Source: a virus
Length of the DNA stretch: 64,000 nt
Direction: 5' to 3' (one strand)
IMG/VR virus record: IMGVR_UViG_642555139_000003
The notes below the pieces were generated by a model, which made no database searches, was not told the origin of the DNA, and saw only the letters and a list, made by a program, of their open reading frames with translations. The translations under genes and the position numbers were made by a program. Of this stretch, positions 1-64,000 are shown one piece after another; within the stretch, counting starts at the first letter, position 1, and every line of letters starts with the position of its first letter.

Positions 1-44
1 AGTTTTTCGCGGGATCGCGCGGGCCGGGCGGCGCGGCGCGCGGC

Positions 45-3000
45 TTATGAAGCGACGGGCTCGGTCAGGTTGATGAGCACGGTGTTGTTGAGGCTGATGG
101 CCTTGGCGTTCTGGGCGGTCTCGTTGAGATCGATTTCCCAGAAGTGCTTGGTGGCAGGATCAAAGCTGTTGTTGGCCGGCGCAGAGATCGGCGTGACGCC
201 GCGCGGGGCTTGGTTCGACGCAACGAGGTATTCGATCAGCTTCGAGCCATCGCCCAGCGTCGTGTCGGACGCCTGATCCTGCGCATCGAACGGCAGCCAG
301 TCGGGCGAGTCCCAGCCGCCGGCGCCGAGACAGCGGATGCCGTCGGCACGCTCGGTCCAGGCGTTGACGCCGCCGGCGGGGTTCTCGACGAACCGGACAC
401 GGCGCGTCGCCATGAGGTTGTGGACGTGACCATGCACGAAGATCGCCTGCGGGTACTGCTGCACGATCGGCAGGATCTGCTCGCGCATCAGCCTCGGCGC
501 CGTGCTGCTCCAATCGGCGTTGGTCAGTCCGGACGGTCCGATGTGCCCCATGACGATGATGTGGCGGTAGCGGCTCGCTCGGGCGGCGAGAAGATCCCGC
601 AGCCAGGGCACCTGCTCGGCCAATGGCGTGGCGTGGTTGGTCTCCAGGGCGACCACCAGCAGCTCGGTCCCAACCTCGAACCAGCCGTAGCCGCGCGCTG
701 ATGTGTTCGCCGCGCCGCGCCGGTAGAAGGTCGAGAAGATCTTGTCCATGTAGCCGTAGACGCCCTGACCGTTGTAGGCGCCGCCGGCCGGGTTGCCCCC
801 CGTGGTGTCGCTGGCCTCGTGATTGCCCGCGATGGCCGCGATCGGGATCAGGCAGCCGTCCGCATCCACGAAGCGGCTCGACCACGCCCCGATGTAGTCG
901 CGGCACCGCTGCGTCAGCGCGGCAGAGGTGTTGCCGTCGTCTGCGAAGTGGTCGCCGCCCATGAGGATCAGATCGGCGTTGCGGGCCGCGACGAGGCCGC
1001 TCAGCACGTTGAAGTGGCTCAATCCGTAGAGGGCATTGGCCGAGTCGCGCTGCCAGTCCGAGACCACGGCAACCCGCAGGCTGCGCGCCCGGTAGTTCGG
1101 GAGCGTGCGGAACCGGCGAATGGCGGCAGCGCCACTTCCGGCGGCGCGCCACTCGTAGATCGTCTCCGGGGTCAGGTTGGTCACCGTCGCGAAGAAGACC
1201 CGATCCGTGGAGGCCGGAAGATCCTTCGCAACAGCGCCCGCGCTCATCCAGCTTGTCGAGCCGAGCACCCGATACTCGGCGGCCTTCGGCGCGGTGTTCG
1301 GCGCGTGCCACGTCAGGGTCATGTCCCGGCTCGGGTCGCTCGCAACCTCGACGCGGTGGAGGGTGGCAGCATTGCCCGAACCACCTCCGGAGGCTGCGGA
1401 GGCGCCGCTGCTCAAGGCGATCATCTGAGCGTTCGACAGCGGGCGCGGCAGCAAGAGCGCGGTGTGAACCGTGCCCATGAAGGCGTCGGTGCCCTCTCCC
1501 GTCCGGCTGCCGATCGCCATGACGGGGAACCCGATCAGCTCGTTGCTGCTGGGCGCGCTGGCGACGTAGAGGGTGCCGTTGACGGCAATGGCTTGCCGGC
1601 CGGGCTCCCATGACGCCGCCACGGTCACATCCGTGTTGAGCGGCACCGGCACGCTGTTGACGACGACCGTCTGCCCCGAGAACACGCACCCGAGATAGAC
1701 GAGCCCGGTCTGATCCACCGTGACGTGAAGGCGGTTCGACTCGTTCACGTAGACGCTGACGACCCGCCGACCGCCGGCCCCGACGGCCTGCAGCCGACTG
1801 ACGCGGAACCGGACGAAGAGCGCGCCGACATCGCGGAAGCGCAGGGGAGCGGACTTGATCGCCGCCGCAGCACGGACACCCGGCGTATTGGCCAGCGCCG
1901 GGATGTAGGACGTGGAGATCGGCTGCTTCTCGATCTGCGCGCCCCAGATCCAGAGCCCCTTGGTCGGGTCGCCTGGGTAAGCCGTTGCCTGCGCACCCGT
2001 GCCGTCGGCCGCAAGCGCAGCGACGAAGCGCATGGTGCCGGTCGAGGGCGGGATGAAGCTGACCGTGACGCGGATCCAGCTCGTCCTAACCCGCTCGACG
2101 AACACCTTGATCGTCGTCCCCGAAACCTGAACCACCGTGGCCGCCAGCAAATCGATGATGGCATTCTCGGTCGGCATCCCCGTGTCGATCTGCACGAAGG
2201 CCCGCGTGCGCTCGCCGGGGAAGTAGAAGATCGAGCAGGTGGTGAACTCGCCCTGATTGACGGCGAAGGTCTGCGTGACGCCGTGGACGCCGTTGTCCGT
2301 CGTCTCGGTCAGGCGGGTCGGGTTCGGAGAGTTGGCCGGGGACTGCGGATTGGCCTCCAGGGAAGCCGTTACGCGAGCCTTGGTCCAAGCTGCGTTCGTG
2401 AAATCTTCTGAGTATCGCGCAATATTTTCCGACGCAGGGTCGATGCGCCACCCGAGATAAGCCCCTGTATCACGGTCGTATTCGTGCGGGACTTCATTGG
2501 CGCCGACATAGTCGATACGCTGACGCTCATCGATGCGCGAAGCACCCGAATTGCGCACGAACGGCAAGACAGCGGAGTTAACGTTGGGCGCCGCCGCCAA
2601 GCCCATGACCGGCAGCGTCGGCAAGCCGAGTTGCTCGCCAACTCCCGCCAGCGACAGGACCGACATTTGGCTGTCGATGGAGGGGACCGATGGCGCGAGA
2701 TAGGCCCACGTCTTCGAGCCGTTGACGAGGCGAAGCTCATAGATCCCGGCATTCGGCGGCGTTGCGACCTGGCGGATCGTCCCGACGGCAGGGCTCGTGT
2801 CGGCCACCAGCTCGGCATAGGTCCGGTTCGGGGCGATCTGCGCGGCGCTTGCAGCGGCACCCGTTGCTGTGCTGGCTGCGCTCGCGGCCGTGCTGGCTGC
2901 GCCCTGGGCAGTGCCGGCGGCAGCATCCGCCGTGCTCGCCCGGAGATCCGCGAAGCTCGCCGCGGCTGACGCGGTGCCGGCGGCGCCGGCTGCAGTCCCC

Positions 3001-3509
3001 GCCGCCTGCTGAGCGAGGTCGCGGGCAGCCTCGGCCTCGGCGGTGCTGTCCGCCTTCAGCTGCAGCGGCTGACCGGCCGACCAATCCGCTGCGCTATTGG
3101 TATTGGCCCGCTTCACGAACAGCGTGAACGGCAGCGGGTCGACGCTGAGATAGACGAAGTCGACGGGCTGGTCGTTGTAGGCGTCGCGACCCGGCCGCGG
3201 GCCGGAGGCGTCCCACTTTACGGGCCCGGCCTCGAACTTGCTCAGCAGCGCGGCGAGCTGCCGGTTCGTGGCGACGCTCGACTGCCAGTAAGGGCCCGTG
3301 TTGGCGATCACCCACTCGACAGCCCCGGCACGGCTCTCGCCCGGCCATGGCTGCTTGAGGGTCAACTGCGTTGACGAGTCCCGAGAGGCGATAGCGACCG
3401 CCATGCCGTCGAGCATGAACAAGTCGAACTCAGCCGCCACGAAGGACGTGAGGGTTCCAGTGACAACAGGGGATCCTGCCGCCACCGTGATACTGTTTGC
3501 AGCCGCCAT
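45..3509 (-). CDS. Tail fibre/receptor-binding protein with LamG-like domain and C-terminal purple acid phosphatase-like (FN3 + metallophosphoesterase) module
   Basis: ORF 45..3551, with likely start ATG 3509 after a GAGG SD. N-terminal fibre anchor, Ala-rich stalk, spike-fibre-type and LamG-like segments, GGGSG linker, then motifs SDWQ, GGDH, GNHE, MGH and GHVH. Located directly downstream of the tail-tip genes. Confidence 0.8.
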   Translation of the reverse strand: MAAANSITVAAGSPVVTGTLTSFVAAEFDLFMLDGMAVAIASRDSSTQLTLKQPWPGESRAGAVEWVIANTGPYWQSSVATNRQLAALLSKFEAGPVKWDASGPRPGRDAYNDQPVDFVYLSVDPLPFTLFVKRANTNSAADWSAGQPLQLKADSTAEAEAARDLAQQAAGTAAGAAGTASAAASFADLRASTADAAAGTAQGAASTAASAASTATGAAASAAQIAPNRTYAELVADTSPAVGTIRQVATPPNAGIYELRLVNGSKTWAYLAPSVPSIDSQMSVLSLAGVGEQLGLPTLPVMGLAAAPNVNSAVLPFVRNSGASRIDERQRIDYVGANEVPHEYDRDTGAYLGWRIDPASENIARYSEDFTNAAWTKARVTASLEANPQSPANSPNPTRLTETTDNGVHGVTQTFAVNQGEFTTCSIFYFPGERTRAFVQIDTGMPTENAIIDLLAATVVQVSGTTIKVFVERVRTSWIRVTVSFIPPSTGTMRFVAALAADGTGAQATAYPGDPTKGLWIWGAQIEKQPISTSYIPALANTPGVRAAAAIKSAPLRFRDVGALFVRFRVSRLQAVGAGGRRVVSVYVNESNRLHVTVDQTGLVYLGCVFSGQTVVVNSVPVPLNTDVTVAASWEPGRQAIAVNGTLYVASAPSSNELIGFPVMAIGSRTGEGTDAFMGTVHTALLLPRPLSNAQMIALSSGASAASGGGSGNAATLHRVEVASDPSRDMTLTWHAPNTAPKAAEYRVLGSTSWMSAGAVAKDLPASTDRVFFATVTNLTPETIYEWRAAGSGAAAIRRFRTLPNYRARSLRVAVVSDWQRDSANALYGLSHFNVLSGLVAARNADLILMGGDHFADDGNTSAALTQRCRDYIGAWSSRFVDADGCLIPIAAIAGNHEASDTTGGNPAGGAYNGQGVYGYMDKIFSTFYRRGAANTSARGYGWFEVGTELLVVALETNHATPLAEQVPWLRDLLAARASRYRHIIVMGHIGPSGLTNADWSSTAPRLMREQILPIVQQYPQAIFVHGHVHNLMATRRVRFVENPAGGVNAWTERADGIRCLGAGGWDSPDWLPFDAQDQASDTTLGDGSKLIEYLVASNQAPRGVTPISAPANNSFDPATKHFWEIDLNETAQNAKAISLNNTVLINLTEPVAS

Positions 3510-3601
3510 CAGCTCGCCCTCGAAGATCGAGGCGCGATGCCAATGCTTCACGCATCCTCGCTCAAGGATGCGATGGGCAGCCCATAAACTGGTTGCGGCT
3601 G

Positions 3602-3802
3602 TCAGCCGGCGGAGCCGCCGGCGTCCATCTCGGCCTGAGCGTAGTCGATCTCGACATTCGCAAGGGTCATGACGAGGTTGGTCTGGCCGGGGCCGACGAC
3701 GGGGCCGGCATGCATCACCGGGATCTCGGCATCGCCGATCCTGACGGCCACCACTTGGCCGCCCACGTTCTGCACCAGTGTGATGCTTGTTTTCTCGGTC
3801 AT
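3602..3802 (-). CDS. Small tail-associated hypothetical protein (66 aa)
   Basis: ATG 3802 overlaps the stop of the J-like gene and lies between J and the fibre gene. Confidence 0.55.
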   Translation of the reverse strand: MTEKTSITLVQNVGGQVVAVRIGDAEIPVMHAGPVVGPGQTNLVMTLANVEIDYAQAEMDAGGSAG

Positions 3803-4549
3803 TACTTGCTCTCCTCTACTGACAGCGTGATCCCGCCGACTCCGCAGTTGTTGGTGTCGACAAGCTCGTAGGTGTGAGATCCGGCACCGGGCATGTCGAC
3901 ATATTCTAGCATTGTCGGCATCAAGATTATGAAATTGCCTCCAGCCGTTGGATCCCATTGGTAAGAAACCACCGTGGCGGACTCAAACAGGAGACCTCCA
4001 TTTCGGAAGATGCGGAAGTTGCCACCTTGGAAACCGATGGACGGAAAGCGGCGGCTTGGATCACCTCTCCGACTGGCCGTGAGAGTGATCTCCTGTGAGG
4101 TTCGGACATTAATCGTCAGCGAGACAGACTGCCCGCTATTTGGCTTTGTAACTTTGCTGGAAATTCCGCCGTCCTTGACGTTGACGTTATCGACGACCAG
4201 GCTGCCGATCTGGGCCGAGTTGACGATCAGGTTCTCACCCGCCAGCGCTCGACCAGTGATCGAGCCGTCAACGAACAGGTCTCCGCGCAGGCGCAGATCG
4301 AACGAAACGGTCCCGTCGAGCTGGCGCACACCGGTAAAGACGAAGCCGCCGGCCTGCCCGTCGATATAGCCGGTGACGCCGTACTGAACTTTGATGCCGT
4401 CGATCGAGGTGCCGTAGGTCGTGAGCGTGGCGGAGTGTCCGCCCACCGTCGAGTTGAGCGCCTGGATCGACTCAGCCTGCGCCGTTAGCGTTCCGTCAAC
4501 GACGTTCGCTCGCGTCAGAAGCGCCTGAGCCGCTCCGGCATTGGCGCTA

Positions 4550-5399
4550 GGGTCAAAACCGCATCAAGGTGTTGCGTGGGCTGTAGTTTTATGATTCGAG
4601 GCTGCCGTTTGCAGCGCGGAGGCGGCGGTGGCGGATCTGTTCTGGCTCTCGGATGAGCAGTGGGCGGTGATCGAGCCGTTCCTGCCCCGCAATCAGCCCG
4701 GACCCGAGCGCAAGGACGACCGGCGGATCATCTCCGGCATCCTGCACGTGATCACCGCAGGCTGCCGCTGGTGCGACTGCCCGGATACCTACGGCCCGTC
4801 CACCACGGTCTACAACCGCTTCAACAGGTGGTCCCGCCGCGGCTTTTGGCGCGCGATGCTGGCCGCCCTGGCCAAGGCTGGATGGGCTGGGGACGCGGCC
4901 GCCCTCGACAGCACCTATGTCCGGGCCCACCGCTCCGCCCACGGTGGCAAAGGGGGGCTCGCACGCAGGCCATCGGCCCGTCGCGCGGCGGCCAGACGAC
5001 CAAGGTCCACGCGCTCACCGACGTCCTCGGTCGCCCCGGCGTCCTTCTGCTGACGCCAGGCAACGCCAGCGACGTGACGACCGCGCCAGCCGTACTGGCC
5101 GAGGCGCCCGGCCGCATCCGCCGTCTGGCCGCCGACAAAGGCTACGACGCCGACTGGCTGCGCACCGATCTGCGGGAGGCAGGCATCACGCCCGTCATCC
5201 CGGGCAAGCGCGGCCGAAAGCGGAAGATCCGCCACGACAAGCGCCGCTACCGCGAGCGCTGGCGCATCGAGGCGACCTTCAACCGCCTCAAGGACTTCCG
5301 CCGCATCGCAACCCGTTACGACAAGCTCGCCCGCAACTACGCTTCCGCCCTCGCGCTCGCCGCCGTCATCGCCTTCTGGTGCTGATCGAGTCTCGACCC
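4550..5399 (+). mobile_element. IS5 family (IS427-group-like) insertion sequence, 850 bp
   Basis: Imperfect TIRs GGGTCAAAACCGCATCA / GGGTCGAGACTCGATCA, TA duplication (4548-49 and 5400-01) at a CTAG target, and a two-ORF transposase. Confidence 0.92.
4628..5385 (+). CDS. IS5 transposase (orfA 4628-5053, orfB to 5385) joined by -1 frameshift, about 252 aa
   Basis: DUF4096-like N-terminus (WLSDEQW...WCDCP..YG...YNRFNRW) and DDE motifs (LDST, ADKGYD, RWRIE). AAAGGGGGG at 4949-4957 marks the frame switch. Confidence 0.9.
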
Positions 5400-8300
5400 T
5401 AGTCTGCTCGGCCAGATATAGCGCTGCGCTTTCCAAGGCCGTAACGCGGCCAGCCGTGGAGCTGATGCCTCCCTCGGACGTAGAGACGCGGGTTGTGAGT
5501 TGATCAAGCGCAGTGGCCGTGCCGCTGATCTGCCCGCCTTGCGCCGACACAGTGCTCTCAAGGACCGCAACGCGGCCGACAGCGGAGATGATCTCGTCTT
5601 CATCTTTAGACACTCGCGTCGTGAGTTGATCCAGAGCGGTTGCCGTGCCGCTGATATGCCCGCCTTGCGCCGAGACCGTGCTCTCCAGCGTGGTCACGTC
5701 TTCGGACAGCGAGAAGATGTTGCCCTCGGCGGTGCCGACCCGCGTCGTCAGCAGGCTGACCGCCGTCGCCGTTCCGCTGATCTGGTTGCCCTGATCGGTC
5801 ACGGTGCTCTGCAGGCTCGTGAGCGACTGGCTAAGGGTTTCGATCCCGCCTTCAGTGACGGTCACCCGGGTGGTGAGTTGCTGCAGGGCCGTCGCTTGGC
5901 CCGAGAGGCCGCCCTCTGCCGTGGTTAAGCGCGTGTCGAGAGCCGTGGTGATCTCGGCTAGCGCCTGATCCGCCGCGATCATCGCCCGTTCGGTGCGCTG
6001 GATCGCGGCATAGTTCGCGCTGCTACCGACCTTGATCAGTTGGCGCTGCTCGTAGGCATTCGCCTCCTGCGTCGCCTGTGCGGCTGCCAACTCCTCGATG
6101 TAAGCGGCAAGCTGCTGCTGGGCCCCGCGGAGGGTATCGCGCGCCATGCTGAGCGCCACGACCGTCGCGTCGCGCCCCTCGGCCAACGCGCCTGACCCGA
6201 GCGCATTGATGTCCTCGATGTCCTTTCGCGTCTGGGCCGCCAGCTTCTCGATGGTTATAGAGAGATCTTTGAAGAGGTCGCCGTCGATTGACAGAGCAGG
6301 CACTTCACATGCCCGTTCAACGAACCGGCAAAGGATGCCGTTCGGCGTGATGCAGGCCACACGCACCCAGGCCTCGGCAACGTCGGCCATCGGGATCTCG
6401 AACGTCGTCCGGCTGTTCCTGTGCGCCTCAGCCCAGGTCGCCCTTCCGTCAATGCTGACCTGCGCGAGATAGAGTGCGGCCCCAGCAACCGGATCCCACG
6501 AGGCCGTCAGGAACAGGCCGGCTCCTCGCTGGAATGCACGAGCCGACAGACGCGAGATCATCGGCGCCAGCGACTTGTCGAAGATCGCCGGCACCTGCGG
6601 GATCGGCGGCACGCTGCCGGGGGTCGCCGCGTACACCTCCTTGGCCTCGATCACCGTGTCGATCGTCGCCACGAAGTCGCGCATGGTGGCAGCCACCACC
6701 AGCCCTCGATATTCTCGGGGGCTGCCGGCCGAGAAGGAATAGCTCGGTGGATCCTCCGTCTCCTCGCGATCGAGCACTCGGGCGTAGATCGAGCCCTGGC
6801 TCGCCTCTACGGCGGCGAGATCTGACTGCGAGAGGGCAACCACGGATGCCGTGACACTCGCCACGCGGACGGGGCCGTAGGGGCGCCCATTGCGCTGCCG
6901 CAGCAGGATGAAGTGCGACTGCCCGGCCTTCCAGGTCACAGGCCGATCCACGGTGAGCTGCAGCACGCCGTTGACGTTGAGGTAGGCCCGGACCTCCCCC
7001 CCTTCGCCCCATGTCTGCGGCAGCTCGCTTTGAATGAGCACCAGGTCGCCGCGCTTCAGCATGCGGCCTTCCAGCTCGCACTGAAACTGCACTCGGCGGC
7101 GCCGGTACCGGTTCACAGCCGCGAGGTACGCGGCGCAATCGGCGGCTTGCCCCGCCTTGGACACGCCGGGCATCTCCACCCTGGCCGGGCGCAGCAACCC
7201 CTCGATCGAGGCCACGCTCGCGGCGCGGTTGGTCCGCTCGTCGAAGTAATTCACCACCACGCCGTCGGCCCACGTATCGTCGAGCAGCTGACGCTTGATG
7301 GTCAGCGAGCCGCGGACGATCTCCTGGTCGGTGAAGACCATGCGGGGACTCTTCGGCTCGTCCCGCACCACGCTGAGCCGGTCACCGATGAAGGCCGGGT
7401 TCGCCTTCACGACGCGGAGCGCAGTCTCGATCGCGTCCTGGATCGAGATCGAGTCCTCGAAGAAGTGGTCGAAGGTGTCGCCCCGGGCGTCGGCCGCATC
7501 TCGCTGATAGAGCAGGTCGGGCAGCACGAGGTTGGCCTCTGACAGGCCGGCCGAGTAATCCGCGTTGCGCCACATATCGATCGCGGCGTCGATCGGATTG
7601 CGGCTTTCGGCGAGCTGCCAGAGGCCTCCCTGGAAGACCTCGATCTTACGACGGGCGATGACACCGATGCGATTCTGCGTGCCGCCCGAGGTCTGCGCGT
7701 CCGCCTTCATAAGGGTCGCCAGCATGGTGACGCCCGTGAAGGCCTGCGGCCCGTCGATCAGAGCGCGGGCGCCGGTCCAGGAGACATCGTCATGCGCCTG
7801 AAGATCAGGATCGAGCGTGACGTCCTGATAGGAGTCGTTCCGTCGCTTCGACCGCACCTGCCAGCGGCCACCATCGACCGCGATCTTCTCGGTGACGCGG
7901 TGAGCGACCTTCGTGCTGATGCTGTACGTCTTGTCCAGCAGCGTGATCCACGGCGCACTCTCGCCGCCGATCGGCGCGCCGGCCTCGTCGACCTTGCGGC
8001 CTTCAGCGAGGACCAGCGTGTTGACCGGGTACTCCTTTCCCTTGCGAGTCGCGCCGGCGCCAGACGGCCAGACGAAGTCGAGCCAGATCTCCTTCGCGTC
8101 AGTCTCCGGCGGGTTGATGACGAACGGGCCGAGGTAGCCCTGCCGGACAGGATCCTTGCTCGGGCTTGGCAGGCGCTGCCCCGAGACCTCTGACGCCGAA
8201 GTGACGTTCACCGGGAAGAGCGTCACCTGCTCGCCGGGGAGCACCCACTGGAACTGGATGTCGGCGAAGGCCGGGTTCAGGCCGTCGAGCGCCGTCCACC

Positions 8301-8991
8301 ACGGGGTGTCGTCGAGAAGGAAGCGTTGAGGCTCGTAGACGCCGCAGCCGATGCAGAACAGCTGGTAGAGGAACTGATCGTCGCCGTCGTATGTAGAGTA
8401 GGGCGGGGCGGCGTACTCCGGGTACCGGAGGCGCTGACCATACCCGACCGGGATCATGCCGAGCGGCCGGGCCTGATTGCTCGATGCTGAGATGCTGTAG
8501 AGCGACTTCGCGCTCGCCGCCGGCTGCGCCGCCTTCGGTTTCATGAATTGGCTGAGCAGCGCGCCACCCGCGGCCAGGACAAAGCCGGCGAAGATCGAGC
8601 TGTAGGCCACACCGCCAATGGTCGCCCCGGTCAGTCCCATGGCGCCCGCGATGGCGCCGCCGGCATACGGAGCCAGGACCATGAGCGCGACCATCGCGAC
8701 GATGCTGCCGATAGTCTTGGCGGTCGACGGCCGCCCGTCGCTTCCGCCGCCCAGGCCGGGCCGCGAGACGATGACGATCTCGTGCGAGGCCTCGATGTGA
8801 ATCGTGGTCAGCTCGGTTGGCCGGATCACGCGGCCATCGACGAAGCAGCGGGTCGGCAGGTCGAAATGCCAGTTCACCCGCTCAATGAAGCCTTGAATCG
8901 TCTCGCCTTCGCGGGCCGGCTCAGCGTTCAGGACGAGGAGGGGATGACCATCGGGCGCCAGGAGCTGGTGCTGGATGGAGCGGGCCATGGC

Positions 8992-9423
8992 TCACCTGCG
9001 GCGATAAAAACCGATCCGCTTGAAGCCTTTCACCTCCAGGGACGGAAGATCGTCGAGGATCACCCGGTTCACGGGCGCGTCCTGCGCATGGATGACCCAG
9101 AAGCTTCCCTTCAGCCTGACGCACAATCCAACGTGCCGGCGGCGCTCAGCCACGTTCGCCATCACGGCGATGTCCCATTCCTCCGGCTCCGACACGCGGC
9201 GCCACGCGTCGAGCTCCGGGTGACCGGTCAGCGCCCGCCCGATATCCTCCCCACACGGCTGGGCACCCTGCGGCCGCGCAATTTCCGGGAGTGGCGCGCG
9301 TCCCGCCGCGCGGTAGACGAAGAAGGGCACGCCATAGCAGTCGAAGGCATCGGGCCCGTCGGCACCCTCGCGGTACGGCTTACCGACCAAGCTCTCGATG
9401 AGCGCCTCGTGCTCCGGGCTCAT
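8992..9423 (-). CDS. NlpC/P60 family tail assembly protein (lambda K-like)
   Basis: GKPY..G..GP..FDCYG and HVGL..VIHA motifs; position in the tail-tip cluster. Confidence 0.85.
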   Translation of the reverse strand: MSPEHEALIESLVGKPYREGADGPDAFDCYGVPFFVYRAAGRAPLPEIARPQGAQPCGEDIGRALTGHPELDAWRRVSEPEEWDIAVMANVAERRRHVGLCVRLKGSFWVIHAQDAPVNRVILDDLPSLEVKGFKRIGFYRRR

Positions 9424-9435
9424 GCATCCGATCCA

Positions 9436-9978
9436 TCATGATGTCTGGATCAGCGAGGCGAACTCGTCGGCCGAGTAGACGCGAGTCCCGAACTTCAGGT
9501 TCTGGGGCGACGCGATCTCGACCTTCCCGCTCACGGACCCGTTGTCCGTGGCGATCTCCTTTAGGACGAAGCGGAAGGGGCCCTTGTCGACCACCGTCCC
9601 ACGATTCGACAGGAAGACGCGGTAGATCACCACGATGGGCTCGAACGACGTCTCAATCGCATCGAGGTACGGCTCCATCTCGCGCTCCACGTTGTCGACG
9701 CGTAGGTCGGCCTGCGGCGCCTGACCTTCAGCGACGCTGGGATAGCCCCACGTGAAGGGGATGGCCGTGAAATCGACGTCCTCGCCCCCATTGAGCGGGG
9801 CATCGACCTCAAGGCGGAACCTCCAATCTCGCGTGTCATTCACCGCCCGCACGGCCGTGCGAACGCCGTTCTCGACGATGGCTGAGTGGTGCAGCTCGAT
9901 GGTTTCGAGAGCGACCACCGTCTTGTCGTTGGCGGCGATCGCGATCTCGTACTCCTCGCTCCAGGGGTCGCTCATCAC
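9436..9978 (-). CDS. Minor tail protein, DUF1833-like (lambda L-like position)
   Basis: LETIELHH and FTAIPFTWGYP..EGQAP motifs; position between the distal tail gene and NlpC. Confidence 0.75.
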   Translation of the reverse strand: MMSDPWSEEYEIAIAANDKTVVALETIELHHSAIVENGVRTAVRAVNDTRDWRFRLEVDAPLNGGEDVDFTAIPFTWGYPSVAEGQAPQADLRVDNVEREMEPYLDAIETSFEPIVVIYRVFLSNRGTVVDKGPFRFVLKEIATDNGSVSGKVEIASPQNLKFGTRVYSADEFASLIQTS

Positions 9979-10352
9979 AGATCCAAGACGTTGAGCATGA
10001 AGTTCACCCGCATGTGGCCGGCGGCCTCATCGGGCTTGGCGCTGTAGGTGCCCTTCTCGAACCAGCAGGTCTTGGTGACCCAGCCGGCGCGTCGATAGTA
10101 GATCGGGACGGTGAAGCGGGACGCCCCGTGGCCGAGCGTGTCTCGCTCCCATGCCGCGAAGATGTCGAACTCGTCATCCGGCATCTGGATCGAGATCTGC
10201 AGCTGCCCGATCGCGGCGGTGAACTGACGGCGCGACCGGGTGTTGCCGGCGTTCATGTCGGTTTGGAGCGGCGGCAGATGCGGGCTCGCGATCGCGTAAT
10301 CCGCACGAAGGGGCTTATGCTTCACGCCCGGAGGCCAAGGCGGGTAGGCCAT
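9975..10352 (-). CDS. Distal tail protein (lambda M-like)
   Basis: WP..LQTDMNAGNTRSRRQFT pattern; immediately after the tape measure gene. Confidence 0.7.
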   Translation of the reverse strand: MAYPPWPPGVKHKPLRADYAIASPHLPPLQTDMNAGNTRSRRQFTAAIGQLQISIQMPDDEFDIFAAWERDTLGHGASRFTVPIYYRRAGWVTKTCWFEKGTYSAKPDEAAGHMRVNFMLNVLDL

Positions 10353-13300
10353 CAGCTCTGCTTCCCTGACATCCTGTTGAGGCCGTACATGTCCTGCAGC
10401 GCCTGAGCGAGCGGGCCATTGCCGGCGAGGTCGGCGCCGATCACCGACCTGATGAACACGTCGGCCGACTGCCCCGTCTGCGTCCGTTTCTTCTGCACCT
10501 GCGGTGTCGTGCCGGCCGGCGGATGCACGTTCACCGTCATCTCGCCGCCGCCCCCCGACATCTCCGACAGCGTGCCGATCGCATTGGACAGGTTCTTGGC
10601 TGTGCGCCGGCTGAGCACGGGCTCACCCCGCTGCAGGATGGCAGGGATCTCGTCCGGCCCGAGCCCGAGGTTGCCCTTGTGGAACCGCGGGGCGCCCTGG
10701 AGCACCGACAGAGGGAAGGTGCGCGTCGAACTGCCGGCGCCCGCGATGCCGCCCTCGTGCAGCCACTCGAACGAGCCGACCGCGCCAGCGTTCACAGCAT
10801 CGAACGACCCGCCACCGCCACCGCCGGACAGGCCACCGAAGAGCGAGGTGATGAAGGACAGTGGGCCACCGCCACCGCCGACCGCGGCGGACGAGAGCCC
10901 GGATTTCAGCATGTTGATGAGCGGCTGCACGAGCGCAATCTGGACGCCGAGCCGGACGATGGTCTGGAGGAAGCTGCTGGCGACGTCGTCGAAGCTCTTG
11001 AACCCGAGAGCAGCCTCGCCCAGCTCGCCCGCGAAGTTGCCGACCGAATCCGCCGTCTGATCGATCCAGCGGTAATTCTGGTACTTCGACAGCGAGTCGG
11101 CGAGCGCCATGCCGTACTGATCGGCGGTGATCTTGCCCTCTGCGAGCAGCATGTTCAGCTTCTGCTGCTCGGCGTTCACCTGCGGCAGGATCTGCTCCGC
11201 GTTGCCGTAGGCCTGGATGATCGTGCGGTACTCCTTGCCGGCGTCGCGCATCACGAGCGCCTCGCGCAGCTGCTGAGCCTGCTGCGGCAGCGGCGCTCCA
11301 GCCTTGATCGCGTCCACGGTGTTCCGCAGCAGCGTGGGCTCGCCCTTGATCTTCTTCAGCTCCTCGATGAGCGCGCGATCCGTATCGGTGAAGAAGGCGG
11401 CGCGCCCCTCCTCGGTGAGGCGCTTCAGCCGATCCTCGAACTTCTCCTCCTCGGATTTGGGCTCCTTCTTCGGTTTCCGGCCGAGCGCGCTGATCCGCTT
11501 CTGGAGATCCTCCTGCTCACGAACGTTGCGCTCCACGGCCGCACGGTCGGCTGCGGGCGTGCGGGCCATAATCTCGTTCGTGGAGGCCTCGACCGATTTG
11601 CCCTCGGCGCGCAGGCGCATGTTTCGGGTCTTGGCCTCCAGGTCGGCCACCACCTTAGCCCCCTTCGCAGCCTCGGCCGCGATCGCCTCGGACACCTCCT
11701 TCCCGTCCGCGGAAACGCCGACCTTCACGACGACGTTCGCGACCATGCCATCGAGCTTCGAGATGTCGATGCCGAGAGCCTGCAGCGTGGCGCGGGCCGA
11801 CAGTGCTTTCTCAGTGGCCGCGGCGAGGCTGTCGATCAGAGGCGCGAAGCTTGGATTCGCATTGCGCAGCTCCTGGAGCTGCATCGCGTATTCCTCAACC
11901 GTCGTTTTGCCGGCGGTGAAGGCTGCTACCGCGTCGTAGACGTCGGTGGGCACAACCTTCTGAGATACGAGGCCCGAGGCCTCCGCCCTCGCCTGACCGA
12001 GGGCGGTTGCGAAATCGGCGATCTGCTCCCGCGAGGTCGAGAGCCCGGGGAACTCGATTCGGGTCTCGCTCAGCTCGGTGATGCTGTCCTTCACCGAATC
12101 CACGAAGGACTCGACCGCTGCCTTAGCCGCTGAGCCGTCGAACCGGGGCGCCCTCATCAAGTCGCGATCAAACGGCGAGTCGAAGACCGGTGTCGTCGCC
12201 TGCGAGGCCTTCAGCGCGGCCTGGGCATCCATCACGACCTTGATGCCGTCCTTCAGCCGCATGTAGCTGTCGATCGCCGCGTCGGCGTCTTTCCCGAAGC
12301 GCGGATCGACGTTGGCGATCGCGACGTAGAGGTCGCGGATCTGCTCAAGCGCCCGCCTTCCTTCCTCCGAGGCGGCCGGCTTCGTCGTCACGTCGACGAG
12401 CGCATTGGACAGGTTGATGCCCGTGGCCTGCGCCGCTGCGCCGGCCGGGCTGCTCGTATCTCGGTACGAGCTGTTCGATTGGAGCCGCTGTCCCAGACGG
12501 AGGAGGGTGTTTCGCTCATCGTTCAGGGATCGGAACGCGCCCTTCTGCAGCTCCCGGTACCGGACCGTGTCGGCATCGCTGAGGACCTTGCCCTTGGCGG
12601 CGTTATCGCTGACCTCCTTCGACCGCGCGGCGAGCTTGCTCAACGCGTCCGCATGATCCCGCGCCGCCTCCGCTGCCTTCGCCTGGCTGAGGGCATAGAG
12701 CGACAGGCCGACGGTCGCTGCCGTGAACGCGGCGCCGAGCGGCCCGCCGAGGAACGCCAACAGCGAGCCGAATCCTGCCTGCGCCAGCCGCATCGTGGTC
12801 GACAGCAGCGTCACCGCGGCGCCGGTCCGCGCTGCGGCCGTGGCCACACCTTCCTGCGCTAGCCGGTAGCCGGCAGCAGCGATGGTGGCTTGCTGCTGCG
12901 CAGCGCCGACCGCCTTCGTCGCGTTCGCCACCGCGTTCTGGCGCACCTCCTGGTCGGCGAGCCCTAGGATCTCGCGGCTCGTGTCGAGCTGGCCGGCGGC
13001 ATTGCGACGAGCGACGGCGGCGTCCGCGACCTGCACCATAAGCCCGCGGTTGGTCTCACCTCGCTCGATCGACATCCTGTCGATGACGGCAGTCTTCATC
13101 TCGCGATCGGCCGCCGCGACCTTCCGCTTGGCTTCCTCGACGCGTCCGCTCGCCGCCACGACGCGCTCGGCCGCCTCCGCCTCGGCCTTTCGCAGATCCT
13201 CCTGGATTGCCGTCGTCGATGCGATGGCCTTGTTCAGCTGCTCCTGCACGCCGAGGCGCGAGTCCTGGAAGCGCCCGCGCGCCGCGTTCTCCCGCTCGAC

Positions 13301-15286
13301 GGCGACCGTCAGCTGTTCCTGGAGGCGGAGGCGTCGAGCGCCCGTCTCGGTACCGACATCAGCCTCGACGGAGTCGAGCCGCGCTCGCGCCTCGGCGGTC
13401 GCGCGAGTCGCCCTCTCCAGCTGATCGGCCTGCGACTGCCGGAACTCCGAACGCCTCTGCGCTTCAGCAAGGTCCGGGCTGCCGCCATCGGAGCGGCGGC
13501 GGAACTCTCTGATTTCCTGCTCGCGGATCCGATTGCGGGTCACCTCCTCGCGCGAGAGCGCCGCGTTGTAGGCATCCTGAGCCCGCTGCCGGCGCTCATC
13601 GATCGATGCCGAGGCGGCCTGGTCCTCGTCGACGATCCTCTGCCGGATCGAGGCGGTTTCGCGCATGGCGCGTTCGAGCTGATCGCGAAGGCCTCGCCCG
13701 CCGCCGGCCGCCACATCACCCGGCGCCGCCTCACGCGCGCGGAACTCGGCGATCGCGGCCTCGTGCAGACGATTGCGGAGCACTTCCTCCTTGCTGACCG
13801 CCTCATTCAGTCGATCCTGCAGGCGGACGCGGCGGTCATCACCGGACGGGGCCGCTGCCCCGCTGGCCCGGTCCAACTCGATCGACGAGCGGGTCAGCTC
13901 GCGTTGCGCCCCCGTCAGAGCCTTCCGCTGCTCGACGAGATCTTTGCTGTTCCGGATCTCCTCGGCGGATCGAGTGATCGACGTGAGGTCGACGGTGCTG
14001 GCCTTCTGCGCGACGGACCGATATTCGGCATCCGCCTTCGCCAGGGCCGCGGCATCGGCCTCGACCGCCCTGCGCACGCGCTCCCGATTCCGCAGCTGAT
14101 CGCTGTCGGCGAACGAGTCGATGTCCGATCTGGCGCGGCTACGCAGTTCAGCCGCCTGCCCTCCGGCGCTCACCAGCCGTTCGCCGGCTGCCTGCTCGGC
14201 GGCCCGCGCCTGCGCAAGCGCCGCATCCCGCTGGGCGAACTCTTCCTTGAAAGGCGCCTGCACGGCCGCGATCCCGCGCCCGGTCATCCGCGCCGCGAAC
14301 ACGGCGGCGAGGAGAGGCGCCACCACGGCTGCCGTGTCGCCGAGGACGTGCAGGTTCTCCGACAGGGAGATAATGCCGGCGGCGAGGGCCGCGGTCGCGC
14401 CGAGGGATTGGTCCGCCTGCCCGATGTAGCGGGTGAACGCGTTGTCGAGCACGACCAGCGACTGAGCCACCGTCGGCTTCATCTGCCGGAAGCGCTCCTC
14501 GACCTCATTCCCGGATTTCAGCAGGGCGCGGAACACGCGGTCGGAGGTCAGCTGCCCTTCCGAGCCCATGGCCTTCAGCTCGCCGACGGCGACGCCGAAC
14601 TCCCGCGCGATGGCCTGTGCCAGCAGCGGCGCGTTCTCCAGGATGGAGCGCAGCTCGTCGCCCTGCAGCCGGCCGGCGCCGAGGGCCTGCGTCAGCTGCA
14701 CCGCCGCGCCCGCAGCTTCCTGTGTGGTCGCGCCGCCGGTGATGAGCGACTTCTGCACGGTCTCGACGACCCGCAGGATGTCGGCCTGCGATGCCTTCAG
14801 CGCGCTTGAGCTGAGGGTGAGGCGCTGGAACAGCGTCGCTGTCGTCTCGTAGCCGGAGCGGGTGCGCTGAGCGATCTCGAAGATTTCGCGCTCGGCGGCG
14901 ACGCGCTCCTTCTGCCCATCGACCACCGCGGCGATCTTGTTCTGAACGTTGCTGTAGGCGTCGGCCGTGTCGACGACGACCTTGGTCGCGAAGGCGCCGG
15001 CAAAGCCGCCAGTCGCGAGCGCCGTGATCGCCAGCATCGAGGCCCGCAGGCGCTGGATCGAAGTCTCGGCGCGGAGGGCGGAGGTCGCGAGGGCGCGGAA
15101 GGCATCGGGCTGGAAGCCGGCGGCGCGGCGATTCAGGTCGTCGACCGATCGGGCGGTGTTCCCCAGCGACCGCGTCATGCGCGCGGTCTGCTGCTCGACC
15201 AGCGCCGCGTTGCGCGTCATCGATTGCTGGAAGCGGGCGGTATCGTCTTCGAGGAAGACAGAGATGCCGCCGATCACCGCCGTCAT
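10352..15286 (-). CDS. Tape measure protein (1644 aa)
   Basis: Tape_meas-like N-terminal domain (QLTQALGAGRLQGDELRSILENAP), long Ala-rich coiled coil, and C-terminal FHKG...EIPAILQRGE motif. Confidence 0.93.
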   Translation of the reverse strand: MTAVIGGISVFLEDDTARFQQSMTRNAALVEQQTARMTRSLGNTARSVDDLNRRAAGFQPDAFRALATSALRAETSIQRLRASMLAITALATGGFAGAFATKVVVDTADAYSNVQNKIAAVVDGQKERVAAEREIFEIAQRTRSGYETTATLFQRLTLSSSALKASQADILRVVETVQKSLITGGATTQEAAGAAVQLTQALGAGRLQGDELRSILENAPLLAQAIAREFGVAVGELKAMGSEGQLTSDRVFRALLKSGNEVEERFRQMKPTVAQSLVVLDNAFTRYIGQADQSLGATAALAAGIISLSENLHVLGDTAAVVAPLLAAVFAARMTGRGIAAVQAPFKEEFAQRDAALAQARAAEQAAGERLVSAGGQAAELRSRARSDIDSFADSDQLRNRERVRRAVEADAAALAKADAEYRSVAQKASTVDLTSITRSAEEIRNSKDLVEQRKALTGAQRELTRSSIELDRASGAAAPSGDDRRVRLQDRLNEAVSKEEVLRNRLHEAAIAEFRAREAAPGDVAAGGGRGLRDQLERAMRETASIRQRIVDEDQAASASIDERRQRAQDAYNAALSREEVTRNRIREQEIREFRRRSDGGSPDLAEAQRRSEFRQSQADQLERATRATAEARARLDSVEADVGTETGARRLRLQEQLTVAVERENAARGRFQDSRLGVQEQLNKAIASTTAIQEDLRKAEAEAAERVVAASGRVEEAKRKVAAADREMKTAVIDRMSIERGETNRGLMVQVADAAVARRNAAGQLDTSREILGLADQEVRQNAVANATKAVGAAQQQATIAAAGYRLAQEGVATAAARTGAAVTLLSTTMRLAQAGFGSLLAFLGGPLGAAFTAATVGLSLYALSQAKAAEAARDHADALSKLAARSKEVSDNAAKGKVLSDADTVRYRELQKGAFRSLNDERNTLLRLGQRLQSNSSYRDTSSPAGAAAQATGINLSNALVDVTTKPAASEEGRRALEQIRDLYVAIANVDPRFGKDADAAIDSYMRLKDGIKVVMDAQAALKASQATTPVFDSPFDRDLMRAPRFDGSAAKAAVESFVDSVKDSITELSETRIEFPGLSTSREQIADFATALGQARAEASGLVSQKVVPTDVYDAVAAFTAGKTTVEEYAMQLQELRNANPSFAPLIDSLAAATEKALSARATLQALGIDISKLDGMVANVVVKVGVSADGKEVSEAIAAEAAKGAKVVADLEAKTRNMRLRAEGKSVEASTNEIMARTPAADRAAVERNVREQEDLQKRISALGRKPKKEPKSEEEKFEDRLKRLTEEGRAAFFTDTDRALIEELKKIKGEPTLLRNTVDAIKAGAPLPQQAQQLREALVMRDAGKEYRTIIQAYGNAEQILPQVNAEQQKLNMLLAEGKITADQYGMALADSLSKYQNYRWIDQTADSVGNFAGELGEAALGFKSFDDVASSFLQTIVRLGVQIALVQPLINMLKSGLSSAAVGGGGGPLSFITSLFGGLSGGGGGGSFDAVNAGAVGSFEWLHEGGIAGAGSSTRTFPLSVLQGAPRFHKGNLGLGPDEIPAILQRGEPVLSRRTAKNLSNAIGTLSEMSGGGGEMTVNVHPPAGTTPQVQKKRTQTGQSADVFIRSVIGADLAGNGPLAQALQDMYGLNRMSGKQS

Positions 15287-15556
15287 CTACGACTCCTTCG
15301 TCTGGTCGATCACCGGGATGCCCGCCATGCGGAACATTTCGGCGACCGCCTCGACACCTCCCTTCTCGGAGACGCGGCTCATCCTCTTGGCGTGCAGGTA
15401 CCGGCGAATCTCCTCGCCGAGGGATTTCGGGCTGTTGACGCCCAGCGCGATCAGGCGGCCAAACTCCAGCCGCTCTTCGGTGGAAGCGTCACCGCGCACC
15501 TGGAGCCACCGCACGATTTCGCACGGCGCGAGGCCCCAGGCCTCCGCCACGGACAT
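15287..15556 (-). CDS. Tail assembly chaperone T segment (C-terminal part of the -1 frameshift G-T product)
   Basis: In frame with the -1 product of 15577..16074 at the slippery A AAC CCT (15619-15625). Confidence 0.75.
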   Translation of the reverse strand: MSVAEAWGLAPCEIVRWLQVRGDASTEERLEFGRLIALGVNSPKSLGEEIRRYLHAKRMSRVSEKGGVEAVAEMFRMAGIPVIDQTKES

Positions 15557-15576
15557 GCCGTGTTCGTAGGCCCGCT

Positions 15577-16074
15577 CTACGAGGCGAAGGACGTCGGGCC
15601 TTCCGTCGTCGCCATCGGAGGGTTTTCAACGGCGCCGCCCTCGACCTCATCGCGCACGCGCGCCGCCTGCTCCCGCATCATGTCGGCGAGCTGATCCGGC
15701 GTCATGCCCCAGCGTGACCACGTTACGCCCGCGGTGATGATGTCGGCCGTGTCGGCGAATGAGAACGGGAGATCATCCCACCACTCGGCGGCGCGCTTCA
15801 GCGGCACCAGACGCTCGCCGTCCCGCTGCTTCAGCCCGATCTTGAGCAGGTTAAAGAGCACGTGCGGGTCGTGCATCTCGGCGCGCCCGAGCAGCGTCGT
15901 CCAGAAGTTGCCGCTGACCCGGTTCGTGCCCGGCTCGACCTTCATGGCCTCCCGCGGGTCGGGCCCATACAGCGTGTAGAGCTTGAGGATGTCGGACGTC
16001 GTGAATTTCAGGATGACGTCCTCGCCGGCAAGCGGGAACGGCGTCTCGCCGGCGAACGGGTTGTGCAGGGTCAT
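15577..16074 (-). CDS. Tail assembly chaperone (G-like)
   Basis: Between the tail tube and tape measure genes, with a slippery heptamer near the 3' end. Confidence 0.8.
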   Translation of the reverse strand: MTLHNPFAGETPFPLAGEDVILKFTTSDILKLYTLYGPDPREAMKVEPGTNRVSGNFWTTLLGRAEMHDPHVLFNLLKIGLKQRDGERLVPLKRAAEWWDDLPFSFADTADIITAGVTWSRWGMTPDQLADMMREQAARVRDEVEGGAVENPPMATTEGPTSFAS

Positions 16075-16085
16075 GACGCCTCAGG

Positions 16086-16523
16086 TCAGGTGATGGTCGC
16101 GACAGTGACGGCGCCCGAGATCTTCATGCGCCAGGTGTGCTCCATGATGCCGTCGGGGGTGACCCCACCGAAGCCACGCTGCGTGCACAGCGCCTTGAAG
16201 CTGAGGCCCTTGGACTGACCGTTGAACTTCAGCTGGAAGCTCACGGGCTGCTTGGACAGGAAGGCCTTGTCCATGCCCGCGGTCTCGCCATGGCTCACCT
16301 CGTCCATGAGCAGCTGCGCGCGCACGCCGAACTCGTCGCCATCGGCTAGGCCGCCGATGTACTCCTTCGCCAGCGAGTCGAGCGTGGTGCTCTCGACCAG
16401 CGGCGTGGTCTGGGTGATCGGGTCGATACCCATGATTTTGGCGACCGCGGTGAAGGCCTCCGTCGCCGCGCCGTCGCCGAGCTTGAGGACCGATCCTGCG
16501 CCGATTGAAGGTTTATCCGGCAT
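16086..16523 (-). CDS. Major tail tube protein
   Basis: VESTTLDSLAKEYIGGLADG and WRMKISG motifs typical of lambdoid tube proteins. Confidence 0.85.
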   Translation of the reverse strand: MPDKPSIGAGSVLKLGDGAATEAFTAVAKIMGIDPITQTTPLVESTTLDSLAKEYIGGLADGDEFGVRAQLLMDEVSHGETAGMDKAFLSKQPVSFQLKFNGQSKGLSFKALCTQRGFGGVTPDGIMEHTWRMKISGAVTVATIT

Positions 16524-16536
16524 GTCTCACGCGCTC

Positions 16537-16830
16537 CTACTTGAAGTGCTTCGGGTTGCGGGCACGCACAGTGTCCTCGCTCACGGTCGCGTACCCGCAA
16601 CGCAGGCACTCGAAATTTCTGAAATCAGCCCACTTGCCGATCTTGTCGCCGAGTTTGCAGACGTCGGGTGCACAGTGTCGATCTGATGCCTCGACATCAT
16701 CGGCGTCTGGGTCGTCGAGGGTTGCGCCCGCGCGCGCCTTTGTCTGCATCGAGCCTTTCGGAGATGGCGCGGCCGGAGCTTCACCATTTTCTCGATGGAC
16801 GGCATCTTTGCTCTCGGTTCGGTCGCTCAT
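16537..16830 (-). CDS. Hypothetical protein with Cys motifs (C..C, CLRC)
   Basis: Fills the gap between the tail terminator and tube genes on the same strand, with a GAGG SD. Confidence 0.6.
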   Translation of the reverse strand: MSDRTESKDAVHRENGEAPAAPSPKGSMQTKARAGATLDDPDADDVEASDRHCAPDVCKLGDKIGKWADFRNFECLRCGYATVSEDTVRARNPKHFK

Positions 16831-16837
16831 GCAGGCC

Positions 16838-17227
16838 TCACGCTGGTGAATGCGTGATCCGGAAGTCGAGGACGCGCCGCTTGATCGAGGACGTGTCGTC
16901 GGCCAACGGAACGTCGCTGACTACTCGACAGGCCTGTATGTTTTCGTCGTCGGCCAAACCAACGCGGTTGTTCAGGATCCGCAGAACATGCTCGCCCACC
17001 CGGTGGGCCTCAGCGTAGGTCGTCCCGCGGCACTCAATCGAGATGCGGCGGGTCCAGGGCGGGGCCGCACCCTCAATCGTCTCGGCCGGCGCGCCCGACG
17101 ACGGGTACTGGATGATGTCGGGATAGTCGCCGAGCTGCTCGGCATCCAGGAAATAGACCCGGTCGCCAACCACGGCTGACAGCTGCTGATCCGCGCGCAA
17201 CAGCGCGGCGATGCCGGCGTAGATCAT
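16838..17227 (-). CDS. Tail terminator/completion protein (DUF3168-like)
   Basis: IAALLRAD..L...VGDRVY motif; synteny. Confidence 0.8.
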   Translation of the reverse strand: MIYAGIAALLRADQQLSAVVGDRVYFLDAEQLGDYPDIIQYPSSGAPAETIEGAAPPWTRRISIECRGTTYAEAHRVGEHVLRILNNRVGLADDENIQACRVVSDVPLADDTSSIKRRVLDFRITHSPA

Positions 17228-17706
17228 CGGCGCCCGCTCCTGATGGCAATGCGCTGCGCAGCCGCCTCCACCTCGCTGGCGATCGCGCGGAAGTAGGTCA
17301 GCGCCGCACGCGAGACGTTCGCCTCGAGGGCCGGGCGGAGCGCGGGCTTCGGCCGGGCGCCGGGGTGCCAGATGCCGCCGAACCTGTTGGGCTGAAAATG
17401 CGGCGCGGTGCCGAACTCGGGAAAGTGGCTGTAGCCGGCCGGGCGGTGCTTCTTGAACACGCCCTCCCGCGCGCCGACGAGAGAGCGATCGCGGCGCTGC
17501 GGATCCTGGCCGATCCCGATCGAGGCCACCAGCGCACCGGTCTGGTTCGAGTCGTTGGCGTTCAGGTTCTCGATATAGTCCTGCCGGATCGGCTCCAGCG
17601 CCTCGGCGCGCGCGCGGCGCCGGGCGGCGGCCGTCGGCGCCCTGGAGAGTTCACGGAAGGCTGCGGCCAGCTGCTTGCCGCCGCGGACGCCGTAGCGGGT
17701 CGCCAT
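17224..17706 (-). CDS. HK97 gp10-like neck protein
   Basis: TGALVASI, HFPEFGT and PKPALRPAL motifs. Confidence 0.85.
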   Translation of the reverse strand: MATRYGVRGGKQLAAAFRELSRAPTAAARRRARAEALEPIRQDYIENLNANDSNQTGALVASIGIGQDPQRRDRSLVGAREGVFKKHRPAGYSHFPEFGTAPHFQPNRFGGIWHPGARPKPALRPALEANVSRAALTYFRAIASEVEAAAQRIAIRSGRR

Positions 17707-18083
17707 CAGACCGGGAGCCTCTTTCGGATCCCGCGGACGCGCACCTCCTTCCGGTGCACCTCGTCGGGGAAAACGCCGTCGATGTCGTAGAGCAAGCCGG
17801 CCGGAGTACCGTTGTCGACGCGCAGAACCATCTTCGAGTTCAGGCTGTCACCGTCGCCCAGCGGATCCATGACGTCCTCATAGGCGAACCAGAAATCCTC
17901 GGTTTCCTGCTGGCTGGTCTCGCGGGCGAGCGTGAGTTCGCCTCCGCGCAGGCCCTGCTTCTTCGCCCAGGCGCTCGACCACACCGACCACTTCGAGATG
18001 TCGGTCTCGGTCTCGCCGAGGGTGCTCCGCGGCGGTCGCTGGAGGATGTCGCAGAAGCTGGTGCGCTCGCCCGCGGTCGCCAT
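17706..18083 (-). CDS. Head-tail adaptor/closure protein
   Basis: Likely start ATG 18083; WAKKQGLRGGE..A and YDIDGV motifs; synteny. Confidence 0.75.
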   Translation of the reverse strand: MATAGERTSFCDILQRPPRSTLGETETDISKWSVWSSAWAKKQGLRGGELTLARETSQQETEDFWFAYEDVMDPLGDGDSLNSKMVLRVDNGTPAGLLYDIDGVFPDEVHRKEVRVRGIRKRLPV

Positions 18084-18418
18084 CAGGTCACCAGGGTGTT
18101 CAGCAGGCCGAGCCAGACAGCCTTGCAGAGGACGTGCAGCAGCTGGTCGGTGTTGTAGGAAATCCGGCCGGCGCACTTTGCGTGGTCGATCGCGGCGTGA
18201 GCTACGAACTCGGCGCCCGCCAGCACCCAGGATCCAGTGGCAAGCTGCACGGCTCCCGCATGAATCGCAGCATGGCACATGAGGGCGCCGGGCCAGATGG
18301 CCTCGCCCGGCACGAGGCTGAGCGTGTGGTTCTTCGCCCTGCTGAGCCAATCGCCCTGCAGCGGATAGTCGGCGAGCGCGTGTCCGATCAGCATCCAGAG
18401 GAGAGGCTCAAGGATCAT
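18083..18418 (-). CDS. DUF3307-like membrane protein
   Basis: GHALADYPLQGDWL, HAAIHA, HAAIDHAK and DQLLH motifs. Confidence 0.75.
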   Translation of the reverse strand: MILEPLLWMLIGHALADYPLQGDWLSRAKNHTLSLVPGEAIWPGALMCHAAIHAGAVQLATGSWVLAGAEFVAHAAIDHAKCAGRISYNTDQLLHVLCKAVWLGLLNTLVT

Positions 18419-19041
18419 CACCGGATCCCCGCATAATCGAGCGGCACGATCCACTTCTCCAGGAGCTTCGACGCGCCCAGCTCGATGCTCCGCGACACCA
18501 CGGTGACGCGGTTGTCGCCGAACGTCTCCTCGCGGTTGTCGTAGAAGTGGGCCGCGATCAGCCGCAGCGCCCGGCGGAAGGCTCGGGGCACGGACGCGGC
18601 ATCCGGCCAGCCGGCCGAGAACTCGATCACGACGCTGTCGCGGCCATCCACCATGCCGGCGAGGACCGTACCGGGCATGATGATGACGCTGGCGTCGATC
18701 CCGTCGGCGGTTCGCTCGACGCGGAAGGCGCTCGGCAGCAGATCCACCGGAGCGGCGCCGCCGATCGTCGCCGAGATCTTCGTGACGGCGCGGGTGCCAT
18801 GAACGGGGAGGGTGAACCGGTACCCGCACCATCGGGTCAGCGTGAAGCGATAGCTCTGCGGGAGCACCGCCCGCCGGCACTTGCCCTCGACGCCGTCGAT
18901 GAAGCCCCACGCGTCGAGGATGCACTCCTTGATGAAGTCGTTCTCGCGGTTCGTGACGATACGCTTCTGCGCCTTCATCTGCTCGACGCTGACCAGCGTG
19001 AGCACATCGGTCTCCGAAGGTCCGCTGGTCAGCTCAAGCAC
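18418..19041 (-). CDS. Head-tail connector (HK97 gp6-like)
   Basis: LVSVEQMKAQKRI and ALRLIAAHFYDNRE motifs. Confidence 0.85.
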   Translation of the reverse strand: MLELTSGPSETDVLTLVSVEQMKAQKRIVTNRENDFIKECILDAWGFIDGVEGKCRRAVLPQSYRFTLTRWCGYRFTLPVHGTRAVTKISATIGGAAPVDLLPSAFRVERTADGIDASVIIMPGTVLAGMVDGRDSVVIEFSAGWPDAASVPRAFRRALRLIAAHFYDNREETFGDNRVTVVSRSIELGASKLLEKWIVPLDYAGIR

Positions 19042-19050
19042 GGGGCAGGT

Positions 19051-19230
19051 TCACTTCGTCTGGTAGTCACCGCCCTTGCAACGGCCGGGCTCTTGGCCGG
19101 TCCGCTCACGACCCGATGTCATGGAGCGGTCTGCGTAGCCGCGGCGGTCATCGCGCCGCGGCTGCTGCTCGCGGGACGATCCGTCCCGCGGCTGACGTTC
19201 ACTCGGACGATCCGCCACCCGATCCTCCAT
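19051..19230 (-). CDS. Small hypothetical protein (59 aa)
   Basis: ATG 19230; fills the gap before the connector and ends KGGDYQTK. Confidence 0.45.
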   Translation of the reverse strand: MEDRVADRPSERQPRDGSSREQQPRRDDRRGYADRSMTSGRERTGQEPGRCKGGDYQTK

Positions 19231-19792
19231 TCGCAGCGTCGTTCTGGTTCGCGCCCGGTACCGAGGCCGAGGTGAGCGCCCCGGGAACCGTCGCGTGCGA
19301 GGGAGCTGCCGCCGCCGCATCGGTCTTCGAGTGATCGATCGCCTCACGGATGATGAAATCCGCCTGTTCGCCGCTGATCTCCTGGTAGCGACGCAGGCTG
19401 AGGACGGCGGCCAGCTTCCGCTTCTCGGAAATCGGCAAGGCCTCCCAGCCCTCCGGGATCGCCGCAGCGGGCATCGGTGCTGGCGGGCTCTGCATCGTGC
19501 CGGGCGCCGTCTGCGCGCGCGGCGAGACCTCGGGCTGCTGATCGTAGGCGTGCTGCCGCTGCGTCGTCTCGGCGCCGTGGACCGGGGCGGGATCGACGAC
19601 CGTGGCAGGTTTCGCCTTCATCTCGGACTTCGCCGGCAGGCGAGCGATGCCGCTGTTGATCTGGATGACCGCGGCGGCGGCCGGAAAGCCGGCGATCTGC
19701 CCCGTCTGATAGGGCGCGTAGGCCTGAACGATCATCAGCGGCACGAGGCCGGTGCGCTTGTCGATGTACTGCTCGATCTCCTGGAGGTCCAT
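19199..19792 (-). CDS. Hypothetical capsid-adjacent protein
   Basis: Directly after the capsid gene, GGTGG SD, low-complexity C-terminus. Confidence 0.65.
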   Translation of the reverse strand: MDLQEIEQYIDKRTGLVPLMIVQAYAPYQTGQIAGFPAAAAVIQINSGIARLPAKSEMKAKPATVVDPAPVHGAETTQRQHAYDQQPEVSPRAQTAPGTMQSPPAPMPAAAIPEGWEALPISEKRKLAAVLSLRRYQEISGEQADFIIREAIDHSKTDAAAAAPSHATVPGALTSASVPGANQNDAANGGSGGGSSE

Positions 19793-19866
19793 TTTCGTCC
19801 ACCTTGCTGCGGGGTGCGGGGCTCGCCCGCCCGGCTCATCCGGACGGGCGCATCAGAGGCAGGGCG

Positions 19867-21267
19867 CTACGGGGCGCCCCAGCGCACGCCGTTGAGGCGG
19901 ACCACCGAGGCCTTGCGGCGGAGGCCGAAGTCGTGGGCCATCTCCATGAGCACGCCCCACATGTTCTGCTGGAACAGGTGGACGAGGGTGCCGCCGACGT
20001 CGATCGTCGCCTCCATGGAGAAGTCGAGGCTGACATCCTCTTCCTCGCCGAAGATCACGTCGTCGGCGTTGACCAGGGCGAGGATCGACTCGTCGAGACC
20101 GGTGCCGAGGTTCGCCGGGATCTGCGTCGAGACCAGCACGCGCTTGCCCTTCCACCGCGGGTTCTCGCCCTGCAGTTCAGGGAAGGCGTATTCGCCATCG
20201 GTGCCGGCGCCGACGCGCATGTCCGCGAGATAGCGCAGGGTCCGCGGGTTCATGACCCACGCCCAACGGGACGTCTCCGGGATGAACCGGAGGGTCATGT
20301 AGAGGATCAGCTTCGACGCTGCTGCATCGAGTTCCTTCAGGGTCGGCGCCTTCGGATCGGCGAAGGTGTGCGTGACGACGCCGACGCCCGATACGTTCAG
20401 GATGCCGGTCGGGGTGTCGGCGTTCGCACCGGTACCGAGCCAGCCGTTGAGGTCGAGGGTCTGGCCGCCTGCGTTGCGCAACTCGCGCTCGATGTAGGCC
20501 TGGATGTCGATGATGGTCCACTTCTTGGCCTCCTTCGTCAGGAGGATGATCGCGGCCAGCTTCTTCGCCTTCAGACCGAGCTTGTCGAAGGTCACGTCGG
20601 TGACGGGCTTCTTCTGGCCCTCGCCGACGTACTGCGCCACGGCGCCGGTTGCACCGACCGGCTGATTGTACTGGCCGGCGGTGAGCGGCACGCGCACGGG
20701 GTTGAGCTGAAGGAACGTGGTCTCGGGACGCAGGAACGGCACGACCTCCGCCGCCAGCGGCGTCGGCAGCAGCACACCGCCCGCGGCCGGGGTCAGGGTG
20801 TTCGAGGACTTGTTCCGGCTGCCGCGCTGGATGTCGAGAGCAAACTGAGGGAAGCCCTCGTCGCTGAGCACCTGGAACGCGTTCTTCTCGCCGCCGGACA
20901 GCTTCGCCTTCACCACCGAGGCGGCGATGAGCGAGATCTTCTGGCCGGTCTCCATCTTGGTCTCGGTGCGAGCGTAAAGCTTCTCGCGCTCGCCCTCAGC
21001 GAGCTCGCCCGCGCCGGCTGCCTGATTGGCGTTGCCGTTGGTCTCGTTCGTCGGCACGGACTCCTCGCCGGCCTGAGCCTTCTCCGCCTTGAGCGCCTGC
21101 TCATAGGCCTTGAAGGTGCCGTCCATCTCCTCCGTCAGCGCGTCAAAGTCCTTCGATTCCTGGTCGGTGAAGTCCTTGTTCTCGCGCTTCTCCGCGGCCT
21201 CGATCATCCCCTTCGACTTGGCGACGAGTTCGAGGTACTTCGCTTTCAGGCGCTCGGAGCGCTTCAT
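19867..21267 (-). CDS. Major capsid protein (HK97 fold with delta domain)
   Basis: Coiled-coil N-terminus, GGVLLPTPL..EVV, AKKLAAII and FQQNMWGVLME motifs. Likely start ATG 21267. Confidence 0.93.
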   Translation of the reverse strand: MKRSERLKAKYLELVAKSKGMIEAAEKRENKDFTDQESKDFDALTEEMDGTFKAYEQALKAEKAQAGEESVPTNETNGNANQAAGAGELAEGEREKLYARTETKMETGQKISLIAASVVKAKLSGGEKNAFQVLSDEGFPQFALDIQRGSRNKSSNTLTPAAGGVLLPTPLAAEVVPFLRPETTFLQLNPVRVPLTAGQYNQPVGATGAVAQYVGEGQKKPVTDVTFDKLGLKAKKLAAIILLTKEAKKWTIIDIQAYIERELRNAGGQTLDLNGWLGTGANADTPTGILNVSGVGVVTHTFADPKAPTLKELDAAASKLILYMTLRFIPETSRWAWVMNPRTLRYLADMRVGAGTDGEYAFPELQGENPRWKGKRVLVSTQIPANLGTGLDESILALVNADDVIFGEEEDVSLDFSMEATIDVGGTLVHLFQQNMWGVLMEMAHDFGLRRKASVVRLNGVRWGAP

Positions 21268-21351
21268 CGTGAAACTCCCAAGTATCGGGGCCACGATGGC
21301 GCCCGGTCACATCCCGTCTGGGGATGCGCCGAGCGCTAGTTTTTCGAGTTT

Positions 21352-22581
21352 TCAGGGCGCAAGGCGTTCCGCGCGTTCTGCGTGCGCGGCTCGGGCTCGG
21401 CTCAGCGACCCCTCGATGTGCTTCGGCTCGGGCGTGGTCAGGCCGAGCATGCTGGCGATCTGACCGCCGATCTTCGCGAAGGTCTTTGCCCGCAGCAGGC
21501 GCGGGGTGCTCTGCACCGGCTCCGCTGACCGCTGCTCAGGCGGCTGGGCCGCCTGCTCGCCCGAAGCGCCGTCACCGACATCGCTGCCGACCCGCGTGTT
21601 CGAGCCGGTACCGCCGGGCTGCTCCACGTGGATGACGATCTGCGTGCCGGTATTCGCTGTGACGCCGGCATCGGCCGGGCCCTTCTGCAGCACGACGCGA
21701 TCGAGCTTGATGGCCGGGCCTGTCAGCTTCTCGCCGTCCCAAGCGAACGGCGCCTTCTCCTTCAACACGGCGTCGATCTGACCGAGGGCGCTCTTCTCGC
21801 GCGAGAGGCCGAAATCGAGCCCCATAATGACCGGACCGTCGGCGCCGAAGTAGCGGGCATAGATGCCCTCCAGCTCCTTCTTCGGGATCAGCATGCCGGT
21901 GCGGGGATCCTTGGCCCACTCGTCGAGCGCCCGCTCGAGGAAGTCGCGAGCCGCCGGCATCTCGTCGCGCTCGATCATGCCCTTGGCGATCGCGTCAGGC
22001 TGCGCCGGGATCGGCACCAGGGAGCACTCGTAGAGCTCGCTCGACTTGATGTCGAAGCCCCAGCTCCAGCCGACCTTCTTCCTGGTCTCGTCGTTGTGCT
22101 CGATCTCCTCCAGGTCGAGCGGCATGAAGCCGATCGAGACGGTGCGCACGAGGCCGTTCGCGACGGACCATGCGGCCTGCTCGACTTCCGGAATCGGCCC
22201 GCCGGCGGGAGCGAACTTCAGCGTGCCCTCGGTGCGCTTCGGCGCCGGCCGAGAGCGTCGTTTGACGTTCTCCCATAGGCCGACCGGAAACTGGCGCGAC
22301 GAGTGGAAGAGGAGGCCCTGCGGATTCGCCATGAAGCGCTCGGTGCTCAGGCCGTCCTGGCGCACGATGTCGCCGTGCCGGTCGACCGTCTCGCTGGACA
22401 TGATGAAGTCAGCGGATCGCTTCGCCTCGTCCCAGCTGCCCGGCGGCGAGAAGTCCTTTTCGGCGACCTCGGCGGCCGACGTGGTGGCACCTTTGAACAC
22501 GGCCTCCTTGCCGTCGGCCGTCTTGCCGATGTGGGCCTGCCGCTTCGACATGAACTCGTCGAGGGATACCTTCTTCGCCAT
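21352..22581 (-). CDS. HK97-family prohead protease with long C-terminal extension
   Basis: SSETVDRHGDIV, LLFHSS, VSIGFMP and LYECSLVPIPAQPDA motifs. Confidence 0.9.
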   Translation of the reverse strand: MAKKVSLDEFMSKRQAHIGKTADGKEAVFKGATTSAAEVAEKDFSPPGSWDEAKRSADFIMSSETVDRHGDIVRQDGLSTERFMANPQGLLFHSSRQFPVGLWENVKRRSRPAPKRTEGTLKFAPAGGPIPEVEQAAWSVANGLVRTVSIGFMPLDLEEIEHNDETRKKVGWSWGFDIKSSELYECSLVPIPAQPDAIAKGMIERDEMPAARDFLERALDEWAKDPRTGMLIPKKELEGIYARYFGADGPVIMGLDFGLSREKSALGQIDAVLKEKAPFAWDGEKLTGPAIKLDRVVLQKGPADAGVTANTGTQIVIHVEQPGGTGSNTRVGSDVGDGASGEQAAQPPEQRSAEPVQSTPRLLRAKTFAKIGGQIASMLGLTTPEPKHIEGSLSRARAAHAERAERLAP

Positions 22582-22592
22582 GGTCGAACCTC

Positions 22593-23987
22593 TCAGGTCT
22601 CGGCGGGCTCCTCCGCGGGCTCCCCTGCCGGCTCCTGGTCGGTCTCGTCTTTCGGCTTCCCACCGTCACCGGCCTGCCCCTGGTTGGTGACGATCACCTG
22701 GTTGTTCGTGTCGATGAGGAAGGTGTTGGCGGGCATCATGTAGACGTCACCGCTCTCGGCCGGGTTCTCCCCGATCATCTCCAGCGCCCTGTTCCTGGTG
22801 ATGACGCCGATCTTGTAGAGCTTCTCAGCCCGCTCGGTCCTGCTCTTGATGTCGGTGCGATAGAGCGATTCCCGGTCGAACTCGACATAGAGGCCCTGCA
22901 TGATCTCGCGCTCGGTGAGCAGCGCGAAGGTCAAGCGCTCCTCCATGATGCGGCAGCGCGGGATCAGCGACTCGTCGGCGTACAGCTCCGCCATCGAGGA
23001 CATGTTCTCGTACTTCACGTTCGCGTAGTGCTGGAGCTTGTACGGCGGGATCCGGAAGATGCGGCCGGTCTCGGTCACCGCCCGATCCCATGTCTCGTTC
23101 ATGCCGGCCTCGACAGCCGTCATCGCAATGCGCGTCCACTTCGCGCCACCTTCGGTCACGAGCGGGTCGTCGTCGTCTCGGGCGCCTCGGAGCGCCTCGC
23201 GAAACGAGGCCACCATGCGGTCGTACTGCGGCTGCGACAGCTCTTGGCCTGCAGGCAGCTCGAAGACGCCTCGGGGCATGTCGCCCCGCTTGAAGAGCCT
23301 CGCCTGAAACTCCTGCAACGCCTCCACGATGCCGAGCGTGCGCTGGGCCAGCGCCAGGGTCGATGCGCCGACGACGCCGTTCAGGCGACGGGTCGCGAAG
23401 TGCACGATCTCGTCCTCGAACAGGAGCAGATCGGCATCCGTTCCGAGCATGATGCGATCGACCGCGCCCGACACGCTGACGCGGTAGACGAACTCGCGCT
23501 CCTTCATCCAGGCGTCCTTGCGGACGCGCGCCGGCAGGATCGGCAGCAGCTCTCGCGTCGAACCGCCAACTGTGCGTGCCGGCATCCAGTAGGCGTTATT
23601 CACGAACCCGAGATGCCAGACGGTCATCTCGATCAGCTCGGGCCAGGTCATGTGCCGATTCGGCCGCAGCCAGAGCATCGCGGCGACCGGATGCTCCTCG
23701 GGCAGCATGACGGCCGAGCCTATGTGCCCGCCAGCGCTGCGCGTGCGCTTCCGCAGCCGGATCGGCGCCTTTCCGGTATCCTGCGCCAGCACGTCGAGGC
23801 AGCAGAACACCGCAGCCTGCTGCAAGGCGTCACCGGCTGATACTTCCCGAAGCAAGCTGCCGCCCATCCCGAGGAAGTCGGTCAGGCTGAACCACCCGCG
23901 GCCATTGCCGCGCCAGCCGCGATACTCCTCGGATGAGCCGACGACGTTCGATGCCGGCGAGGTGGCAGGTGCGGGACTCTCGGCCAT
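22593..23987 (-). CDS. Portal protein (HK97 family)
   Basis: AVFCCLDVLAQD, RPNRHMT and GRIFRIPPYKL motifs; synteny. Confidence 0.93.
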   Translation of the reverse strand: MAESPAPATSPASNVVGSSEEYRGWRGNGRGWFSLTDFLGMGGSLLREVSAGDALQQAAVFCCLDVLAQDTGKAPIRLRKRTRSAGGHIGSAVMLPEEHPVAAMLWLRPNRHMTWPELIEMTVWHLGFVNNAYWMPARTVGGSTRELLPILPARVRKDAWMKEREFVYRVSVSGAVDRIMLGTDADLLLFEDEIVHFATRRLNGVVGASTLALAQRTLGIVEALQEFQARLFKRGDMPRGVFELPAGQELSQPQYDRMVASFREALRGARDDDDPLVTEGGAKWTRIAMTAVEAGMNETWDRAVTETGRIFRIPPYKLQHYANVKYENMSSMAELYADESLIPRCRIMEERLTFALLTEREIMQGLYVEFDRESLYRTDIKSRTERAEKLYKIGVITRNRALEMIGENPAESGDVYMMPANTFLIDTNNQVIVTNQGQAGDGGKPKDETDQEPAGEPAEEPAET

Positions 23988-23994
23988 GGACGCC

Positions 23995-25944
23995 TCATCT
24001 CTTGGACGGCAGCCGGGCCCCGCGCTTCGCGTAGACGTTCGGCTGATCTTCCTTGCGCTGCTGATCCTTCAGGTGCAGCCGGCCGGCGTTCCCCATCATG
24101 ATCGCGTCGAAGCCGTCTATTTTGTCGTCGGACTGCTCGTCATGCTTCTTCGGAACGATGCCGCCGCCGACCCGGCGCCAGCCGACGGCGTTGCTCACGT
24201 TCCAGGCGAGGACCGGATGGCCGTTGTGCAGCAGCTGGCGGACCGGCGCGCGCGCGGAGAGGTCTTCCGTCGCGGCGGTGCAGTTCGCCTCGTTCTTCTG
24301 GAAGACGACGGCCGGGATGCCCTGCTTCAGGAAACGCCCAACCATCTGGTTGGCCTGATAGTTGTCGCAGACGACCAGCTGCACATCGAGCAGATCCTTC
24401 AGCTGCACGACGCGGTCCTCGATCGTATCGAAGTCGACGAGGCCGCCGCCGGTCGGCAGGATGAAGCCGTTGTCGACCCAACCCTTGTAGAGGTTGCCGA
24501 GCCGCGGGTGCTCGAAGTACGGCGACAGCTCCGGGATGAAGTACTCGCAGAAGACCGCGATCTTCTCCCGGCTGTATTCGATGACCACGCCCAGCGCCGC
24601 CATGTCGTTCCGCGACGCGAGGTCGAGCGCCAGCCAGGCGCGCTCGCCCTCGAACTCCTCGAGGCGCAGGTCCGGGTTGCGGCAGGCGTCCCAATCGCTG
24701 GCGGTAATGATGGCGTTTGCGGCACGGCCCCAGAGATTGAGGCGGGTGCGCAGGAACTCGGACCGCATGTGCGGCTGCCGGAGCGCCTCCTGCCAGATGT
24801 CCCAGATCTTGATGGGGTCGATCGAGACGCCCCACATCGGGTTCGCGATCATCATCAGCTGCCGGAACACCTCCTGGTCGGTGCCGGCCTTGGGCAGCAG
24901 CTCTTTCTCCTGCTGATCGCTGATCGTGTAGATGGCGGCGAAGTAGGTGTCGTTCGCGACGTGGCCGTTCAAGATTTCGAGCGCCTCGCGGCGGATGTCC
25001 CAGGCGAGGCCCGCGGCGACGCGGCCGGCAGTCGAGATCATGTACATCAGCGCCGAGGGCTTCGCGCCGAACGCCGACCGCAGCACCTCGTAGATCGCCC
25101 GGCTCTGCGCGTGCACCTCTTCCATGATGATGCAGCGCGGATTCCAGCCGTCGTTCCGCTCGCCGATGCTGTTCACCCGGGTGATGAAGCCGCCGTTGCG
25201 GCCGCAGGCGATGCGCGACGAGCTAGTCTCCAGCCGGTACCGCTCCCGCAAATGCGCAGCGCGGGTGTTGATGACGACGGTGTTCGGGTTCGGCTCGCCA
25301 CCATCCTTCTGCTGAACGCCGGCCGTGAGGGTCAGGCAGGGATCATAGACGCGATCGGCCTGCTTCTCGGTCGCCGCGCCGATCAGCACCTGAGGCGAGA
25401 GCGAGTCGCTGATGACCTCGTAGAGGGCGACGATCGCGGCGCGGCCGGACTTCGCGTTCTTGCGAGGCTCCTCGATCCAGGCGCGCGAGGTCAGGCGCTC
25501 GTGCGTGCCACGGCGGCGGAAGCCGTTGATGTGCATGAACTCCCAGATCATGTGGGGCTCAAGCACCTGGAACGGGTTGCCGGTGTACTCCCACTCGCCG
25601 CTCTCGATGTGCGGCATCAGCTCGAAGAAGGCGCAGAAGTCGCACACGTGCGCGGCCGAGAAGTAGAAGGGCTCGCGTGGATCCTCGGCACGATCCAGCA
25701 TGGTAAGGGTACGCCGGCAGGCGCGGATGATCTCGTCACCGGCCGGCTCCTCGCCACTCACAACGCGCTCGCAGTAGGCGCGGCCGATCGCGGGGAAGTC
25801 GACGAACTCGCGGGTCTCTGTCTTGCCGTCGATCAGGACATCGAGGCGCAGTGGCGCTAGGTCAGCGAAGTCGGCCCGTCGCAAATGGCGCCAGGGCCGC
25901 GCCGATGATCTCGAAGGGGTTCGGTTCGTCTGCTGCGCCGACAT
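23995..25944 (-). CDS. terL: Terminase large subunit
   Basis: Walker A PRKNAKS, Walker B IIMEEVH, nuclease LALDLASRND and DKIDG. The exact start is uncertain because it overlaps terS. Confidence 0.93.
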   Translation of the reverse strand: MSAQQTNRTPSRSSARPWRHLRRADFADLAPLRLDVLIDGKTETREFVDFPAIGRAYCERVVSGEEPAGDEIIRACRRTLTMLDRAEDPREPFYFSAAHVCDFCAFFELMPHIESGEWEYTGNPFQVLEPHMIWEFMHINGFRRRGTHERLTSRAWIEEPRKNAKSGRAAIVALYEVISDSLSPQVLIGAATEKQADRVYDPCLTLTAGVQQKDGGEPNPNTVVINTRAAHLRERYRLETSSSRIACGRNGGFITRVNSIGERNDGWNPRCIIMEEVHAQSRAIYEVLRSAFGAKPSALMYMISTAGRVAAGLAWDIRREALEILNGHVANDTYFAAIYTISDQQEKELLPKAGTDQEVFRQLMMIANPMWGVSIDPIKIWDIWQEALRQPHMRSEFLRTRLNLWGRAANAIITASDWDACRNPDLRLEEFEGERAWLALDLASRNDMAALGVVIEYSREKIAVFCEYFIPELSPYFEHPRLGNLYKGWVDNGFILPTGGGLVDFDTIEDRVVQLKDLLDVQLVVCDNYQANQMVGRFLKQGIPAVVFQKNEANCTAATEDLSARAPVRQLLHNGHPVLAWNVSNAVGWRRVGGGIVPKKHDEQSDDKIDGFDAIMMGNAGRLHLKDQQRKEDQPNVYAKRGARLPSKR

Positions 25945-26332
25945 TGCCGCCGATCGGTGTCGTGTCTTCGGCCAGCTTCAGCGTCGCCAGGAAGCGAGCG
26001 ATGTCGCGGGTGAGGTAGGCTGGAACGCGCTCGCCGCACGCCATCCGCTGGTGCTGCGATTCCCAAAGCACCGCGACCTGCTCCGCCGTCTCGCGCGTGG
26101 CGTTCGAGAGCTTGCCCTGCTCCAAGAGCCGGCCCGCCAGCTCGAAGTATTTCCGCTGACCGACGTCGCCGAGCGGGAATTCAGGATCAGGCACATCCTG
26201 GAAGCCGGGGCCGGCGAACACGTTGGCTGCGAGCCGACGATCACGCGCATCATCACCGCGCGAGGGCCTGAAGGTACCTGTCGCCCTGCGCTCATCATCT
26301 GATTTCCGGTTCCAGCCACCCTTAGGCATCAT
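25862..26332 (-). CDS. terS: Terminase small subunit (P27-like)
   Basis: RKSDDERRATGTFRPSR N-terminus; position between HNH and terL. Confidence 0.75.
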   Translation of the reverse strand: MMPKGGWNRKSDDERRATGTFRPSRGDDARDRRLAANVFAGPGFQDVPDPEFPLGDVGQRKYFELAGRLLEQGKLSNATRETAEQVAVLWESQHQRMACGERVPAYLTRDIARFLATLKLAEDTTPIGGNVGAADEPNPFEIIGAALAPFATGRLR

Positions 26333-26726
26333 CAGGGCCGATTTCGTCGCAGACGTATGCCCAACGGTCCGGCCGCGTTGCAGGTTTCTGCATCCAGATG
26401 ATGAGTAGATGCACGTTGCCCATGCCGACGGCAAGGCGTTCGAGCGGACGCTTCACCGAGAGATCGCAAGTGCGGCACAGGCCCTGCCAGATGGAGCGGT
26501 CCCACAACTCGCCGCCGTACAGCCGCGGCACGATGTGGTCGACAAGCACGGCAGGAACGTCAATCCCGCGCCGCCGGCACTCTGCGCAGAACGGATGCTT
26601 CGTGAGGTAGGCACGAGCCGCCTTGCTCCACCGGCTGTTCAGCTCGGGATCGCGCTTCTTCGGCTTTTCGACGCTGAGGCGAGGCGGAAGCGGCGCCCCG
26701 GTCCTGCCGAAGATCGGATAGCGCAT
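26322..26726 (-). CDS. Packaging-associated HNH endonuclease (HK97 gp74-like)
   Basis: HPFCAEC, VDHIVP and WQGLCRTC motifs; adjacent to terS. Confidence 0.88.
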   Translation of the reverse strand: MRYPIFGRTGAPLPPRLSVEKPKKRDPELNSRWSKAARAYLTKHPFCAECRRRGIDVPAVLVDHIVPRLYGGELWDRSIWQGLCRTCDLSVKRPLERLAVGMGNVHLLIIWMQKPATRPDRWAYVCDEIGPDDA

Positions 26727-26829
26727 GATATCTAGGCTGCCCTCACCGAGAGTGCTGATGACGTCATTGCGGCGGCTTGACGCTGTTCGTAGCGGCCCCA
26801 CCTCTTCAAAGGCACGCGCTTTGGGGGGA

Positions 26830-27114
26830 ATGATGAGGAAGGCTTTCGCACTCGTGGCATTTCCCATCATGCTAGTGCTGCAGATAAACAGGCTGCCGCA
26901 TGTCCTCATTGCGCGAGTGATAGTTTTCATCAAATCGTTGGCGGCCGGAAAGGGCTTTTGGGCGGCCGCAGGGCTCGCGTCTACGATGGGCATGAAGGTT
27001 TTCGGACTGATGCTTCTGACTGCGGTTCCTTTGATCCCGGTCGTCGCCTACCTCGGTATCAGAGGCTATTTCGAAGAGCGACGTGCTCAGCGAGCTTTGG
27101 GCGTCCGCAAATAG
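26830..27114 (+). CDS. Moron-like membrane protein with about two hydrophobic segments, antisense to the late operon
   Basis: Visibly lower GC, opposite strand to its neighbours, hydrophobic stretches with a basic C-tail. Confidence 0.6.
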   Translation: MMRKAFALVAFPIMLVLQINRLPHVLIARVIVFIKSLAAGKGFWAAAGLASTMGMKVFGLMLLTAVPLIPVVAYLGIRGYFEERRAQRALGVRK

Positions 27115-27116
27115 CT

Positions 27117-27377
27117 TCAGCCCTCGGACGAAAGCTCGGTGCCGTCGGCGTAAACGATGCGCCGGATCTCACGGCCGGACTGATCGGTGATCTTCGTGAC
27201 CTCGCCCTGCAGTCGGGCCGGCGTACAGTTGACCTCGACCTCCGCTTTCGGGGCGTCGCCGGCATTGTGTGACCAGCGCACCGCCGTGATGAGATGCGTG
27301 AGATCCCGGCCATCGCTCGACGTCACGCGGGTGTCGCGGACACCTCCGTTCGCCTCAATGACGAGGATCGTCTTCAT
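27117..27377 (-). CDS. Hypothetical protein (86 aa), first gene of the late operon
   Basis: GGAG SD upstream of ATG 27377 (MKTILVIEANGG). Confidence 0.65.
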   Translation of the reverse strand: MKTILVIEANGGVRDTRVTSSDGRDLTHLITAVRWSHNAGDAPKAEVEVNCTPARLQGEVTKITDQSGREIRRIVYADGTELSSEG

Positions 27378-27561
27378 CGCGTGATCTCCGAGCGACGGTG
27401 ATGATTGCGACGCCGCCGAGATCGACCCAGGAAGTGGGGGGCGCCTGATCGATCCCGGCGGCGGCACCCGCATCGGCGGTACCCGATCGCGGATCGACAC
27501 CTCGCAGCCTCAGCCTTGGGAGGCCGTCCCAGCTTCAGCAACGCCGTGCGCCGATGCAGAC

Positions 27562-27590
27562 AGATCGCCACACGTTCGATGAATAGTCAA
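27562..27590 (-). promoter_or_regulatory. Candidate leftward (late) promoter
   Basis: Minus strand TTGACT-N17-CGATCT, overlapping a TATTCATCG operator-like half-site. Confidence 0.35.
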
Positions 27591-27601
27591 CAACAGCGCT
27601 G

Positions 27602-27817
27602 GCGCGGTCGCAGATTTGTCGCGCACGCTGATGGCCGCATTTTTCCGACGACCTTCGCCGAAAACGACCCGCCCCGCCGGTCCTGGCCCCACTACCAAAA
27701 ACCTTAAACAGAGGGGCCAGGGGGTCTTGTGGGCATGCGGGGAGGGGCGTGTGCGCGTGCGCTCGCGTGCTGGGACCGCGCGGAGCTGGGCGCGAGCGCG
27801 GTTGCAGATTTCTCGCG
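27602..27817. repeat. Direct repeat pair (27602-23, 27796-817) flanking an 8-bp inverted repeat (27683-27720); candidate cos/packaging region
   Basis: GCGCGGTCGCAGATTTGTCGCG vs GCGCGGTTGCAGATTTCTCGCG (20/22). CTGGCCCC-N22-GGGGCCAG with an A-rich spacer. Confidence 0.55.
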
Positions 27818-27835
27818 GCGTGGCGTGATTGCCGC

Positions 27836-27864
27836 TTGCAACCTGCAACGCGTTGTGGCCTAGT
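27836..27864 (+). promoter_or_regulatory. Candidate sigma70 promoter for the accessory operon
   Basis: TTGCAA-N17-CCTAGT, ending 9 nt upstream of the first hairpin. Confidence 0.5.
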
Positions 27865-27919
27865 CGTCATCAGCGGCGCGCATCGGCGGGCCGCCCGACC
27901 AGGTGAAAGTCTCCTCCCC

Positions 27920-28153
27920 ATGATCCACCACACGAACGACACGCCGCGGGGCCGCTACCACATCGCCCGTCAGGTCCGGCGCGCTACGGGCGCCCTGGTC
28001 ACGCTGATGGCGGCGGGCGCCACGCCTGCAGACGTCGCCGCCTTCGTCCTCCGCCAGCAACCGGCCGCTTCGATCAATCTGAGCTGGCGCATCGAGGATG
28101 CCGCCCATGACGGCACGTTCGCCGCGGCCGTCTTCGACATCCTCGCCAACTGA
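27920..28153 (+). CDS. Small hypothetical early protein (77 aa)
   Basis: ATG 27920 preceded by the hairpin motif. Confidence 0.7.
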   Translation: MIHHTNDTPRGRYHIARQVRRATGALVTLMAAGATPADVAAFVLRQQPAASINLSWRIEDAAHDGTFAAAVFDILAN

Positions 28154-28221
28154 GGGGCCCCGGCCCCTCTCCCCTCCACGGGCCGCATCGGCGGCCCGCT
28201 CTCCAGACGAAAGCCCGCCCC

Positions 28222-28455
28222 ATGCTCACCATCCAACCCCGCTCCGCCTCCGCCGCCGCGCCTGCCGGTGCGCTTCCCGCAGATGGCGCCGTGATCGTCT
28301 TCGACGTCGTGCCCGTGGCGTCCTGGGCTTCCCCGGGCGTGGCGTACCGCGTGGAGCGGCAAGGCCGGGAGTTCCGGTTTCAGAACGTCCGCACCGGCTC
28401 CGCCACGTTCGACCGCGATTGGGCGGTCGCGCGCTCCAGCTGGCGGGCCGCGTGA
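28222..28455 (+). CDS. Small hypothetical early protein (77 aa)
   Basis: ORF preceded by the hairpin motif. Confidence 0.7.
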   Translation: MLTIQPRSASAAAPAGALPADGAVIVFDVVPVASWASPGVAYRVERQGREFRFQNVRTGSATFDRDWAVARSSWRAA

Positions 28456-28538
28456 TGCTCGGCGGTCTCGCCTTCCTCTTCGTCTGCGCGGCCGTCGCCG
28501 TCGCCCTCACGGCTGCAGGCGTCTTCATCGACCCGTGA
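28455..28538 (+). CDS. Very small single-TM peptide (27 aa)
   Basis: GTGATG overlap with the previous stop; hydrophobic MLGGLAFLFVCAAVAVALTAAGVFIDP. Confidence 0.45.
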   Translation: MLGGLAFLFVCAAVAVALTAAGVFIDP

Positions 28539-28632
28539 TGCGAGCAACCACGGCGCCCATGCGGTGCCGTGTCTCCCGCACCATGCGGGCCCGGCGCATC
28601 GGCGCCCGGCATCCCTGATGAAAGGTGTTCCC

Positions 28633-28776
28633 ATGTCCCGCACCGAGAACCGCGCCGCCCCCGCGTCCGCCCCGCGCCTCCCGTTCGGCAAGCGTCCCGA
28701 AGGCCGGGAGCGCCGCGACCAGCGCCGCGCCGCCCGCTCCGCCAAGGAGTCGTTTCTCCGCTCCGGGCGCGCCTGA
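28633..28776 (+). CDS. Arg-rich peptide (47 aa)
   Basis: GAAAGG SD and hairpin upstream; contains KRPEGRERRDQRRAARSAK. Confidence 0.65.
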   Translation: MSRTENRAAPASAPRLPFGKRPEGRERRDQRRAARSAKESFLRSGRA

Positions 28777-28853
28777 GCGTCCGGCCCCTTCCCTCGAAAA
28801 CCTAGCCTCACGGCGCCCGCATCGGCAGGCGCCCGCAACCCGGAGAAATCCCC

Positions 28854-29783
28854 ATGCTCACGACGTCCGCCGCTCTCGCCGCTCCCGCCCCCGTCGCTGC
28901 CCCGTCGCTGCTCTCCACCCGCGCCATGCTGCGCGGCGTGCGCATCTCGATGTGGGACGGGCGCAAGCATGATCGCGCCATCAGCGACGAGGTGAACCGC
29001 GCCAAGGGCGCCGCCGCCGACGCGGGCCGCTTTAACAAGGCCCTTGTGCCCGCCGAAGCGTTGAAGCCGGTGCAGGCTGCCGCGGGCCGCGTCCGGGCCG
29101 TGCATGCCCGCTACACGCTGCCATGGACGGATAACGGCCTCGACATCCTGCCGGCTGCCGCGGTCGTCGACTATGACCGGGAGATGCGGGCCGCCCGCGC
29201 CGAGTTCGAGGCGGCGGCGGACGTGTTCTGCAACATGGTCTTCCCCGGCCTGCTGCTGTCCGCGCCGGCCCGCTTAGGCGACATGTTCCGTGCCTCCGAC
29301 TATCCCGACGCGAGCGAGATCCGCGACCGCTTCAGCATGCGCGTCCGGACGCTGAACATGCCCGACGCGCGCGACTTCCGAGTCGACATGTCGGACGCTC
29401 AGGCCCGCGCGATCCGCGCCGAGCTGGAGGCCGAGTCCCGCGCCGCCCTCGCCGAAGCCATGGAGTCCGCGTGGCAACGCGTGGCGGACGTTTGCGGGCG
29501 CATGGTGGAGAGGCTGAACGCCTACAAGCCGGCGACGATGAAGGGTGAGAAGTCGGAAGGCGTCTTCCGCGACTCCCTGGTCGAAAACGTCCGCGACCTG
29601 GTCGCCGTCCTGCCGGCCTTCAACCTCACGAACGACCCGACGCTTGCGGACGTGTCGGAGCGCATGCGCGCCGAGCTGTGCAAGGCCGATGCAGCGGAGC
29701 TGCGCGACGACGTGGCGCTTCGGGAGCGCACGGCAGCGGCAGCCGCCGAGATCCACGCGATTGCGTCCGACTTCCTCGCCTGA
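28854..29783 (+). CDS. DUF3150-like helical protein (partner of the MoxR/vWA module)
   Basis: TLPWTDNG, RLGDMFRASDYPDASEIRDRF and FRDSLVEN motifs recalled from this family; GGAG SD. Confidence 0.65.
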   Translation: MLTTSAALAAPAPVAAPSLLSTRAMLRGVRISMWDGRKHDRAISDEVNRAKGAAADAGRFNKALVPAEALKPVQAAAGRVRAVHARYTLPWTDNGLDILPAAAVVDYDREMRAARAEFEAAADVFCNMVFPGLLLSAPARLGDMFRASDYPDASEIRDRFSMRVRTLNMPDARDFRVDMSDAQARAIRAELEAESRAALAEAMESAWQRVADVCGRMVERLNAYKPATMKGEKSEGVFRDSLVENVRDLVAVLPAFNLTNDPTLADVSERMRAELCKADAAELRDDVALRERTAAAAAEIHAIASDFLA

Positions 29784-29869
29784 CGCTGCGGCCCCTTGGC
29801 GGCCCGGCGCTGGAGCCGGGCCGCGCGGGGGCCGCATCGGCGGCCCGCTCCCCATGAAAGGCGAAGACT

Positions 29870-30913
29870 ATGAATCTGCATACCGCCCTGTCCGCCCTGT
29901 CCGAAGCGCTCAAGGCCAACATCCCGGTGATGCTCCACGGCGCGCCCGGCATCGGCAAAACCGACGGAATCGAGTCGACCGCTGCCGGCATCAAGCTGCC
30001 CTGCCTCACTGAGGTGCTTGCGACGATGGAAGCCGTCGACCTGCGCGGCCTCCCCTGCATCACGGGCGACTCCGTGTCCTGGTCGAAGCCCGACTTTCTG
30101 GCGCGCCTCGAGCGCATGGGCCCGGAAGGCGTGCTTTTCATCGACGAGGCGAACAGCAATGCGCAGTCGGTGCAAGTCCCGCTCATGCAGCTGGCATGGA
30201 AGCGCCAGATTGGCCCGCATGAGATCCCGACCGGCTGGCGCATCGTCATGGCGGGCAACCGGCAGTCCGATCGCGCCGCCGCGCAGCGCATGGGTACGGC
30301 GCTGGCGAACCGCTTGCTGCACCTCGATATCGATCCGCCCAACTCTCAGGACGACGTGCGCGCATGGGCGAAATGGGCCGCGGGCGCGCAGATTCACCCG
30401 ATGGTAATTGCGTTCATCATGCTCCGCGGCGGCCCGAACGGCGTGCAGGGCGCGCCGGGCTATCAACCCGGCCTGCTCTTCGACTTCCGGCCGGACGACG
30501 CGAACGCCCGCGCCTTCCCGACCCCGCGCGCATGGTCTCAGGTGTCCAAGATCGCGGATGCGCCCGACGCGGTGCGGCTGCACCTGGTCGCCGGCCTCGT
30601 CGGTGAAAAGGCCGCGTGCGAGTTCGAAGGCTTCGTGCAGGTCTACCGTTCCGCTCCGCCGGTGCTGTCCATCATCGCCAACCCGGCCGGCGCGCCCGTC
30701 CCGACACAACCGGGTGTGCAGTACGCTGTTTCGCTGGCGCTGGCACGGGCCGCCAACGCGGGCAACTTCTCTGCGGTGCTTCAGTACGTCCGCCGCGTCG
30801 GGCGTGAGTTCGAGATCGTGACGGCGACCGACGCCATCCGCCGCAACCCGGACCTTACCGATACTTCCGCCTTCATCGATTGGGCGGCCCGCAACAGCGA
30901 TGTGACCATCTGA
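29870..30913 (+). CDS. MoxR-like AAA+ ATPase
   Basis: Walker A GAPGIGKT, Walker B LFIDEAN, AGNR, and PTPRAW. Confidence 0.9.
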   Translation: MNLHTALSALSEALKANIPVMLHGAPGIGKTDGIESTAAGIKLPCLTEVLATMEAVDLRGLPCITGDSVSWSKPDFLARLERMGPEGVLFIDEANSNAQSVQVPLMQLAWKRQIGPHEIPTGWRIVMAGNRQSDRAAAQRMGTALANRLLHLDIDPPNSQDDVRAWAKWAAGAQIHPMVIAFIMLRGGPNGVQGAPGYQPGLLFDFRPDDANARAFPTPRAWSQVSKIADAPDAVRLHLVAGLVGEKAACEFEGFVQVYRSAPPVLSIIANPAGAPVPTQPGVQYAVSLALARAANAGNFSAVLQYVRRVGREFEIVTATDAIRRNPDLTDTSAFIDWAARNSDVTI

Positions 30914-30926
30914 GGGGGGCGGCACC

Positions 30927-32207
30927 ATGCGAGTCCAGGATCTTCCCGCGGCGGCGCGCATCACCCGCGCCCGCTCTCAGCTGGTCACCAATCCGGCTTA
31001 CGCGTTCTTCGGGACGCTGGCGCTTTCACTCCGAATCGTGGAGGCGCCCGACCGCACCGACACGATGGCGGTTGACGGGACGTCGCTGTTCTACGCTCCG
31101 GCCTTCGTCGAGTCCCTGTCCGAAGCTCACCTGCTAGGCGTGGTCGCCCATGAGGTGATGCACCTTGCCACGCTGCATCACGTGCGGCGTGCGGGGCGCG
31201 ATCCGGCGGATTGGAACCGGGCCTGTGATTTCGCCATCAATCCCGGATTGCGCGCCGCGGGCCTGAGCCTGCCGCCCGGCGGATGCGAGTCCGCCGACTT
31301 CGCCGGCATGGGGGCGGAGGCGATTTTCGCCGAGCTGCAGCGGCGCAAGCCTCAGTCTCCGCCGCCCGCTCAGGACGACCAGGACGGCGACCAGGACGAC
31401 AGCGGCGGCCCGGAGGCCGGCGCACGCGGCCCAGACGGCGACCAGGACGCGGACGGCGCCGAGCAAGGCGACCAGCCTGCCGGCGCGGGCGCCGTGTCAC
31501 CCGATCCGGGCGGATGCGGCGGCGTGATTGATGCGCCGACCGATGCGGGCACGATGGCGGAGCAAGCTGCCGAGATGGAGTCTCGCGTCCGGCAGGCTAT
31601 CAGCGTTGCCCGCGCCGCTCAGGCCGGCAACCTGCCGGGCTTTCTCGCCGGCCTCGTCGACCAGCTGAACGCACCGCGGGTGAACTGGCGCGACGAGCTG
31701 GCGGCGTTCATCGACGATGCCGCGACGCGCACCGCGTCATGGGCCCGGCCAAACAAGCGATTCCTTGCCTCCGGGTTTTTCCTTCCCGGCAGCATCGCCG
31801 ATTCAGTGTCCTGCATCGGAGTCGCCGTCGACACGTCCGGCAGCATCTACGGCGCCCCTAAGGTGCTGGAAGCGTTCCGCGACGAGATCCAGGGCATGCT
31901 CGATAGCGGGCGCGTGGAGCGTGTGCACATCGTGCATTGTGACCAGTCGGTGCAAGGCGTGCAGGACTTCGCTGCGGGCGACGTCGTCGACCTGCGGCCC
32001 CTTGGCGGCGGCGGCACGGCGTTCTCTCCGGCCTTCCGACACTTCGCCGAGCAAGCGCCGGACGTGGCTGCAATCGTCTACCTCACCGACCTGGAATGCT
32101 GCGACTTCGGCAGTGAGCCGGACGTGCCGGTTTTATGGGCCGCATGGGGCCGCTACCGCCCGGCGCTGCCGTTCGGACGCCTGATACCGGTTGATCCGCA
32201 CGCCTGA
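30927..32207 (+). CDS. DUF2201-like HExxH metallopeptidase + vWA domain protein
   Basis: HEVMH, MIDAS DTSGS, GGGGT..PAF and YLTD motifs; follows the MoxR gene. Confidence 0.88.
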   Translation: MRVQDLPAAARITRARSQLVTNPAYAFFGTLALSLRIVEAPDRTDTMAVDGTSLFYAPAFVESLSEAHLLGVVAHEVMHLATLHHVRRAGRDPADWNRACDFAINPGLRAAGLSLPPGGCESADFAGMGAEAIFAELQRRKPQSPPPAQDDQDGDQDDSGGPEAGARGPDGDQDADGAEQGDQPAGAGAVSPDPGGCGGVIDAPTDAGTMAEQAAEMESRVRQAISVARAAQAGNLPGFLAGLVDQLNAPRVNWRDELAAFIDDAATRTASWARPNKRFLASGFFLPGSIADSVSCIGVAVDTSGSIYGAPKVLEAFRDEIQGMLDSGRVERVHIVHCDQSVQGVQDFAAGDVVDLRPLGGGGTAFSPAFRHFAEQAPDVAAIVYLTDLECCDFGSEPDVPVLWAAWGRYRPALPFGRLIPVDPHA

Positions 32208-32253
32208 CGCGAGCGGGGGCGATCCGCAGCCCGCTCCGCGTGCGCAGAGACTT

Positions 32254-32298
32254 AACGGGCCGGGCTCATAGTGCAGCCGGCCCGTTTCTAGGCATTTC
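32254..32298 (+). terminator. 10-bp hairpin after the vWA gene; possible intrinsic terminator
   Basis: AACGGGCCGG-N13-CCGGCCCGTT followed by a weakly T-rich tail. Confidence 0.5.
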
Positions 32299-32353
32299 TC
32301 CCATGCCGGGCTGCAGCATGGACGCAGCCGGCACGCAACAGGACGGAGGACGT

Positions 32354-32944
32354 ATGGACGGCATCGGATCGCTGGCGACCATCATGCTCAGCGGCGTGGT
32401 TGCCGCTGTATCAACCTACGCGCTCAACTCATCGAAAGAGCATGTCTTTCACAGACGGACGAAAGCGGAGGAACTCTACAAGGCCTTTGACGGATGGCAG
32501 GCCAGCCTTTTGGATTAGTACATGCGCAGGGAGATGATGATTAAAGGCCAGATGACATATAACGATGTCATCGAAGCTGATCTTAAGGCAGACAAGCACA
32601 ACGGCGAGTGGCGAGACATGCGGATGCTGCTTGGCATCTACTTCCCGCAGCTAGGCCCGGAGTTCGACGGGATTATCCTTCGTCGCACTAACATGAATGC
32701 GGTGCTCCTGAAAATCATGCGAGCCTACCGCGAGCACCCCTCTTTCCCCCACGGGCATGAGCCGGAGAGCCGCCTGTTCAGCAACGAGTTCTCCGCGATC
32801 ATCAAGGAACTGGACGGTTTCCGCGATGCGATCGTGAGAGAGGCCTCGGCCATCGCGAGCGCCGACGCGCTCATGCCGGCATGGATGATCAGGGCGCAGC
32901 AGCAAACGCGAAAAATGTTCAACCGAAAGCCCGTCAGGTCATAA
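32354..32944 (+). pseudogene. Moron-like gene (N-terminal TM + helical domain) with an in-frame TAG at 32516-18
   Basis: ORFs 32354-32518 and 32522-32944 are in the same frame, separated by TAG TAC. GGAGG SD; lower GC. Confidence 0.7.
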
Positions 32945-32951
32945 ACAGGCG

Positions 32952-32984
32952 TTGACGCACCACCGCGTTGACGTTTATCCATCA
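32952..32984 (+). promoter_or_regulatory. Candidate promoter (tandem TTGACG) with a TATCCATCA operator half-site over the -10 region
   Basis: TTGACG at 32952 and 32968; TATCCATCA at 32976-84; the hairpin begins at 32991. Confidence 0.5.
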
Positions 32985-33035
32985 ATACCGGACGCGCATT
33001 GGCGTGTCTCGGCCAACCCGATGAAAGGACTTCAC

Positions 33036-34190
33036 ATGATCCGCAACGTCTCCGCCGACCTGTTCCGCATCGTTGCCGCGTACCGTTCCACCGACGATTC
33101 CCGGTTCTATCTGCAAGGCGTTTACGTGCAGCCCCATCCCTGCGGCGGGGCCTACCTCGTGGCGACGGACGGGCACCGCATGCTCGTGGTCTACGATGCC
33201 TCCGCCGAGTGCACCGAGGCCGCTATCATCGCGTGCCCGTCCGATCTCCTCCGGGCTGCCAAGTCGAAGCCGGTTCGGCAGCGTCGGCGCGGTACCGCCG
33301 CGCAGGACGGCGAGCCGATGGGCCCGCGCATGCTGGCAGTTATCGAAGACCAGGCGATAATTTCCTGCGACGGATTCGAGGTGCATCGCGGCGGTGCGCC
33401 GGCCGTCATCGACGGCACCTTCCCGGACTGGCGCCGGACCGTGCCGACGATCGACGCCGTGCCGGCGGCGGAGCGCTCGCTCTCGCCCGCGTTCGCCCCT
33501 GCCTACCTGGAGGCCTTCGGAGAGACCGGCCGGGCGCTGTCCGAGCACTTCGACACGAGTGCCCCGGTGCGAATCGTCTCCTGCGGACAGAGCGCGGCCC
33601 TCGTGCTCTTCGACAACTGCCGGGAGGCATTCGGCGTGCTGATGCCGATGCGGAGCATGGCCCCGACCGCGCTGCCGGCCTTCCTCGATGCGCGCCCGTT
33701 CGCCGAGCCGCGAGTGCAGGTCTCGCCCGTCGAGCGGTCCAACGTCTACGGGCGCGATAGCGACAGCTGGGGCTTCACCGTCACCACGACCCGATCGGAG
33801 CTGCACTTACCGGAGGCGCGGCAGTTCGCGTTCTCCACTGAGGCCGCGGCCAAGCGCGCTTACATGGCGCTCCGGAAGAAGCTGGCGAAGCGCGGCGTCC
33901 GCGCGCTGCCGGAGAAGTACCGCCCGGCGATCGCACTCGGCGACGCGTACCTCGAGGCGCTGAAGGAGCGGGCCGCGGCCATCGCGGATGCACGCGAAGC
34001 CTTCCAGGCGGTGGAAGACGTGGAGCTGGAGGCGCCGTGGCGCCGGGCCATGGTCGTGCGCAGCATGGCGCCACTGCCGGCATGGGAATCGCCCGTGATC
34101 GTCGCTGCTGCGACCGAGGCCGCGTTCCGCCGCCTGCCGGCGCGGTCCGAGGCCGCCGCCCTCGCCAACGTCTACCGTCTAGCCGCCTGA
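33036..34190 (+). CDS. DNA polymerase III beta-clamp-like protein with C-terminal extension
   Basis: RFYLQGVY, ATDGHRM and GTFPDWRRTVP match DnaN middle-domain motifs. Confidence 0.75.
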   Translation: MIRNVSADLFRIVAAYRSTDDSRFYLQGVYVQPHPCGGAYLVATDGHRMLVVYDASAECTEAAIIACPSDLLRAAKSKPVRQRRRGTAAQDGEPMGPRMLAVIEDQAIISCDGFEVHRGGAPAVIDGTFPDWRRTVPTIDAVPAAERSLSPAFAPAYLEAFGETGRALSEHFDTSAPVRIVSCGQSAALVLFDNCREAFGVLMPMRSMAPTALPAFLDARPFAEPRVQVSPVERSNVYGRDSDSWGFTVTTTRSELHLPEARQFAFSTEAAAKRAYMALRKKLAKRGVRALPEKYRPAIALGDAYLEALKERAAAIADAREAFQAVEDVELEAPWRRAMVVRSMAPLPAWESPVIVAAATEAAFRRLPARSEAAALANVYRLAA

Positions 34191-34246
34191 GGAAGTCGGA
34201 TCGGTCGCGCCCGCCGCTGAGCGGGCGCAGCCGTCCGGTGCGCGCC

Positions 34247-34567
34247 ATGATGCACGACACATTCCCCCACACCCATGATGCGGCTGTCGAGTTCGAGCCG
34301 CTGACCATCGCCATCGACCGTGTGGCCGCCGGCATCGCTCGGACTGCCGCCGACCAGCGCCGGCCCGGCAGCGACTATCTGCGCAACCCGCCGCTGACGA
34401 CCCGAGAACGCGAATGGGCCGCTCGCGCCCGCCTCGCTGCGCGCCTCCTGGAGGTGCTCGCCAACGCCGACGGCGACGACGTGCTCTCGCCCTCGCTCGA
34501 TCCGGCCCTGGTCGCCTTGCGCGCCATCGTGGCCGACGCCGACCGCGCCCCGTCCCCCCGCTGCTGA
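34247..34567 (+). CDS. Hypothetical protein
   Basis: Same-strand ORF filling the operon gap. Confidence 0.55.
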   Translation: MMHDTFPHTHDAAVEFEPLTIAIDRVAAGIARTAADQRRPGSDYLRNPPLTTREREWAARARLAARLLEVLANADGDDVLSPSLDPALVALRAIVADADRAPSPRC

Positions 34568-34592
34568 TCCCCTCCTGCTTGGAGCCACGCCC

Positions 34593-35282
34593 ATGGTCAC
34601 GATCACCGTCACCGAATCCGTGCGCGCTCTCTTGGAGCATGCGTTAGGCCGCTTCATCGGCGGCGCGCAGCCGCCGGCTGCTGTCCTGCTGAGTGTCGCC
34701 GGTCGGACCTATGACGCCGCCACCCTCTCCGACGCCTACAACGCCGTTGCGGCCGCATCCCGCAGCGGCGTTCGCGCCTTCCTGGACCTTTCTACCTCGC
34801 ACCTGCAGGCCTCCACCCGCGAGATGTGGACCGAGAGCTTCGACGCCGAGCACTTCCCGACACCGACCTGGTGCGGCGAGACCGGCTGGCTGCTCTTCGT
34901 GCCGGCGAGCAACGACGCGTGGGACCACGTGTGCGGCTCCGAGCTGCCGGCGATCTTCGATCACGCCCGCGCTGCCGGCGCCGAGTACGTGCGCTTCGAC
35001 GAGGGCGCGCCGGTCGTCGAGGCCCTGCCGATCTTCGAGGATGACGGCGAGCCCGAGAGCGATGCGTTCTGGGATGCTGCGATGGCTGCGGAGGCCGAGC
35101 CCGCTGCACCATTCAGGTTCACGCCTGACGACGACGCATTCATCCAGGCCATGCAGGTCCAGAACTTCGACGCGACACAGATCGCGCGTTTGCTGGCGAA
35201 CCGGACGGGCATGCACTGCAGCCGCACCGACGTCGCCGTCCGCCTCGCTGATCTCGCCACGGCTGAGGCACTCCATGGATAG
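34593..35282 (+). CDS. DUF5983-like protein
   Basis: LDLSTSHL, GWLLFVP and ARAAGAEYVRFDEGAPVVEALPIF motifs. Confidence 0.65.
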   Translation: MVTITVTESVRALLEHALGRFIGGAQPPAAVLLSVAGRTYDAATLSDAYNAVAAASRSGVRAFLDLSTSHLQASTREMWTESFDAEHFPTPTWCGETGWLLFVPASNDAWDHVCGSELPAIFDHARAAGAEYVRFDEGAPVVEALPIFEDDGEPESDAFWDAAMAAEAEPAAPFRFTPDDDAFIQAMQVQNFDATQIARLLANRTGMHCSRTDVAVRLADLATAEALHG

Positions 35283-35395
35283 GGGTTCGATCGCTTCGGG
35301 GCTTGGCATGCCGACCGGGGCCGCCCCATACCCTTCCGCTGCAACTGCGCGCCGGGAGGATCACCAAGAACATGAACGCGGGGAGGCGGCGCACG

Positions 35396-35881
35396 GTGGA
35401 CATTCTGACGACCACGGATCTGAAGGCCCTGCGGCTGCTTCTGGGCCTGTCGCCGGCGGAGGCCGCGGCCATGATCGATGAGCCGAAGGACTGGCTGGTC
35501 GACGCGGAGCGTGGACGCAGCTGGAATATCTCGCCGAAGTACCGCGACTTCCTCCTGCGCATGGAGGAGGTGGTGCAGACCTTCATCGATTGGGTCGAGA
35601 CCACGCCCGGCCGGTTCATCATCGTATACTCTAACGAGGACGTGTTCCGGGACTATGACCCGGTGTGGGCCGCGAAGTTTCCGACGGCGCTGATGCACCT
35701 TCAGGCAGCCTCGCGCGCCGTCTCGACGCTGGGCAACCGGCAGCTCAACATCGTGACGCTCTTCCCGAAGGCCTTCGAGGAGTACCTGCAGCACACCGGC
35801 AAGGCTGACTCGCCGGACGTGCGGCAGAGCTGGGCAGAGGCCTTCAGCGCCAATTACCGAACCATGGGAGCGAAGCGTTGA
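35396..35881 (+). CDS. Aca2/YdiL (DUF1870)-like HTH regulator
   Basis: GTG start after GGAGG. TTTDLKALRLLLGLSPAEAAAMI...AERG and IIVYSNEDVFRDYDP..HLQAASRA resemble the Aca2/YdiL pattern. Confidence 0.65.
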   Translation: MDILTTTDLKALRLLLGLSPAEAAAMIDEPKDWLVDAERGRSWNISPKYRDFLLRMEEVVQTFIDWVETTPGRFIIVYSNEDVFRDYDPVWAAKFPTALMHLQAASRAVSTLGNRQLNIVTLFPKAFEEYLQHTGKADSPDVRQSWAEAFSANYRTMGAKR

Positions 35882-36309
35882 GCGCGATCGGCGAGCTGTG
35901 GTCCGGTCTCGGCAAGGCGGTACAGGGGAAGGCCGGCGCTCGCGCGCCGGTCCCCACCCTGCGGTATTTCGAAGATCCGACCGTCGCACAGACCGCGGCC
36001 GACGAGGCGCATCGGCTGTGGCTCCGGATCGCGCAGAAGGTCCAGGGCGGCGTCTGGTTCTACCAGGCGCGCGAGCAGGTGCTCGCCGAGGAGATCCCGG
36101 ACATCGGCAAGGCCTACGGCCGACCGGTGGCCTCACGGGTCGAGAAGGCGGTGCAGCGGATGGAGCCGTGCGACCTGCCGGCAGCGGCGACGGCGGCGGT
36201 GCGCGCAGGCAACCAGGCAGCGGCGCGGAGCTTCCTGCGGGCGCGGGACGGGCGGGTGAGCCTCATCAACCGGCTGAGCCTTGCGTGGTTCGGCCGGCAC
36301 TTTTGGTGA
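35878..36309 (+). CDS. Hypothetical protein
   Basis: Overlaps the previous stop (TTGA); last gene of the operon. Confidence 0.6.
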   Translation: MSAIGELWSGLGKAVQGKAGARAPVPTLRYFEDPTVAQTAADEAHRLWLRIAQKVQGGVWFYQAREQVLAEEIPDIGKAYGRPVASRVEKAVQRMEPCDLPAAATAAVRAGNQAAARSFLRARDGRVSLINRLSLAWFGRHFW

Positions 36310-36324
36310 GCGGCAGCCGCTCAC

Positions 36325-36693
36325 CTACCGTGCGCAGCTGCTGATCTCTTTCCATGTCCGCTCAGCGTAATAGTCGTCGCCGAGCAGGGACCAAGCGGAC
36401 TTGATCGTCACGCTGGTGCCCTTGCCGGCCCGCCGCACGTCCATGTCGACGAAGCGGTTCGTCGCGGAGCTGACGAGGCCGACGGCCGTCTCTTCCATCA
36501 CGATCTTGATGGTGTCGGCGCCGCGCAGATCGGTGAGCCGCACCATCGAAGGATAGGCCTGATCCAGCACCTGGAACGCGCAGGCGGCGAACTGCGCATG
36601 GTCGGCGGCGATCTGCCGGGTGAAGGTGGCGCTGGCCGGCGCGGCTGACGCGACGAGGCCGAGGGCGATGCAGAGCGGTAGGCCGATCCTCAT
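36325..36693 (-). CDS. Secreted protein (signal peptide, two distal Cys)
   Basis: MRIGLPLCIALGLVASAAPASA signal peptide. Confidence 0.7.
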   Translation of the reverse strand: MRIGLPLCIALGLVASAAPASATFTRQIAADHAQFAACAFQVLDQAYPSMVRLTDLRGADTIKIVMEETAVGLVSSATNRFVDMDVRRAGKGTSVTIKSAWSLLGDDYYAERTWKEISSCAR

Positions 36694-36758
36694 GCATCAT
36701 CCTGACCACGGCTCAGGCTGCGTTGGCAAGCCGCCGGCGCTCGCCCATGATGGCCGGC

Positions 36759-37067
36759 ATGCGCCGAATCCTCATCTCTCTCCCGCTGCTCCTGCTCTCG
36801 CTCAGCTCCGCCAGCGCCGAGCAGATGAAGCCGGAGGTGTGCGACAAGCTTCGAGACGCCTTGTACGCTGTGGTCAAAGCCGTGGACGGCTCGATCAAGA
36901 TGGCTGAGTCGCTGGAGCTGCGTGACAGGCGCGAAGATGTCGGGCCGAAGACGCGGGCAGCTCTGGAGCAGATGACAGCCACCCGCCTACGGTTTCAGGC
37001 CAGCCTCTTCGAATACAAAGCCGCTTCGCGCGCCGCTGCCGAACAGATCGCGTCGTGCTCAGAGTGA
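36759..37067 (+). CDS. Secreted protein (signal peptide, Cys near both ends)
   Basis: MRRILISLPLLLLSLSSASA signal peptide; divergent from the previous gene. Confidence 0.7.
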   Translation: MRRILISLPLLLLSLSSASAEQMKPEVCDKLRDALYAVVKAVDGSIKMAESLELRDRREDVGPKTRAALEQMTATRLRFQASLFEYKAASRAAAEQIASCSE

Positions 37068-38708
37068 CGTGCTGAAGTTGGCCCGCAGGGTCCGGCGGTG
37101 CAACTGCGTGCCGGCCATGTTGCAGGCGGCCTCAAACCCATCCAGGTCGTAACGCGACACGAAGGAGGGCAGGGGCTGCGGGAGCGCCTGCCGGAGGACG
37201 CCGACGAGCCGCGCATCCTCGCCGAGATCAGGGGGCGTGCCGGTGCCGGCTGCACGGACCAGGCGCTCTTGGAGCGTCTGGGCGGCCGGCGCGGCGAACT
37301 TGAGGGCACAGAAACGCTCGATGCTGGCGTCGAGGTATTCCGGATGGTCGAGCACCGCGACGACTAAGGCGGCCTCCCGAGCCGGTATGGCAGGGCGGAG
37401 CCGGCGCTCCAGCGCCGTCGGTCCCAGCTGAGGTCGGGCCTGCCCAAGGCGGCGCGTGCGCCTCAACAACTCGTCGGTGAAGGCCCGGCGCATCGTCTCC
37501 TCTCCGACGACAGCGAGCGTCGCCCGGATCCCTGTCTCCAGCTTCGCCCGATCCTCGGGCCCGTCGCCGGGTGTCTCCGCGCGCAGCTTCAGCCATAGGC
37601 GCTCAGCCATGTGCTGCGCCTGACGGATGACCGCTTGCAGTGCGTTAGGCCCGGCGCTGCGCACCAGGTCGTCGGGATCGACACCCGTCGGAAGGATGCC
37701 GAACACGATGCGGCGATCACCAGAGACCCAAGGCAGGGCGGTGTCGAGCGTCCGATCGGCGGCGCGGGCGCCCGCTTCGTCCCCGTCAGCGATGTGCACG
37801 ACCACCGGAGCGACACGCCATAACGCGTGCAGATGCTCGACGGTGAGGGCCGTTCCCATGGGGGCGACGACGTTCTCGATCCCGGCCTGCGCGACCTGGG
37901 CGACGTCCATGTACCCTTCGAGGACGATGGCACAGCCGTTGCGGCTGATCGCCTGTCGGGCACGATCCATGTGGTAGAGCACGCGCCCCTTGTCGAAGAG
38001 CGCTGTCTCGCGCCCGTTCAGGTATTTCGGCATCCCGCCGTCCATCGCGCGGCCGCCGAACGAGATCACCTCCTTCACTCGGTTCCGGATCGGGAACATG
38101 ATCCGGCCGCGGTAGAAGTCCCGGACCGGTACCGATGGATCATCCGGAGATGTCGCCACGCCGGCCTCGATCGCATCCTGAGTTGACCAGCCGCGGTCGG
38201 CGAGGTGTTCGAGCAGTGCTCGCCCGGCCTCAGGCGCCCAGCCTATGCCGAGCTGAGAGGCGATCCGGCGCCGCAACCCTCGCTTCCGCAGGTAGGCTTG
38301 AGCCGCCTCCGAGGCCTGCAGTTGCCGCACGAAGAAGTCCTGCGCGCAGGCGAGCAACTCGATCGCCGAGCCTCGGGCCGCGCGCGACGCCTCGGTTTCC
38401 CGGGTGATCCCATCGCGGGTCACTTCGATGCCGGCGCGCCCCGCCAGCTCCTCCACCGCCTCGGGGAAGGTGAGGCCGGACATCTCCATCACGAAGTCGA
38501 TGGCGTTGCCGTGCTTGCCCGTCGAGAAGCAGTGCCAGAATCCCTTCTGATCGTTCACGAAGAAGCTCGGCGTCCGCTCGCGAGCGAATGGCGAGAGGGC
38601 CCGCCACTCCCGGCCGGCGCGCTTAAGCTGCACGTACCCTCCGACCACCTCGGACACCGGCAGCCGATCCTTGATGGCCTCGATCGTGGCGTGCGTGATC
38701 CTGGGCAT
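37059..38708 (-). CDS. dnaG: DNA primase
   Basis: Rhizobiales-type Zn-binding domain (SPFARERTPSF...HCFSTG), GGRAMD, KYLN, and TOPRIM EGYMD and DGDEAG. Confidence 0.93.
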   Translation of the reverse strand: MPRITHATIEAIKDRLPVSEVVGGYVQLKRAGREWRALSPFARERTPSFFVNDQKGFWHCFSTGKHGNAIDFVMEMSGLTFPEAVEELAGRAGIEVTRDGITRETEASRAARGSAIELLACAQDFFVRQLQASEAAQAYLRKRGLRRRIASQLGIGWAPEAGRALLEHLADRGWSTQDAIEAGVATSPDDPSVPVRDFYRGRIMFPIRNRVKEVISFGGRAMDGGMPKYLNGRETALFDKGRVLYHMDRARQAISRNGCAIVLEGYMDVAQVAQAGIENVVAPMGTALTVEHLHALWRVAPVVVHIADGDEAGARAADRTLDTALPWVSGDRRIVFGILPTGVDPDDLVRSAGPNALQAVIRQAQHMAERLWLKLRAETPGDGPEDRAKLETGIRATLAVVGEETMRRAFTDELLRRTRRLGQARPQLGPTALERRLRPAIPAREAALVVAVLDHPEYLDASIERFCALKFAAPAAQTLQERLVRAAGTGTPPDLGEDARLVGVLRQALPQPLPSFVSRYDLDGFEAACNMAGTQLHRRTLRANFSTSL

Positions 38709-40126
38709 CAGAACCTCTTCATCTCAGCGTAGGCGTCGGAGAGCGGCAGTTCCTTCGCGGCGAGGTCGCGGAAGTGCATCGTCTCGCCGACGAACTCGCA
38801 GGCCTGCGTCTGGTAGGCCTTCCCGTGTCGGCGCTTGGCGTTGATGATCTCGGCGCGGCCCTCGATCAGGGTCATCTTGTCCCGCCACGCGACCGCATCC
38901 TTCGAATCGGGATCGGTCATGTCCGGCTTGCGCTCGAGGTGCGCGATCTCAGGCCGGTGCGTGAAGATGATCGTGTCGGCGTGGGGCTCGATCGAGCTGT
39001 AATACATGAGGTCGCCCGACCGCGGCCGCCCGTCATCTCGGGACCGGACCTCCTTGTTCATCTGGGCGAGGGCGACGACCCCGATTTGGAGTTCCTTCGC
39101 CATCTTCTTCAGCTCCTCGGATGCTTTCGCCGTGATGTCGGCGCGCTCCTGGCGCTTGAAGCTTGGTTCGATGATGTGGAGGTGATCCACGATCATCCAC
39201 CGGATCCCAAATTTGTGCTTGTAGCGGATGGCGCGGGCTCGGATCTTTTCGATGTCCATTCGCGGACTGTGGTCGATCCAGACCGGAAGCCTTCTCATTC
39301 GGCGCGCGAGTTCGTCGAGGCGTCCGGCCTCATCCTCGTTGATGCGCGCATTCGCTATGCGCCATGCCGGTAGGTCAGAGTGCGCGGACATGGCTCGAAT
39401 CGCCCAATCCTCGCCCTCCATTTCTAGGCTCATGATGAAGCCAGGCGCCTGACTGCCGAAGAACTCGGCGGCTTGACCGGCCAATGCGGATTTTCCAGAT
39501 CCCGGTCGACCACCCTTAATGACCAGCTGGCCAGGCATCAGCGGGCCCGCGACCTGATCGACGGCGTTCAGCCCCCATTTCAAACCGCTGGTCGCGACTG
39601 ACGGTGAATCGATCGCCGCGATCGCGCGGGAGGTCGCAAGTTGAGCCCACTCGCCAAACATGCGCACGTGGCTGACGTCGACCTTCGACGAGTTGAGGAT
39701 CCGGACATCGGCCTCGTCGATGGCGTTCTGCGCTTCGGTGAGCGGGTCGAGCCGGCCGATCGCCTGGATGCCGTCGACCGCAGCTGCGATCCATCGCCTC
39801 CGGCGCGCGAGATCGCGCACCTGCTTGGCGTAGTGGATGGTGTCGCGCAGGTCGGCGACGCCCTCCATCAGCACCTCGATGTAGTCCGGGTCGACGCTCG
39901 TGCCCTTGTCGCCGCTCTTGGCGAAGTCGTGCACGATCGCCGCGTTCACGCGCTTGCCGGTGTCGACCAGCTGCGCGATCGTCCGGAAGACGGTCTGGTG
40001 CTGCCGGTCGTAGAAGTCATCGGCCTCCACGTCCCCGGCGATGTCGTGGAAGATCTCGTCGCGCATGAGGAGCGCGCCGAGGATCTGCTGCTCGGCTTCG
40101 ATGTTGTAGGGGTTCGGTACCTGCAT
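38708..40126 (-). CDS. dnaB: Replicative DNA helicase
   Basis: PYNIEAEQQILG, Walker A GRPGSGKS, IVDHLH, LAQMN and AKRRHG. Confidence 0.93.
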   Translation of the reverse strand: MQVPNPYNIEAEQQILGALLMRDEIFHDIAGDVEADDFYDRQHQTVFRTIAQLVDTGKRVNAAIVHDFAKSGDKGTSVDPDYIEVLMEGVADLRDTIHYAKQVRDLARRRRWIAAAVDGIQAIGRLDPLTEAQNAIDEADVRILNSSKVDVSHVRMFGEWAQLATSRAIAAIDSPSVATSGLKWGLNAVDQVAGPLMPGQLVIKGGRPGSGKSALAGQAAEFFGSQAPGFIMSLEMEGEDWAIRAMSAHSDLPAWRIANARINEDEAGRLDELARRMRRLPVWIDHSPRMDIEKIRARAIRYKHKFGIRWMIVDHLHIIEPSFKRQERADITAKASEELKKMAKELQIGVVALAQMNKEVRSRDDGRPRSGDLMYYSSIEPHADTIIFTHRPEIAHLERKPDMTDPDSKDAVAWRDKMTLIEGRAEIINAKRRHGKAYQTQACEFVGETMHFRDLAAKELPLSDAYAEMKRF

Positions 40127-40132
40127 GGCCGG

Positions 40133-40759
40133 TCACCCGACCTCATCGAATTTGCCGACCTCGTTCCCGAAGATGTCCCAGCCGGGTCCGCTGGCGCGCG
40201 AGTAGAGCTCGACCCCGGTCGTGCCGGTATATCGCTCGATCCGCCGCCGCACCTCAGCGGGCTTGCGCGAATGCTCCCACCGCCGTGTGACGACGATCTG
40301 CCGAACGTCGGTGGCGGCGCGTTTCGGCGCGCCCCGGCGGGCGAGCACGACCAGCTCGGCGTTCTGACGCGTGGTGAAGCCGGCGCCCGCGAACAGGACG
40401 TCGTCCCAGTTCTCCGAGTAGCGGATCGAATCGGGGGCGTTCGTCTTCACCCACACGAAGGCGAGCGACGATGGCTTGAAGCCCCATGCCCTGATGACGT
40501 CGACATGCATGCCGGCGGCGACCATCGGGCCGGTCGTCCAAAGGAAGAGGTGGCAGTCTTCGGCGGCGAGATCCGCGACAGGGTCGGCCTTGATCTCGTC
40601 GAGGCTCCGGGTCGCGTAATGCTGGCTCGGCGAGCGGCCCTGTCCGGCCTCGGTGCGGGTAACGAAGGACCAGGGCGGATCGGCATAGATGACGGGATAG
40701 CCGTTCCGCTTCAGACCGGCGAAGAAGTGCCCTGCCGGCAGGCGTTCGCAGTCATCCAT
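40133..40759 (-). CDS. MT-A70 family adenine methyltransferase
   Basis: IYADPPW, LFLWTT, FVWVK, HSRKP and ELYSR motifs. Confidence 0.9.
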   Translation of the reverse strand: MDDCERLPAGHFFAGLKRNGYPVIYADPPWSFVTRTEAGQGRSPSQHYATRSLDEIKADPVADLAAEDCHLFLWTTGPMVAAGMHVDVIRAWGFKPSSLAFVWVKTNAPDSIRYSENWDDVLFAGAGFTTRQNAELVVLARRGAPKRAATDVRQIVVTRRWEHSRKPAEVRRRIERYTGTTGVELYSRASGPGWDIFGNEVGKFDEVG

Positions 40760-41580
40760 GCACGGCCTCCCCAATCGGAGAAGCCACGATCCACGTAGCC
40801 GGCGCAGACGCCCGGCTGGAAGAGATCGCACTGGCCGCGATCGAAGAAGGTCCGCTGCGGCGGCTTCGGCACGAGCACGCGCTGCCGGCGGGGCTGACGG
40901 ATCGGTAGCGGGGGCTGAAGGGCGAGATCGAGGCCGTCGATCCCGACCCGCGGCTGCTTCGAGGCCTTCGCAAGGATTCTGCGCGGGCGAGCAACAGGAA
41001 CGGGTTTCTCGACGCGTGCGGGCGCACGCGGAGCGTCGGGCGGGACATAGCTTCTCAGCGTCTCAGAGGTTCGGATGTCTGCCGCTGCAGGGGTCCTACC
41101 CCCCTCATCCCGAAGGATCGTCCGCGCCCGGCAGGCCGGGCAGTACGAACTCTTCTCGGCAACGACGGCACCGCAGACGATAAGCCCGAGGCCCGATCCG
41201 CGCAACGGAAAACGGCAGTTACTCATCATCGCGTTGATGAATAGTAGCGAGGTGCTGGGCAGCGGCTTGTCTGCTGGCCAGAGGTCGCCGGCTACGGCGT
41301 TGCGCTCTTCCGTCAGGCGCTTCGTGTGGCTCCGACGGGCTGCCGGCCGCTTCGAGTTCCAGGGGGAGGAGCTGCGGCGTCCGCGTCGGCTCTTCCTCGC
41401 TAAGGCGCGGGGATCCTCAGCTTTTTTGGCGCGATCGATCACGCAGTTCACTGCGTTCGCTGTGAGGTACAGCCCCATCTCGCGATAGATCGTGGCGGCG
41501 ATCGTCGCCGAATCGTGGTCACCGCAGAGGTCGAGGATCCGCTCGTTCCGGGGCGTCATGGCGAGTGCGACGCCATTCAT
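40711..41580 (-). CDS. GcrA-like cell-cycle regulator
   Basis: N-terminal HTH with TANAVNCVIDR, and CRFPL...VCG...SYCPAC, the Cys cluster characteristic of GcrA. Confidence 0.7.
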   Translation of the reverse strand: MNGVALAMTPRNERILDLCGDHDSATIAATIYREMGLYLTANAVNCVIDRAKKAEDPRALARKSRRGRRSSSPWNSKRPAARRSHTKRLTEERNAVAGDLWPADKPLPSTSLLFINAMMSNCRFPLRGSGLGLIVCGAVVAEKSSYCPACRARTILRDEGGRTPAAADIRTSETLRSYVPPDAPRAPARVEKPVPVARPRRILAKASKQPRVGIDGLDLALQPPLPIRQPRRQRVLVPKPPQRTFFDRGQCDLFQPGVCAGYVDRGFSDWGGRAWMTANACRQGTSSPV

Positions 41581-41600
41581 CTGTCATCACCGCATGCATT

Positions 41601-41623
41601 TATCCATCATCCGTTGATGGATA
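41601..41623. promoter_or_regulatory. Perfect palindrome TATCCATCA-N5-TGATGGATA, candidate operator
   Basis: Intergenic, just upstream of the gcrA-like start; related sites at 46608, 32976 and 27577. Confidence 0.65.
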
Positions 41624-41681
41624 GGGCGCATGGAGAGGATTGACAACTCAGCATCTTAGGCGGTGGGCAGCCGCCTGTGCA

Positions 41682-42239
41682 TCAGAGGTCGAGCATCCCG
41701 AACAGAGGCATGCGGTTCAGCGTCACGGATGGCTCAATCTGCTCGCATCCGTATTCCCAGATCAGGCAGGCCTCGGCCTCGTCCTGGCTCTTGATGGGCC
41801 AGCCGCGGGCGTCGCACTTCTTCACCGCCTCGTGCTTCAGCCACTCGCGCCCGCTCTTGAAGGCGCCGATGTCCTTCGGGGCATTGCCGCGGCCGATCGC
41901 GAACTTCCGCCAGAGGTTCGGCTCTACCAGCGAGATGCGCTCGGGCCCGATGCCCTCCTTCTCGCAGGCCATCAGGATTGCCGCCTGATAGCCGTAGCCG
42001 AGCCGGACAACCTGGATGTCGAACTTCCGCGGATCCGTCTGGATGTAGGGAGCCTCGATGAAAACGGCGTCGATCTCGTAGACCCCGATGATATTGCGGA
42101 CGCGCCCCTCAAGGGTCGCGAACTTACGCCCGTTCGAAAATCCGCTATCGAGGCGGATGGTACCGCTCTTAGGCTTCTGCCCTGGCAGGCCATAGGCGTA
42201 GCCCGACGCGCCGCCGGGATCGATGCCAAGCACCCGCAT
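41682..42239 (-). CDS. RuvC-like Holliday junction resolvase
   Basis: VLGIDPG, VFIEAP and DEAEA catalytic pattern. Confidence 0.8.
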   Translation of the reverse strand: MRVLGIDPGGASGYAYGLPGQKPKSGTIRLDSGFSNGRKFATLEGRVRNIIGVYEIDAVFIEAPYIQTDPRKFDIQVVRLGYGYQAAILMACEKEGIGPERISLVEPNLWRKFAIGRGNAPKDIGAFKSGREWLKHEAVKKCDARGWPIKSQDEAEACLIWEYGCEQIEPSVTLNRMPLFGMLDL

Positions 42240-43243
42240 CAATCCGCTCCGATCAGGAGGGGCTGCACCGAACCGTCGGCGAAGACGGCGTCGAGCGGTG
42301 TGTCGGCGGTGGGTTCGGTGCCCTCCCAGCCGTCGGGCCACGTCTTGAGGTCGATCAGCTCGCGGACGAGGGCGAGATCTTTGCTGGCGAGCGGGCAGCC
42401 GCAGCACCCGGTTCGCGCGTTCAGCTCCTCCGCCTCGTCGCCGCCGTAGGCGTTGGCAATGCGCGACGTCGACCACCCGCCGTAGGACGGGTGCGGGGCG
42501 TAGATCTTCAGCCAGTCCCAGACGTGGCAGACGCGCCAGTGCAGGATTGGCGCGAGGGTGTTGATTCGCCCACGGATGCCCTTCGACTCGGGAAGGGCCA
42601 GCTGATACCAGCCGTGCCCGCACTCGGCCCCGTCCTTCGAGCACGACATCTCGATACGGCGGTCGCGCATGGCGCTCTCGCCCTGCCGCACGCCGGTGAT
42701 CATCAGGACGGTTTCATCCGGCCCGATCATGCCGGCGTCGTCGAGCGCCGGGCCCCCGTTATGGCCGAGGCCCGAGACGTCGATCGGTGCGAGGTCGGCC
42801 GCGATCGCAGCAGCCATCGGGTCGACCTTGATCTGCCGTGTGCACCAGCGGAGCGTGTTGTTGTTCGGCGGCGGCACGCCGCGGCCGAGGATGTAGACGA
42901 GGAAGCGCTTGTCGAGCGGCGCCGTGACGACCCGCATCCGGATCCAGGAGTAGCGCGCGAGCTGCGCCATCAGATCGACGGCGGCCAGCGCCAGCGGTGG
43001 CAGCTCCTGGCGCGTGTCAGCATAGTAGACCGTCAGCGATTTCGGCCGCGGCACGCGACCGGTCTCGATCAGGTGAAGGACGAGGGTCAGCGTCGCGGTG
43101 CTGTCCTTCCCGCCGGACCACGCGATGCACCAGTGCGCGTGCCGCGCGCCGTATTCGGCGAGCGACGCCACCGTCAGCTCGACGGCCTCGTCATAAACCA
43201 GCCGTGTCGCGCTTCCGGAAAAGAGGTCCGACTGCGGCCTCAT
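42239..43243 (-). CDS. PAPS-reductase-family (DndC-like fold) protein
   Basis: AWSGGKDS, RWCTRQIK, ITGVRQGES and ARTGCCGCPL motifs. Confidence 0.85.
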   Translation of the reverse strand: MRPQSDLFSGSATRLVYDEAVELTVASLAEYGARHAHWCIAWSGGKDSTATLTLVLHLIETGRVPRPKSLTVYYADTRQELPPLALAAVDLMAQLARYSWIRMRVVTAPLDKRFLVYILGRGVPPPNNNTLRWCTRQIKVDPMAAAIAADLAPIDVSGLGHNGGPALDDAGMIGPDETVLMITGVRQGESAMRDRRIEMSCSKDGAECGHGWYQLALPESKGIRGRINTLAPILHWRVCHVWDWLKIYAPHPSYGGWSTSRIANAYGGDEAEELNARTGCCGCPLASKDLALVRELIDLKTWPDGWEGTEPTADTPLDAVFADGSVQPLLIGAD

Positions 43244-43722
43244 GCAGCGAACCTGCACTCATCCGGCAGGCGCCGCGCAGTGCGGCACATCCACCACCGA
43301 TTCCGCGCCCACTTCACGGTGCCACCCCAGACGTCGAACAGCTCGCCCTCGAACTCGACGACGTCGTGATAGGCGAGGCGGGTCTCGACCCTATCCCACT
43401 GCTCGTAGGCGCCGGGTTCGGTGGCGCGCAGGCGGCCCTGCCCATCCCGCCACAGCTTGCTCCATGGACGCAGAACGTAGGGGCGCAGGTAGAAGATGAC
43501 GGTCCGGATGTAGCAGCAGAACGGCTGAGCGAGCGCGGGGGAGGGCGCCTTGGTCCGCAGCGGCTCCCAGATCACCAGGCGCCACGGCGCCGGCCGCACG
43601 ACGAGACAGTCGCCGAGGTCGACGAGACCCGCCCTCTCCCGGCCGGCATAGGTCGACACCTCGGTGAGGCCGAGCACCCCGCAGGGTGCCCGCTCCTCCG
43701 CGTCGAGCCGACGCCGGCTCAC
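43240..43722 (-). CDS. Hypothetical protein
   Basis: Overlapping stop/start at both ends. Confidence 0.6.
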   Translation of the reverse strand: MSRRRLDAEERAPCGVLGLTEVSTYAGRERAGLVDLGDCLVVRPAPWRLVIWEPLRTKAPSPALAQPFCCYIRTVIFYLRPYVLRPWSKLWRDGQGRLRATEPGAYEQWDRVETRLAYHDVVEFEGELFDVWGGTVKWARNRWWMCRTARRLPDECRFAA

Positions 43723-44849
43723 TGCCTCAGCTCCTTCAGGCCCTTCCCGAGCAGATGCCCCTGAGCCTCAGACCACTTGTCGTTCCAGGCCTGATGGCAC
43801 TGGTCGTTCTCGTCCGGATAGGGGTTCGAGCTCTTGTCAGCGCCGCGGTAGCCGGCGCGATAGCCCTCTTCGCGAGCGTGGGCGAGGCGCTTCTCGTGCG
43901 TGTCGCGATCCTCCTCGCCGAAGATGTGGATGTGGCCGGCGGCCGGCAGGTGCACGGCGCGGCGATAGTCGTTCTCGCGGTTGATGCTGTCGGTCAGCTC
44001 GTCGGGCGACATGCGCAGCTCGTCGAGGATCTTGTTCAGCACCTTCGGATCGACGCCGTCGTCCTTGGCCTTCTTCATCTTCTCGCGGAGCTTGCCCGTC
44101 GCGGAGGCCACCGCCTCCTTCGCAGCGCGGATCACGCCAACGTGCCGAAGGATGGTCATCTCCGAGACGCCGCCGTTGTCGCCCTTGCGGAGCATCTTCT
44201 TCGGGAGCGGAGCCTCCTCCTCGTCCGCCGCGGCCTGCGCGTGCGCGAACCCGTCGGACGGCCGGGCGGCGCGACCTCCGGACGCCTCGCGGAACTCGGT
44301 CATGTGGTGCGCGTGATCTGCGGCCTTGCGCTGCGCGGCCTTCGAGGTCAGGGGCTTGCCGCCGTTCACCGGCTCGGTGGAGACGCGCTGCACCGGGAAG
44401 ACCTCGCCGAGCGGATCCTTTGAGCCGACGAGGCGCACGCGGACGTTCTTGGCATCCTCGATCTTCAGGAGGGTGCCGCTCTTCTCGGTCTGATTCCGCT
44501 TCGTGCCGAACCGGACGATCGCCGGATCGCCGACAATGACGGGCTGCCCGTTGAAGCCGAGCACGTCCTCCGCGGTCGCACCGCCGGATGCTTCGCGCTC
44601 CAGCGCTTCCTCCGCAGCCCGCGTTTCGGCGGCTCGCTCGCGCGCGACGCGCTGGTGCGGGGCCTCTTCGTCTTCCTGGAAATCGTCGTCGCCCGGCTCT
44701 GGCTGGTCCGCCGGCAGAGCGGACGGATCGGGAACTGCTTCGGAGGAGGTAGCTGCAGAGCGGGGGCGACGGAGGAACTCGGGGATGTCGCCGGCATCCC
44801 CCTCGATGTGTTGAGCGTCAGTCGTCGGATTCGTTGCTCTGTCGGTCAT
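43719..44849 (-). CDS. Multidomain protein: acidic N-terminus, GapR/DUF2312-like domain, Rmf-like C-terminus
   Basis: KAKDDGVDPKVLNKIL...DYRRAV (GapR-like) and EEGYRAGY..NPYP...QAWNDKW (Rmf-like). Confidence 0.6.
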   Translation of the reverse strand: MTDRATNPTTDAQHIEGDAGDIPEFLRRPRSAATSSEAVPDPSALPADQPEPGDDDFQEDEEAPHQRVARERAAETRAAEEALEREASGGATAEDVLGFNGQPVIVGDPAIVRFGTKRNQTEKSGTLLKIEDAKNVRVRLVGSKDPLGEVFPVQRVSTEPVNGGKPLTSKAAQRKAADHAHHMTEFREASGGRAARPSDGFAHAQAAADEEEAPLPKKMLRKGDNGGVSEMTILRHVGVIRAAKEAVASATGKLREKMKKAKDDGVDPKVLNKILDELRMSPDELTDSINRENDYRRAVHLPAAGHIHIFGEEDRDTHEKRLAHAREEGYRAGYRGADKSSNPYPDENDQCHQAWNDKWSEAQGHLLGKGLKELRQ

Positions 44850-45462
44850 CGGGGGCGCCCTGGTCGCTGGAGGGATCCCCGCCCTCACCAGATGCCCGCC
44901 GCTGGCGCGTGTTCCGGTAGGATTCGGGGCTGATTTTCCCCTGCTCCGCCAGGTTCATCGTCTCCGCGATCCGCTCCAAGCTGTCGATGCGGAACCCTTC
45001 GCCCTGCTTGATGCGCGCGATCAGGCGATGATCGTTCTTCCCGGCATAGAGCAGGGAGATCTCGCCCCAATCCTTATTGCGATCCAGGAACAGCTCCAGG
45101 TCCGCGAGGAACGCCTCAGCCACACGGTTCTTGTAGCCACCGTACTGCGGCTTGCCGTCCTGTCCCGCCATCTCGCGGATGCCTCGCTTGGTGTGACCTC
45201 GCGCAGACGCCAAACCTTCAGGCGTTGCAGAGTTGACGCCACCATGACCCGGTTTAATCGTCAACGCAAGGGAAAGCGTCACGCCATTCCCACCATTCGG
45301 CTTGAACTCGAATTGGTGGATCTCGGTGCCTTCCTCGATCTGGTTCGGCGCCGGGACGACGACATCCAGGGGATCATCCGGGTTGCTACCCGGCTCGCGC
45401 GTCACCTGATCCTTCGGCTGTGACGCCCCGATGATTTGTGAGTGGATGCCAGTCATAGGCAT
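44818..45462 (-). CDS. Cro-like HTH protein with N-terminal extension
   Basis: FLADLELFL...NDHRLIARIKQGEGFRIDSLERI resembles alphaproteobacterial phage Cro-like HTHs; GGGAG SD. Confidence 0.6.
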   Translation of the reverse strand: MPMTGIHSQIIGASQPKDQVTREPGSNPDDPLDVVVPAPNQIEEGTEIHQFEFKPNGGNGVTLSLALTIKPGHGGVNSATPEGLASARGHTKRGIREMAGQDGKPQYGGYKNRVAEAFLADLELFLDRNKDWGEISLLYAGKNDHRLIARIKQGEGFRIDSLERIAETMNLAEQGKISPESYRNTRQRRASGEGGDPSSDQGAPDDRQSNESDD

Positions 45463-45633
45463 GCGCAGGTCTCCCTTGCTGATGGTGACGAGGATGCCGG
45501 CAAGATCTCGGGATGAGATCTCGGCTTCGGCCGCGTTGCAGCATGCTCATCAACGGAATGCAAGGCGCGACGGTTTTCGTGTGACGAAAATCAGCAAATC
45601 GCGGCGTTGGCTGCAACCAGCCGGCACAATCCT

Positions 45634-45885
45634 TCAAGCCAGCACGACTTGGCATCCTGACCCGAGTTCGAGATGCATGAACATCAGTGCTTCCGCGGCG
45701 CTGCCACCATAGGCGTACCAGATGTCATCCGGATCGGTCCGAGGGTCGGTCGTCTTCCACGGCCCCCGCTTGGCGAACGCGACGTGCGTGACGTTCGTGT
45801 CGTCGTGCAGACAGCGCTGCACCAGGAACGACCAGCCGCCCTCCAGATAGGTGGTCCGCTCGCACGTTCCCGCGTCCGCGCGCAT
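45634..45885 (-). CDS. Hypothetical protein (83 aa)
   Basis: GGAGG SD upstream of the ATG; protein-like composition. Confidence 0.55.
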   Translation of the reverse strand: MRADAGTCERTTYLEGGWSFLVQRCLHDDTNVTHVAFAKRGPWKTTDPRTDPDDIWYAYGGSAAEALMFMHLELGSGCQVVLA

Positions 45886-46550
45886 CGCATCCTCCTGAAT
45901 CGTAGCGCCTTACGACTCAGCTTCCTTTTTCATCATCCTTCCTTCTGCGCTGAAACGTTCAGCCAGATGGTGTTTCCGAGATTTATCTGCTGGATGGTGA
46001 GGGAGTGTATCCCGCAAGACGAAACCTGCCCGGTGAGTAGAGGGGGATCTCCCCTCGACTGACCAGGAGGCGTCTTGCGGGGATTCTGCGTGCCGGACGG
46101 AGCCGGGAGTTGCAGAGCCCGCGCCGCGGTCGGGAACGGATCCCTCCACGACGAGCGACTTTTTCAGCATTCCGTTGCTGGGAGGCCGGGGCATGTGCCC
46201 TCACGACGAGACCCCTTGGGCTTGGCCTCCATCCCACGCTTGCCCTGCCAGCCACCACCGTCTCAGCGCCTCGATGCGAGGTCGGGATTCGGAGGCTCGA
46301 TCGCACTGCGCCGGTTGCCGGAAATGCGATCCACGGCAGACGATGATCGGGGTCCAAACGCAGGCGAGAAATCGTCAACGCAAGCAGCGGCCCGCCTTGA
46401 GTGGCTGAGCGCAGACAGCTATATTGCTGAGAACGTCGGCTACGTCCGGCAGCACCTGCCTTTCTCGATCTTCGCGAGTCCTACCTCGCGTCGATCGGTT
46501 GGGGTGATGGGTGTCTCAGCGTCAGGGCTCGAGAGAGCCGTTCGGGTTCA

Positions 46551-46581
46551 GGGCCGTCCTTCGGGGCGGCCCTTTCCTTTT
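46551..46581 (+). terminator. Rho-independent terminator
   Basis: GGGCCGTCC-TTCG-GGGCGGCCC followed by TTTCCTTTT. Confidence 0.85.
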
Positions 46582-46607
46582 GTGCCGCACGGAAACGTAG
46601 TGCGCAA

Positions 46608-46630
46608 TACCCATCAACCGTTGACGATTA
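46608..46630 (+). promoter_or_regulatory. Operator-like site overlapping TTGACG upstream of the rightward early operon
   Basis: TACCCATCA-ACCGT-TGACGATTA, similar to the 41601 palindrome. Confidence 0.5.
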
Positions 46631-46675
46631 AACCGCAGTGATGCAGGTTCGTGGTCACTCACCACGGACATCGCC

Positions 46676-46822
46676 ATGGATTTCCCTGTCTCTGCCGCCG
46701 TCGCCATCGGAGCCGGGCTGCTGCTGCCTCACATCTTCTGGGGCACGCTCCCCGGCACGGCGGTGCTTGCCGAGGCGTTTCTCGCTGGCGCTCTCGTCCG
46801 CATCGTTTGGCTGGCTCGCTGA
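46676..46822 (+). CDS. Small membrane protein (48 aa)
   Basis: Hydrophobic ORF whose TGA overlaps the next ATG. Confidence 0.55.
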   Translation: MDFPVSAAVAIGAGLLLPHIFWGTLPGTAVLAEAFLAGALVRIVWLAR

Positions 46823-47877
46823 TGCAGCCGGTCATCCCGCACGAGGGCCACGAGCCCGGCGTCTACTTCGGCATGTCCGAGGACGCGTACCACTCGGATC
46901 CAGCGATCGGCTCCACCGACATCCGCAAGCTCCTGACGGCGCCCAGCGAGTTTCACTACAGCTGGGCGGGCAACCCTGAGCGCGAGCAGCAGGAGGAGAC
47001 CGAGGCCCTGACCTTCGGCCACGCCGTGCACCGGCTGGTCCTCGAAGGGACGCAGGCATTCCTCGCCGAGTATGCCCCGAAGCCCGATGGTCCGGATGTG
47101 CTCGTCACCGCCGACGACATGAAGGGCTGGTTGAAGGCACGCGGCCTGCTCGACAAGGGCACGAAGGAGGCCATGGCGGATCGCATCCTGGCGATCGATC
47201 CGAGCGTGAAGATCCAGGACGTCATTCTCGCCGAGCACAAGCGCAACGGCCGAAAGATCCTGAGCGATGCCGCCTATCGCCGGATCATGCTGGCCTCGGC
47301 CTACATCACGAAGAACCCGCACCTCGCGCGGTCATTCTCCGGCGGGCAGAGCGAGGTGTCGGTCTTCTGGATCCGCCGCGGCATCCGAATGAAGTGCCGT
47401 TTCGATTACCTGCGGGTCATCAAATGGCAGGACCGCCGGACCGCGGTCATCAGCGACCTGAAGAGCTTCGGTAGCCGGATCAAGCCCGGCCAATCGCTGG
47501 CGCAGTCGGTCACCGAGGCGGCTGGCGGCTACCGGCATCAGCCGGCCCACTACATGGACGGCCTTGGGCACGCCAAGCGGCTGATCCGCGACGGTCTCGT
47601 GCACGGCAGCGTCGACCTCGATTGGCTACAGCGGGTCCAGACGTCGGAGGCGATGCTCTTCGCCTTCGTCTTCTACAAGTCGGCCGGCAGCCCCTACGCG
47701 CAGGCGAAGCTCCTGCAGCGTCAGAACCCGATCCTCGAGAGTGCCCGCGCCGACATCGAGAGCGCGCTCGACACCTTCGCGACCTACCACAACCACTTCG
47801 GTGCGGCCGGCCCGTGGGTGACGCTCGATCCTCCCGAGGAACTCTCGATCGAGGAGTTGCCGCGATGGATGCTGTGA
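46822..47877 (+). CDS. PD-(D/E)XK exonuclease VIII-like (DUF3799-type) recombination nuclease
   Basis: YHSDPAIGST, FGHAVH, EVSVFW, KCRFDYL and SDLKS motifs. Confidence 0.85.
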   Translation: MQPVIPHEGHEPGVYFGMSEDAYHSDPAIGSTDIRKLLTAPSEFHYSWAGNPEREQQEETEALTFGHAVHRLVLEGTQAFLAEYAPKPDGPDVLVTADDMKGWLKARGLLDKGTKEAMADRILAIDPSVKIQDVILAEHKRNGRKILSDAAYRRIMLASAYITKNPHLARSFSGGQSEVSVFWIRRGIRMKCRFDYLRVIKWQDRRTAVISDLKSFGSRIKPGQSLAQSVTEAAGGYRHQPAHYMDGLGHAKRLIRDGLVHGSVDLDWLQRVQTSEAMLFAFVFYKSAGSPYAQAKLLQRQNPILESARADIESALDTFATYHNHFGAAGPWVTLDPPEELSIEELPRWML

Positions 47878-48287
47878 AGCCTGGAAGCTGGATCACCTAC
47901 GCCGAAGGGGCGGAGCTGCTGGGCATCTCCTACGGCACCTTCGGCGCGCGTGCCCGACGGGCGCAACTCAAGAGCCGCGTCGAGGCTGGCTCTCTCCAGG
48001 TCTGCCTCACGGCCGCGTTCCTGAGCCAGTACGTGCAGCAACCGCAGGCGCCCGCGCCGGACAGCAACGCCGGAATCGCCTCGTGGCTCGATGGTCTCGC
48101 CGATCGCGCGGACGCGTCGGCCGAAGATCTTGCTCGCGAGGCCGGAGAGATGAACGCAGTCGGCGAGGACCGAGCCGGCGCGGCAGGCCTGAGCGCCGCC
48201 GTCGTCATGGGATGCCTCGCGCTGCTGCTGCGCGCCGGCGCCGAGACCCTTTCAGCCCCCCAAGAGGATGCCTCCGATGTACGATGA
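47865..48287 (+). CDS. HTH DNA-binding protein
   Basis: WITYAEGAELLGIS N-terminal HTH. Confidence 0.6.
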   Translation: MDAVKPGSWITYAEGAELLGISYGTFGARARRAQLKSRVEAGSLQVCLTAAFLSQYVQQPQAPAPDSNAGIASWLDGLADRADASAEDLAREAGEMNAVGEDRAGAAGLSAAVVMGCLALLLRAGAETLSAPQEDASDVR

Positions 48288-50034
48288 GGATACCGGCGTC
48301 GTCGCCGACTACGACCTGAAGAGCGGACAGGTCACCAGCCTGCAGAAGACCGGCACCTATGCCGCGATGCGGGCCGCAATCGACGTGCAGATCTCGACCG
48401 CGAAGGCCTACCCACGCGCTCACCATCAGGTGGCGAAGAACCTGATCGCCTGGTGCGCGGGCGACACCGAGACCGCCGAGTCCTGCGTCTACTCCTTGCC
48501 CCGAGGCGGCAAGACGATCCGGGGCCCCTCCATCCGGTTCGCCGAAATCCTCACGCACGCTTGGGGGCACATGCGGGTCGATGCCCGCATCGTCGATGAG
48601 GGCCGCGATTTCATCGTGGTGCGCGGCGAGTGCCACGACCTCCAGAGCAACAACGTCTGGTCCCAGGACGTCACCCGGCGGATCACCGGCAGCAACGGGC
48701 GGCGCTACGACGCCGACCTGATTGGCGTGACGACCATGGCCGCAGCCTCGATCGCGCAGCGAGACAGCGTGCTGAAGTGCATCCCGGCCTTCATCTGGCG
48801 GCCCGCTTTCGACGCCTGCATGCAGCGGATCGTCGGCGACGTGAAGACGCTGTCCGACCGCCGCATCAAGGCCGTCGGCCAGTATTCGATTCTCGGCGTC
48901 CAGGCCGAGCAGGTGTTCAAGAAGCTGGGGGTCGCGTCGATCAACGACATCACGGCCGACCACCTCGTCGACCTGATCGGCACCTTCAACGCCATCCGAG
49001 AACAGCACACCACGGTGGAGGCTGAATTTGGCGAACAACGGATCACCACGCGTTCCCTCGGCGGCTCTCCGCTCGGCGCGGCGGAAGATGAAGGCAATGA
49101 TGAAGCCGCTCCCGCCGCGGCCGAGCCCGCGGCTGAAACCGAACGTCCCGCTGCAACCCAGCCTCAAGCCGCCAAGGATCCGGAACCCGCTGCAGGCGGT
49201 GATGCTCCTGATGGTGCTCGCCGTCGTGGAGCCGCCGATCCCAATAAGAAGGCTCAGCGGCAGACCCGCAGCCAAAGGGCCGGCGGCGACGCTGAAGCTG
49301 ACATGGTGCGGGAGGCCTCCCGTCCCACCCCGGCTGCCGAATCACCTGCAGCGCAGTCGCAGCAGAAGCCCGCGGCAGCGGAAGCGCAGCCGTCCAAGCC
49401 GGCAGCGGAGATGACGACGGCCGCGTCGCCCACCAACGCGGAGAGCGAGACCAAACCGCAGGGGCGCTACCTCGATCCGAAGGGAGGCACCTCGGCGCAG
49501 TCCCTGCTCCGGTATTGGGAGAACGACTGCAACGCCTGCACCACGGTCGATCAGCTCAAGGCCCTCGCCGTCCGTTACGGACCGCAGTTCGAGGGCAAGC
49601 TGAATGAGGAGCAGGAGGAGGAATCCCGAGACACCTACGAGGCCTCGAAGGAGCGTATCGAGAAGGAGGAAGCCGAGCGCAAACGCCGTGAGGCGGCCGA
49701 GGCCTACGAGCGGGCGCAGAACGGCGATGACCCGCCCCCCTCCGCGGGGGAGGGGGAGGCTGCGGCCTCCAGCGACGAAGCGAAGCCGGCCGAGCCGGCG
49801 GCAGTGCGCTCGCCCATGATCGATCGCTGCGCCGACATGGCGCCGAACAACGCCGAGCACCGCAAGCAGTGGGAATGGATCGTCGAGCAACTCGACGCCG
49901 CGACCACCAAGCAGGGTGTGATGGATCGGTACGCCGAGCTGGAGAAGGAAGGCGAGATCGGCAAGCTGCCGGAGGATGCGGCGCTGAACGCGCGGACGGC
50001 CCGGTTCCGCATCAAGCAGTCGAAGGCCTCCTGA
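48277..50034 (+). CDS. Putative ssDNA-annealing/recombination protein with a long low-complexity C-terminus
   Basis: Conserved phage domain (YSLPRGGKTIRGPSIRFAE) located next to the exonuclease. Function is inferred from context. Confidence 0.55.
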   Translation: MYDEDTGVVADYDLKSGQVTSLQKTGTYAAMRAAIDVQISTAKAYPRAHHQVAKNLIAWCAGDTETAESCVYSLPRGGKTIRGPSIRFAEILTHAWGHMRVDARIVDEGRDFIVVRGECHDLQSNNVWSQDVTRRITGSNGRRYDADLIGVTTMAAASIAQRDSVLKCIPAFIWRPAFDACMQRIVGDVKTLSDRRIKAVGQYSILGVQAEQVFKKLGVASINDITADHLVDLIGTFNAIREQHTTVEAEFGEQRITTRSLGGSPLGAAEDEGNDEAAPAAAEPAAETERPAATQPQAAKDPEPAAGGDAPDGARRRGAADPNKKAQRQTRSQRAGGDAEADMVREASRPTPAAESPAAQSQQKPAAAEAQPSKPAAEMTTAASPTNAESETKPQGRYLDPKGGTSAQSLLRYWENDCNACTTVDQLKALAVRYGPQFEGKLNEEQEEESRDTYEASKERIEKEEAERKRREAAEAYERAQNGDDPPPSAGEGEAAASSDEAKPAEPAAVRSPMIDRCADMAPNNAEHRKQWEWIVEQLDAATTKQGVMDRYAELEKEGEIGKLPEDAALNARTARFRIKQSKAS

Positions 50035-50108
50035 GCCGGAAAGGCTGAGGCTTCCTCGGGCGCGGCGGCATCGACCCCGCGCCCGCCCCTCCGAACAATC
50101 TGGCGGCC

Positions 50109-50672
50109 ATGATCCTGACCTTCGACGTCGAGACGTCGGGCCTCATCATCCGCGATCGTCCGCTCGACGATCCCGCTCAGCCGCGGATGGTGCAGCTCGG
50201 CTTCACCGTGCACACGCCGGATCGGCGGGTGGTGCACTCCTATAGCGCGCTGATCCGACCGGACGGCTGGGAGATCACGCCAGAGGCGCAGCGCGTCCAC
50301 GGGTTCAGCACCGAGGACTGCGGACGCTGGGGCGTCGATTCGAAGGTCGCGCTCCTGGATCTGGTCTCGGCGCTGAAGACCGCCCGAATCGCGGTGGCGC
50401 ACAACTTCGCCAACGATGCCGCGATCGCCCAGCGCGAGCTGAACATCCTGAAGGCTGCGGACGAAGGGTTCATGCGGGCTCGCCTGCGCCGGGTCTGCAC
50501 CATGCGGACCGGTGCGGCGCTCGTCCAGGACGGGAAATGGCCCACGCTCGGGCGGCTGCACAAGCTGCTCGCCGGCCATGAGCACGAGGGCGCGCATGAC
50601 GCCCTCGGCGACGCGCAAGCCACCGCGCGGTGTTTCTGGGGCTTGGTCGATAGGAAGGTCATCGAGCTATGA
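50109..50672 (+). CDS. DEDDh 3'-5' exonuclease (DnaQ-like)
   Basis: FDVETSG, AHNFAND and HDALGD motifs. Confidence 0.9.
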   Translation: MILTFDVETSGLIIRDRPLDDPAQPRMVQLGFTVHTPDRRVVHSYSALIRPDGWEITPEAQRVHGFSTEDCGRWGVDSKVALLDLVSALKTARIAVAHNFANDAAIAQRELNILKAADEGFMRARLRRVCTMRTGAALVQDGKWPTLGRLHKLLAGHEHEGAHDALGDAQATARCFWGLVDRKVIEL

Positions 50673-51214
50673 AGATCACGGAACAAGCTGCCCGCGAGAT
50701 CGCGGCGGCAGGCGAACTCTCGGACAAGATCGACCGACTCCTCGAGGAGTCGGGGCTCAGCTGGGGCGTGATGAGCGTGGCGCTCGCGACAGCGATCGCG
50801 GGCGCGGTGCACGCCTCCAGCGATAACCCGGGGAAGCGCCGCCGCATCATCAACGACACGCATGCTCTGGCGCGGCAGCTGCTCGTCGACCTGAACGCTC
50901 AGTCCTTCTCCGACGACGTGAAGGGCAAGATGGTCGACATCATCACCGAGGCCAGCAGCAGGGCGTGGGCCGGCAACCGGGAACGACAGTCCGAGATCGT
51001 CGATCGGATGCTGGCGGCGGCAAGCGGCGAGACGCGCATCGACGTGGCCGCGGCGGCAGAGACAATTCTCGCCAACCTGGTGTGCGATCGAGCTTCGTCG
51101 CTCGAGTCGGCGGAACGCGGCCTGCAGGCTGTTCTCGGCGACTTGCGCCGTGTGGCGATCGAGCGCTTCTCCTCCGGCCTGCACGCGGCGTCCGATGCCC
51201 AAGGCACCGCTTGA
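50669..51214 (+). CDS. Hypothetical protein
   Basis: Overlapping start in the operon. Confidence 0.65.
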   Translation: MKITEQAAREIAAAGELSDKIDRLLEESGLSWGVMSVALATAIAGAVHASSDNPGKRRRIINDTHALARQLLVDLNAQSFSDDVKGKMVDIITEASSRAWAGNRERQSEIVDRMLAAASGETRIDVAAAAETILANLVCDRASSLESAERGLQAVLGDLRRVAIERFSSGLHAASDAQGTA

Positions 51215-51647
51215 TCCGGATGAGCGCCCCGCGCGGAAGGATCCCCCTGACCGGCTGAAGACTGAGATCTTCGTCCGGCAGGGCGGGCGCTGCTACCTAT
51301 CCGGCAAGCGCCTGCCCTCGATCCATCATTGCGAGTGGCATCATATCCCCGGCCTCGGGGTCCGACCCGTCCGAGCCGACGGCAGCGACTATGAGCCCGC
51401 TCAGCTCGATCCTGAGTACCTGTTCGCCGTGCTGCCCGCGGACCATGACGAGGCGACCAACGGGCCTCGCGTCGAGAAGAAGCACCTCCTGCGCAAGGAC
51501 CACGACAAGGCCAAGGCCAGCCGGACCAAGGATCTGCGCGCCTCTCACCGTGAGCACGTGCGGTTCATGGAGGAAAAAAAGCCGGGACAAAAGCGGCCGA
51601 AAAGCGGGCGCTGGCCTAAACGCGATTTTCCGCGACGCAGCAAATAG
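51195..51647 (+). CDS. Degenerate HNH-like protein
   Basis: QGGRCYLSG..EWHHIP...PADH pattern. Confidence 0.55.
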   Translation: MPKAPLDPDERPARKDPPDRLKTEIFVRQGGRCYLSGKRLPSIHHCEWHHIPGLGVRPVRADGSDYEPAQLDPEYLFAVLPADHDEATNGPRVEKKHLLRKDHDKAKASRTKDLRASHREHVRFMEEKKPGQKRPKSGRWPKRDFPRRSK

Positions 51648-52058
51648 ACTGCGATGCGTTGAAGAAAAAACGCCAGAACCTGCTGATCATGGGTTGCGAC
51701 CCGCTGAGGATCATGCTTCTATCGCGTTGACGGTTTGACGCAAACGACGAGCGCAGATCGCAGCGTAAGCGACAGCGGAAGCCCGCGTTGCAGATAGTAT
51801 CCAGAGACATTCGAGCCAGTCACGGCCAGCGAACCCCTCGGCTTTTGGGGTTGCTGTCCTAAACCTCTCGGTGTGTTCTGTGAGAACGAACGCGGAACAA
51901 GAGGCTGATTCATGCCCGGCAGCAAAACCAGCGGTCTTCATTTCTCCCTGACCAGGCATGGCCCGGTCCGGTCGTGCCTGGTCCCCGCAGAGCAGTCAGC
52001 AGCCGCTGATGGTTTGTCGTCGCCCATCTTCGTCGACGCTTGTGCTGGAGAGCAGCCT

Positions 52059-52337
52059 GTGAGCGCACCGGTTCAGCCTCCGTCCCCGGCCGAAGAGCTT
52101 GCTCGCAGCATCGTGGCGGTCATCGGCACCCATCAGGCCGGTCGGCGCGCCAACGGCCACAATGCCCGCGAGGTCGTGGACGCATTGGCGATCGCCGCTT
52201 CGCAGCTGCTGTCCGGCTACGCCCTGAACCTGCCGGCCGGTACCGACCTGGTGCAGGCACTCGTCGACAAGATCCAGGAGCACTCCCGCGGCTTGGCTGG
52301 TCCGGGGACGTCCAAGCCCCGCAGCCCGACGCACTGA
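52059..52337 (+). CDS. Hypothetical protein
   Basis: GTG after GGAG. Confidence 0.55.
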   Translation: MSAPVQPPSPAEELARSIVAVIGTHQAGRRANGHNAREVVDALAIAASQLLSGYALNLPAGTDLVQALVDKIQEHSRGLAGPGTSKPRSPTH

Positions 52338-52353
52338 TCCGGGGGAGGAGCCC

Positions 52354-52905
52354 ATGCCGGATATGGTCGACGAGGCGCCGGTCTGTGCGCCCTGCAGGAG
52401 GATGACCCGGCTGGTGTCTGGTCGCCAGATCTACGGGCACCGCCCGGATCTCTGGGAGAAGCCGATCTACGTCTGCGACGGCTGCGGCGCCTACGTCGGT
52501 TGCCACGAGGGGACGGCCAAGCCCCTCGGGACGCCGGCGGGCCCTCAGCTGCGGGACGCTCGCATCAAGCTGCACGAGCGGATGATCGATCCGCTCTGGG
52601 AGACCGCGGACGTCAGCGGCCTCTACGTGCCCGAGGACGAGCAGGCCCGGAAAGTGATCCGGTTCGCCGCTCGGGGCCGGGTCTACGCCTTCCTCGCCCA
52701 TCGCATGGGCCTGACCAAGGAGCAGACGCACGTCTCGCTCTTCGACCTGGAGCAGTGCCGCGCCGCGTGGCGAGCCCTCCAGGGCGTCACCTACCCCGAG
52801 ATTCGCGAGTGGGCCCGCGCGCAGCCGAAGCCGGTGCGTGTCCGCAAGTCGAAGGCCGTCCCCTCAGCAGAAGGAGAACCGCAGCATGCAGATCAAGTCC
52901 AATAA
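52354..52905 (+). CDS. DUF3268-family zinc-finger protein
   Basis: CAPC, VCDGCGAYVGCHEGT.KPLG and DPLW motifs. Confidence 0.85.
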   Translation: MPDMVDEAPVCAPCRRMTRLVSGRQIYGHRPDLWEKPIYVCDGCGAYVGCHEGTAKPLGTPAGPQLRDARIKLHERMIDPLWETADVSGLYVPEDEQARKVIRFAARGRVYAFLAHRMGLTKEQTHVSLFDLEQCRAAWRALQGVTYPEIREWARAQPKPVRVRKSKAVPSAEGEPQHADQVQ

Positions 52906-53287
52906 GGCCGCAACCGATATCGATGTCCGCATTGGGCAGCGTATCGCCGCGTTGCGGGTGAATCGGCGGATGAGCCAGACGGAGCTGGGCACCGCGATCG
53001 GCGTCACCTTCCAGCAGGTGCAGAAGTACGAGAAGGGCCGCAACCGTGTCGGGGGCGGCCGGCTGCAGCAGATCGCGACGGCGCTCGGCGTGCGGGTCAG
53101 CGACTTCTACGGGGATGAGCAGCCTGCGGGTGGCGACGCGACGGTCGTCTTCGACCTGCTCCGCGACCCGCACGGCATCCGGATCGCTCGCGCGCTCCAG
53201 AGCGCCAACAGCGCCGAGGCCCGGAACGCGATCGTTGGTGTCGTCGAGGCGGTGGCTTCGAGCTTCGCGAGGCCCGTCGCGGCATGA
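52886..53287 (+). CDS. XRE-family HTH regulator
   Basis: SQTELGTAIGVTFQQVQKYEKGRNRV. Confidence 0.9.
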   Translation: MQIKSNKAATDIDVRIGQRIAALRVNRRMSQTELGTAIGVTFQQVQKYEKGRNRVGGGRLQQIATALGVRVSDFYGDEQPAGGDATVVFDLLRDPHGIRIARALQSANSAEARNAIVGVVEAVASSFARPVAA

Positions 53288-53688
53288 GATCCGAGGCGCC
53301 CTCCATCACCCCCGCCCGCGATGCGGCGGAAAGCGCCATCGAGGCGATGAAGGCTCGCATGGCGGTGAAGCCGACGGCTTCGGAGATCGATGCGCTCGGC
53401 ATCAAGCTTCAGATCGACCTGACCAGTACCTTGGTCCGCTATCTCGGCGACATGTCGGATCGTAGCGCGGAGACCACCGGCGTCTTCTCTATGATCGAAG
53501 CTGCCTTGGCGGGCGGTATCTCGTCCGTTTTATTAAGTTTCACGGGCGGTGACCGCAGCCGGTCTTTGGATCTGCTGGTGCCGCTGATCGAAGACCTTTC
53601 GACCATGTCGGCCAAGCGAATCGGCGCGACCGACGATTGGGAGGTCAGGCGCTCGGCGAAGCCACAGTCGTCCGGCGGTCGTGCGTGA
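53284..53688 (+). CDS. Hypothetical protein
   Basis: Overlapping stop/start. Confidence 0.65.
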   Translation: MRSEAPSITPARDAAESAIEAMKARMAVKPTASEIDALGIKLQIDLTSTLVRYLGDMSDRSAETTGVFSMIEAALAGGISSVLLSFTGGDRSRSLDLLVPLIEDLSTMSAKRIGATDDWEVRRSAKPQSSGGRA

Positions 53689-54041
53689 TGTCCGCCCCAG
53701 CGCTGACCGACGCGAATGTGGTCGGCGCGCTGATCGCCCGAAGCCGTAAGGCCAAGGGCGTCTTCCAGTCCGAGCTGGCCCAGGTGCTCTCTGTGCAGCA
53801 GACCTGGATCAGCAGGATGGAGCGCGGGCTCGTCGAGCCAACCCCGACCCAGCTGCTCGCCATCTGCGACCGGCTCGAAATCGACCCGGAGACCTTCGCT
53901 GGCCTCCCGCTGCTGACCCGCTCGGACGACGAGCGCCTGATCCTCGCCGCCTACCGCCGAATCCGGACGGAGAGCGCCCGCGAGGATGCCATCCGCATCA
54001 TCAACTCCATCGGTGCTTTGCAGGAGAACGCGTCATGCTGA
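53688..54041 (+). CDS. XRE-family HTH regulator
   Basis: QSELAQVLSVQQTWISRMERG. Confidence 0.85.
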   Translation: MSAPALTDANVVGALIARSRKAKGVFQSELAQVLSVQQTWISRMERGLVEPTPTQLLAICDRLEIDPETFAGLPLLTRSDDERLILAAYRRIRTESAREDAIRIINSIGALQENASC

Positions 54042-54394
54042 CCGCGGCTGACATCGGAGGGTTCGACCTACCGGCTTTAACCCGCCGGTTGGAGGCTGCG
54101 GCCCTGCATCAGGATCGCTGCCGGCGCCGAGGCGCAGGTTTCGACCTGCCGAAGAATTTCCGCGCCACGGCGATCGACGTCACTGCGATGGACGAGCACG
54201 CCGCCTCGATCGCGGAGGGCGCACGCTTCGTCGCGCTGGTACACCGGCTGAGCCTCGACGATTCGACCCGCCGCCCGGCGCCCGTGATCCGCCTCGTACC
54301 GGCTCAGGAGCAGCCTGCAGCGCCGGCCCCGAAATCGCCCCGCCTCTTCAGCCGCGCCCTGGCTCGTCTGTGGCCCGCACGCGAGGTCGCGTGA
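54035..54394 (+). CDS. Hypothetical protein
   Basis: Overlapping ORF in the operon. Confidence 0.55.
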   Translation: MLTAADIGGFDLPALTRRLEAAALHQDRCRRRGAGFDLPKNFRATAIDVTAMDEHAASIAEGARFVALVHRLSLDDSTRRPAPVIRLVPAQEQPAAPAPKSPRLFSRALARLWPAREVA

Positions 54395-56400
54395 TGGCGA
54401 TGCCTCTTATCGCGGGCGGCCCGCGCCCGGTGAGGAAGCGGAAGGTGCTCGTCGCTGATCTGCTCTGCGGCGCCGGCGGCTCTTCGACAGGATGTCAGCG
54501 GGCATTGGCCGAACTCGGCCTGGAGATGGAACTCGTCTGCGTCAATCACTGGCCGGTGGCGATCGCCACGCACGAGCGCAATCATCCCGCCGCGCGGCAC
54601 TATGTTCAGGACATCGCGACCGTGCGGCCGCACCTCCTGGTGCCCGAGGGCTACCTCGACTTGCTGATGGCGTCGCCGACCTGCACGCACCATTCGGTTG
54701 CGCGCGGAGGCAAACCGACCTCGGATCAGCAGCGCTCCGATCCCTGGCACATCATCACTTGGCTCACCGAGCTGCGGGTGAAGCGCGTCATCATCGAAAA
54801 CGTTTGGGAGTTCATCGGCTGGGGGCCGGTCGACCACCGCACGGGCAAGCCGGTCGCGTCCCGCAAGGGCGAGTATTTCCGCGCGTGGATCGACACCATC
54901 AAGCGCCTCGGCTTCGCGCCCGAGTGGAGGAAGCTGAACGCGGCCGACTATGGGGATGCCACGACCCGCTCGCGGTTCATCCTCATGGCGCGGTCCGACC
55001 GGAAGCGCCTTGTCTGGCCGGTCGCGACGCACCGCCGCCGCGACGCTACCGCGGACCTGTTCTCGGGCGCAAAGCCATGGCACCCGGCGCGCGAGATCAT
55101 CGACTGGTCGATTCCAGGCCGCTCGATCTTCGATCGCAAGAAGGCGCTGGCGCCGAAGACGCTCGCCCGCATCTATGCTGGTGCGCTGAAGTTCCGCTGG
55201 CCGGAGCCGTTCCTCGTCGTCCTTCGCAACCACATGGCTGCGCAAGGCATGGACGTGCCGCTGCCGGCGATTACGGCCGGAGGCCAGCACATCGGTCTCG
55301 CGCAACCGGTGCTCATCAAGCAGAATTTCCGCCGGGACGTGCAGGGCGTCGACCAGCCCGCGCCAACGGTGATGACCCAAGCTCGCGTCGGTCTCGCTGA
55401 GCCGATCATCGTCAACATGAAGGGGCGTTCGACCGCCTCCAGCTCCAGCGATCCCCTTCCGACGCAGACTGCCCACGCGCCGCATCTCTTCTCGGCAGAG
55501 CCGTTCGTCATGGCGCCAGGCAGCACGGGCGCGCCGCGAGCGACCGATGCACCGCTCCCCACCATCACGACAGGCGGGGCTGGCTCCGAAGATCCCGGGT
55601 GCGCCCGGCCGATGCTGATCGAGCCCTTCGTGTTGTCGGCCGCCCACGGCGTAGATGCAGACGAGGTTGATCCGCACCGTCGGCGGACGAAGAGCGTCGA
55701 GGAGCCGCTCGGCACCGTTCATGCCGGAGGCGGCAACTTCGGGATCGTCGAGCCCTTCGTCTTCTCCCGCCATGCCGAGGGCGCGCCGCGCTCGATCGAC
55801 GAGCCGACGCCGACGCAGGTCGCGAAGCACTCGCACGTCCTGATCTCGCCCTATTACGGGTCCGGCAGCGGTGAGACCTGCACCGAGGCCGAGGCCCCGC
55901 TGCCGACCGTCACGTCCAAGGGCCGGTTCGGCATGGTCGTGCCGGTCACGCAGACGAACGGCGGGGCCACCGCTCGCGACGTGGCCGACCCGGTCCCGAC
56001 GATGACCACGGCCAAGGGCGGGGAGTTCGCCGTGGTGATGCCGCTGACGCATCACGACGGGAGCGACCGGGCTCGCGACGCCGCGGTTGACCCGATCCCG
56101 ACCGTCACCACCGCGCACCGCGGCGAGCTGGCCGTCATCACCGGGATCGGCCTCAGCGGAGAGGTCGAGCGCTACGACATCCTGTTTCGGATGCTGGAGC
56201 CGCACGAACTGGCCGCGGCCATGGGCTTCAACACCGAGGATGCCCGCTACGAGTTCACGGGCACCAAGACGGAGCAGATCAAGCAGATCGGCAACGCCGT
56301 CTCGGTCTCGAAGATGCGGGCCTGCGTCGCCGCCATCATGGCCGATGCCGCACCGAGCCGCTCCGAGCCTTCGCCGGTCAATCTCTGGGCCGCGGAGTGA
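54394..56400 (+). CDS. DNA (cytosine-5) methyltransferase with a repeat-rich variable region
   Basis: Motif I DLLCGAGG, IV SPTC, VI ENV, VIII RSRF and X QIGNAV. Confidence 0.9.
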   Translation: MAMPLIAGGPRPVRKRKVLVADLLCGAGGSSTGCQRALAELGLEMELVCVNHWPVAIATHERNHPAARHYVQDIATVRPHLLVPEGYLDLLMASPTCTHHSVARGGKPTSDQQRSDPWHIITWLTELRVKRVIIENVWEFIGWGPVDHRTGKPVASRKGEYFRAWIDTIKRLGFAPEWRKLNAADYGDATTRSRFILMARSDRKRLVWPVATHRRRDATADLFSGAKPWHPAREIIDWSIPGRSIFDRKKALAPKTLARIYAGALKFRWPEPFLVVLRNHMAAQGMDVPLPAITAGGQHIGLAQPVLIKQNFRRDVQGVDQPAPTVMTQARVGLAEPIIVNMKGRSTASSSSDPLPTQTAHAPHLFSAEPFVMAPGSTGAPRATDAPLPTITTGGAGSEDPGCARPMLIEPFVLSAAHGVDADEVDPHRRRTKSVEEPLGTVHAGGGNFGIVEPFVFSRHAEGAPRSIDEPTPTQVAKHSHVLISPYYGSGSGETCTEAEAPLPTVTSKGRFGMVVPVTQTNGGATARDVADPVPTMTTAKGGEFAVVMPLTHHDGSDRARDAAVDPIPTVTTAHRGELAVITGIGLSGEVERYDILFRMLEPHELAAAMGFNTEDARYEFTGTKTEQIKQIGNAVSVSKMRACVAAIMADAAPSRSEPSPVNLWAAE

Positions 56401-56582
56401 TCTTCATGCGCACGCTCTCCGCCCGCGACGTCCTCGTCGCCCTGTCCCTCGGCGCGGCGCTCTACGCCGCTCTCCTCGCCGTCGATCCGCCCCGGCCCCG
56501 GTCCGTCACGTGCCCGGTACCGCCGTCCCGCATCTGGGACATGAAGTGGATCGTCGCCTCACTCCCGGAGGTGTCGCCATGA
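56397..56582 (+). CDS. Small TM protein
   Basis: Hydrophobic N-half; overlapping stop/start. Confidence 0.5.
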   Translation: MIFMRTLSARDVLVALSLGAALYAALLAVDPPRPRSVTCPVPPSRIWDMKWIVASLPEVSP

Positions 56583-56995
56583 AAACGCAGGATCAGCCTC
56601 TGCACCGATTCGACGGTACCATCGCCTGGAGCGGGCTACCGGTGGAGGCGCAGTTCGCGATCGGCGCCATCGCGCTGGAAATCGCGCAGGCCTGGAAGAT
56701 CCAGCACGCGGCGGTGACCGGCGGCGCAGTGCCGAAGGTGATCGAGCGCGCGGCCGATGCCGCGGACGCGCTCCTGATCGACCAGCTGATGGACGTCGTC
56801 GCCGGCTACCTGCCGGCGCAGGCGCAGCTCTCGCCGGACCGCAAGACGCTCCGCATCCCGTCGCTGCTCGGCGGCGTCTGCCGCCGCTGCGGCGGCTCCC
56901 AGAACGATGCGTGTCAGCCGCATAGCTGCGCGTGGGTCGCCGAGGATCTCTGCAGTGAGTGCGCGACGGCAGAGGAGTGGCCTCGCCATGGGTAA
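56579..56995 (+). CDS. Hypothetical protein with C-terminal Cys cluster
   Basis: CRRCGGSQNDAC...C.WV..DLCSEC. Confidence 0.65.
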   Translation: MKTQDQPLHRFDGTIAWSGLPVEAQFAIGAIALEIAQAWKIQHAAVTGGAVPKVIERAADAADALLIDQLMDVVAGYLPAQAQLSPDRKTLRIPSLLGGVCRRCGGSQNDACQPHSCAWVAEDLCSECATAEEWPRHG

Positions 56996-57254
56996 GACGC
57001 TTCCCATCCAGGTCGACGAGACTATCGACGAGCTGGCCGGCCTCAGCCTCACGGCGAAGATCCAGCGGCTCTGGCGCGATGGGTTTGGGAGCGCCGACAT
57101 CGCGGAGCAGGTCGGCCTGCCTGAAGCGGACGTCGAGCGGATCCGCATTGGTGAGCGCGACCGCGAGAACGGCGTGCGCTCGGTCATCCGCAAACGCCTG
57201 CCTCGGCTCCCGCTGCCCCTCATCCGCGTGATCGAGGATTCGATCGATGGCTGA
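56988..57254 (+). CDS. HTH protein
   Basis: LWRDGFGSADIAEQVGL. Confidence 0.6.
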   Translation: MGKTLPIQVDETIDELAGLSLTAKIQRLWRDGFGSADIAEQVGLPEADVERIRIGERDRENGVRSVIRKRLPRLPLPLIRVIEDSIDG

Positions 57255-57558
57255 GAGCAGCAAGTTTCACCGGACCACCGGCACCGACATCGTCTTCTCG
57301 TTCTGGCTCTCGTTCAGCCCGGACGGGGAGGTGAAGCTCACGAAGCAGGAGCCGTCCCTGTCGCCGCGGCAGCGCGCGATGCACGTCGAGACGCGCCTCC
57401 CGAAGTCGCTCTGGAACATCCCGACCCTGTCCGCCGAGATTGCGGTGCCGGATCCGGGCCAGCCCGACGCCATCACCGCACGCATCGAGCAGTTCGCCGA
57501 GCAGCTGAAGACGGCCGTCGGCTGCGACGTCGTGCTGACCGTGAAGCCGACGGAGTGA
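57247..57558 (+). CDS. Hypothetical protein
   Basis: Overlapping ORF. Confidence 0.65.
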   Translation: MAESSKFHRTTGTDIVFSFWLSFSPDGEVKLTKQEPSLSPRQRAMHVETRLPKSLWNIPTLSAEIAVPDPGQPDAITARIEQFAEQLKTAVGCDVVLTVKPTE

Positions 57559-57563
57559 GCGCC

Positions 57564-58571
57564 ATGGCCCAGAACAGCAAGATCGAGTGGACCGAGGCGA
57601 CCTGGAACCCGATCGTCGGGTGCACCATCGTCTCGCCCGGCTGCACCAACTGCTACGCGATGAAGATGGCGGCGCGCCTCGAGGCGATGGGGCAGTCGCG
57701 CTACGTCGGCCTGACGAAGCCGAGCAAGGCCGGCGCCGTCTGGACGGGCGAGATGCGCCTCGTCGACGAAGCGCTGACGATCCCGCTCCGTCGCAAGAAG
57801 CCGACGACGTGGTTCGTGAACTCCATGTCGGACCTCTTCCACGAGAGCGTACCGGACGAGTGGATCGACCGGGTGTTCGCCGTCATGGCGCTGAAGCCGC
57901 AGCATACTTTTCAGGTGCTGACGAAGCGGTCCGGTCGGATGCGGGCCTATCTCTCCGGGAGATGGCAGGTCCGGCTGATTCCGTGGCTCCAGAAATACGA
58001 TCCGGAGCACAAGCCAGGCAGAGGCGTCCTGCTTCAGACCGTGAACGGCTCGCTGCCAAACGTGTGGCTCGGCGTCTCGGCCGAGGATCAGCGCCGCGCC
58101 GACGAGCGCGTGCCGGACCTGCTCGCGACACCCGCGGTCGTCCGCTTCGTCAGCGCAGAGCCGCTGCTCGGGCCGATCTCCTTCTTCGACCTGCTGAGCG
58201 AGCCGGGCCGACGCATTGACGCTCTTCGCCCCGGCCTCGCGTGGCTCCAGACCGATGAGGGATGGCTCGGGGGAACCGACAGCCATCCGGCGCTCGACTG
58301 GATCATCACGGGAGGTGAGGGCGGCCCTAACGCTCGACCGGCGAACCCGCAGTGGTTTCGAGACATCCTCGGCCAGTGCGAGGCGGCCGGCACGGCATAC
58401 CTGCACAAGCAGAACGGCGAGTGGGTGTCGGTCAGCGAGGTCGAAGGGCCCGGCGAGATCTTCACCTTTCCCGACGGCCGGAGCGTCCGCCGTGTCGGGA
58501 AGCGGAAGGCGGGCCGGGCCCTCGATGGCGTCGTCTACGACGGGATGCCGGAGGTGCGGCATGTCGGCTGA
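57564..58571 (+). CDS. DUF5131 (gp37gp68) family protein
   Basis: SKIEWTEATWNP..GC...SPGCTNCYA, NSMSDLFH, LTKR and SAEPLLG motifs. Confidence 0.92.
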   Translation: MAQNSKIEWTEATWNPIVGCTIVSPGCTNCYAMKMAARLEAMGQSRYVGLTKPSKAGAVWTGEMRLVDEALTIPLRRKKPTTWFVNSMSDLFHESVPDEWIDRVFAVMALKPQHTFQVLTKRSGRMRAYLSGRWQVRLIPWLQKYDPEHKPGRGVLLQTVNGSLPNVWLGVSAEDQRRADERVPDLLATPAVVRFVSAEPLLGPISFFDLLSEPGRRIDALRPGLAWLQTDEGWLGGTDSHPALDWIITGGEGGPNARPANPQWFRDILGQCEAAGTAYLHKQNGEWVSVSEVEGPGEIFTFPDGRSVRRVGKRKAGRALDGVVYDGMPEVRHVG

Positions 58572-58797
58572 CCTCGCGAAAGCTTTGAAGAACGTCCGCA
58601 ACGCCCTGTCCGACGCAGAGCACGCCGTGATCGAGGCGGAGCTAGACCTCGAAGAGCCGAGCCTGGACCTTGAGGACGCGATCTTGTCCGGGCGCGACGA
58701 GGAGATCGAGCGCCTCCGCCGGGAAAACCTTGAGCTGCGGGCGATCATCCGCCGTCAGCACCAAGCCAGTCAGCGCAAACCGGGGAGAGCGTCGTGA
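58561..58797 (+). CDS. Coiled-coil hypothetical protein
   Basis: Overlapping ORF. Confidence 0.55.
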   Translation: MSADLAKALKNVRNALSDAEHAVIEAELDLEEPSLDLEDAILSGRDEEIERLRRENLELRAIIRRQHQASQRKPGRAS

Positions 58798-59099
58798 GCC
58801 GCGAATTTCGATGGGTCGGCGGGCAGTATTTTCATGGCGCCTTGGAAGAGGCGTCAGCCCCGGGGCCGACCCGGCATCCAATCTCCGAGGCCCTGAGCAC
58901 AATCTATGGCGCGCTCGCGCCGCTCGAACGGGCCTGCGCCTCTTACGAGGCCTACGACGCATCGGCTGCCCGAACGACGATGGCGCTCCAGGAGGCGTGG
59001 CCCACGATTGAGGCGGCGTTCGGCGCGCTCTCCGGCATTCAGCGTCAAGATCGCGAGCTGATCGCTGAGTTGCTGGAGCGTCAGGGAGAACGGCCATGA
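58794..59099 (+). CDS. Hypothetical protein
   Basis: GTGA overlap. Confidence 0.55.
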   Translation: MSREFRWVGGQYFHGALEEASAPGPTRHPISEALSTIYGALAPLERACASYEAYDASAARTTMALQEAWPTIEAAFGALSGIQRQDRELIAELLERQGERP

Positions 59100-59341
59100 A
59101 TCGCCGACGCCCGAAGCGCATAAGCAGCGAGCAGATGAGCCTGCAGTGCGAGGCGTTTAACGCCGCGCATCCGGTCGGCAGCACGATTCGCGTGTGGCCG
59201 GGCGAACGGCGGGGTGACCCGGTCGAGGTAGAGGTCCGCTACCCCGCGCAGGTGCTCAGCGGCCACACTCCCGTCGTCTACGTCACGGGCGGCCACGGCT
59301 GCATCGCCCTGACCCACGTCGAGGGGCAGGCGCACCGATGA
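59096..59341 (+). CDS. Hypothetical protein
   Basis: ATGA overlap; FNAAHPVGS motif common in phage small proteins. Confidence 0.6.
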   Translation: MNRRRPKRISSEQMSLQCEAFNAAHPVGSTIRVWPGERRGDPVEVEVRYPAQVLSGHTPVVYVTGGHGCIALTHVEGQAHR

Positions 59342-59526
59342 TCTCGCCCTCCGGCCAACGCTGCGCCTGCGCCTGCCGCAACGCCTTCGACTGCTGGCGC
59401 CGCCGCTACCCCCGTCCGTCCGACGATGACGACGACTTCGGCTCGATCCGGATGGAGGGCGGCCCCTGTGAGTGCGGCTGCCACGAAGAATTTCGATGCG
59501 AGGATCCGGAGGAGGATTGGCTGTGA
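59338..59526 (+). CDS. Small Cys-rich protein
   Basis: CACAC...CECGC; ATGA overlap. Confidence 0.55.
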   Translation: MISPSGQRCACACRNAFDCWRRRYPRPSDDDDDFGSIRMEGGPCECGCHEEFRCEDPEEDWL

Positions 59527-59747
59527 GACTGCTGCTTTCGTTCATCACCTACCTCGGCGTCGGCGCCTTCTGCCATGCGCTGATGGTGGGCTCAGAGTTT
59601 CAGCCGACGAACGTCCTCTCGTGGGCATGGCTCATCGGCTGGCCGGTCGCCGTCGTCATCGCCCAGCTCGCCGTCTTCTTCGCCGTGGTCGCGGTGGTCA
59701 TGCTGGCGGTGCTCTGCATCGCCGCGATCGAGGCCGCCCGGTCATGA
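59523..59747 (+). CDS. Small membrane protein
   Basis: Two hydrophobic segments; GTGA overlap. Confidence 0.55.
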   Translation: MRLLLSFITYLGVGAFCHALMVGSEFQPTNVLSWAWLIGWPVAVVIAQLAVFFAVVAVVMLAVLCIAAIEAARS

Positions 59748-59950
59748 CGAAGTCAAACCTCGTCGACGTGGAGGTCTACCTCCACCACGAGACCGCCCGC
59801 GCAGTTCTCGTGTCCACCGCCGGCAATCGCGTCAACGCGGTGTGGCTGCCGAAGAGCGCCATCGAGGTGGAGCAGCACCCGAGCGGCAACAAGCACTTCC
59901 GGACGATCACGGTGCCGGAACCCCTCGCAATCGAGAAGAGGCTCGTCTGA
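59744..59950 (+). CDS. Hypothetical phage protein (68 aa)
   Basis: HETARAVLVS...VWLPKSAIE motif. Confidence 0.65.
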   Translation: MTKSNLVDVEVYLHHETARAVLVSTAGNRVNAVWLPKSAIEVEQHPSGNKHFRTITVPEPLAIEKRLV

Positions 59951-60222
59951 TGAGCGCATCGACCAAGTGCCCACACAGCGACCTGCACTTCCACCTCAAC
60001 ATCGCCAACCTCGTCGACGCGAACGTGAAGGCGGTCGATCTCACCTGCTCCTGCAAGATCTGCGGCACGCCGATGCGATTCCTCGGGATGCCGCACGGCG
60101 TGAGCATGGCTCAGCCGACGATGTCGGTCGACGGCTTGGAAGCCCGCTTCCCCCTCGTAGCGCGAAACGAAGAGCCCAGCACAGCAATCAGCGCCATCAT
60201 CAACATGCGGACGGGAGGCTGA
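59950..60222 (+). CDS. Hypothetical protein (CPH...CKICG)
   Basis: TGATG overlap. Confidence 0.6.
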   Translation: MSASTKCPHSDLHFHLNIANLVDANVKAVDLTCSCKICGTPMRFLGMPHGVSMAQPTMSVDGLEARFPLVARNEEPSTAISAIINMRTGG

Positions 60223-60224
60223 CC

Positions 60225-60455
60225 GTGAAGAACATCCCTCTTGCCGACTGCACGCGTCGCATGGGCGCCCCGGCAGATTGGAACCACGCAGAGCAGGGCA
60301 TCTGCCACACGATCGAGATTTGCGATCGGGACGGCTGGATGATGAGCGGCTGGCAGCTCTCCGAGGCCGAGATCGAGCGTCTGCGGAACGGCGGGTACCT
60401 CTGGCTCAGCATCCAGGGCACCGCTCATCCCGTCATCAGCCTGCAGGTGGCGTGA
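60225..60455 (+). CDS. Hypothetical protein
   Basis: GGAGG SD; WQLSEAEIERL...HPVISL motif. Confidence 0.6.
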   Translation: MKNIPLADCTRRMGAPADWNHAEQGICHTIEICDRDGWMMSGWQLSEAEIERLRNGGYLWLSIQGTAHPVISLQVA

Positions 60456-60898
60456 TGGTCGCCTACAGCTTCAAGGCCCGGTTCGCCGCGCCGATCGTCG
60501 ACCGCATCAAGCCGCACACCCTGCGCAATCGCCGCAAGCGGCACGCTCGGCCGGGGGAGACGCTGCAGCTCTACACCGGGATGCGGACCCGCCATTGTCG
60601 GCTGATCGGCACCGCTACCTGCGATCGCCTGCAGGCCATCTCGATCGACTTCACCTCGAGCGAGCCAATCTGGCTCTGTGAGGTGAGGCATCCCGAGCCG
60701 TCCGTCTTTCACGAGTTCGGCGTTTCCGTTCCAGTCACGGCCCCTGAGGCCTTCGCCATCAGCGACGGCTTCGAGAGCCTGGAGGACATGGCGCGGTTCT
60801 GGCGCGACGAGCACGACGTCAGCGAGTGGGACGGCATCCTGATCGGCTGGGACGTCACCACGCTGGTTCTGCCGGAGCCACGTGAGGTCGCCGCATGA
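60455..60898 (+). CDS. ASCH/PUA-like domain protein
   Basis: YSFKARF...KPHTLR...PGETLQLYTGMRT...GFES motifs. Confidence 0.75.
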   Translation: MVAYSFKARFAAPIVDRIKPHTLRNRRKRHARPGETLQLYTGMRTRHCRLIGTATCDRLQAISIDFTSSEPIWLCEVRHPEPSVFHEFGVSVPVTAPEAFAISDGFESLEDMARFWRDEHDVSEWDGILIGWDVTTLVLPEPREVAA

Positions 60899-61119
60899 GC
60901 ACCCTCGCGACGCTGACCGCCCTCTCTTGGAGCGGCGAGCTGCCGGCGATCGGCCACTTCATCAAGGCCGATCGCGGGCGCACCGCCTTCATGATCGTGC
61001 AGGTGATCGAACCCAAACGCCCCTGCGGATACGTCGCGCGCTTTCGCTGCGAGCGGCACAGCCCGGCCAGCCTGCCGGCCGACGCCATCGTCCATCCCTG
61101 GCGCTGGTCAAAGCGGTGA
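60895..61119 (+). CDS. Hypothetical protein
   Basis: ATGA overlap. Confidence 0.55.
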   Translation: MSTLATLTALSWSGELPAIGHFIKADRGRTAFMIVQVIEPKRPCGYVARFRCERHSPASLPADAIVHPWRWSKR

Positions 61120-61125
61120 CCCGCG

Positions 61126-61362
61126 ATGCCGGGCCCGCCTGACCCGTACCTGATCGGGAACGGCGAGTGGTGTTCCACCTGCTTTCCCGACGGCCGACCA
61201 GACACGAGCGACCTAAACGGCTCGACCTACTGGAATCGCTCTATCCGCCGTGGCTGCAACGAATGCGCAGGCCGCGGGCGGATTGCCTTCACCGCCGAGG
61301 AGATCGTCCGTCGGACGGTCGAACGGAACCACGCACTCCGCCAACAGGCGAGCAATAGTTAG
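61126..61362 (+). CDS. Small Zn-finger-like protein
   Basis: CSTC...CNECAGRG. Confidence 0.5.
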   Translation: MPGPPDPYLIGNGEWCSTCFPDGRPDTSDLNGSTYWNRSIRRGCNECAGRGRIAFTAEEIVRRTVERNHALRQQASNS

Positions 61363-61371
61363 GAGGCCGAA

Positions 61372-61608
61372 TTGTCTTGCGCTGTTTTGTGCGTTCATCG
61401 CGTCATTCGCGCCTGTGAGTTGCGCGGGCTCGACTGCATGGATGAATTTGACAAGAAGGGTAAAGACTGGCCGGACGCCGAGGATCACTGGTATCATCGA
61501 GTGCAGTGGCTCGAAGAACTTGCCAAGGCAGCTAAGCAATGCGGTCAGATGACCGTGACGGTTTCGCTCGAAGACTTTCGGCTCATCCACCGCCGATGGA
61601 CGCCCTGA
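61372..61608 (+). CDS. Hypothetical protein (lower GC)
   Basis: AGGAGG SD, TTG start. Confidence 0.5.
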   Translation: MSCAVLCVHRVIRACELRGLDCMDEFDKKGKDWPDAEDHWYHRVQWLEELAKAAKQCGQMTVTVSLEDFRLIHRRWTP

Positions 61609-61718
61609 AACGCCGTTGAGGCGTGCGCCAGCTCCTATCCCCCCATCCGATATCGCAGCTGTCTGACGCCCCTGACCGCTGCTCGCGCCTTTATCGCCCC
61701 CATAGGAGAACCGACGTC

Positions 61719-62069
61719 ATGACGACTGCCGTGAAGCACCAGGAGCAGGATCTGCCACCAGGCTGCGCGCCGCCCGGCGCCCTGCAGGCCTACACCGACG
61801 CATACAAGGCCCGGTACAAGCCGTGCCAGCATCTCGATGCGCACCTTGCCGGTCTCCGCGCCGTGGTGCTGCTCGACCGCGAGCAGCAGGCCGAACGCCT
61901 CGCCAAGGATCCTCAGCGGGCGGAACTGGCCGGGCGCCTGATCGCCTGGGGCGAGAACGACCCGGACCCGGACTATTTCTTCGGCGAGTCCAATGACGTC
62001 TTCACCGCGATGCAGGCCGACTGCCGCGACGCGGCGCAGTGCATCCTCGGCGTGGAGGGCAGCCGATGA
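61719..62069 (+). CDS. Hypothetical protein
   Basis: AGGAG SD. Confidence 0.6.
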   Translation: MTTAVKHQEQDLPPGCAPPGALQAYTDAYKARYKPCQHLDAHLAGLRAVVLLDREQQAERLAKDPQRAELAGRLIAWGENDPDPDYFFGESNDVFTAMQADCRDAAQCILGVEGSR

Positions 62070-62827
62070 CCGGGCGGGAGGCGTTTCAGCCGCAGGCTGT
62101 CTGCGACGCGAACGGGCGTCGCTGGCGCGTCGAGGGGAACGGCTGGAGCATGCAGCCCGAGGGGGTGCTTACGGCCGACCAAGCCGAAGCGATCTGCAGG
62201 GCTACCGCGTTGGCCTTGGCCGCGCCCGATGGCGTCCGCACGAAATCGCCGGAGATCGGGAAGCTCGCGCATCACGCGGGCGGCCTCGAACTCGCGGCCA
62301 TGGTCCTGAAGAAGCTCGATAAGCCGGGAAGCGCGCAGTCCTGCGAGAAAGCCGCCGCCTACTTCCGCTCGATGATCGAGGCCATCTACGCGGCAATCCC
62401 TGCTGGCTACCGGCTGATCCCGGCCGAGATGCCGCCGACCGTCATCGAGCGGATGGCGAGCAACCTGTCCGATGAGTTCGGCCCCGACTTCGTGGCGGCC
62501 AACAAGGCGTTCGCGCTCGCCGTCTATGCCGAGGCTTTCGCGTCCGGCATTCGCCCGGTAGCCCCGGAGGCGCAGGGGGCGCCCATCGTGTGCGATGTGC
62601 TCACCATGCGACTCAGCGATGGTCGGGCCGACTACTTCACCCGAATCCGGTGCGGCGACCGGGACATGACCATCTTCAAGTTCGGTGAGCGCTACAAGGC
62701 TCAGTACAGCGCCGACGAGTTCGCGTGGCTGCTCGGTCTGCGGCCGGATAAGCCGAACCTGATGGCCTACGACGAGGAAAGTCATCCGGACGAGCCCGCG
62801 TCTACGTCCTCGGTTCAGGAGGCGTGA
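62066..62827 (+). CDS. Hypothetical protein
   Basis: ATGA overlap. Confidence 0.6.
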   Translation: MTGREAFQPQAVCDANGRRWRVEGNGWSMQPEGVLTADQAEAICRATALALAAPDGVRTKSPEIGKLAHHAGGLELAAMVLKKLDKPGSAQSCEKAAAYFRSMIEAIYAAIPAGYRLIPAEMPPTVIERMASNLSDEFGPDFVAANKAFALAVYAEAFASGIRPVAPEAQGAPIVCDVLTMRLSDGRADYFTRIRCGDRDMTIFKFGERYKAQYSADEFAWLLGLRPDKPNLMAYDEESHPDEPASTSSVQEA

Positions 62828-63090
62828 TGGCTGGCGAGCGAGCAAGGCCGGCGGCGAGCAGGGGGCTCGAACCCTCCTGCCTCTACCCCGATGAGGATGA
62901 GATCGCGCGTCTCGTCTGTCCGAAGAAGCGCGTCGCCGAGTGGCGCGGTCTCGCTGCGGTGCTGGAGCGGCAGGGCTTTCCTCCCGTCGATCCGGAGTTC
63001 GGCGGCCGGTACTGGCCAGCGGTGAAGGCCTTCCTGGACGCCCGAAACGGCGTGGCCGACCATGGCTTCGATCGGCGATCGAGTCGGTAA
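62824..63090 (+). CDS. Excisionase-like/winged-helix protein
   Basis: FPPVDPEFGGRYWPAVKAFLD; immediately upstream of the integrase. Confidence 0.65.
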   Translation: MMAGERARPAASRGLEPSCLYPDEDEIARLVCPKKRVAEWRGLAAVLERQGFPPVDPEFGGRYWPAVKAFLDARNGVADHGFDRRSSR

Positions 63091-63102
63091 CCGGGGCGCA
63101 TC

Positions 63103-64000
63103 ATGGCACGTGACGAACTCCACCCGACGCCGGGTCTGAAGCGCATGAAGCGGCACAACGGCCGCGTTGATCTCTATTGGGTAGCGGACCCGGCCGCGGT
63201 CAAAGCTGGCTTCACCCCGAAGACCACTCGCCTGCCGTCCGATTGGTCGATCGAGCAGGTCTCCGCCCGCTGCCTGATTCTGCAGGCGGAGATGCGCCGA
63301 TTCGCCGTCAGCGCCGAGCCGGAGCGCAACGCGAGCCGGCCCAACACGCTGGGCTGGCTCTGCCGGGCGTTCGAGACCGACAAGGATTCTCCCTTCCACG
63401 AGAAGCGGCGCGACACCCGGCTCTTCTACAGCCGGTACCTGAAGATGCTGGTCGAGAAGGCCGGCGAGGATCACCTGCGCGACATCACCGGTCGGGACGT
63501 CCGCCGCTGGTACGCCGAGTTCACCCGGGCGCACGGCGAGCGTAGCGCCTACGCCTGTGTCCAGACGCTCCGCCGGGCGGTGGCCTATGGCTGCGAGCTG
63601 CGGAATCCGCTCGCCTACGACATGGCGCAGATGCTGGAGCGCATGGCGTTCACGGCGCCGAAGGCCCGGAAGGTGCGGCCGACCTACGAGCAGGTGCAGG
63701 CGCTGCGGGCCGCGGCGCACGAGGCGGGCCGCCCGAGCATCGCGCTTGCCGTCGTGCTGCAGTTCGAGCTCGGTCTCCGCCAGAAGGACGTGATCGGCGA
63801 GTGGGAGAAGGTCACCGCCGAGGACCGTGAGACGATCGAGGGCGCGATCACGAGCGGGAACAGCGTATGGAGCTGGGGCCTGATGTGGAACCACATCGAC
63901 CCGCGGTTCATCCTGCGCAAGCCGACCTCGAAGTCGAACGGGACCGAGGTCGCCGAGCACGATCTGCGGCTCCTACCCGACGTGCTCCAGGAGCTGGGCA
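63103..64000 (+). CDS. int: Tyrosine recombinase/integrase (5' part, runs off the window)
   Basis: My translation: MARDELHPTPGLKR...LYW..., core-binding region, LQFELGLRQKDV (catalytic Arg motif), TSKS. No stop before 64000. Confidence 0.85.
   Translation, partial: MARDELHPTPGLKRMKRHNGRVDLYWVADPAAVKAGFTPKTTRLPSDWSIEQVSARCLILQAEMRRFAVSAEPERNASRPNTLGWLCRAFETDKDSPFHEKRRDTRLFYSRYLKMLVEKAGEDHLRDITGRDVRRWYAEFTRAHGERSAYACVQTLRRAVAYGCELRNPLAYDMAQMLERMAFTAPKARKVRPTYEQVQALRAAAHEAGRPSIALAVVLQFELGLRQKDVIGEWEKVTAEDRETIEGAITSGNSVWSWGLMWNHIDPRFILRKPTSKSNGTEVAEHDLRLLPDVLQELG

What the first reader, a model, noticed from the sequence alone, without database searches (positions are those of the whole stretch)
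45..1370. Tail fibre fused to a purple-acid-phosphatase-like metallophosphoesterase
Seen: after the fibre anchor, stalk, spike-type and LamG-like segments, a GGGSG linker leads to an FN3-like domain (MTLTWH...VTNLTPETIYEWR). A catalytic domain follows with D(SDWQ), GD, GNHE, H and GHxH metal ligands in order. There is no signal peptide, so the enzyme would be virion-tethered. Established: phage fibre enzymes are usually glycosidases, lyases or esterases. Inference: this may be a receptor-modifying phosphoesterase acting on phosphorylated surface glycans or LPS, or a virion-borne phosphate scavenger.
Basis: partly seen in the sequence, partly recalled or inferred. Interest (0 to 1): 0.8.

Follow-up and report, generated by a model that had tools for sequence, protein, structure and literature searches.

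The report
Phage tail fibre tipped with phosphoesterase
A prophage in a Methylobacterium-type chromosome encodes a 1,154-residue side tail fibre that really does end in an intact metal-dependent phosphate-ester-cleaving enzyme domain; this domain belongs to a little-known clade found mostly at the ends of phage fibres, and no one has tested what it does.

Summary
Window 45-3509 (minus strand) is one uninterrupted gene. It runs: tail-fibre anchor, Ala-rich stalk, GTA-head-spike-fibre domain, LamG-like domain, GGGSG linker, FN3-like domain, metallophosphoesterase domain.

- **Fold:** an AlphaFold model built on 86 homologues (pLDDT 93.9) matches plant purple acid phosphatases best (TM about 0.7).
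- **Active site:** D832, G866-D867, N910-H911, H1003, H1042 and H1044 are invariant in all 86 homologues. The tyrosine that defines purple acid phosphatases is absent (A870). Motif I reads D-x-Q instead. It is therefore PAP-fold but not a true PAP.
- **Not an artefact:** the identical protein occurs on five contigs. Relatives at 67% and 43% identity sit at the same position in other siphovirus tail modules.
- **Clade:** a tree separates ordinary secreted bacterial enzymes from a 52-member clade. That clade holds all 32 fibre-fused forms, plus a few Tat-exported cellular forms nested among them.

The function is inferred, not shown. Most likely the virion displays the enzyme, which binds or cleaves a phosphate-containing surface polymer. 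LPS is an unlikely target, because the LPS of the related M. extorquens carries no phosphate.

This scan has already noted PAP-like enzymes on phage fibres in at least 11 other genomes, for example the crAss-like "phosphatase" proteins. I therefore class this as a new variant of a known but untested kind.

The parts
45..3509 (-). Side tail fibre gene (1154 aa from ATG 3509; stop codon 45-47). A GTG at 3551 would add 14 residues.
   Evidence: The database copy P0002 is 1154 aa and is found on 5 contigs.
3057..3509 (-). N-terminal anchor (P0001 residues 15 to about 165), the presumed attachment to the tail tip.
   Evidence: phrog_28473 'tail fiber protein' matches residues 13-104. The same anchor type is seen in P0024. 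P0003 and P0004 lack it.
2802..3056 (-). Ala/Thr/Gly-rich stalk (residues about 166-250).
   Evidence: Read directly from the translation. No family match.
1866..2444 (-). GTA head-spike-fibre type domain (residues 370-562).
   Evidence: NCBIfam NF048003, E 7.9e-34, 117.8 bits against a cut-off of 36. It lies inside the phrog_5939 'tail protein' match at 330-719.
1425..1784 (-). LamG / concanavalin-like domain (residues 590-709), suggestive only.
   Evidence: Pfam Laminin_G_3, E 2e-4, 22 bits, below the cut-off of 27.6. Relatives of this region, P0167 and P0169, carry PF13385.
1374..1388 (-). GGGSG linker (residues 722-726).
1104..1352 (-). FN3-like N-terminal domain of the PAP fold (residues 734-816).
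   Evidence: Pfam Pur_ac_phosph_N, 32.1 bits against a cut-off of 30. It is an all-beta block in the model, pLDDT above 95.
417..1079 (-). Dinuclear metallophosphoesterase core (residues 825-1045). Proposed ligands and catalytic residues are D832, Q834, D867, N910, H911, H1003, H1042 and H1044. H973 is clade-specific.
   Evidence: Pfam Metallophos, E 2.9e-12. Invariant columns in 86 sequences. Fold match to kidney bean PAP, TM 0.68-0.74.
48..416 (-). C-terminal beta-rich extension of the enzyme domain (residues 1046-1168), with the conserved DPATKH-x-W motif.
   Evidence: Modelled at high confidence. Conserved across the close clade.
3602..3802 (-). 66-aa ORF between the J gene and the fibre gene, conserved with the fibre on other contigs. 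Role unknown.
   Evidence: 66-aa gene called in L003-L006.
4551..5398 (+). 848-bp IS element (DDE transposase, programmed-frameshift type) that splits the J-like central fibre gene (pieces 5399-8988 and 3802-4550).
   Evidence: blastn against L004, which is 100% identical but lacks the insert; 4-bp overlap at the joint. Pfam DDE_Tnp_1 and DUF4096.

Best explanation
The gene encodes the side tail fibre of a lambda-like temperate siphovirus integrated in a Methylobacterium/Methylorubrum-type chromosome. Its distal end is a folded two-domain enzyme module: an FN3-like domain plus a dinuclear metallophosphoesterase core of the purple-acid-phosphatase fold.

Shown:
- The fusion is real and recurs in other phages.
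- All metal-binding and catalytic residues of the superfamily are kept under strong constraint.
- The module belongs to a clade that is mainly carried at the C-terminus of phage fibre proteins, with occasional exchange with Tat-exported bacterial enzymes.

Inferred:
- The module folds and takes up its metals in the cytoplasm. Its Tat-exported relatives must do the same.
- It is displayed on the virion.
- During adsorption it binds a phosphate-containing surface polymer of the host and hydrolyses a phosphoester bond in it. The target is more likely a capsule or exopolysaccharide phosphodiester or phospho-substituent than LPS. The role would parallel that of glycosidase, lyase, esterase or GDPD tips of other phages.
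- Because it lacks the PAP tyrosine and has D-x-Q in motif I, the metal pair is probably not the Fe(III)-M(II) centre of true PAPs.

The confidence given applies to the whole chain, including the inferred catalytic role at the cell surface. The structural part (a real fibre-enzyme fusion with an intact site) I hold at about 0.95.
For: - **Gene position.** Order on the minus strand is tape measure, DUF1833 minor tail, J-like central fibre, 66-aa ORF, this gene, then a PG-binding/CHAP lysin.
- **Fibre domains.** N-terminal and middle parts hit tail-fibre PHROGs and the GTA spike-fibre domain.
- **Fold and family.** Model pLDDT 93.9, pTM 0.93. Best PDB folds are plant PAPs, E 1e-22, TM 0.68-0.74. 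A profile search also puts PAPs first, E 4e-26.
- **Active site.** D832, GD867, N910, H911, H1003, H1042 and H1044 are invariant in 86 homologues at a mean column identity of 24%.
- **Recurrence in phages.** Relatives P0003 (67%), P0004 (43%), P0009, P0010 and P0027 all lie in phage structural modules. In P0010 the enzyme is a separate gene directly behind a 664-aa gene, which looks like a split version of the fusion.
- **Clade structure.** A branch with 100% support separates 34 short cellular enzymes from a 52-row clade holding all 32 fused forms. The Tat-signal protein P0008 is nested beside the query.
- **Modular shaft.** The middle shaft occurs elsewhere with other tips, for example an arabinofuranosidase-like domain or SPRY/DUF7483. 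This is typical of exchangeable receptor-binding tips.
Against: - No biochemical, proteomic or expression data exist. RNA-library contigs cover the gene only in scattered low-depth pieces and may be DNA.
- The best-studied close relative of the host has LPS without any phosphate, and no phosphate-bearing surface polymer of Methylobacterium is known to me. The substrate is therefore hypothetical.
- Fibres are trimers, while PAPs are monomers or dimers. The oligomeric fit could not be modelled within the size limits.
- The prophage copy in this window has its J gene broken by an IS, so this copy probably makes no infectious particles.
- Conserved ligands would also be kept if the domain only binds phosphate groups without turnover.
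Confidence: 0.5

Rival explanations
1. The tip is a metal-dependent binding module only. The dinuclear site grips a phosphate or another anionic group (Kdo, GalA, pyruvate) on the receptor and holds the phage on the cell without cleaving anything.
For: Ligand conservation is equally needed for binding. The host relative's envelope is rich in non-phosphate anions and lacks LPS phosphate. Many fibre tips are lectin-like, and the adjacent LamG-like domain is of that kind.
Against: The general-acid/transition-state histidine of GNH (H911) and the clade-specific H973 are also invariant or nearly so. This is more than binding needs. The Tat-exported cellular members of the same clade are presumably working enzymes.
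Confidence: 0.2
2. The enzyme is virion-borne but does not act on the receptor. It clears matrix material on the way to the cell (extracellular DNA, nucleotides, phospholipid or polyphosphate), or it frees phosphate or progeny after lysis.
For: The superfamily includes nucleases, nucleotide and lipid phosphodiesterases, and the profile also hits Rv0805, SMPDL3 and Mre11. PAPs and PhoD are phosphate-scavenging enzymes.
Against: The enzyme sits at the extreme distal end of a modular receptor-binding fibre, the place where specificity domains are swapped. A stoichiometric, tethered enzyme is a poor scavenger. The nearest folds are PAPs, not nucleases.
Confidence: 0.15
3. The protein is not a tail fibre but a head or other decoration fibre, like the head spikes of gene transfer agents, with the enzyme displayed on the capsid.
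For: The strongest single domain hit is NCBIfam 'phage head spike fiber domain'.
Against: The gene follows the J-like gene and precedes lysis, the usual side-tail-fibre slot. The N-terminus hits tail-fibre PHROGs. Homologues sit after tape-measure and hub genes.
Confidence: 0.08
4. The fusion is an assembly or frameshift artefact, or a decaying pseudogene in a dead prophage.
For: The neighbouring J gene is interrupted by an IS in this genome.
Against: The ORF is identical on five contigs from different samples, some with intact J. The same architecture is conserved at 67% and 43% identity in other phages, with all catalytic residues kept.
Confidence: 0.01

Closest known systems
Plant two-domain purple acid phosphatases (kidney bean PAP 1KBP/4DHL, sweet potato 1XZW, wheat purple acid phytase 6GJA)
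   Same: Same two-domain fold: an FN3-like N-domain plus a metallophosphoesterase core (Foldseek E 1e-22, TM 0.68-0.74; profile E 4e-26). Same order of the five motif blocks. Six of the seven ligand positions are kept.
   Different: About 15% identity. The Fe(III)-ligating tyrosine of GDxxY is absent (A870), and motif I is D-x-Q. It is fused to a 720-residue phage fibre and has no secretion signal. The histidines after motif IV that help PAP catalysis are missing, and a clade-specific His (H973) appears elsewhere.
Tat- or Sec-exported bacterial PAP-like metallophosphoesterases (for example P0008, 43% identical; described bacterial example: Burkholderia cenocepacia 'purple alkaline phosphatase', cited in PMC13560708)
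   Same: Same domain over its whole length, including the C-terminal extension. P0008 is nested next to the query in the tree.
   Different: They are stand-alone proteins of about 460 aa with a twin-arginine signal, in cellular gene neighbourhoods, and are not part of a virion protein.
PAP-like or PhoD-like genes already annotated in phages: Microbacterium phages Rowlf gp26 and EK1 gp47 (PMC12352085, PMC13560708), Bacillus phage G gp352, Crassvirales 'phosphatase' tail proteins (BFVD hits; scan notes)
   Same: Phage-encoded PAP/PhoD-fold metallophosphoesterase domains, usually at the C-terminal end of a longer protein. Function is stated as unknown in the papers.
   Different: Only remotely related. 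There is no tblastn hit in 50,697 phage records. Unphazed gp47 is PhoD-like and aligns at hhalign E 5e-8 over 207 columns. cr7_1 matches at TMq 0.37. They have different partner domains (a lamin-tail domain in crAss-like phages) and different hosts.
Glycerophosphodiester phosphodiesterase (GDPD) domains on baseplates or tail tips of Gram-positive phages (Staphylococcus phage 812/K; PMC13433997, listed)
   Same: A precedent for a virion-borne phosphodiester-cleaving enzyme used at the cell surface (teichoic acid).
   Different: Unrelated fold (TIM barrel against a metallophosphoesterase sandwich). The host is Gram-positive with a known phosphodiester polymer. No GDPD match was found in this fibre.
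Bacillus subtilis PhoD (PDB 2YEQ)
   Same: FN3-like domain plus metallophosphoesterase core; Tat-exported. Structural match E 4e-16.
   Different: Lower structural score than the PAPs (TM 0.50-0.56). No Pfam PhoD hit for this protein.

Membership tests
Calcineurin-like metallophosphoesterase superfamily (PF00149) | Five motif blocks in order: D-x-[H], GD, GNH[E/D], H, GHxH | tested here: met
   Pfam E 2.9e-12, 47.9 bits against a cut-off of 21.5. D832, GD867, GNHE 909-912, H1003 and H1042-x-H1044 are invariant in 86 sequences. Motif I has Q834 where most members have His.
Purple acid phosphatase, two-domain type | FN3-like N-terminal domain preceding the catalytic core | tested here: met
   Pur_ac_phosph_N, 32.1 bits against a cut-off of 30. 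Fold match over both domains.
Purple acid phosphatase, two-domain type | Tyrosine ligand of Fe(III) in GDxxY (one of the seven invariant ligands) | tested here: not met
   The position is A870. In the query's clade it is N, S, A, D or G. Tyr at this position occurs almost only in sequences that lack Q/H in motif I.
Purple acid phosphatase, two-domain type | Fe(III)-M(II) centre, purple colour, acid phosphomonoesterase activity | not testable with these tools
   Needs purified protein, metal analysis and assays.
Phage side tail fibre / receptor-binding protein | Gene in the tail module, after the central fibre/hub gene and before lysis, with similarity to tail-fibre families | tested here: met
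   Homologues are in the same slot.
Phage side tail fibre / receptor-binding protein | Trimeric fibre present in the virion and needed for adsorption | not testable with these tools
   No proteomics or structure is available. A trimer of the tip exceeds the size limit of the complex predictor.
PhoD-like phosphatase (PF09423) | Match to the PhoD profile | tested here: not met
   No PF09423 hit at E up to 0.01. 2YEQ ranks below all plant PAPs.
Crassvirales-type 'phosphatase' tail proteins | Lamin-tail domain joined to the PAP-like domain; close structural similarity | tested here: not met
   No lamin-tail hit in Pfam. cr7_1 protein matches at only TMq 0.37. No tblastn hit in phage records.
GDPD tail phosphodiesterases | GDPD (TIM-barrel) domain | tested here: not met
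   No GDPD family hit for this protein. The model is a metallophosphoesterase sandwich.

The most novel reading that the evidence does not exclude
The 52-member clade defined here (D-x-Q/H motif I, no PAP tyrosine, conserved C-terminal DPATKH-x-W extension) is a distinct, undescribed class of phage receptor-processing enzymes. These would be phosphodiester-cleaving 'depolymerases' for phosphate-bridged or phosphate-decorated capsules and exopolysaccharides of high-GC Gram-negative hosts, and they would be traded repeatedly between phage fibre tips and Tat-exported bacterial enzymes. If so, it would also point to an unknown phosphate-containing surface polymer in Methylobacterium, whose LPS has none.
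Probability: 0.3. Interest if true: 0.7.

Novelty: new variant of a known kind. Interest (0 to 1): 0.5.

Why it matters
Enzymatic fibre tips decide which cells a phage can reach, and they are mined as tools such as capsule depolymerases. Nearly all characterised tips cut sugars or remove acyl groups. The only characterised phosphodiester-cutting ones are GDPD domains of Gram-positive phages.

A PAP-fold metalloenzyme tip with a fully conserved active site, recurring in dozens of phage fibres and swapping with secreted bacterial enzymes, would add a new chemistry to phage adsorption. It would also give a handle on phosphate-bearing surface polymers of plant-associated Alphaproteobacteria.

The idea is directly testable with one soluble 450-residue construct. 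It is tempered by three points:
- similar fusions are already visible, though untested, in other phage groups;
- this scan has met them repeatedly;
- no substrate can be named for this host.

Tried and rejected
- **Single-sequence AlphaFold** of residues 715-1168 gave pLDDT 37 and was discarded. The alignment-based model was used instead.
- **Sequence search of the PDB** with the single protein found nothing. Only the profile did.
- **tblastn against 50,697 phage records:** no match.
- **Pattern-based scans:** Genome contigs returned only one weak Amycolatopsis hit, and viral contigs returned none. The host range of the clade therefore could not be mapped.
- **Whole genome:** none is held for the window. 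Context beyond base 1 came from the encoding-contig look-up.
- **Expression:** four RNA or possibly-RNA runs hold only scattered contigs of 150-300 bases at depth 2-6, which may be DNA carry-over. There is no evidence for or against transcription.
- **Gene neighbourhoods of cellular relatives** (P0008, P0023, P0038) gave no functional hint.
- **Literature searches** for tail fibre plus metallophosphoesterase, PAP or phosphatase found only genome announcements without function.
- **LPS phosphate as substrate** was considered and marked down because the LOS of M. extorquens is non-phosphorylated.
- **Trimer modelling** of the tip was not attempted. Three copies exceed the 1000-residue limit, and no binding claim depends on it.
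- **Active-site geometry** could not be measured because model coordinates are not exposed to the script box.
Full report
**What is there**

The window starts inside the tail module of a prophage. The longest contig that carries the same protein is NCBI CP001029.1, a 5.80-Mb chromosome. From my own knowledge this is Methylobacterium (Methylorubrum) populi BJ001.

On the minus strand the gene order is as follows:
- a 1644-aa tape measure protein (PF20155);
- a DUF1833 minor tail protein;
- a J-like central fibre (PF13550, phrog_31);
- a 66-aa ORF;
- the gene in question, 45-3551;
- beyond the window's first base, a PG-binding/CHAP lysin and further small genes.

The ORF is open for 1168 codons from a GTG. 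The database copy (P0002) begins at the ATG at 3509, behind a GAGGGCGAG tract, which gives 1154 aa. I use P0001 numbering (1168 aa) throughout.

**Domain map**

- Residues 13-104 match a tail-fibre PHROG.
- Residues about 166-250 are an Ala/Thr/Gly-rich stalk.
- Residues 370-562 are a GTA head-spike-fibre domain (NCBIfam E 8e-34). This lies inside a 'tail protein' PHROG match at 330-719.
- Residues 590-709 give a sub-threshold Laminin_G_3 match.
- GGGSG lies at 722-726.
- Pur_ac_phosph_N covers 734-816 and Metallophos covers 825-1045.
- About 120 further residues are conserved with the enzyme domain in relatives.

The one qualification is that the LamG assignment is weak.

**Is the fusion real?**

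- The identical protein is encoded on the NCBI chromosome and on four Logan contigs from other runs.
- One of those contigs is 100% identical to the window over 13.5 kb, except that it lacks an 848-bp IS that splits the J gene here.
- In 5.8 billion clustered proteins only two close full-length relatives exist, P0003 (67% identity in the tip) and P0004 (43%). Both have about 1000 aa and both sit after the tape-measure and hub genes of other siphovirus tail modules.
- They lack the query's first 150 or so residues. They share the shaft and, most strongly, the tip.

An assembly or frameshift artefact is excluded.

**The enzyme module**

An exhaustive profile-free search found 508 relatives of residues 725-1168, of which 35 had E below 1e-30. 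An 86-sequence alignment with 24% mean column identity keeps D832, G866, D867, N910, H911, H1003, H1042 and H1044 invariant. G909, H973, Q980 and W983 are nearly invariant.

With this alignment AlphaFold2 gives pLDDT 93.9 and pTM 0.93. The single-sequence run had failed.

Foldseek puts kidney bean, sweet potato, wheat and lupin PAPs first (E 1e-22 to 1e-19, TM 0.64-0.74). PhoD follows (E 4e-16), then the mammalian PAPs. A profile search of PDB sequences agrees.

The fold is therefore PAP-like, but one defining feature fails. The tyrosine of GDxxY is A870 here. Across the alignment, Tyr at that position and Gln/His at motif I +2 are almost mutually exclusive: Q with Y once, H with Y twice, out of 86. 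The query's clade has in effect reverted to the general metallophosphoesterase arrangement (D-x-H/Q), so it should not form the purple Fe(III)-tyrosinate centre. That last step is inference.

**A fibre-associated clade**

A maximum-likelihood tree has a branch with 100% support that separates two groups.
- The first is 34 short proteins, 19 of them with signal peptides and none fused.
- The second is 52 proteins. It holds all 32 forms with N-terminal extensions longer than 120 aa, 15 short forms without a signal, and 5 with Tat or Sec signals.

The extensions hit many different PHROG tail, tail-fibre and virion families. Every context I checked for signal-less members with enough flanking sequence was a phage structural module: P0003, P0004, P0009, P0010 and P0027. 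The contig holding P0024 was too short to judge.
- In P0010 the enzyme is a separate 457-aa gene placed 3 bases after a 664-aa gene, which looks like a split version of the fusion.
- One phage (L017) has two large metallophosphoesterase-bearing proteins in tandem.

Tat-signal members (P0008 with an RRLFLR motif, P0023, P0038) are scattered inside the clade. P0008 is nested beside the query with 96% support, and their gene neighbourhoods are cellular or uninformative. This indicates repeated exchange between phage fibres and exported bacterial enzymes. It also shows that the domain can fold in the cytoplasm, as Tat substrates do and as a phage structural protein must.

The shaft region (260-724) occurs in other proteins with different ends, for example an arabinofuranosidase-like catalytic domain or SPRY plus DUF7483. 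The enzyme therefore occupies the exchangeable, specificity-determining end of a modular fibre.

**How it probably works**

Shown:
- an intact, strongly constrained dinuclear phosphoesterase site;
- at the distal end of a tail-module fibre;
- with no secretion signal.

Inferred: the module is displayed on the virion and acts on the host surface. It would bind a phosphorylated polymer and cleave a phosphoester bond, in the way other fibre tips cut glycans or remove acyl groups.

The GTA spike-fibre domain is known (from my own knowledge of RcGTA head spikes) to bind capsule. This fits a capsule or EPS target.

The LOS core and lipid A of M. extorquens AM1 and PA1 carry no phosphate at all (PMC10052234). 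I cannot name a phosphate-bearing surface polymer in this host, which is the main weakness of the mechanism.

Alternatives are non-catalytic metal-mediated binding of an anionic group, action on matrix components such as eDNA or lipids, or a head-fibre location. Phosphate scavenging by a stoichiometric tethered enzyme seems unlikely.

**What is known already**

- Genome announcements report PAP-like genes in Microbacterium phages and state that the function is unknown (PMC12352085, PMC13560708). I found Unphazed gp47 to be a 669-aa, PhoD-like, only remotely related protein.
- BFVD holds viral proteins of the same fold, all longer than the domain: Bacillus phage G gp352, several unnamed entries of 640-1140 aa, and more distantly a cr7_1 'phosphatase' and an Enterococcus phage Idefix virion protein.
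- Notes of this scan record PAP-like modules on fibre-like proteins in at least 11 other genomes, mostly crAss-like and jumbo gut phages. No look-alike of this sequence was among them.
- GDPD phosphodiesterases on staphylococcal phage baseplates are an established functional precedent with an unrelated fold.
- No paper found here tests a metallophosphoesterase fibre tip.
- PHROGs v4 has no family covering residues 725-1168, and 50,697 phage records give no tblastn hit.

**Verdict**

This is a new variant of a known but untested kind: enzyme-tipped phage fibres, specifically PAP-fold phosphoesterase tips. It defines a coherent clade with a non-PAP metal site.

Interest is moderate. The chemistry would be new for Gram-negative phage adsorption and is easy to test. 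However, the theme recurs in databases, and neither the substrate nor the activity is known.

Noticed in passing
window 4551-5398 (J gene pieces 5399-8988 and 3802-4550, minus strand): An 848-bp IS (DDE transposase with DUF4096, two overlapping frames) splits the J-like central fibre gene, with a 4-bp duplication at the joint. A Logan contig (L004) is 100% identical but lacks the IS and has an intact 1444-aa J. The prophage copy in this genome is therefore probably tail-defective.
   Followed up: yes
L005 against window 10419-11548: Another contig carrying the identical fibre has a 1128-bp deletion inside the tape measure gene (1387 aa against 1644 aa). If that phage is functional, it would have a shorter tail.
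   Followed up: partly
L017:5575-12312: A phage contig (terminase, SU10-type portal) encodes two large proteins in tandem, 1045 and 1103 aa, both carrying a metallophosphoesterase domain of this clade.
   Followed up: no
L011:6004-9374: In one phage the enzyme (P0010, 457 aa, no signal peptide) is a separate gene starting 3 bases after a 664-aa gene with no family match. This is a possible split form of the fibre-enzyme fusion.
   Followed up: partly
window 3602-3802 (minus strand): A 66-aa ORF lies between J and the fibre gene and is conserved with them on all contigs that hold the fibre. It has no family match and could be a small fibre adaptor or assembly factor.
   Followed up: no
window 45-3551, public runs: Near-identical copies of the fibre gene turn up in drinking-water, algal and aquatic metagenomes from several studies. 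This fits a widespread water- or plant-associated lysogen.
   Followed up: partly

Follow-up and report, generated by a model that had tools for sequence, protein, structure and literature searches.

Six genes in the early region of a Methylobacterium-type prophage each carry a GC-rich RNA hairpin as a leader 5' of the ribosome-binding site. The stems of the six hairpins are 7–10 bp long with at most one mismatch each, the total hairpin size is 20–24 nt, and the loop, ATCG in five of the six and ATTG in the other, is always closed by GC/GC. All six were found where the first-pass annotation had placed them, 33–38 nt 5' of the ATG when measured from the loop (38, 35, 35, 33, 34 and 38 nt from loop start to ATG for hairpins 1 to 6), and the 3' end of the stem lies 20–25 nt from the ATG. 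The leader, about 45 nt counted from the hairpin, follows the order GC-rich hairpin, C-rich linker of 5–13 nt (often with AAC(C)), Shine-Dalgarno site (GAAAGG or GGAGAA), 7–10 nt and ATG. The GAAAG tract that had been reported for five of the six copies is present as the ribosome site at hairpins 1, 2, 3, 5 and 6, with GGAGAAA instead at hairpin 4.

All copies are on the + strand; bit scores refer to the covariance model described below. Hairpin 1 (27873–27894; 9-bp stem with one G-G mismatch, loop ATCG, 32.9 bits) is the leader of a 77-aa gene starting at 27920, with GAAAG at 27905–27909. Another 77-aa gene, starting at 28222 and with GAAAG at 28209–28213, follows hairpin 2 (28179–28198; 8-bp stem without mismatch, loop ATCG, 34.4 bits). 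Hairpin 3 (28589–28610; 9-bp stem with one mismatch, loop ATCG, 28.0 bits) leads the gene of a 47-aa arginine-rich protein (start 28633, GAAAGG at 28620–28625), while hairpin 4 (28812–28833; 9-bp stem with one C-A mismatch, loop ATCG, 30.7 bits) is followed by CGCAACCCGGAGAAA (ribosome site 28842–28848) and then by a 309-aa gene starting at 28854. A gene for a MoxR-type AAA ATPase (start 29870, GAAAGG at 29856–29861) has hairpin 5 as its leader (29827–29848; fully paired 7-bp core, loop ATCG, 36.0 bits), and hairpin 6 (32988–33012; 8-bp stem with G-U pairs, up to 10 bp, loop ATTG, 29.9 bits) belongs to a clamp-like 384-aa gene (start 33036, GAAAGGA at 33023–33029). A seventh hairpin (34207–34228, +; 8-bp stem), with the 6-nt loop CGCTGA and a stem that ends 18 nt before the ATG at 34247, is part of the same leader architecture and lies outside the ATYG sub-family.

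In the first two rightward early operons a hairpin module is found at every gene having its own intergenic spacer, and no copy precedes any late gene in the window (the whole 64-kb stretch of DNA analysed) or in its relatives. [quoted passage not shown]

Hairpins as such are common in this 67% GC DNA: those with a 4-nt loop and 7 or more of 8 pairs number 5.9 per kb on each strand, and the folding energies of the six hairpins were not better than those of dinucleotide shuffles (z −0.6 to −2.0). Both observations favour a reading of the elements as functionless in the phage, being either palindromes that arise by chance in GC-rich DNA or REP-like repeats of the host. However, ATYG-loop hairpins with at least 7 of 8 pairs numbered only 15 in 128 kb of both strands, and 6 of these 15 lie 33–38 nt before a start codon, on one strand only and inside 5.2 kb, where by arithmetic from the hairpin counts about 0.05 would be expected at that distance over 59 gene starts. 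The string GCATYGGC occurred 27 times against 14.6 expected. The shared loop, closing pairs and position are thus far beyond chance, the stability of the hairpins itself being ordinary. As strand, loop and distance to the start are common to all six copies, and as phages from unrelated samples have kept the copies with covarying stems, chance or REP-like repeats are already disfavoured and in our view very improbable.

This was further supported by a covariance model search in which the window and six related loci (150 kb) were scanned in both orientations, and where 21 copies scored 24–36 bits and all other sites 18.2 bits or less. All 21 modelled copies are on the sense strand before starts, and the other 59 kb of the window have no model-scoring copy on either strand, all window copies being confined to the 5.2-kb stretch; a host REP family would be expected in many copies scattered between host genes. 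The model also recovered two copies outside its training set, in L143 and L144, at the right distance from starts. In an alignment of copies picked partly for their ability to fold, in-register pairing was 81% of cells as compared to 36–50% when the alignment was slid, both-side changes were seen in 7 of 10 stem pairs, and the covariation score was 0.45 versus 0.08–0.13. G-U pairs (11) outnumbered A-C pairs (2), which points to folding of the sense strand. The hairpin had no match in Rfam, even at E up to 5. The covariance-model check proposed with the first-pass annotation thereby separated the copies from the rest of the DNA, and the equal frequency in coding DNA that it had named as a counter-argument was not seen, as no coding-DNA site came to a comparable score.

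The same hairpin module, with covarying stems, is present in syntenic metagenomic phages from unrelated samples. Hairpin 1 is identical in L001 and L003 (22 of 22 nt), with diverged linker and spacer; since the stem is identical in three phages despite flanks of 70–75% identity, selection on this stem is indicated. Orthologues of hairpin 3 occur in L001, L003 and L143, and of hairpin 4 in L003, with no hairpin at that place in L001, L004 and L143. Hairpin 5 has orthologues with compensatory stem changes in L001 and L003, where the stem and loop of hairpin 6 are unchanged. The counterparts of the seventh hairpin also fold, with a compensatory change, in L001 (gene at 13287) and L003 (gene at 12289). 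Loops of orthologous copies in close relatives are GCTG, GTGG or AATG; at one orthologous gene ATCG is changed to GCTG, and at another GTGG stands against AATG. A sister lineage has GATG-type loops. In syntenic phages that are less closely related, the position is taken by a hairpin type particular to them: L007 has GGCAATAGCGCC seven times, L009 and L142 have CCGGAACGATCCGG, and L010 has GCGGCAACGCCGC. Evidently, the statement that stems vary yet pair while the loop and the closing GC pairs are conserved describes the six copies well, but it does not hold as a strict rule, since the relatives' loops differ. ATCG and the GC/GC closing pairs are kept at 6 of 8 independent module positions, with differing stems.

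A promoter-like sequence, TTGCAA-17 nt-CCTAGT (27836–27864, +), ends 8 nt before hairpin 1 and contains the perfect palindrome CAACGCGTTG (27846–27855) in its spacer, an arrangement that is conserved in L001 and L003. A second candidate, TTGACG-17 nt-TTATCC (32952–32980, +), ends 7–9 nt before hairpin 6 and is also conserved in both phages. The suggestion that the first and last copies lie just after promoters is plausible in view of this conservation, although a scan for E. coli-consensus promoters called neither element, and none at any copy. At promoter-proximal copies of the window and the relatives the stem starts 6–10 nt after the −10-like hexamer, and these hairpins would begin about at the expected transcription start. 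Downstream of the DUF2201 gene, a terminator-like hairpin (32256–32289, +; 8-bp GC stem, 13-nt loop, then TTTCT) probably closes the first operon; it was missed by the terminator scan because the scan takes loops of at most 8 nt. RNA-labelled runs gave low-depth contigs only, and DNA was probably the source of two or more of these runs.

Taken together, we tentatively favour the explanation that the module is a portable sense-strand RNA leader, guarding the 5' end and leaving the ribosome site accessible, and at the same time a recombination linker. The hairpin would act in cis and mostly passively. At a 5' end it would shield the message from 5'-end-dependent decay, and at internal copies a cleavage in the spacer would make the hairpin the new 5' end. 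By locking up the adjoining G+C-rich sequence it would also leave the ribosome site single-stranded. The predicted unpaired probability of the region −18 to +3 was 0.57 for module genes versus 0.40 for 44 other genes (p = 8e-5), a comparison that takes in translationally coupled genes; when folded in a 140-nt context, hairpins 3 and 5 were outcompeted by pairing with the neighbouring upstream hairpin. As the same cassette stands before unrelated genes, it could be used as a homology patch for gene exchange between related phages. Among the options first put forward for the element, an mRNA stabilising or processing signal fits best, with translational control by a protein as a possible alternative. 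A passive hairpin leaves the conserved ATCG and GC/GC closing pairs without explanation.

Stabiliser hairpins at the 5' terminus begin within about 0–4 nt of the RNA 5' end, and the promoter-proximal copies would share the geometry of such elements, for example the ompA leader, if the expected starts are right. In contrast, ompA-type stabilisers are single elements of single genes, whereas here we see a repeated family with a preferred loop. In the early operon of T7, the conserved hairpins that separate one early gene from the next are RNase III sites, the cut ends of which stabilise individual messages. With some 50 nt and an internal loop, these sites are long enough for RNase III, which requires a duplex of roughly 20 bp, or about two helical turns. 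Here, too, conserved hairpins stand between successive early genes, but unlike in T7 there are also copies at presumed transcript starts, and stems of 7–10 bp are too short for a canonical RNase III substrate.

The hairpin leaders appear to be a repeated start-associated phage signal of a kind known from other phages, with SAS/ESAS and PeSL as the closest published analogues. SAS/ESAS motifs are phage-specific, take in the ribosome site and recur closely 5' of many non-structural gene starts, in one orientation and with ATG preferred; about half of the copies have an inverted repeat directly upstream, the consensus varies by subcluster, and the motif precedes genes of different families (2011, PMC3203893; survey of 2025, PMC12699233). 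The hairpins are similarly placed on the sense strand near starts, in 6 of 6 copies (21 of 21 with relatives). The ESAS arms were judged by the authors not to support RNA pairing, DNA-protein sites being likelier (PMC3203893; PMC12699233), whereas the stems here covary with a G-U bias. The ESAS arms are 17 bp of conserved sequence and the stems here 7–10 bp of variable sequence, and host phylum and sequences are unrelated. With the 13-bp SAS consensus absent from the leaders, and with arms of different length and sequence, the hairpins are analogues and not members of SAS/ESAS. PeSL (promoter-early stem-loop; Arbiol et al. 2010) of T4-type phages is a cassette of intergenic stem-loop, ribosome site and ATG, repeated before small, variable early genes, and, as with the modules here, the boundaries of insertions, deletions and replacements among related phages fall at the cassette; each PeSL has a strong sigma-70 promoter, and its stem-loop is a terminator (PMC2839356). 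Unlike in PeSL, promoter-like sequence is found before only 2 of the 6 copies here (1 and 6), and the hairpin is part of the leader, with a fixed spacing to the ribosome site. As promoter-like hexamers are confined to these two copies and PeSL has one promoter per cassette, we do not count the modules as PeSL.

The breakpoints also bear on a reading of the elements as mainly DNA, that is, conserved gene-boundary linkers guiding homologous recombination or cassette exchange, with a secondary RNA role. By blastn, modules 1, 3 and 6 (27909–27922, 28576–28601 and 32948–32951) mark points where homology to L001 and L003 stops or sets in again, and between L001 and L003 a 55-bp promoter-plus-hairpin patch is the only sequence shared before different genes, with PeSL as a precedent in which recombination was demonstrated (PMC2839356). 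Because breakpoints fall at the modules, the proposed link to cassette shuffling stands as a correlation. As the main role it is unlikely, since stems differ between copies in one genome and leave exact homology of only about 8–12 nt per copy, a poor recombination substrate, since covariation and G-U bias argue for selection on the folded sense strand, and since recombination would not need a fixed spacing to the ribosome site. Integron attC sites are long imperfect palindromes with extrahelical bases at the 3' end of cassettes, with an integron integrase adjoining. The hairpins here, of 20–24 nt, near perfect and tied to the downstream start, are not attC-like, and no integrase was found among the scanned proteins around the operon. 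The hairpins could instead be transcription signals, either nut/boxB-like antiterminator sites or leaky terminators lacking a U tract that grade operon expression. GC-rich tetraloop hairpins between genes, an arginine-rich peptide encoded nearby and an operon apparently closed by a true terminator (32256–32289) are in line with this, as is the termination by PeSL stem-loops in reporter tests (PMC2839356). However, none of the six copies is followed by a U tract or called by the terminator scan, which speaks against intrinsic terminators, and copies 1 and 6 would have to end transcripts that their own promoters had only just started. In lambda, the nut boxB, a 5-bp stem with a GNRA-like pentaloop, has boxA as its partner; each early promoter has one such site, and its placement does not follow ribosome sites. 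The combination of a small early-transcript hairpin and a phage-encoded arginine-rich peptide, as in lambda boxB/N, exists here too, but a promoter normally has a single antiterminator site, and such sites are not repeated for each gene or set by the position of the ribosome site; a boxA-like partner was not seen and Rfam gave no match. Six copies, four of them between genes, with 4-nt ATYG loops and 7–10 bp stems, are not lambda-type nut sites; boxB-like antitermination, one of the original suggestions, is a poor fit and unlikely, and transcription signals as a whole we consider quite unlikely.

A possible though doubtful reading is that a single RNA-binding factor, of phage or host origin, acts in trans on the hairpins as its operators. 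By reading loop and closing pairs, it would jointly control the translation or decay of every tagged early gene, with T4 RegA or RegB, acting on early messages, as precedents. The candidate binder is the conserved 47-aa arginine-rich protein of the same operon, whose own gene is hairpin-tagged. Such a factor would be consistent with a loop and two closing pairs that are conserved while stems differ, with a separate hairpin consensus in each phage lineage and with a hairpin at the 5' edge of the ribosome-binding region, 20–25 nt from the ATG. All lineages examined have the arginine-rich protein, and each leader of its gene that was read contains a hairpin (the window, L001, L003, L007, L009, L010, L143 and L144). 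On the other hand, the loop differs even between close relatives, that of the seventh hairpin is unrelated, and the arginine-rich protein, for which neither a family nor a solved structure was matched, shows no visible correspondence between its sequence and the type of hairpin. HTH regulators acting on 5' UTR hairpins of phage early operons are documented, Aca2 acting on its own 5' UTR hairpins; the Aca2/Aca1 operators are, as here, small, covarying, conserved hairpins in leaders of phage early accessory operons, and are bound by the phage regulator (PMC13551039). Aca operons have one or two hairpins each, sharing their sequence with a promoter inverted repeat (PMC13551039), whereas here each gene has a hairpin of its own and the stems vary. 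The protein at 35396–35881 gave no DUF1870 or Aca2 signal and only a sub-threshold DUF4447 match; with no Aca-type protein confirmed and stems not repeated in promoters, an Aca2-type RNA operator is not supported. As for the initial proposal of an operon-wide cis element read by one factor, the cis element is borne out by recurrence, conservation and covarying stems, and the single reader is weakened because the loop is preferred, not fixed, among relatives and at the seventh hairpin.

Possibly, although we find this rather doubtful, the hairpins serve as address tags that mark the members of a post-transcriptional regulon private to the phage, in which a small phage protein, the best candidate being the 47-aa arginine-rich peptide, reads the loop and closing pairs. 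If so, the tagged early accessory genes would all be switched together, at the level of translation, decay or read-through, and each phage lineage would have co-evolved its own tag.

All six hairpins that the first-pass annotation had placed in front of early genes were found at their positions on the plus strand (27873-27894, 28179-28198, 28589-28610, 28812-28833, 29827-29848 and 32988-33012, here copies 1-6), with stems of 8-10 bp and at most one mismatch each. The loops were also as described, with ATTG in one copy, ATCG in the other five and closing pairs GC/GC; in copies 1 to 6 the ATG follows the start of the loop by 38, 35, 35, 33, 34 and 38 nt, and the end of the stem by 20-25 nt. Five copies have the GAAAG(G) tract and copy 4 has GGAGAAA; we read these tracts as Shine-Dalgarno sites, since GAAAGGA complements the 3' end of alphaproteobacterial 16S rRNA, which we take to be ...CCUCCUUUCU. 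An in-frame ATG further upstream, within ATGAAAGG, was rejected as the true start, since copies 1 and 2 lack it and copy 5 has it out of frame. Most linkers in the window and its relatives carry an AAC(C) motif 1-6 nt 5' of the ribosome site (for example at 28834-28841 and 33016-33019 in the window), which is common to all lineages, also those with different hairpins, and presumably is not accounted for by pairing with the 16S rRNA 3' end. A seventh hairpin (34207-34228) ends 18 nt before an ATG at 34247 and has a loop that differs from ATYG; the orthologous positions in two related phage loci, L001 and L003, are also hairpins, with compensatory change.

In the window (67% G+C) the minus strand carries the late genes of a prophage, with large terminase, portal, capsid and a 1644-aa ORF of tape-measure size, and the early region runs rightward from near 27,900. 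Copies 1-3 stand directly upstream of genes for two 77-aa proteins and then a 47-aa arginine-rich protein, copy 4 precedes a gene for a 309-aa protein, and copy 5 a gene for a MoxR-type AAA ATPase (phrog_1297), which is followed by an untagged gene for a DUF2201 metallopeptidase/VWA protein. The first operon ends at a hairpin that resembles a terminator and has a TTTCT tail, and beyond this hairpin and a lower-GC insert (together 32256-32944) copy 6 precedes the gene for a clamp-like 384-aa protein. The insert holds ORFs at 32354-32518 and 32522-32944, and the relatives are without it and have other genes at that place. The stop codon of the second 77-aa gene is overlapped, as TGATG, by a hydrophobic ORF of 27 codons (28455-28538) that may encode a small membrane peptide. 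Elsewhere, a 389-aa protein (43719-44888, minus strand) has a C-terminal motif like that of ribosome modulation factor (Pfam RMF E = 5e-5, short of the family threshold) and a weak GapR-like match, and the first early gene of the related locus L004 (4548-5393) has a weak RMF match.

The window DNA has 5.9 generic hairpins per kb per strand (4-nt loop, 7 or more of 8 positions paired), and the six leaders are not more stable than dinucleotide-shuffled sequence (z = -0.6 to -2.0), so hairpin stability is unusable as evidence. What goes beyond chance is that loop, closing pairs and position occur together. Only 15 hairpins of this kind in 128 kb (both strands) have an ATYG loop, and six of these lie 33-38 nt before a start, on a single strand and within 5.2 kb, against an expectation of about 0.05 for the 59 starts, calculated from the hairpin density. 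Twenty-one copies from the window and its relatives went into a covariance model, which scored them at 24-36 bits and all remaining sites, on both strands of the window and six related loci, at 18.2 bits or less. The objection that such hairpins might be equally common in coding DNA therefore fails. The model also recovered two copies outside its training set, 35-36 nt from starts. At gathering thresholds nothing in the window matched Rfam, and with E values up to 5 no hairpin in 27500-33200 did. Likewise, blastn of 27600-34200 against 50,697 phage records returned nothing, and protein-guided scans of genomes and viral contigs reached only distant relatives without the motif. An exact pattern scan of viral contigs for loop core and ribosome site gave 119 matches, which we attribute to chance because only 2 have a stem of at least 7 pairs and none scored with the covariance model.

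Syntenic phage contigs were located in unrelated metagenomes by way of ATPase homologues. In L001-L003 (ATPase identity 85%) the same module, hairpin plus linker and ribosome site, is present at orthologous genes and at genes absent from the window, and in L004-L006, L143 and L144 (65-69%) it is present with loops of GATG type. More distant syntenic phages have other hairpins in the same place, roughly 15-30 nt before the ATG: seven copies of GGCAATAGCGCC in L007, CCGGAACGATCCGG and others in L009 and L142, and GCGGCAACGCCGC in L010. Judged from these comparisons, the architecture is the conserved trait and the hairpin sequence is lineage-specific. In a gap-free alignment of the 21 copies, of which several are orthologues and which were picked partly for folding, 81% of cells pair in register as compared to 36-50% with the partner slid, both sides have changed at 7 of the 10 stem pairs, and the covariation score is 0.45 vs. 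0.08-0.13, a value reached by no shuffle. G-U pairs outnumber A-C pairs by 11 to 2, which favours folding on the sense strand. Three phages share all 22 nt of hairpin 1, with flanks 70-75% identical and a diverged linker and spacer to the ATG. The proposal of an operon-wide cis element thus stands to the extent that the element is real, shared by related phages and covarying in its stems.

The hairpin is fixed to the downstream start (20-25 nt) and not to the upstream stop (25-50 nt). Copies 1 and 6 are preceded by promoter-like sequences instead of genes, as had been proposed, and an E. coli-consensus scan called no promoter there. In promoter-proximal copies of the window and its relatives the stem begins 6-10 nt past a -10-like hexamer, from which we infer that it would begin at about the transcription start. 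Logan contigs from four RNA-labelled runs, at least two of which are probably DNA, were short and of low depth and showed no transcript ends. Upstream of hairpin 1, the promoter-like sequence has in its spacer CAACGCGTTG, a perfect 10-bp palindrome (27846-27855), with a one-mismatch copy upstream of hairpin 6 (32961-32970). It is probably an operator, since it is kept in the corresponding promoters of relatives (L001 near 10400, L003 near 10350 and 11040, L004 near 4480). In L001, L004 and L143, where the 309-aa gene has no hairpin before it, a near copy, CTGCAACGCATTG, directly adjoins the ribosome site of that gene. The otherwise rare CTAG recurs 8-12 nt 5' of many hairpins, internal ones included (window 28800-28806 and 27860-27863, L143 near 3215, L004 near 4495, and upstream of the first post-DUF2201 gene in L009 and L142). 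It may belong to a -10-like element, and some internal copies may thus have a weak promoter of their own. A second hairpin, unrelated to the first, closely follows the upstream stop in three internal spacers (28154-28167, 28549-28571 and 29800-29823).

Folding in 140-nt context predicted four of the six hairpins at probability >0.9, copies 3 and 5 losing to pairings with a neighbouring hairpin; the neighbouring arms can pair in silico as an attenuator-like alternative. Predicted openness of the ribosome-site region, from -18 to +3, was higher, 0.57 in module genes vs. 0.40 in 44 other window genes (p = 8e-5), many of the latter being translationally coupled. We tentatively favour a reading in which the module is a cis-acting leader cassette, whose hairpin would cap primary or processed 5' ends and keep the ribosome site free in highly GC-rich RNA, the repeated cassette doubling as a recombination linker. 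Homology between the window and L001/L003 ends at module 1 (27909-27922) and resumes at module 3 (28576-28601) and again at the module 6 promoter (32948-32951), and between L001 and L003 a 55-bp patch of promoter plus hairpin is the only sequence shared before two different genes. The cassette-shuffling option of the first-pass annotation gains from these breakpoints, but a role in recombination as DNA only is improbable, as it leaves the covariation, the G-U bias and the spacing unexplained. Integron attC sites were considered and dropped, as were CRISPR-repeat mimics, the latter because the stems vary from copy to copy.

That a dedicated factor reads the hairpins, as the first-pass annotation supposed, is argued mainly by the preferred loop. 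We find this doubtful, however, because close relatives differ in the loop (ATCG to GCTG; GTGG vs. AATG), as does the seventh hairpin, and the obvious candidate, the tagged and conserved 47-aa arginine-rich protein (28633-28776), has no detectable family. Its motif G-K-R..G-R.R-R..R-R-A-A..A-K..F-L is found in every related phage examined, but it had no Pfam match and only weak, compositional PDB matches (E 0.04 or worse) to a basic ribosomal-protein tail. In the called gene set (L019) the protein is 70 aa long and starts from a GTG at 28564, so that hairpin 3 would fall within coding sequence; the ATG at 28633 is backed by homologues of 38-46 aa, and the covariance model likewise supports the shorter form. 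A proposed Aca2-like protein was not supported: its only matches were to DUF4447, below threshold, and weakly to 2OX6. Termination or boxB-like antitermination is unlikely, given the absence of U tracts, the single copy per gene and a placement set by the ribosome site.

The nearest published analogues are the SAS/ESAS repeats of Cluster K mycobacteriophages, which share placement, orientation, gene class and a lineage-specific consensus with the present modules; their inverted repeats, however, were judged not to pair as RNA, whereas the present stems covary, and their function is still unknown (PMC3203893; PMC12699233). PeSL cassettes of T4-type phages, which mediate shuffling, likewise place a stem-loop and ribosome site before variable early genes, but each has a strong promoter and a terminating stem-loop, unlike the present modules (PMC2839356). 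Repeated start-associated signals are known from a few groups of phages, and their function has been open for more than ten years. To these our results add alphaproteobacterial temperate phages of one clade, whose upstream repeat is a covarying RNA-type hairpin that Rfam lacks; its distance to the ribosome site is fixed, and every sub-lineage has a version of its own. For these phages the covariance model could help to locate cassette boundaries and the starts of genes. With six copies in 5 kb of one sequenced host strain (record CP001029.1), the window is a clean, small test system that could distinguish between message stabilisation, insulation of the ribosome site and reading by a phage factor.

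Follow-up and report, generated by a model that had tools for sequence, protein, structure and literature searches.

The gene at 35396-35881 of the window (the whole 64-kb stretch of DNA that was analysed) is predicted, and by structural modelling confirmed, to encode a divergent member of the Aca2/YdiL/SO3848 superfamily that carries the extra C-terminal helices of the DUF4447 branch. The protein has the two-domain fold of this superfamily, keeps its place in a syntenic operon, is coupled to a partner gene and co-occurs throughout its lineage with short RNA hairpins. The conserved phage setting is what is new here for a superfamily member. In itself the helix-turn-helix (HTH) protein is an ordinary-looking, divergent representative of a known regulator superfamily, and the hairpin array is the more unusual object. 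That the HTH protein acts as an Aca2-superfamily feedback regulator of the early operon is an even prospect, judged by analogy. The RNA-hairpin and anti-CRISPR parts of the interpretation offered by an earlier note on this DNA stand as hypotheses.

The window is a prophage with a GC content of 67%. Tail, head, portal and large-terminase genes occupy the minus strand up to 25944 and are followed by an HNH gene. The plus-strand early operon then spans about 8 kb, from ~27850 to 36309, and meets a converging minus-strand operon that encodes primase (37059-38708), DnaB (38708-40126), an MT-A70 methylase and a 289-aa protein. Upstream of the HTH gene lie the DUF5983-C gene, a gene for a 106-aa protein without assignment and the clamp-like gene. 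As the earlier note had it, many small unknown genes precede the HTH gene on its strand; the HTH gene itself has its place near the 3' end of the operon. The features of this part of the operon are the following:

32952..32984, plus strand: promoter-like element, TTGACG-N18-TATCCA, carrying a TATCCATCA half-site (a sequence reading, missed by a consensus scan)
33036..34190, plus strand: sliding-clamp-like gene, first in the sub-operon that ends with the HTH and partner genes (full DnaN domains in relatives)
34593..35282, plus strand: gene for a DUF5983 C-terminal-domain protein, the upstream neighbour of the HTH gene (Pfam E 8.5e-14; syntenic in relatives)
35396..35881, plus strand: target gene, 161-aa protein with an HTH and a C-terminal alpha/beta domain (Aca2/YdiL/SO3848 fold, DUF4447 branch)
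35878..36309, plus strand: gene for the 143-aa all-helical partner, whose start overlaps the HTH stop by 4 nt
36270..36297, plus strand: terminator-like stem-loop with a T-run, at the operon end

The reading frame of the HTH gene is open across 35303-35881 and has a coding-type composition (GC3 0.87). The GTG at 35396, with GGAGG 9 nt upstream, is the start that matches relatives; an ATG at 35372 is an alternative start that would give 169 aa. One metatranscriptomic library contains contigs identical to 35127-35277 and 35360-35880, which are a weak sign of expression of the HTH gene, DNA carry-over being possible.

An AlphaFold2 model of the target protein, built on seven relatives (pLDDT 85, pTM 0.80), consists of a four-helix N-terminal Xre-type HTH (helices 14-23, 28-34 and 39-46) followed by an alpha/beta domain. 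Foldseek places SO3848 (2OX6) at the top of the matches to this model (E 3e-9, TM 0.73-0.77), followed by five Aca2 entries (E 7e-4 to 3e-3, TM by target 0.70-0.77) and YdiL. VIA-align gives a Z of 18.0 against SO3848 (148 residues, rmsd 1.9), of 11.2-11.5 against Aca2 (110-114 residues, across model residues 10-131 and hence both domains) and of 10.4 against YdiL; one-domain HTH proteins reach a Z of at most 8.4, over only ~52 residues (model residues 10-63). Both parts that characterise the two-domain superfamily, the Xre-type HTH and the alpha/beta C-terminal domain, are thus aligned in the target. SO3848 and YdiL have been described as the only two-domain structural homologues of Aca2 (Usher et al., PMC8434428).

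Taken alone, the target sequence falls below threshold for Pfam DUF4447 (PF14590; 15.8 bits vs a cut-off of 27.2, E 0.013, profile positions 8-163 of 166) and for HTH_3 (E 0.16), and it has no match to PF08965 (Aca2_YdiL), PHROGs or NCBIfam. A 42-member family profile detects 2OX6 with an E of 1.3e-25 (positions 6-155), the Aca2 chains at ~1e-8 and YdiL at 1e-5. Among the 42 representatives, direct Pfam matches to DUF4447 occur in 13 (best E 2e-84) and to PF08965 in only five. It follows from these structure and profile matches that the earlier note, which had recognised an HTH and C-terminal pattern resembling Aca2/YdiL, was correct, with the refinement that the nearest branch is the longer DUF4447/SO3848 one. 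The comparison it had suggested came out in part: SO3848, the Aca2 structures and YdiL are matched over both domains, but not PF08965.

SO3848 of Shewanella oneidensis resembles the target along the full-length fold, extra C-terminal helices included (148 of ~160 residues aligned), and the two have a conserved C-terminal R-x-x-W-A motif in common. However, their identity is only ~18-20%, and SO3848 is a chromosomal protein without known function, encoded downstream of an SMI1/KNR4 gene (PMC8434428), whereas the target belongs to a prophage early operon and has its own conserved partner. YdiL of Salmonella (1S4K) has the same two-domain fold but is 15-16% identical, and its stand-alone chromosomal gene is likewise without known function (PMC8434428).

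An exhaustive profile search returned 60 cluster representatives at E<1e-3 among 1.8 billion. The 50,697 GenBank phage records contain no homologue of the HTH protein, and IMG/VR scans using either the HTH alignment or the DUF3150-like protein found nothing. A sample of 401 genomes of the family yielded the gene twice and one of 401 genomes of the order yielded it once, and the phage lineage that carries it has no cultured representative. The loci examined (designated by L numbers) bear homologues at 96, 79, 72, 48, 47, 37, 30 and 28% identity; to these were added a contig of the nearest genomic relative, Methylobacterium dankookense SW08-7 (L010, target protein 78% identity), and a second genome of the family (G589). 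In all recovered loci (at least 12, from 96 to 28% identity) the HTH gene is placed close to the end of a long operon on the plus strand that converges on a primase/DnaB operon. The genes directly upstream of it vary and include DUF5983, PAPS-reductase-like, dGTP-diphosphohydrolase-N, DUF4942 and methylase-like genes. The HTH gene is a fixed core gene of a rare temperate-phage lineage of Methylobacterium and related alphaproteobacteria. The DUF4447/SO3848 branch, which has no known function, gains by this a conserved setting, at the end of a phage early operon and usually next to a fixed partner.

This partner is usually translationally coupled to the HTH gene. Its homologues in relatives mostly stand directly downstream of the HTH, with a start that overlaps or nearly so; one small gene sometimes intervenes. 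They are more conserved than the HTH itself (44-88% vs 28-96% identity). In L016 and L017 the HTH is kept and an unrelated membrane-like protein takes the partner position. The partner is predicted to be all-helical (pLDDT 78), has no fold match in the PDB (best E 1.7) and no Atlas lead, matches no Pfam, PHROG or NCBIfam entry and has no homologue in the 50,697 GenBank phage records.

The proposed role in feedback regulation is based on the analogy with Aca2 and on the position in the operon. Aca2 of Pectobacterium phage ZF40 (7B5J, 7VJO, 7VJQ) is a dimeric autorepressor that also binds 5' UTR hairpins (PMC8434428, PMC13551039). It is phage-borne and combines an HTH with a C-terminal dimerisation domain, and its operon, at whose 3' end it is encoded, has a leader with a 7+4+7 inverted repeat/hairpin; the target resembles it in these respects, although its dimerisation and the leaders of its operon are predicted. 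The HTH protein would accordingly form a dimer that binds nucleic acid. Its synthesis from the early transcript would come late, after which it would turn down the promoters and/or leaders of the early operon. This reading is supported by the layout of the sub-operon 32952-36309, which runs from a predicted promoter through a 7+4+7 inverted repeat/hairpin in the putative leader and the genes to the HTH, and would so match the architecture reported for aca operons. The promoter-like element at 32952..32984 is directly 5' of the hairpin at 32989. Repeats of the 7+4+7 type occur just 3' of the predicted promoter boxes (27846-27894, 32952-33010), with arms that are not conserved in sequence. The ZF40 operator IR1, TGTTCGC-GATT-GCGAACA, has the geometry (7-bp arms, 4-nt spacer) and the inner CGC/GCG of the window hairpins.

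Several differences from Aca2 must be noted. The target is ~45 residues longer. Its gene lies in an ~8-kb operon with replication and MoxR/VWA genes, no acr being directly upstream, and it is fixed in position and has a conserved downstream partner, whereas Aca2 travels with varied acr genes. The hairpins here are single and scattered, unlike the two adjacent ones in one leader of Aca2. Moreover, Aca2 reads the half-site GTTC through R30, Y34 and R39 (PMC8633003), and in an HMM alignment these correspond to D40, D44 and R49 of the target. One of the three contact residues is thus kept and two are Asp. The putative recognition helix is acidic (D40, D44, E46), and the helix-3 segment varies across relatives (EPKDWLVDAE, EDKAWLRNIE, VHGGEARQLE, IPADELRTLE). 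The invariant positions of the family are structural HTH residues (L17, R21, G25, E46) and a C-terminal D-x4-R-x2-W-A motif. The family consensus has a basic residue at the position of Aca2 R30, and K39, which neighbours D40 in the target, is conserved in the nearer clades.

The case for a regulator is weakened by the Asp residues in place of R30 and Y34 and by the acidic, variable recognition helix. It is also weakened because the target alone is below the Pfam thresholds, no inverted repeat is directly upstream of the HTH gene in the window and no Acr is recognised. Finally, a fixed place beside replication genes, with a conserved partner, would suit a non-regulatory role as well.

The hairpin array comprises six copies in the window:

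27873..27894, plus strand: first hairpin, loop ATCG, 27.1 bits, 3' of the CAACGCGTTG/-35-like box at 27846 and before gene 27920
28178..28199, plus strand: hairpin, loop ATCG, 29.2 bits, before small gene 28222
28589..28610, plus strand: hairpin, loop ATCG, 22.6 bits, before the gene for a 47-aa arginine-rich peptide
28812..28833, plus strand: hairpin, loop ATCG, 23.3 bits, before the DUF3150-like gene
29827..29848, plus strand: hairpin, loop ATCG, 28.5 bits, before the MoxR-like ATPase gene
32989..33010, plus strand: hairpin, loop ATTG, 23.2 bits, -12.3 kcal/mol, in the 5' leader of the clamp-like/HTH sub-operon

Each of the six is 22 nt long, with a GC stem of 7-9 bp and a 4-nt loop (ATCG in five, ATTG in one), and they have predicted energies of -12 to -18 kcal/mol. 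The hairpins sit 12-26 nt before start codons (21-26 nt for the six window copies), with a GAAAG(G)-type Shine-Dalgarno sequence in between. A covariance model run over both strands of the 64 kb detects at E<0.01 only these six copies, which were among its training sequences, all on the plus strand between 27873 and 33010; nothing else in the window exceeds 17 bits. No Rfam family matches the hairpins. In an alignment of 38 copies, 86.8% of the cells pair vs 55% in shuffles, a figure that is partly circular, pairing having been a criterion in the choice of copies. No such circularity affects the range of pair types found around a constant loop, and two-sided changes are seen at 8 of the 9 pairs. 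The hairpins, with their conserved A-W-N-G tetraloop and covarying 7-bp stems, are real.

Hairpin modules were seen in L001, L005, L007, L008, L010, L012, L016 and L017, and with variant loops in G589. Loops in relatives are ATCG, ATTG, AATG, GATG, ATGG and ATAG, and the stems differ; the loci at 28% identity have seven copies (L016) and six copies (L017) of the form CCGGA-ATGG-TCCGG. The stem sequences also differ among the hairpins of a single phage, which means that half-sites of the kind that Aca2 contacts in DNA are not conserved. Two window hairpins directly follow promoter-like boxes (27846, 32952) and would therefore lie at transcript 5' ends; the others are intercistronic. Blocks shared between the window and L001 end at hairpin modules (27922, 28847, 32951), the DNA between being swapped. 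The modules therefore behave as boundaries of exchangeable cassettes in a mosaic accessory region. The six UTR hairpins of the earlier note are borne out as real, strand-specific elements before start codons, but in the covariance-model scan of the window no hairpin precedes 34247, 34593, 35396 or 35878. In L001, L012 and L016, by contrast with the window, a hairpin of this kind stands before the HTH gene.

The 47-aa peptide encoded at 28633-28776 on the plus strand, itself preceded by a hairpin, has the core FGKR-EGR-RR--RRAARSAKESF. It is conserved in the window and in L001, L005, L007, L008, L010, L012 and L013, where the DUF3150-like gene invariably comes right after it, and is possibly an RNA-binding peptide. 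As far as the hairpins are concerned, the combination of a conserved arginine-rich peptide with short GC hairpins of conserved loop recalls lambda N and boxB. Here, however, there are at least six hairpins per operon, each before a ribosome-binding site, their loop is A-U-N-G and not a GNRA-like pentaloop, and no boxA was seen.

The earlier note had suggested that the co-occurrence of the HTH gene with the hairpins be examined across prophages. Every locus with the HTH that extends far enough upstream has hairpins, down to 28% identity. Hairpin arrays in relatives lacking the gene, which the note would have taken as refuting its proposal, were found in none of 108 loci with related operon genes and neither the HTH nor its partner, these loci being much more distant than the HTH-bearing ones. 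The 108 comprise 27 loci from IMG/VR and 80 from metagenomes, all with a related VWA/DUF2201 gene, and one genome locus with a clamp-like homologue; the 80 metagenome loci gave 12 single hairpin matches in 770 kb, on the two strands. A scan of IMG/VR with the pattern GGAATGGTCC...AGGAGGA found single hairpins only, in unrelated contigs without the HTH, and is uninformative since the matches are not arrays. The co-occurrence is confounded with descent, because all HTH loci belong to one syntenic lineage that was retrieved with the HTH as bait.

These observations bear on the model of the earlier note, in which the HTH protein is a trans-acting reader of the A-U-N-G hairpins, binding them in mRNA and, at the two promoter-proximal copies, as DNA repeats, and thereby repressing translation of each tagged cassette; the cassettes would be anti-defence genes. 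On balance this is unlikely, if worth entertaining. Consistent with it, the hairpins are genuine, strand-specific and 5' of start codons with a Shine-Dalgarno sequence between; they follow the HTH through all adequately covered loci and form no arrays in the 108 loci without it; the HTH gene is hairpin-preceded in three relatives; their geometry equals that of Aca2 IR1; and near-identical phages differ in a mosaic fashion in the tagged 5' half of the operon. In addition, RNA motifs for Aca2 have been reported in leaders and between the genes of one operon (2026 NAR paper, PMC13551039). Against the proposal, the co-occurrence is fully confounded with common descent, and the loop stays A-U-N-G while helix 3 shifts from EPKDWLVDAE to VHGGEARQLE or IPADELRTLE. 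The stems differ within a single phage, Aca2-type DNA half-sites are not conserved, the contacts R30 and Y34 are lost and four genes at the HTH end of the window operon are without a hairpin. The conserved arginine-rich peptide is another candidate reader, and a role in cis, as 5' stabiliser, insulator of the ribosome-binding site or recombination boundary, would need no reader at all.

Direct binding of the hairpins by the HTH protein is accordingly unlikely. Rather doubtful, too, is the fuller statement that an Aca2-superfamily HTH is the dedicated reader of lineage-wide A-U-N-G hairpins, one placed before the ribosome-binding site of each exchangeable early-operon cassette. If it were true, each of six to ten accessory (possibly anti-defence) genes would have its translation or stability gated separately by a single regulator, and Aca2-type dual DNA/RNA control would be extended to the DUF4447 branch and to multi-site control in one operon. 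Many cistrons would then be under the RNA-level control of one HTH protein in a system open to experiment, and the hairpins could help to single out accessory or counter-defence genes in prophages of alphaproteobacteria.

The anti-defence part of the earlier note fares less well. It had put forward the small genes of the operon as candidate anti-CRISPR or anti-defence proteins, yet searches of Pfam, PHROGs and NCBIfam revealed no known Acr or anti-defence family among the operon proteins. The operon contains instead DUF3150-like, MoxR-like ATPase, VWA/DUF2201, clamp-like replication and DUF5983-C genes, and an acr gene directly upstream in a short acr-aca operon, as is characteristic of Aca2, is not found here. 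Before 34247 and 34593 the covariance-model scan found no hairpin. Gene 35878 loses its standing as an Acr candidate because it is a conserved, coupled partner, more conserved than the HTH, which is the opposite of Acr behaviour; it too is without a hairpin. The mosaic 5' half, together with the variable DNA-modification-type genes that relatives have beside the HTH, would fit an accessory or counter-defence region, which they may represent.

The earlier note also had the HTH protein act on TATCCATCA sites. This motif forms a perfect palindrome at 41601-41623 (TATCCATCA-N5-TGATGGATA) and is also present singly at 32976 and close by. In two places, 32952-32981 and, on the minus strand, ~41650-41615, it fits TTGNNN-N17/18-TATCCA, a predicted -10 element. 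The palindrome lies 20 nt upstream of the gene for the 289-aa protein (40711-41580, minus strand), which overlaps the MT-A70 methylase gene, and it keeps its place with altered arms in L004 (AATCATCAA...TTGATGATT) and L008. As an HTH operator TATCCATCA was rejected as unsupported: it coincides with promoter geometry at 32976 and 41615, and in L004 the arms change and helix 3 is identical. The proposed action on these sites has consequently been given up, the motif overlapping predicted -10 elements and nothing tying it to the protein. CAACGCGTTG is an unlikely operator too, since its half-sites are 5 bp apart and unsuited to a dimer with helices ~34 Å apart; it recurs at -35-like boxes. A GcrA assignment of 40711-41580 was likewise set aside, as Pfam did not confirm the domain in the window copy. 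L016 has a GcrA-domain gene in an operon matching the one to which 40711-41580 belongs.

Quite improbably, the HTH protein and its 143-aa partner could work as a pair in the replication module and not as a regulator of gene expression: one might bind the origin or recruit other factors, and the other might load the helicase or serve as an adaptor for the phage DnaB. The pair follows the clamp-like gene and in every case borders on the converging primase/DnaB operon; in the rest of the region examined no gene for an initiator or loader was recognised; and the partner is more conserved than the HTH, as expected of a protein contacting conserved machinery. However, neither protein resembles known initiators or loaders, no iterons or AT-rich origin were noticed nearby, and L016 and L017 keep the HTH with another protein in the partner's place. 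Least probable is the idea that the HTH mainly binds protein, neutralising or chaperoning the partner as part of a two-gene module that resembles an antitoxin or anti-repressor system, and that it has little or no sequence-specific binding of nucleic acid: translational coupling, co-conservation with the partner, the acidic recognition helix, the loss of the Aca2 contacts and the weaker structural matches to the Xre-type antitoxins HigA, HipB and NatR speak for it, but nothing toxin-like was seen in the fold or family of the partner, an HTH gene placed before the partner gene is not diagnostic, this partner is missing from L016 and L017, and the basic consensus at the R30 position and the conserved K39 are at odds with it. 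Feedback regulation of the early operon is thus the preferred reading.

A number of other features were observed in the region. A three-gene plus-strand module at 28854-32207 (DUF3150-like, MoxR-like AAA+ ATPase, VWA/DUF2201) is also present in L005, L007, L008 and L012; the 96%-identical relative L001 has unrelated genes there. Between the VWA gene and the promoter of the clamp-like gene lies a lower-GC insert, 32240-32950, with two small ORFs (32346-32518, 32522-32944). A variant hairpin (32213-32234) and a second stem-loop (32255-32285) precede it, and it has the appearance of an acquired moron. Two small genes between the converging operons, at 36325-36693 on the minus strand and 36723-37067 on the plus strand, encode signal-peptide-like N-termini and are likely lysogenic-conversion morons. 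The 389-aa product of the minus-strand gene at 43719-44888 resembles ribosome modulation factor at its C-terminus (Pfam RMF, E 5e-5) and has a DNA-binding segment weakly similar to GapR (E 0.01). Finally, the L001 primase (11907-14504, minus strand) has 865 aa vs 549 aa in the window and shows a faint LAGLIDADG match, so that the extra length is probably an intein or homing-endonuclease insertion.
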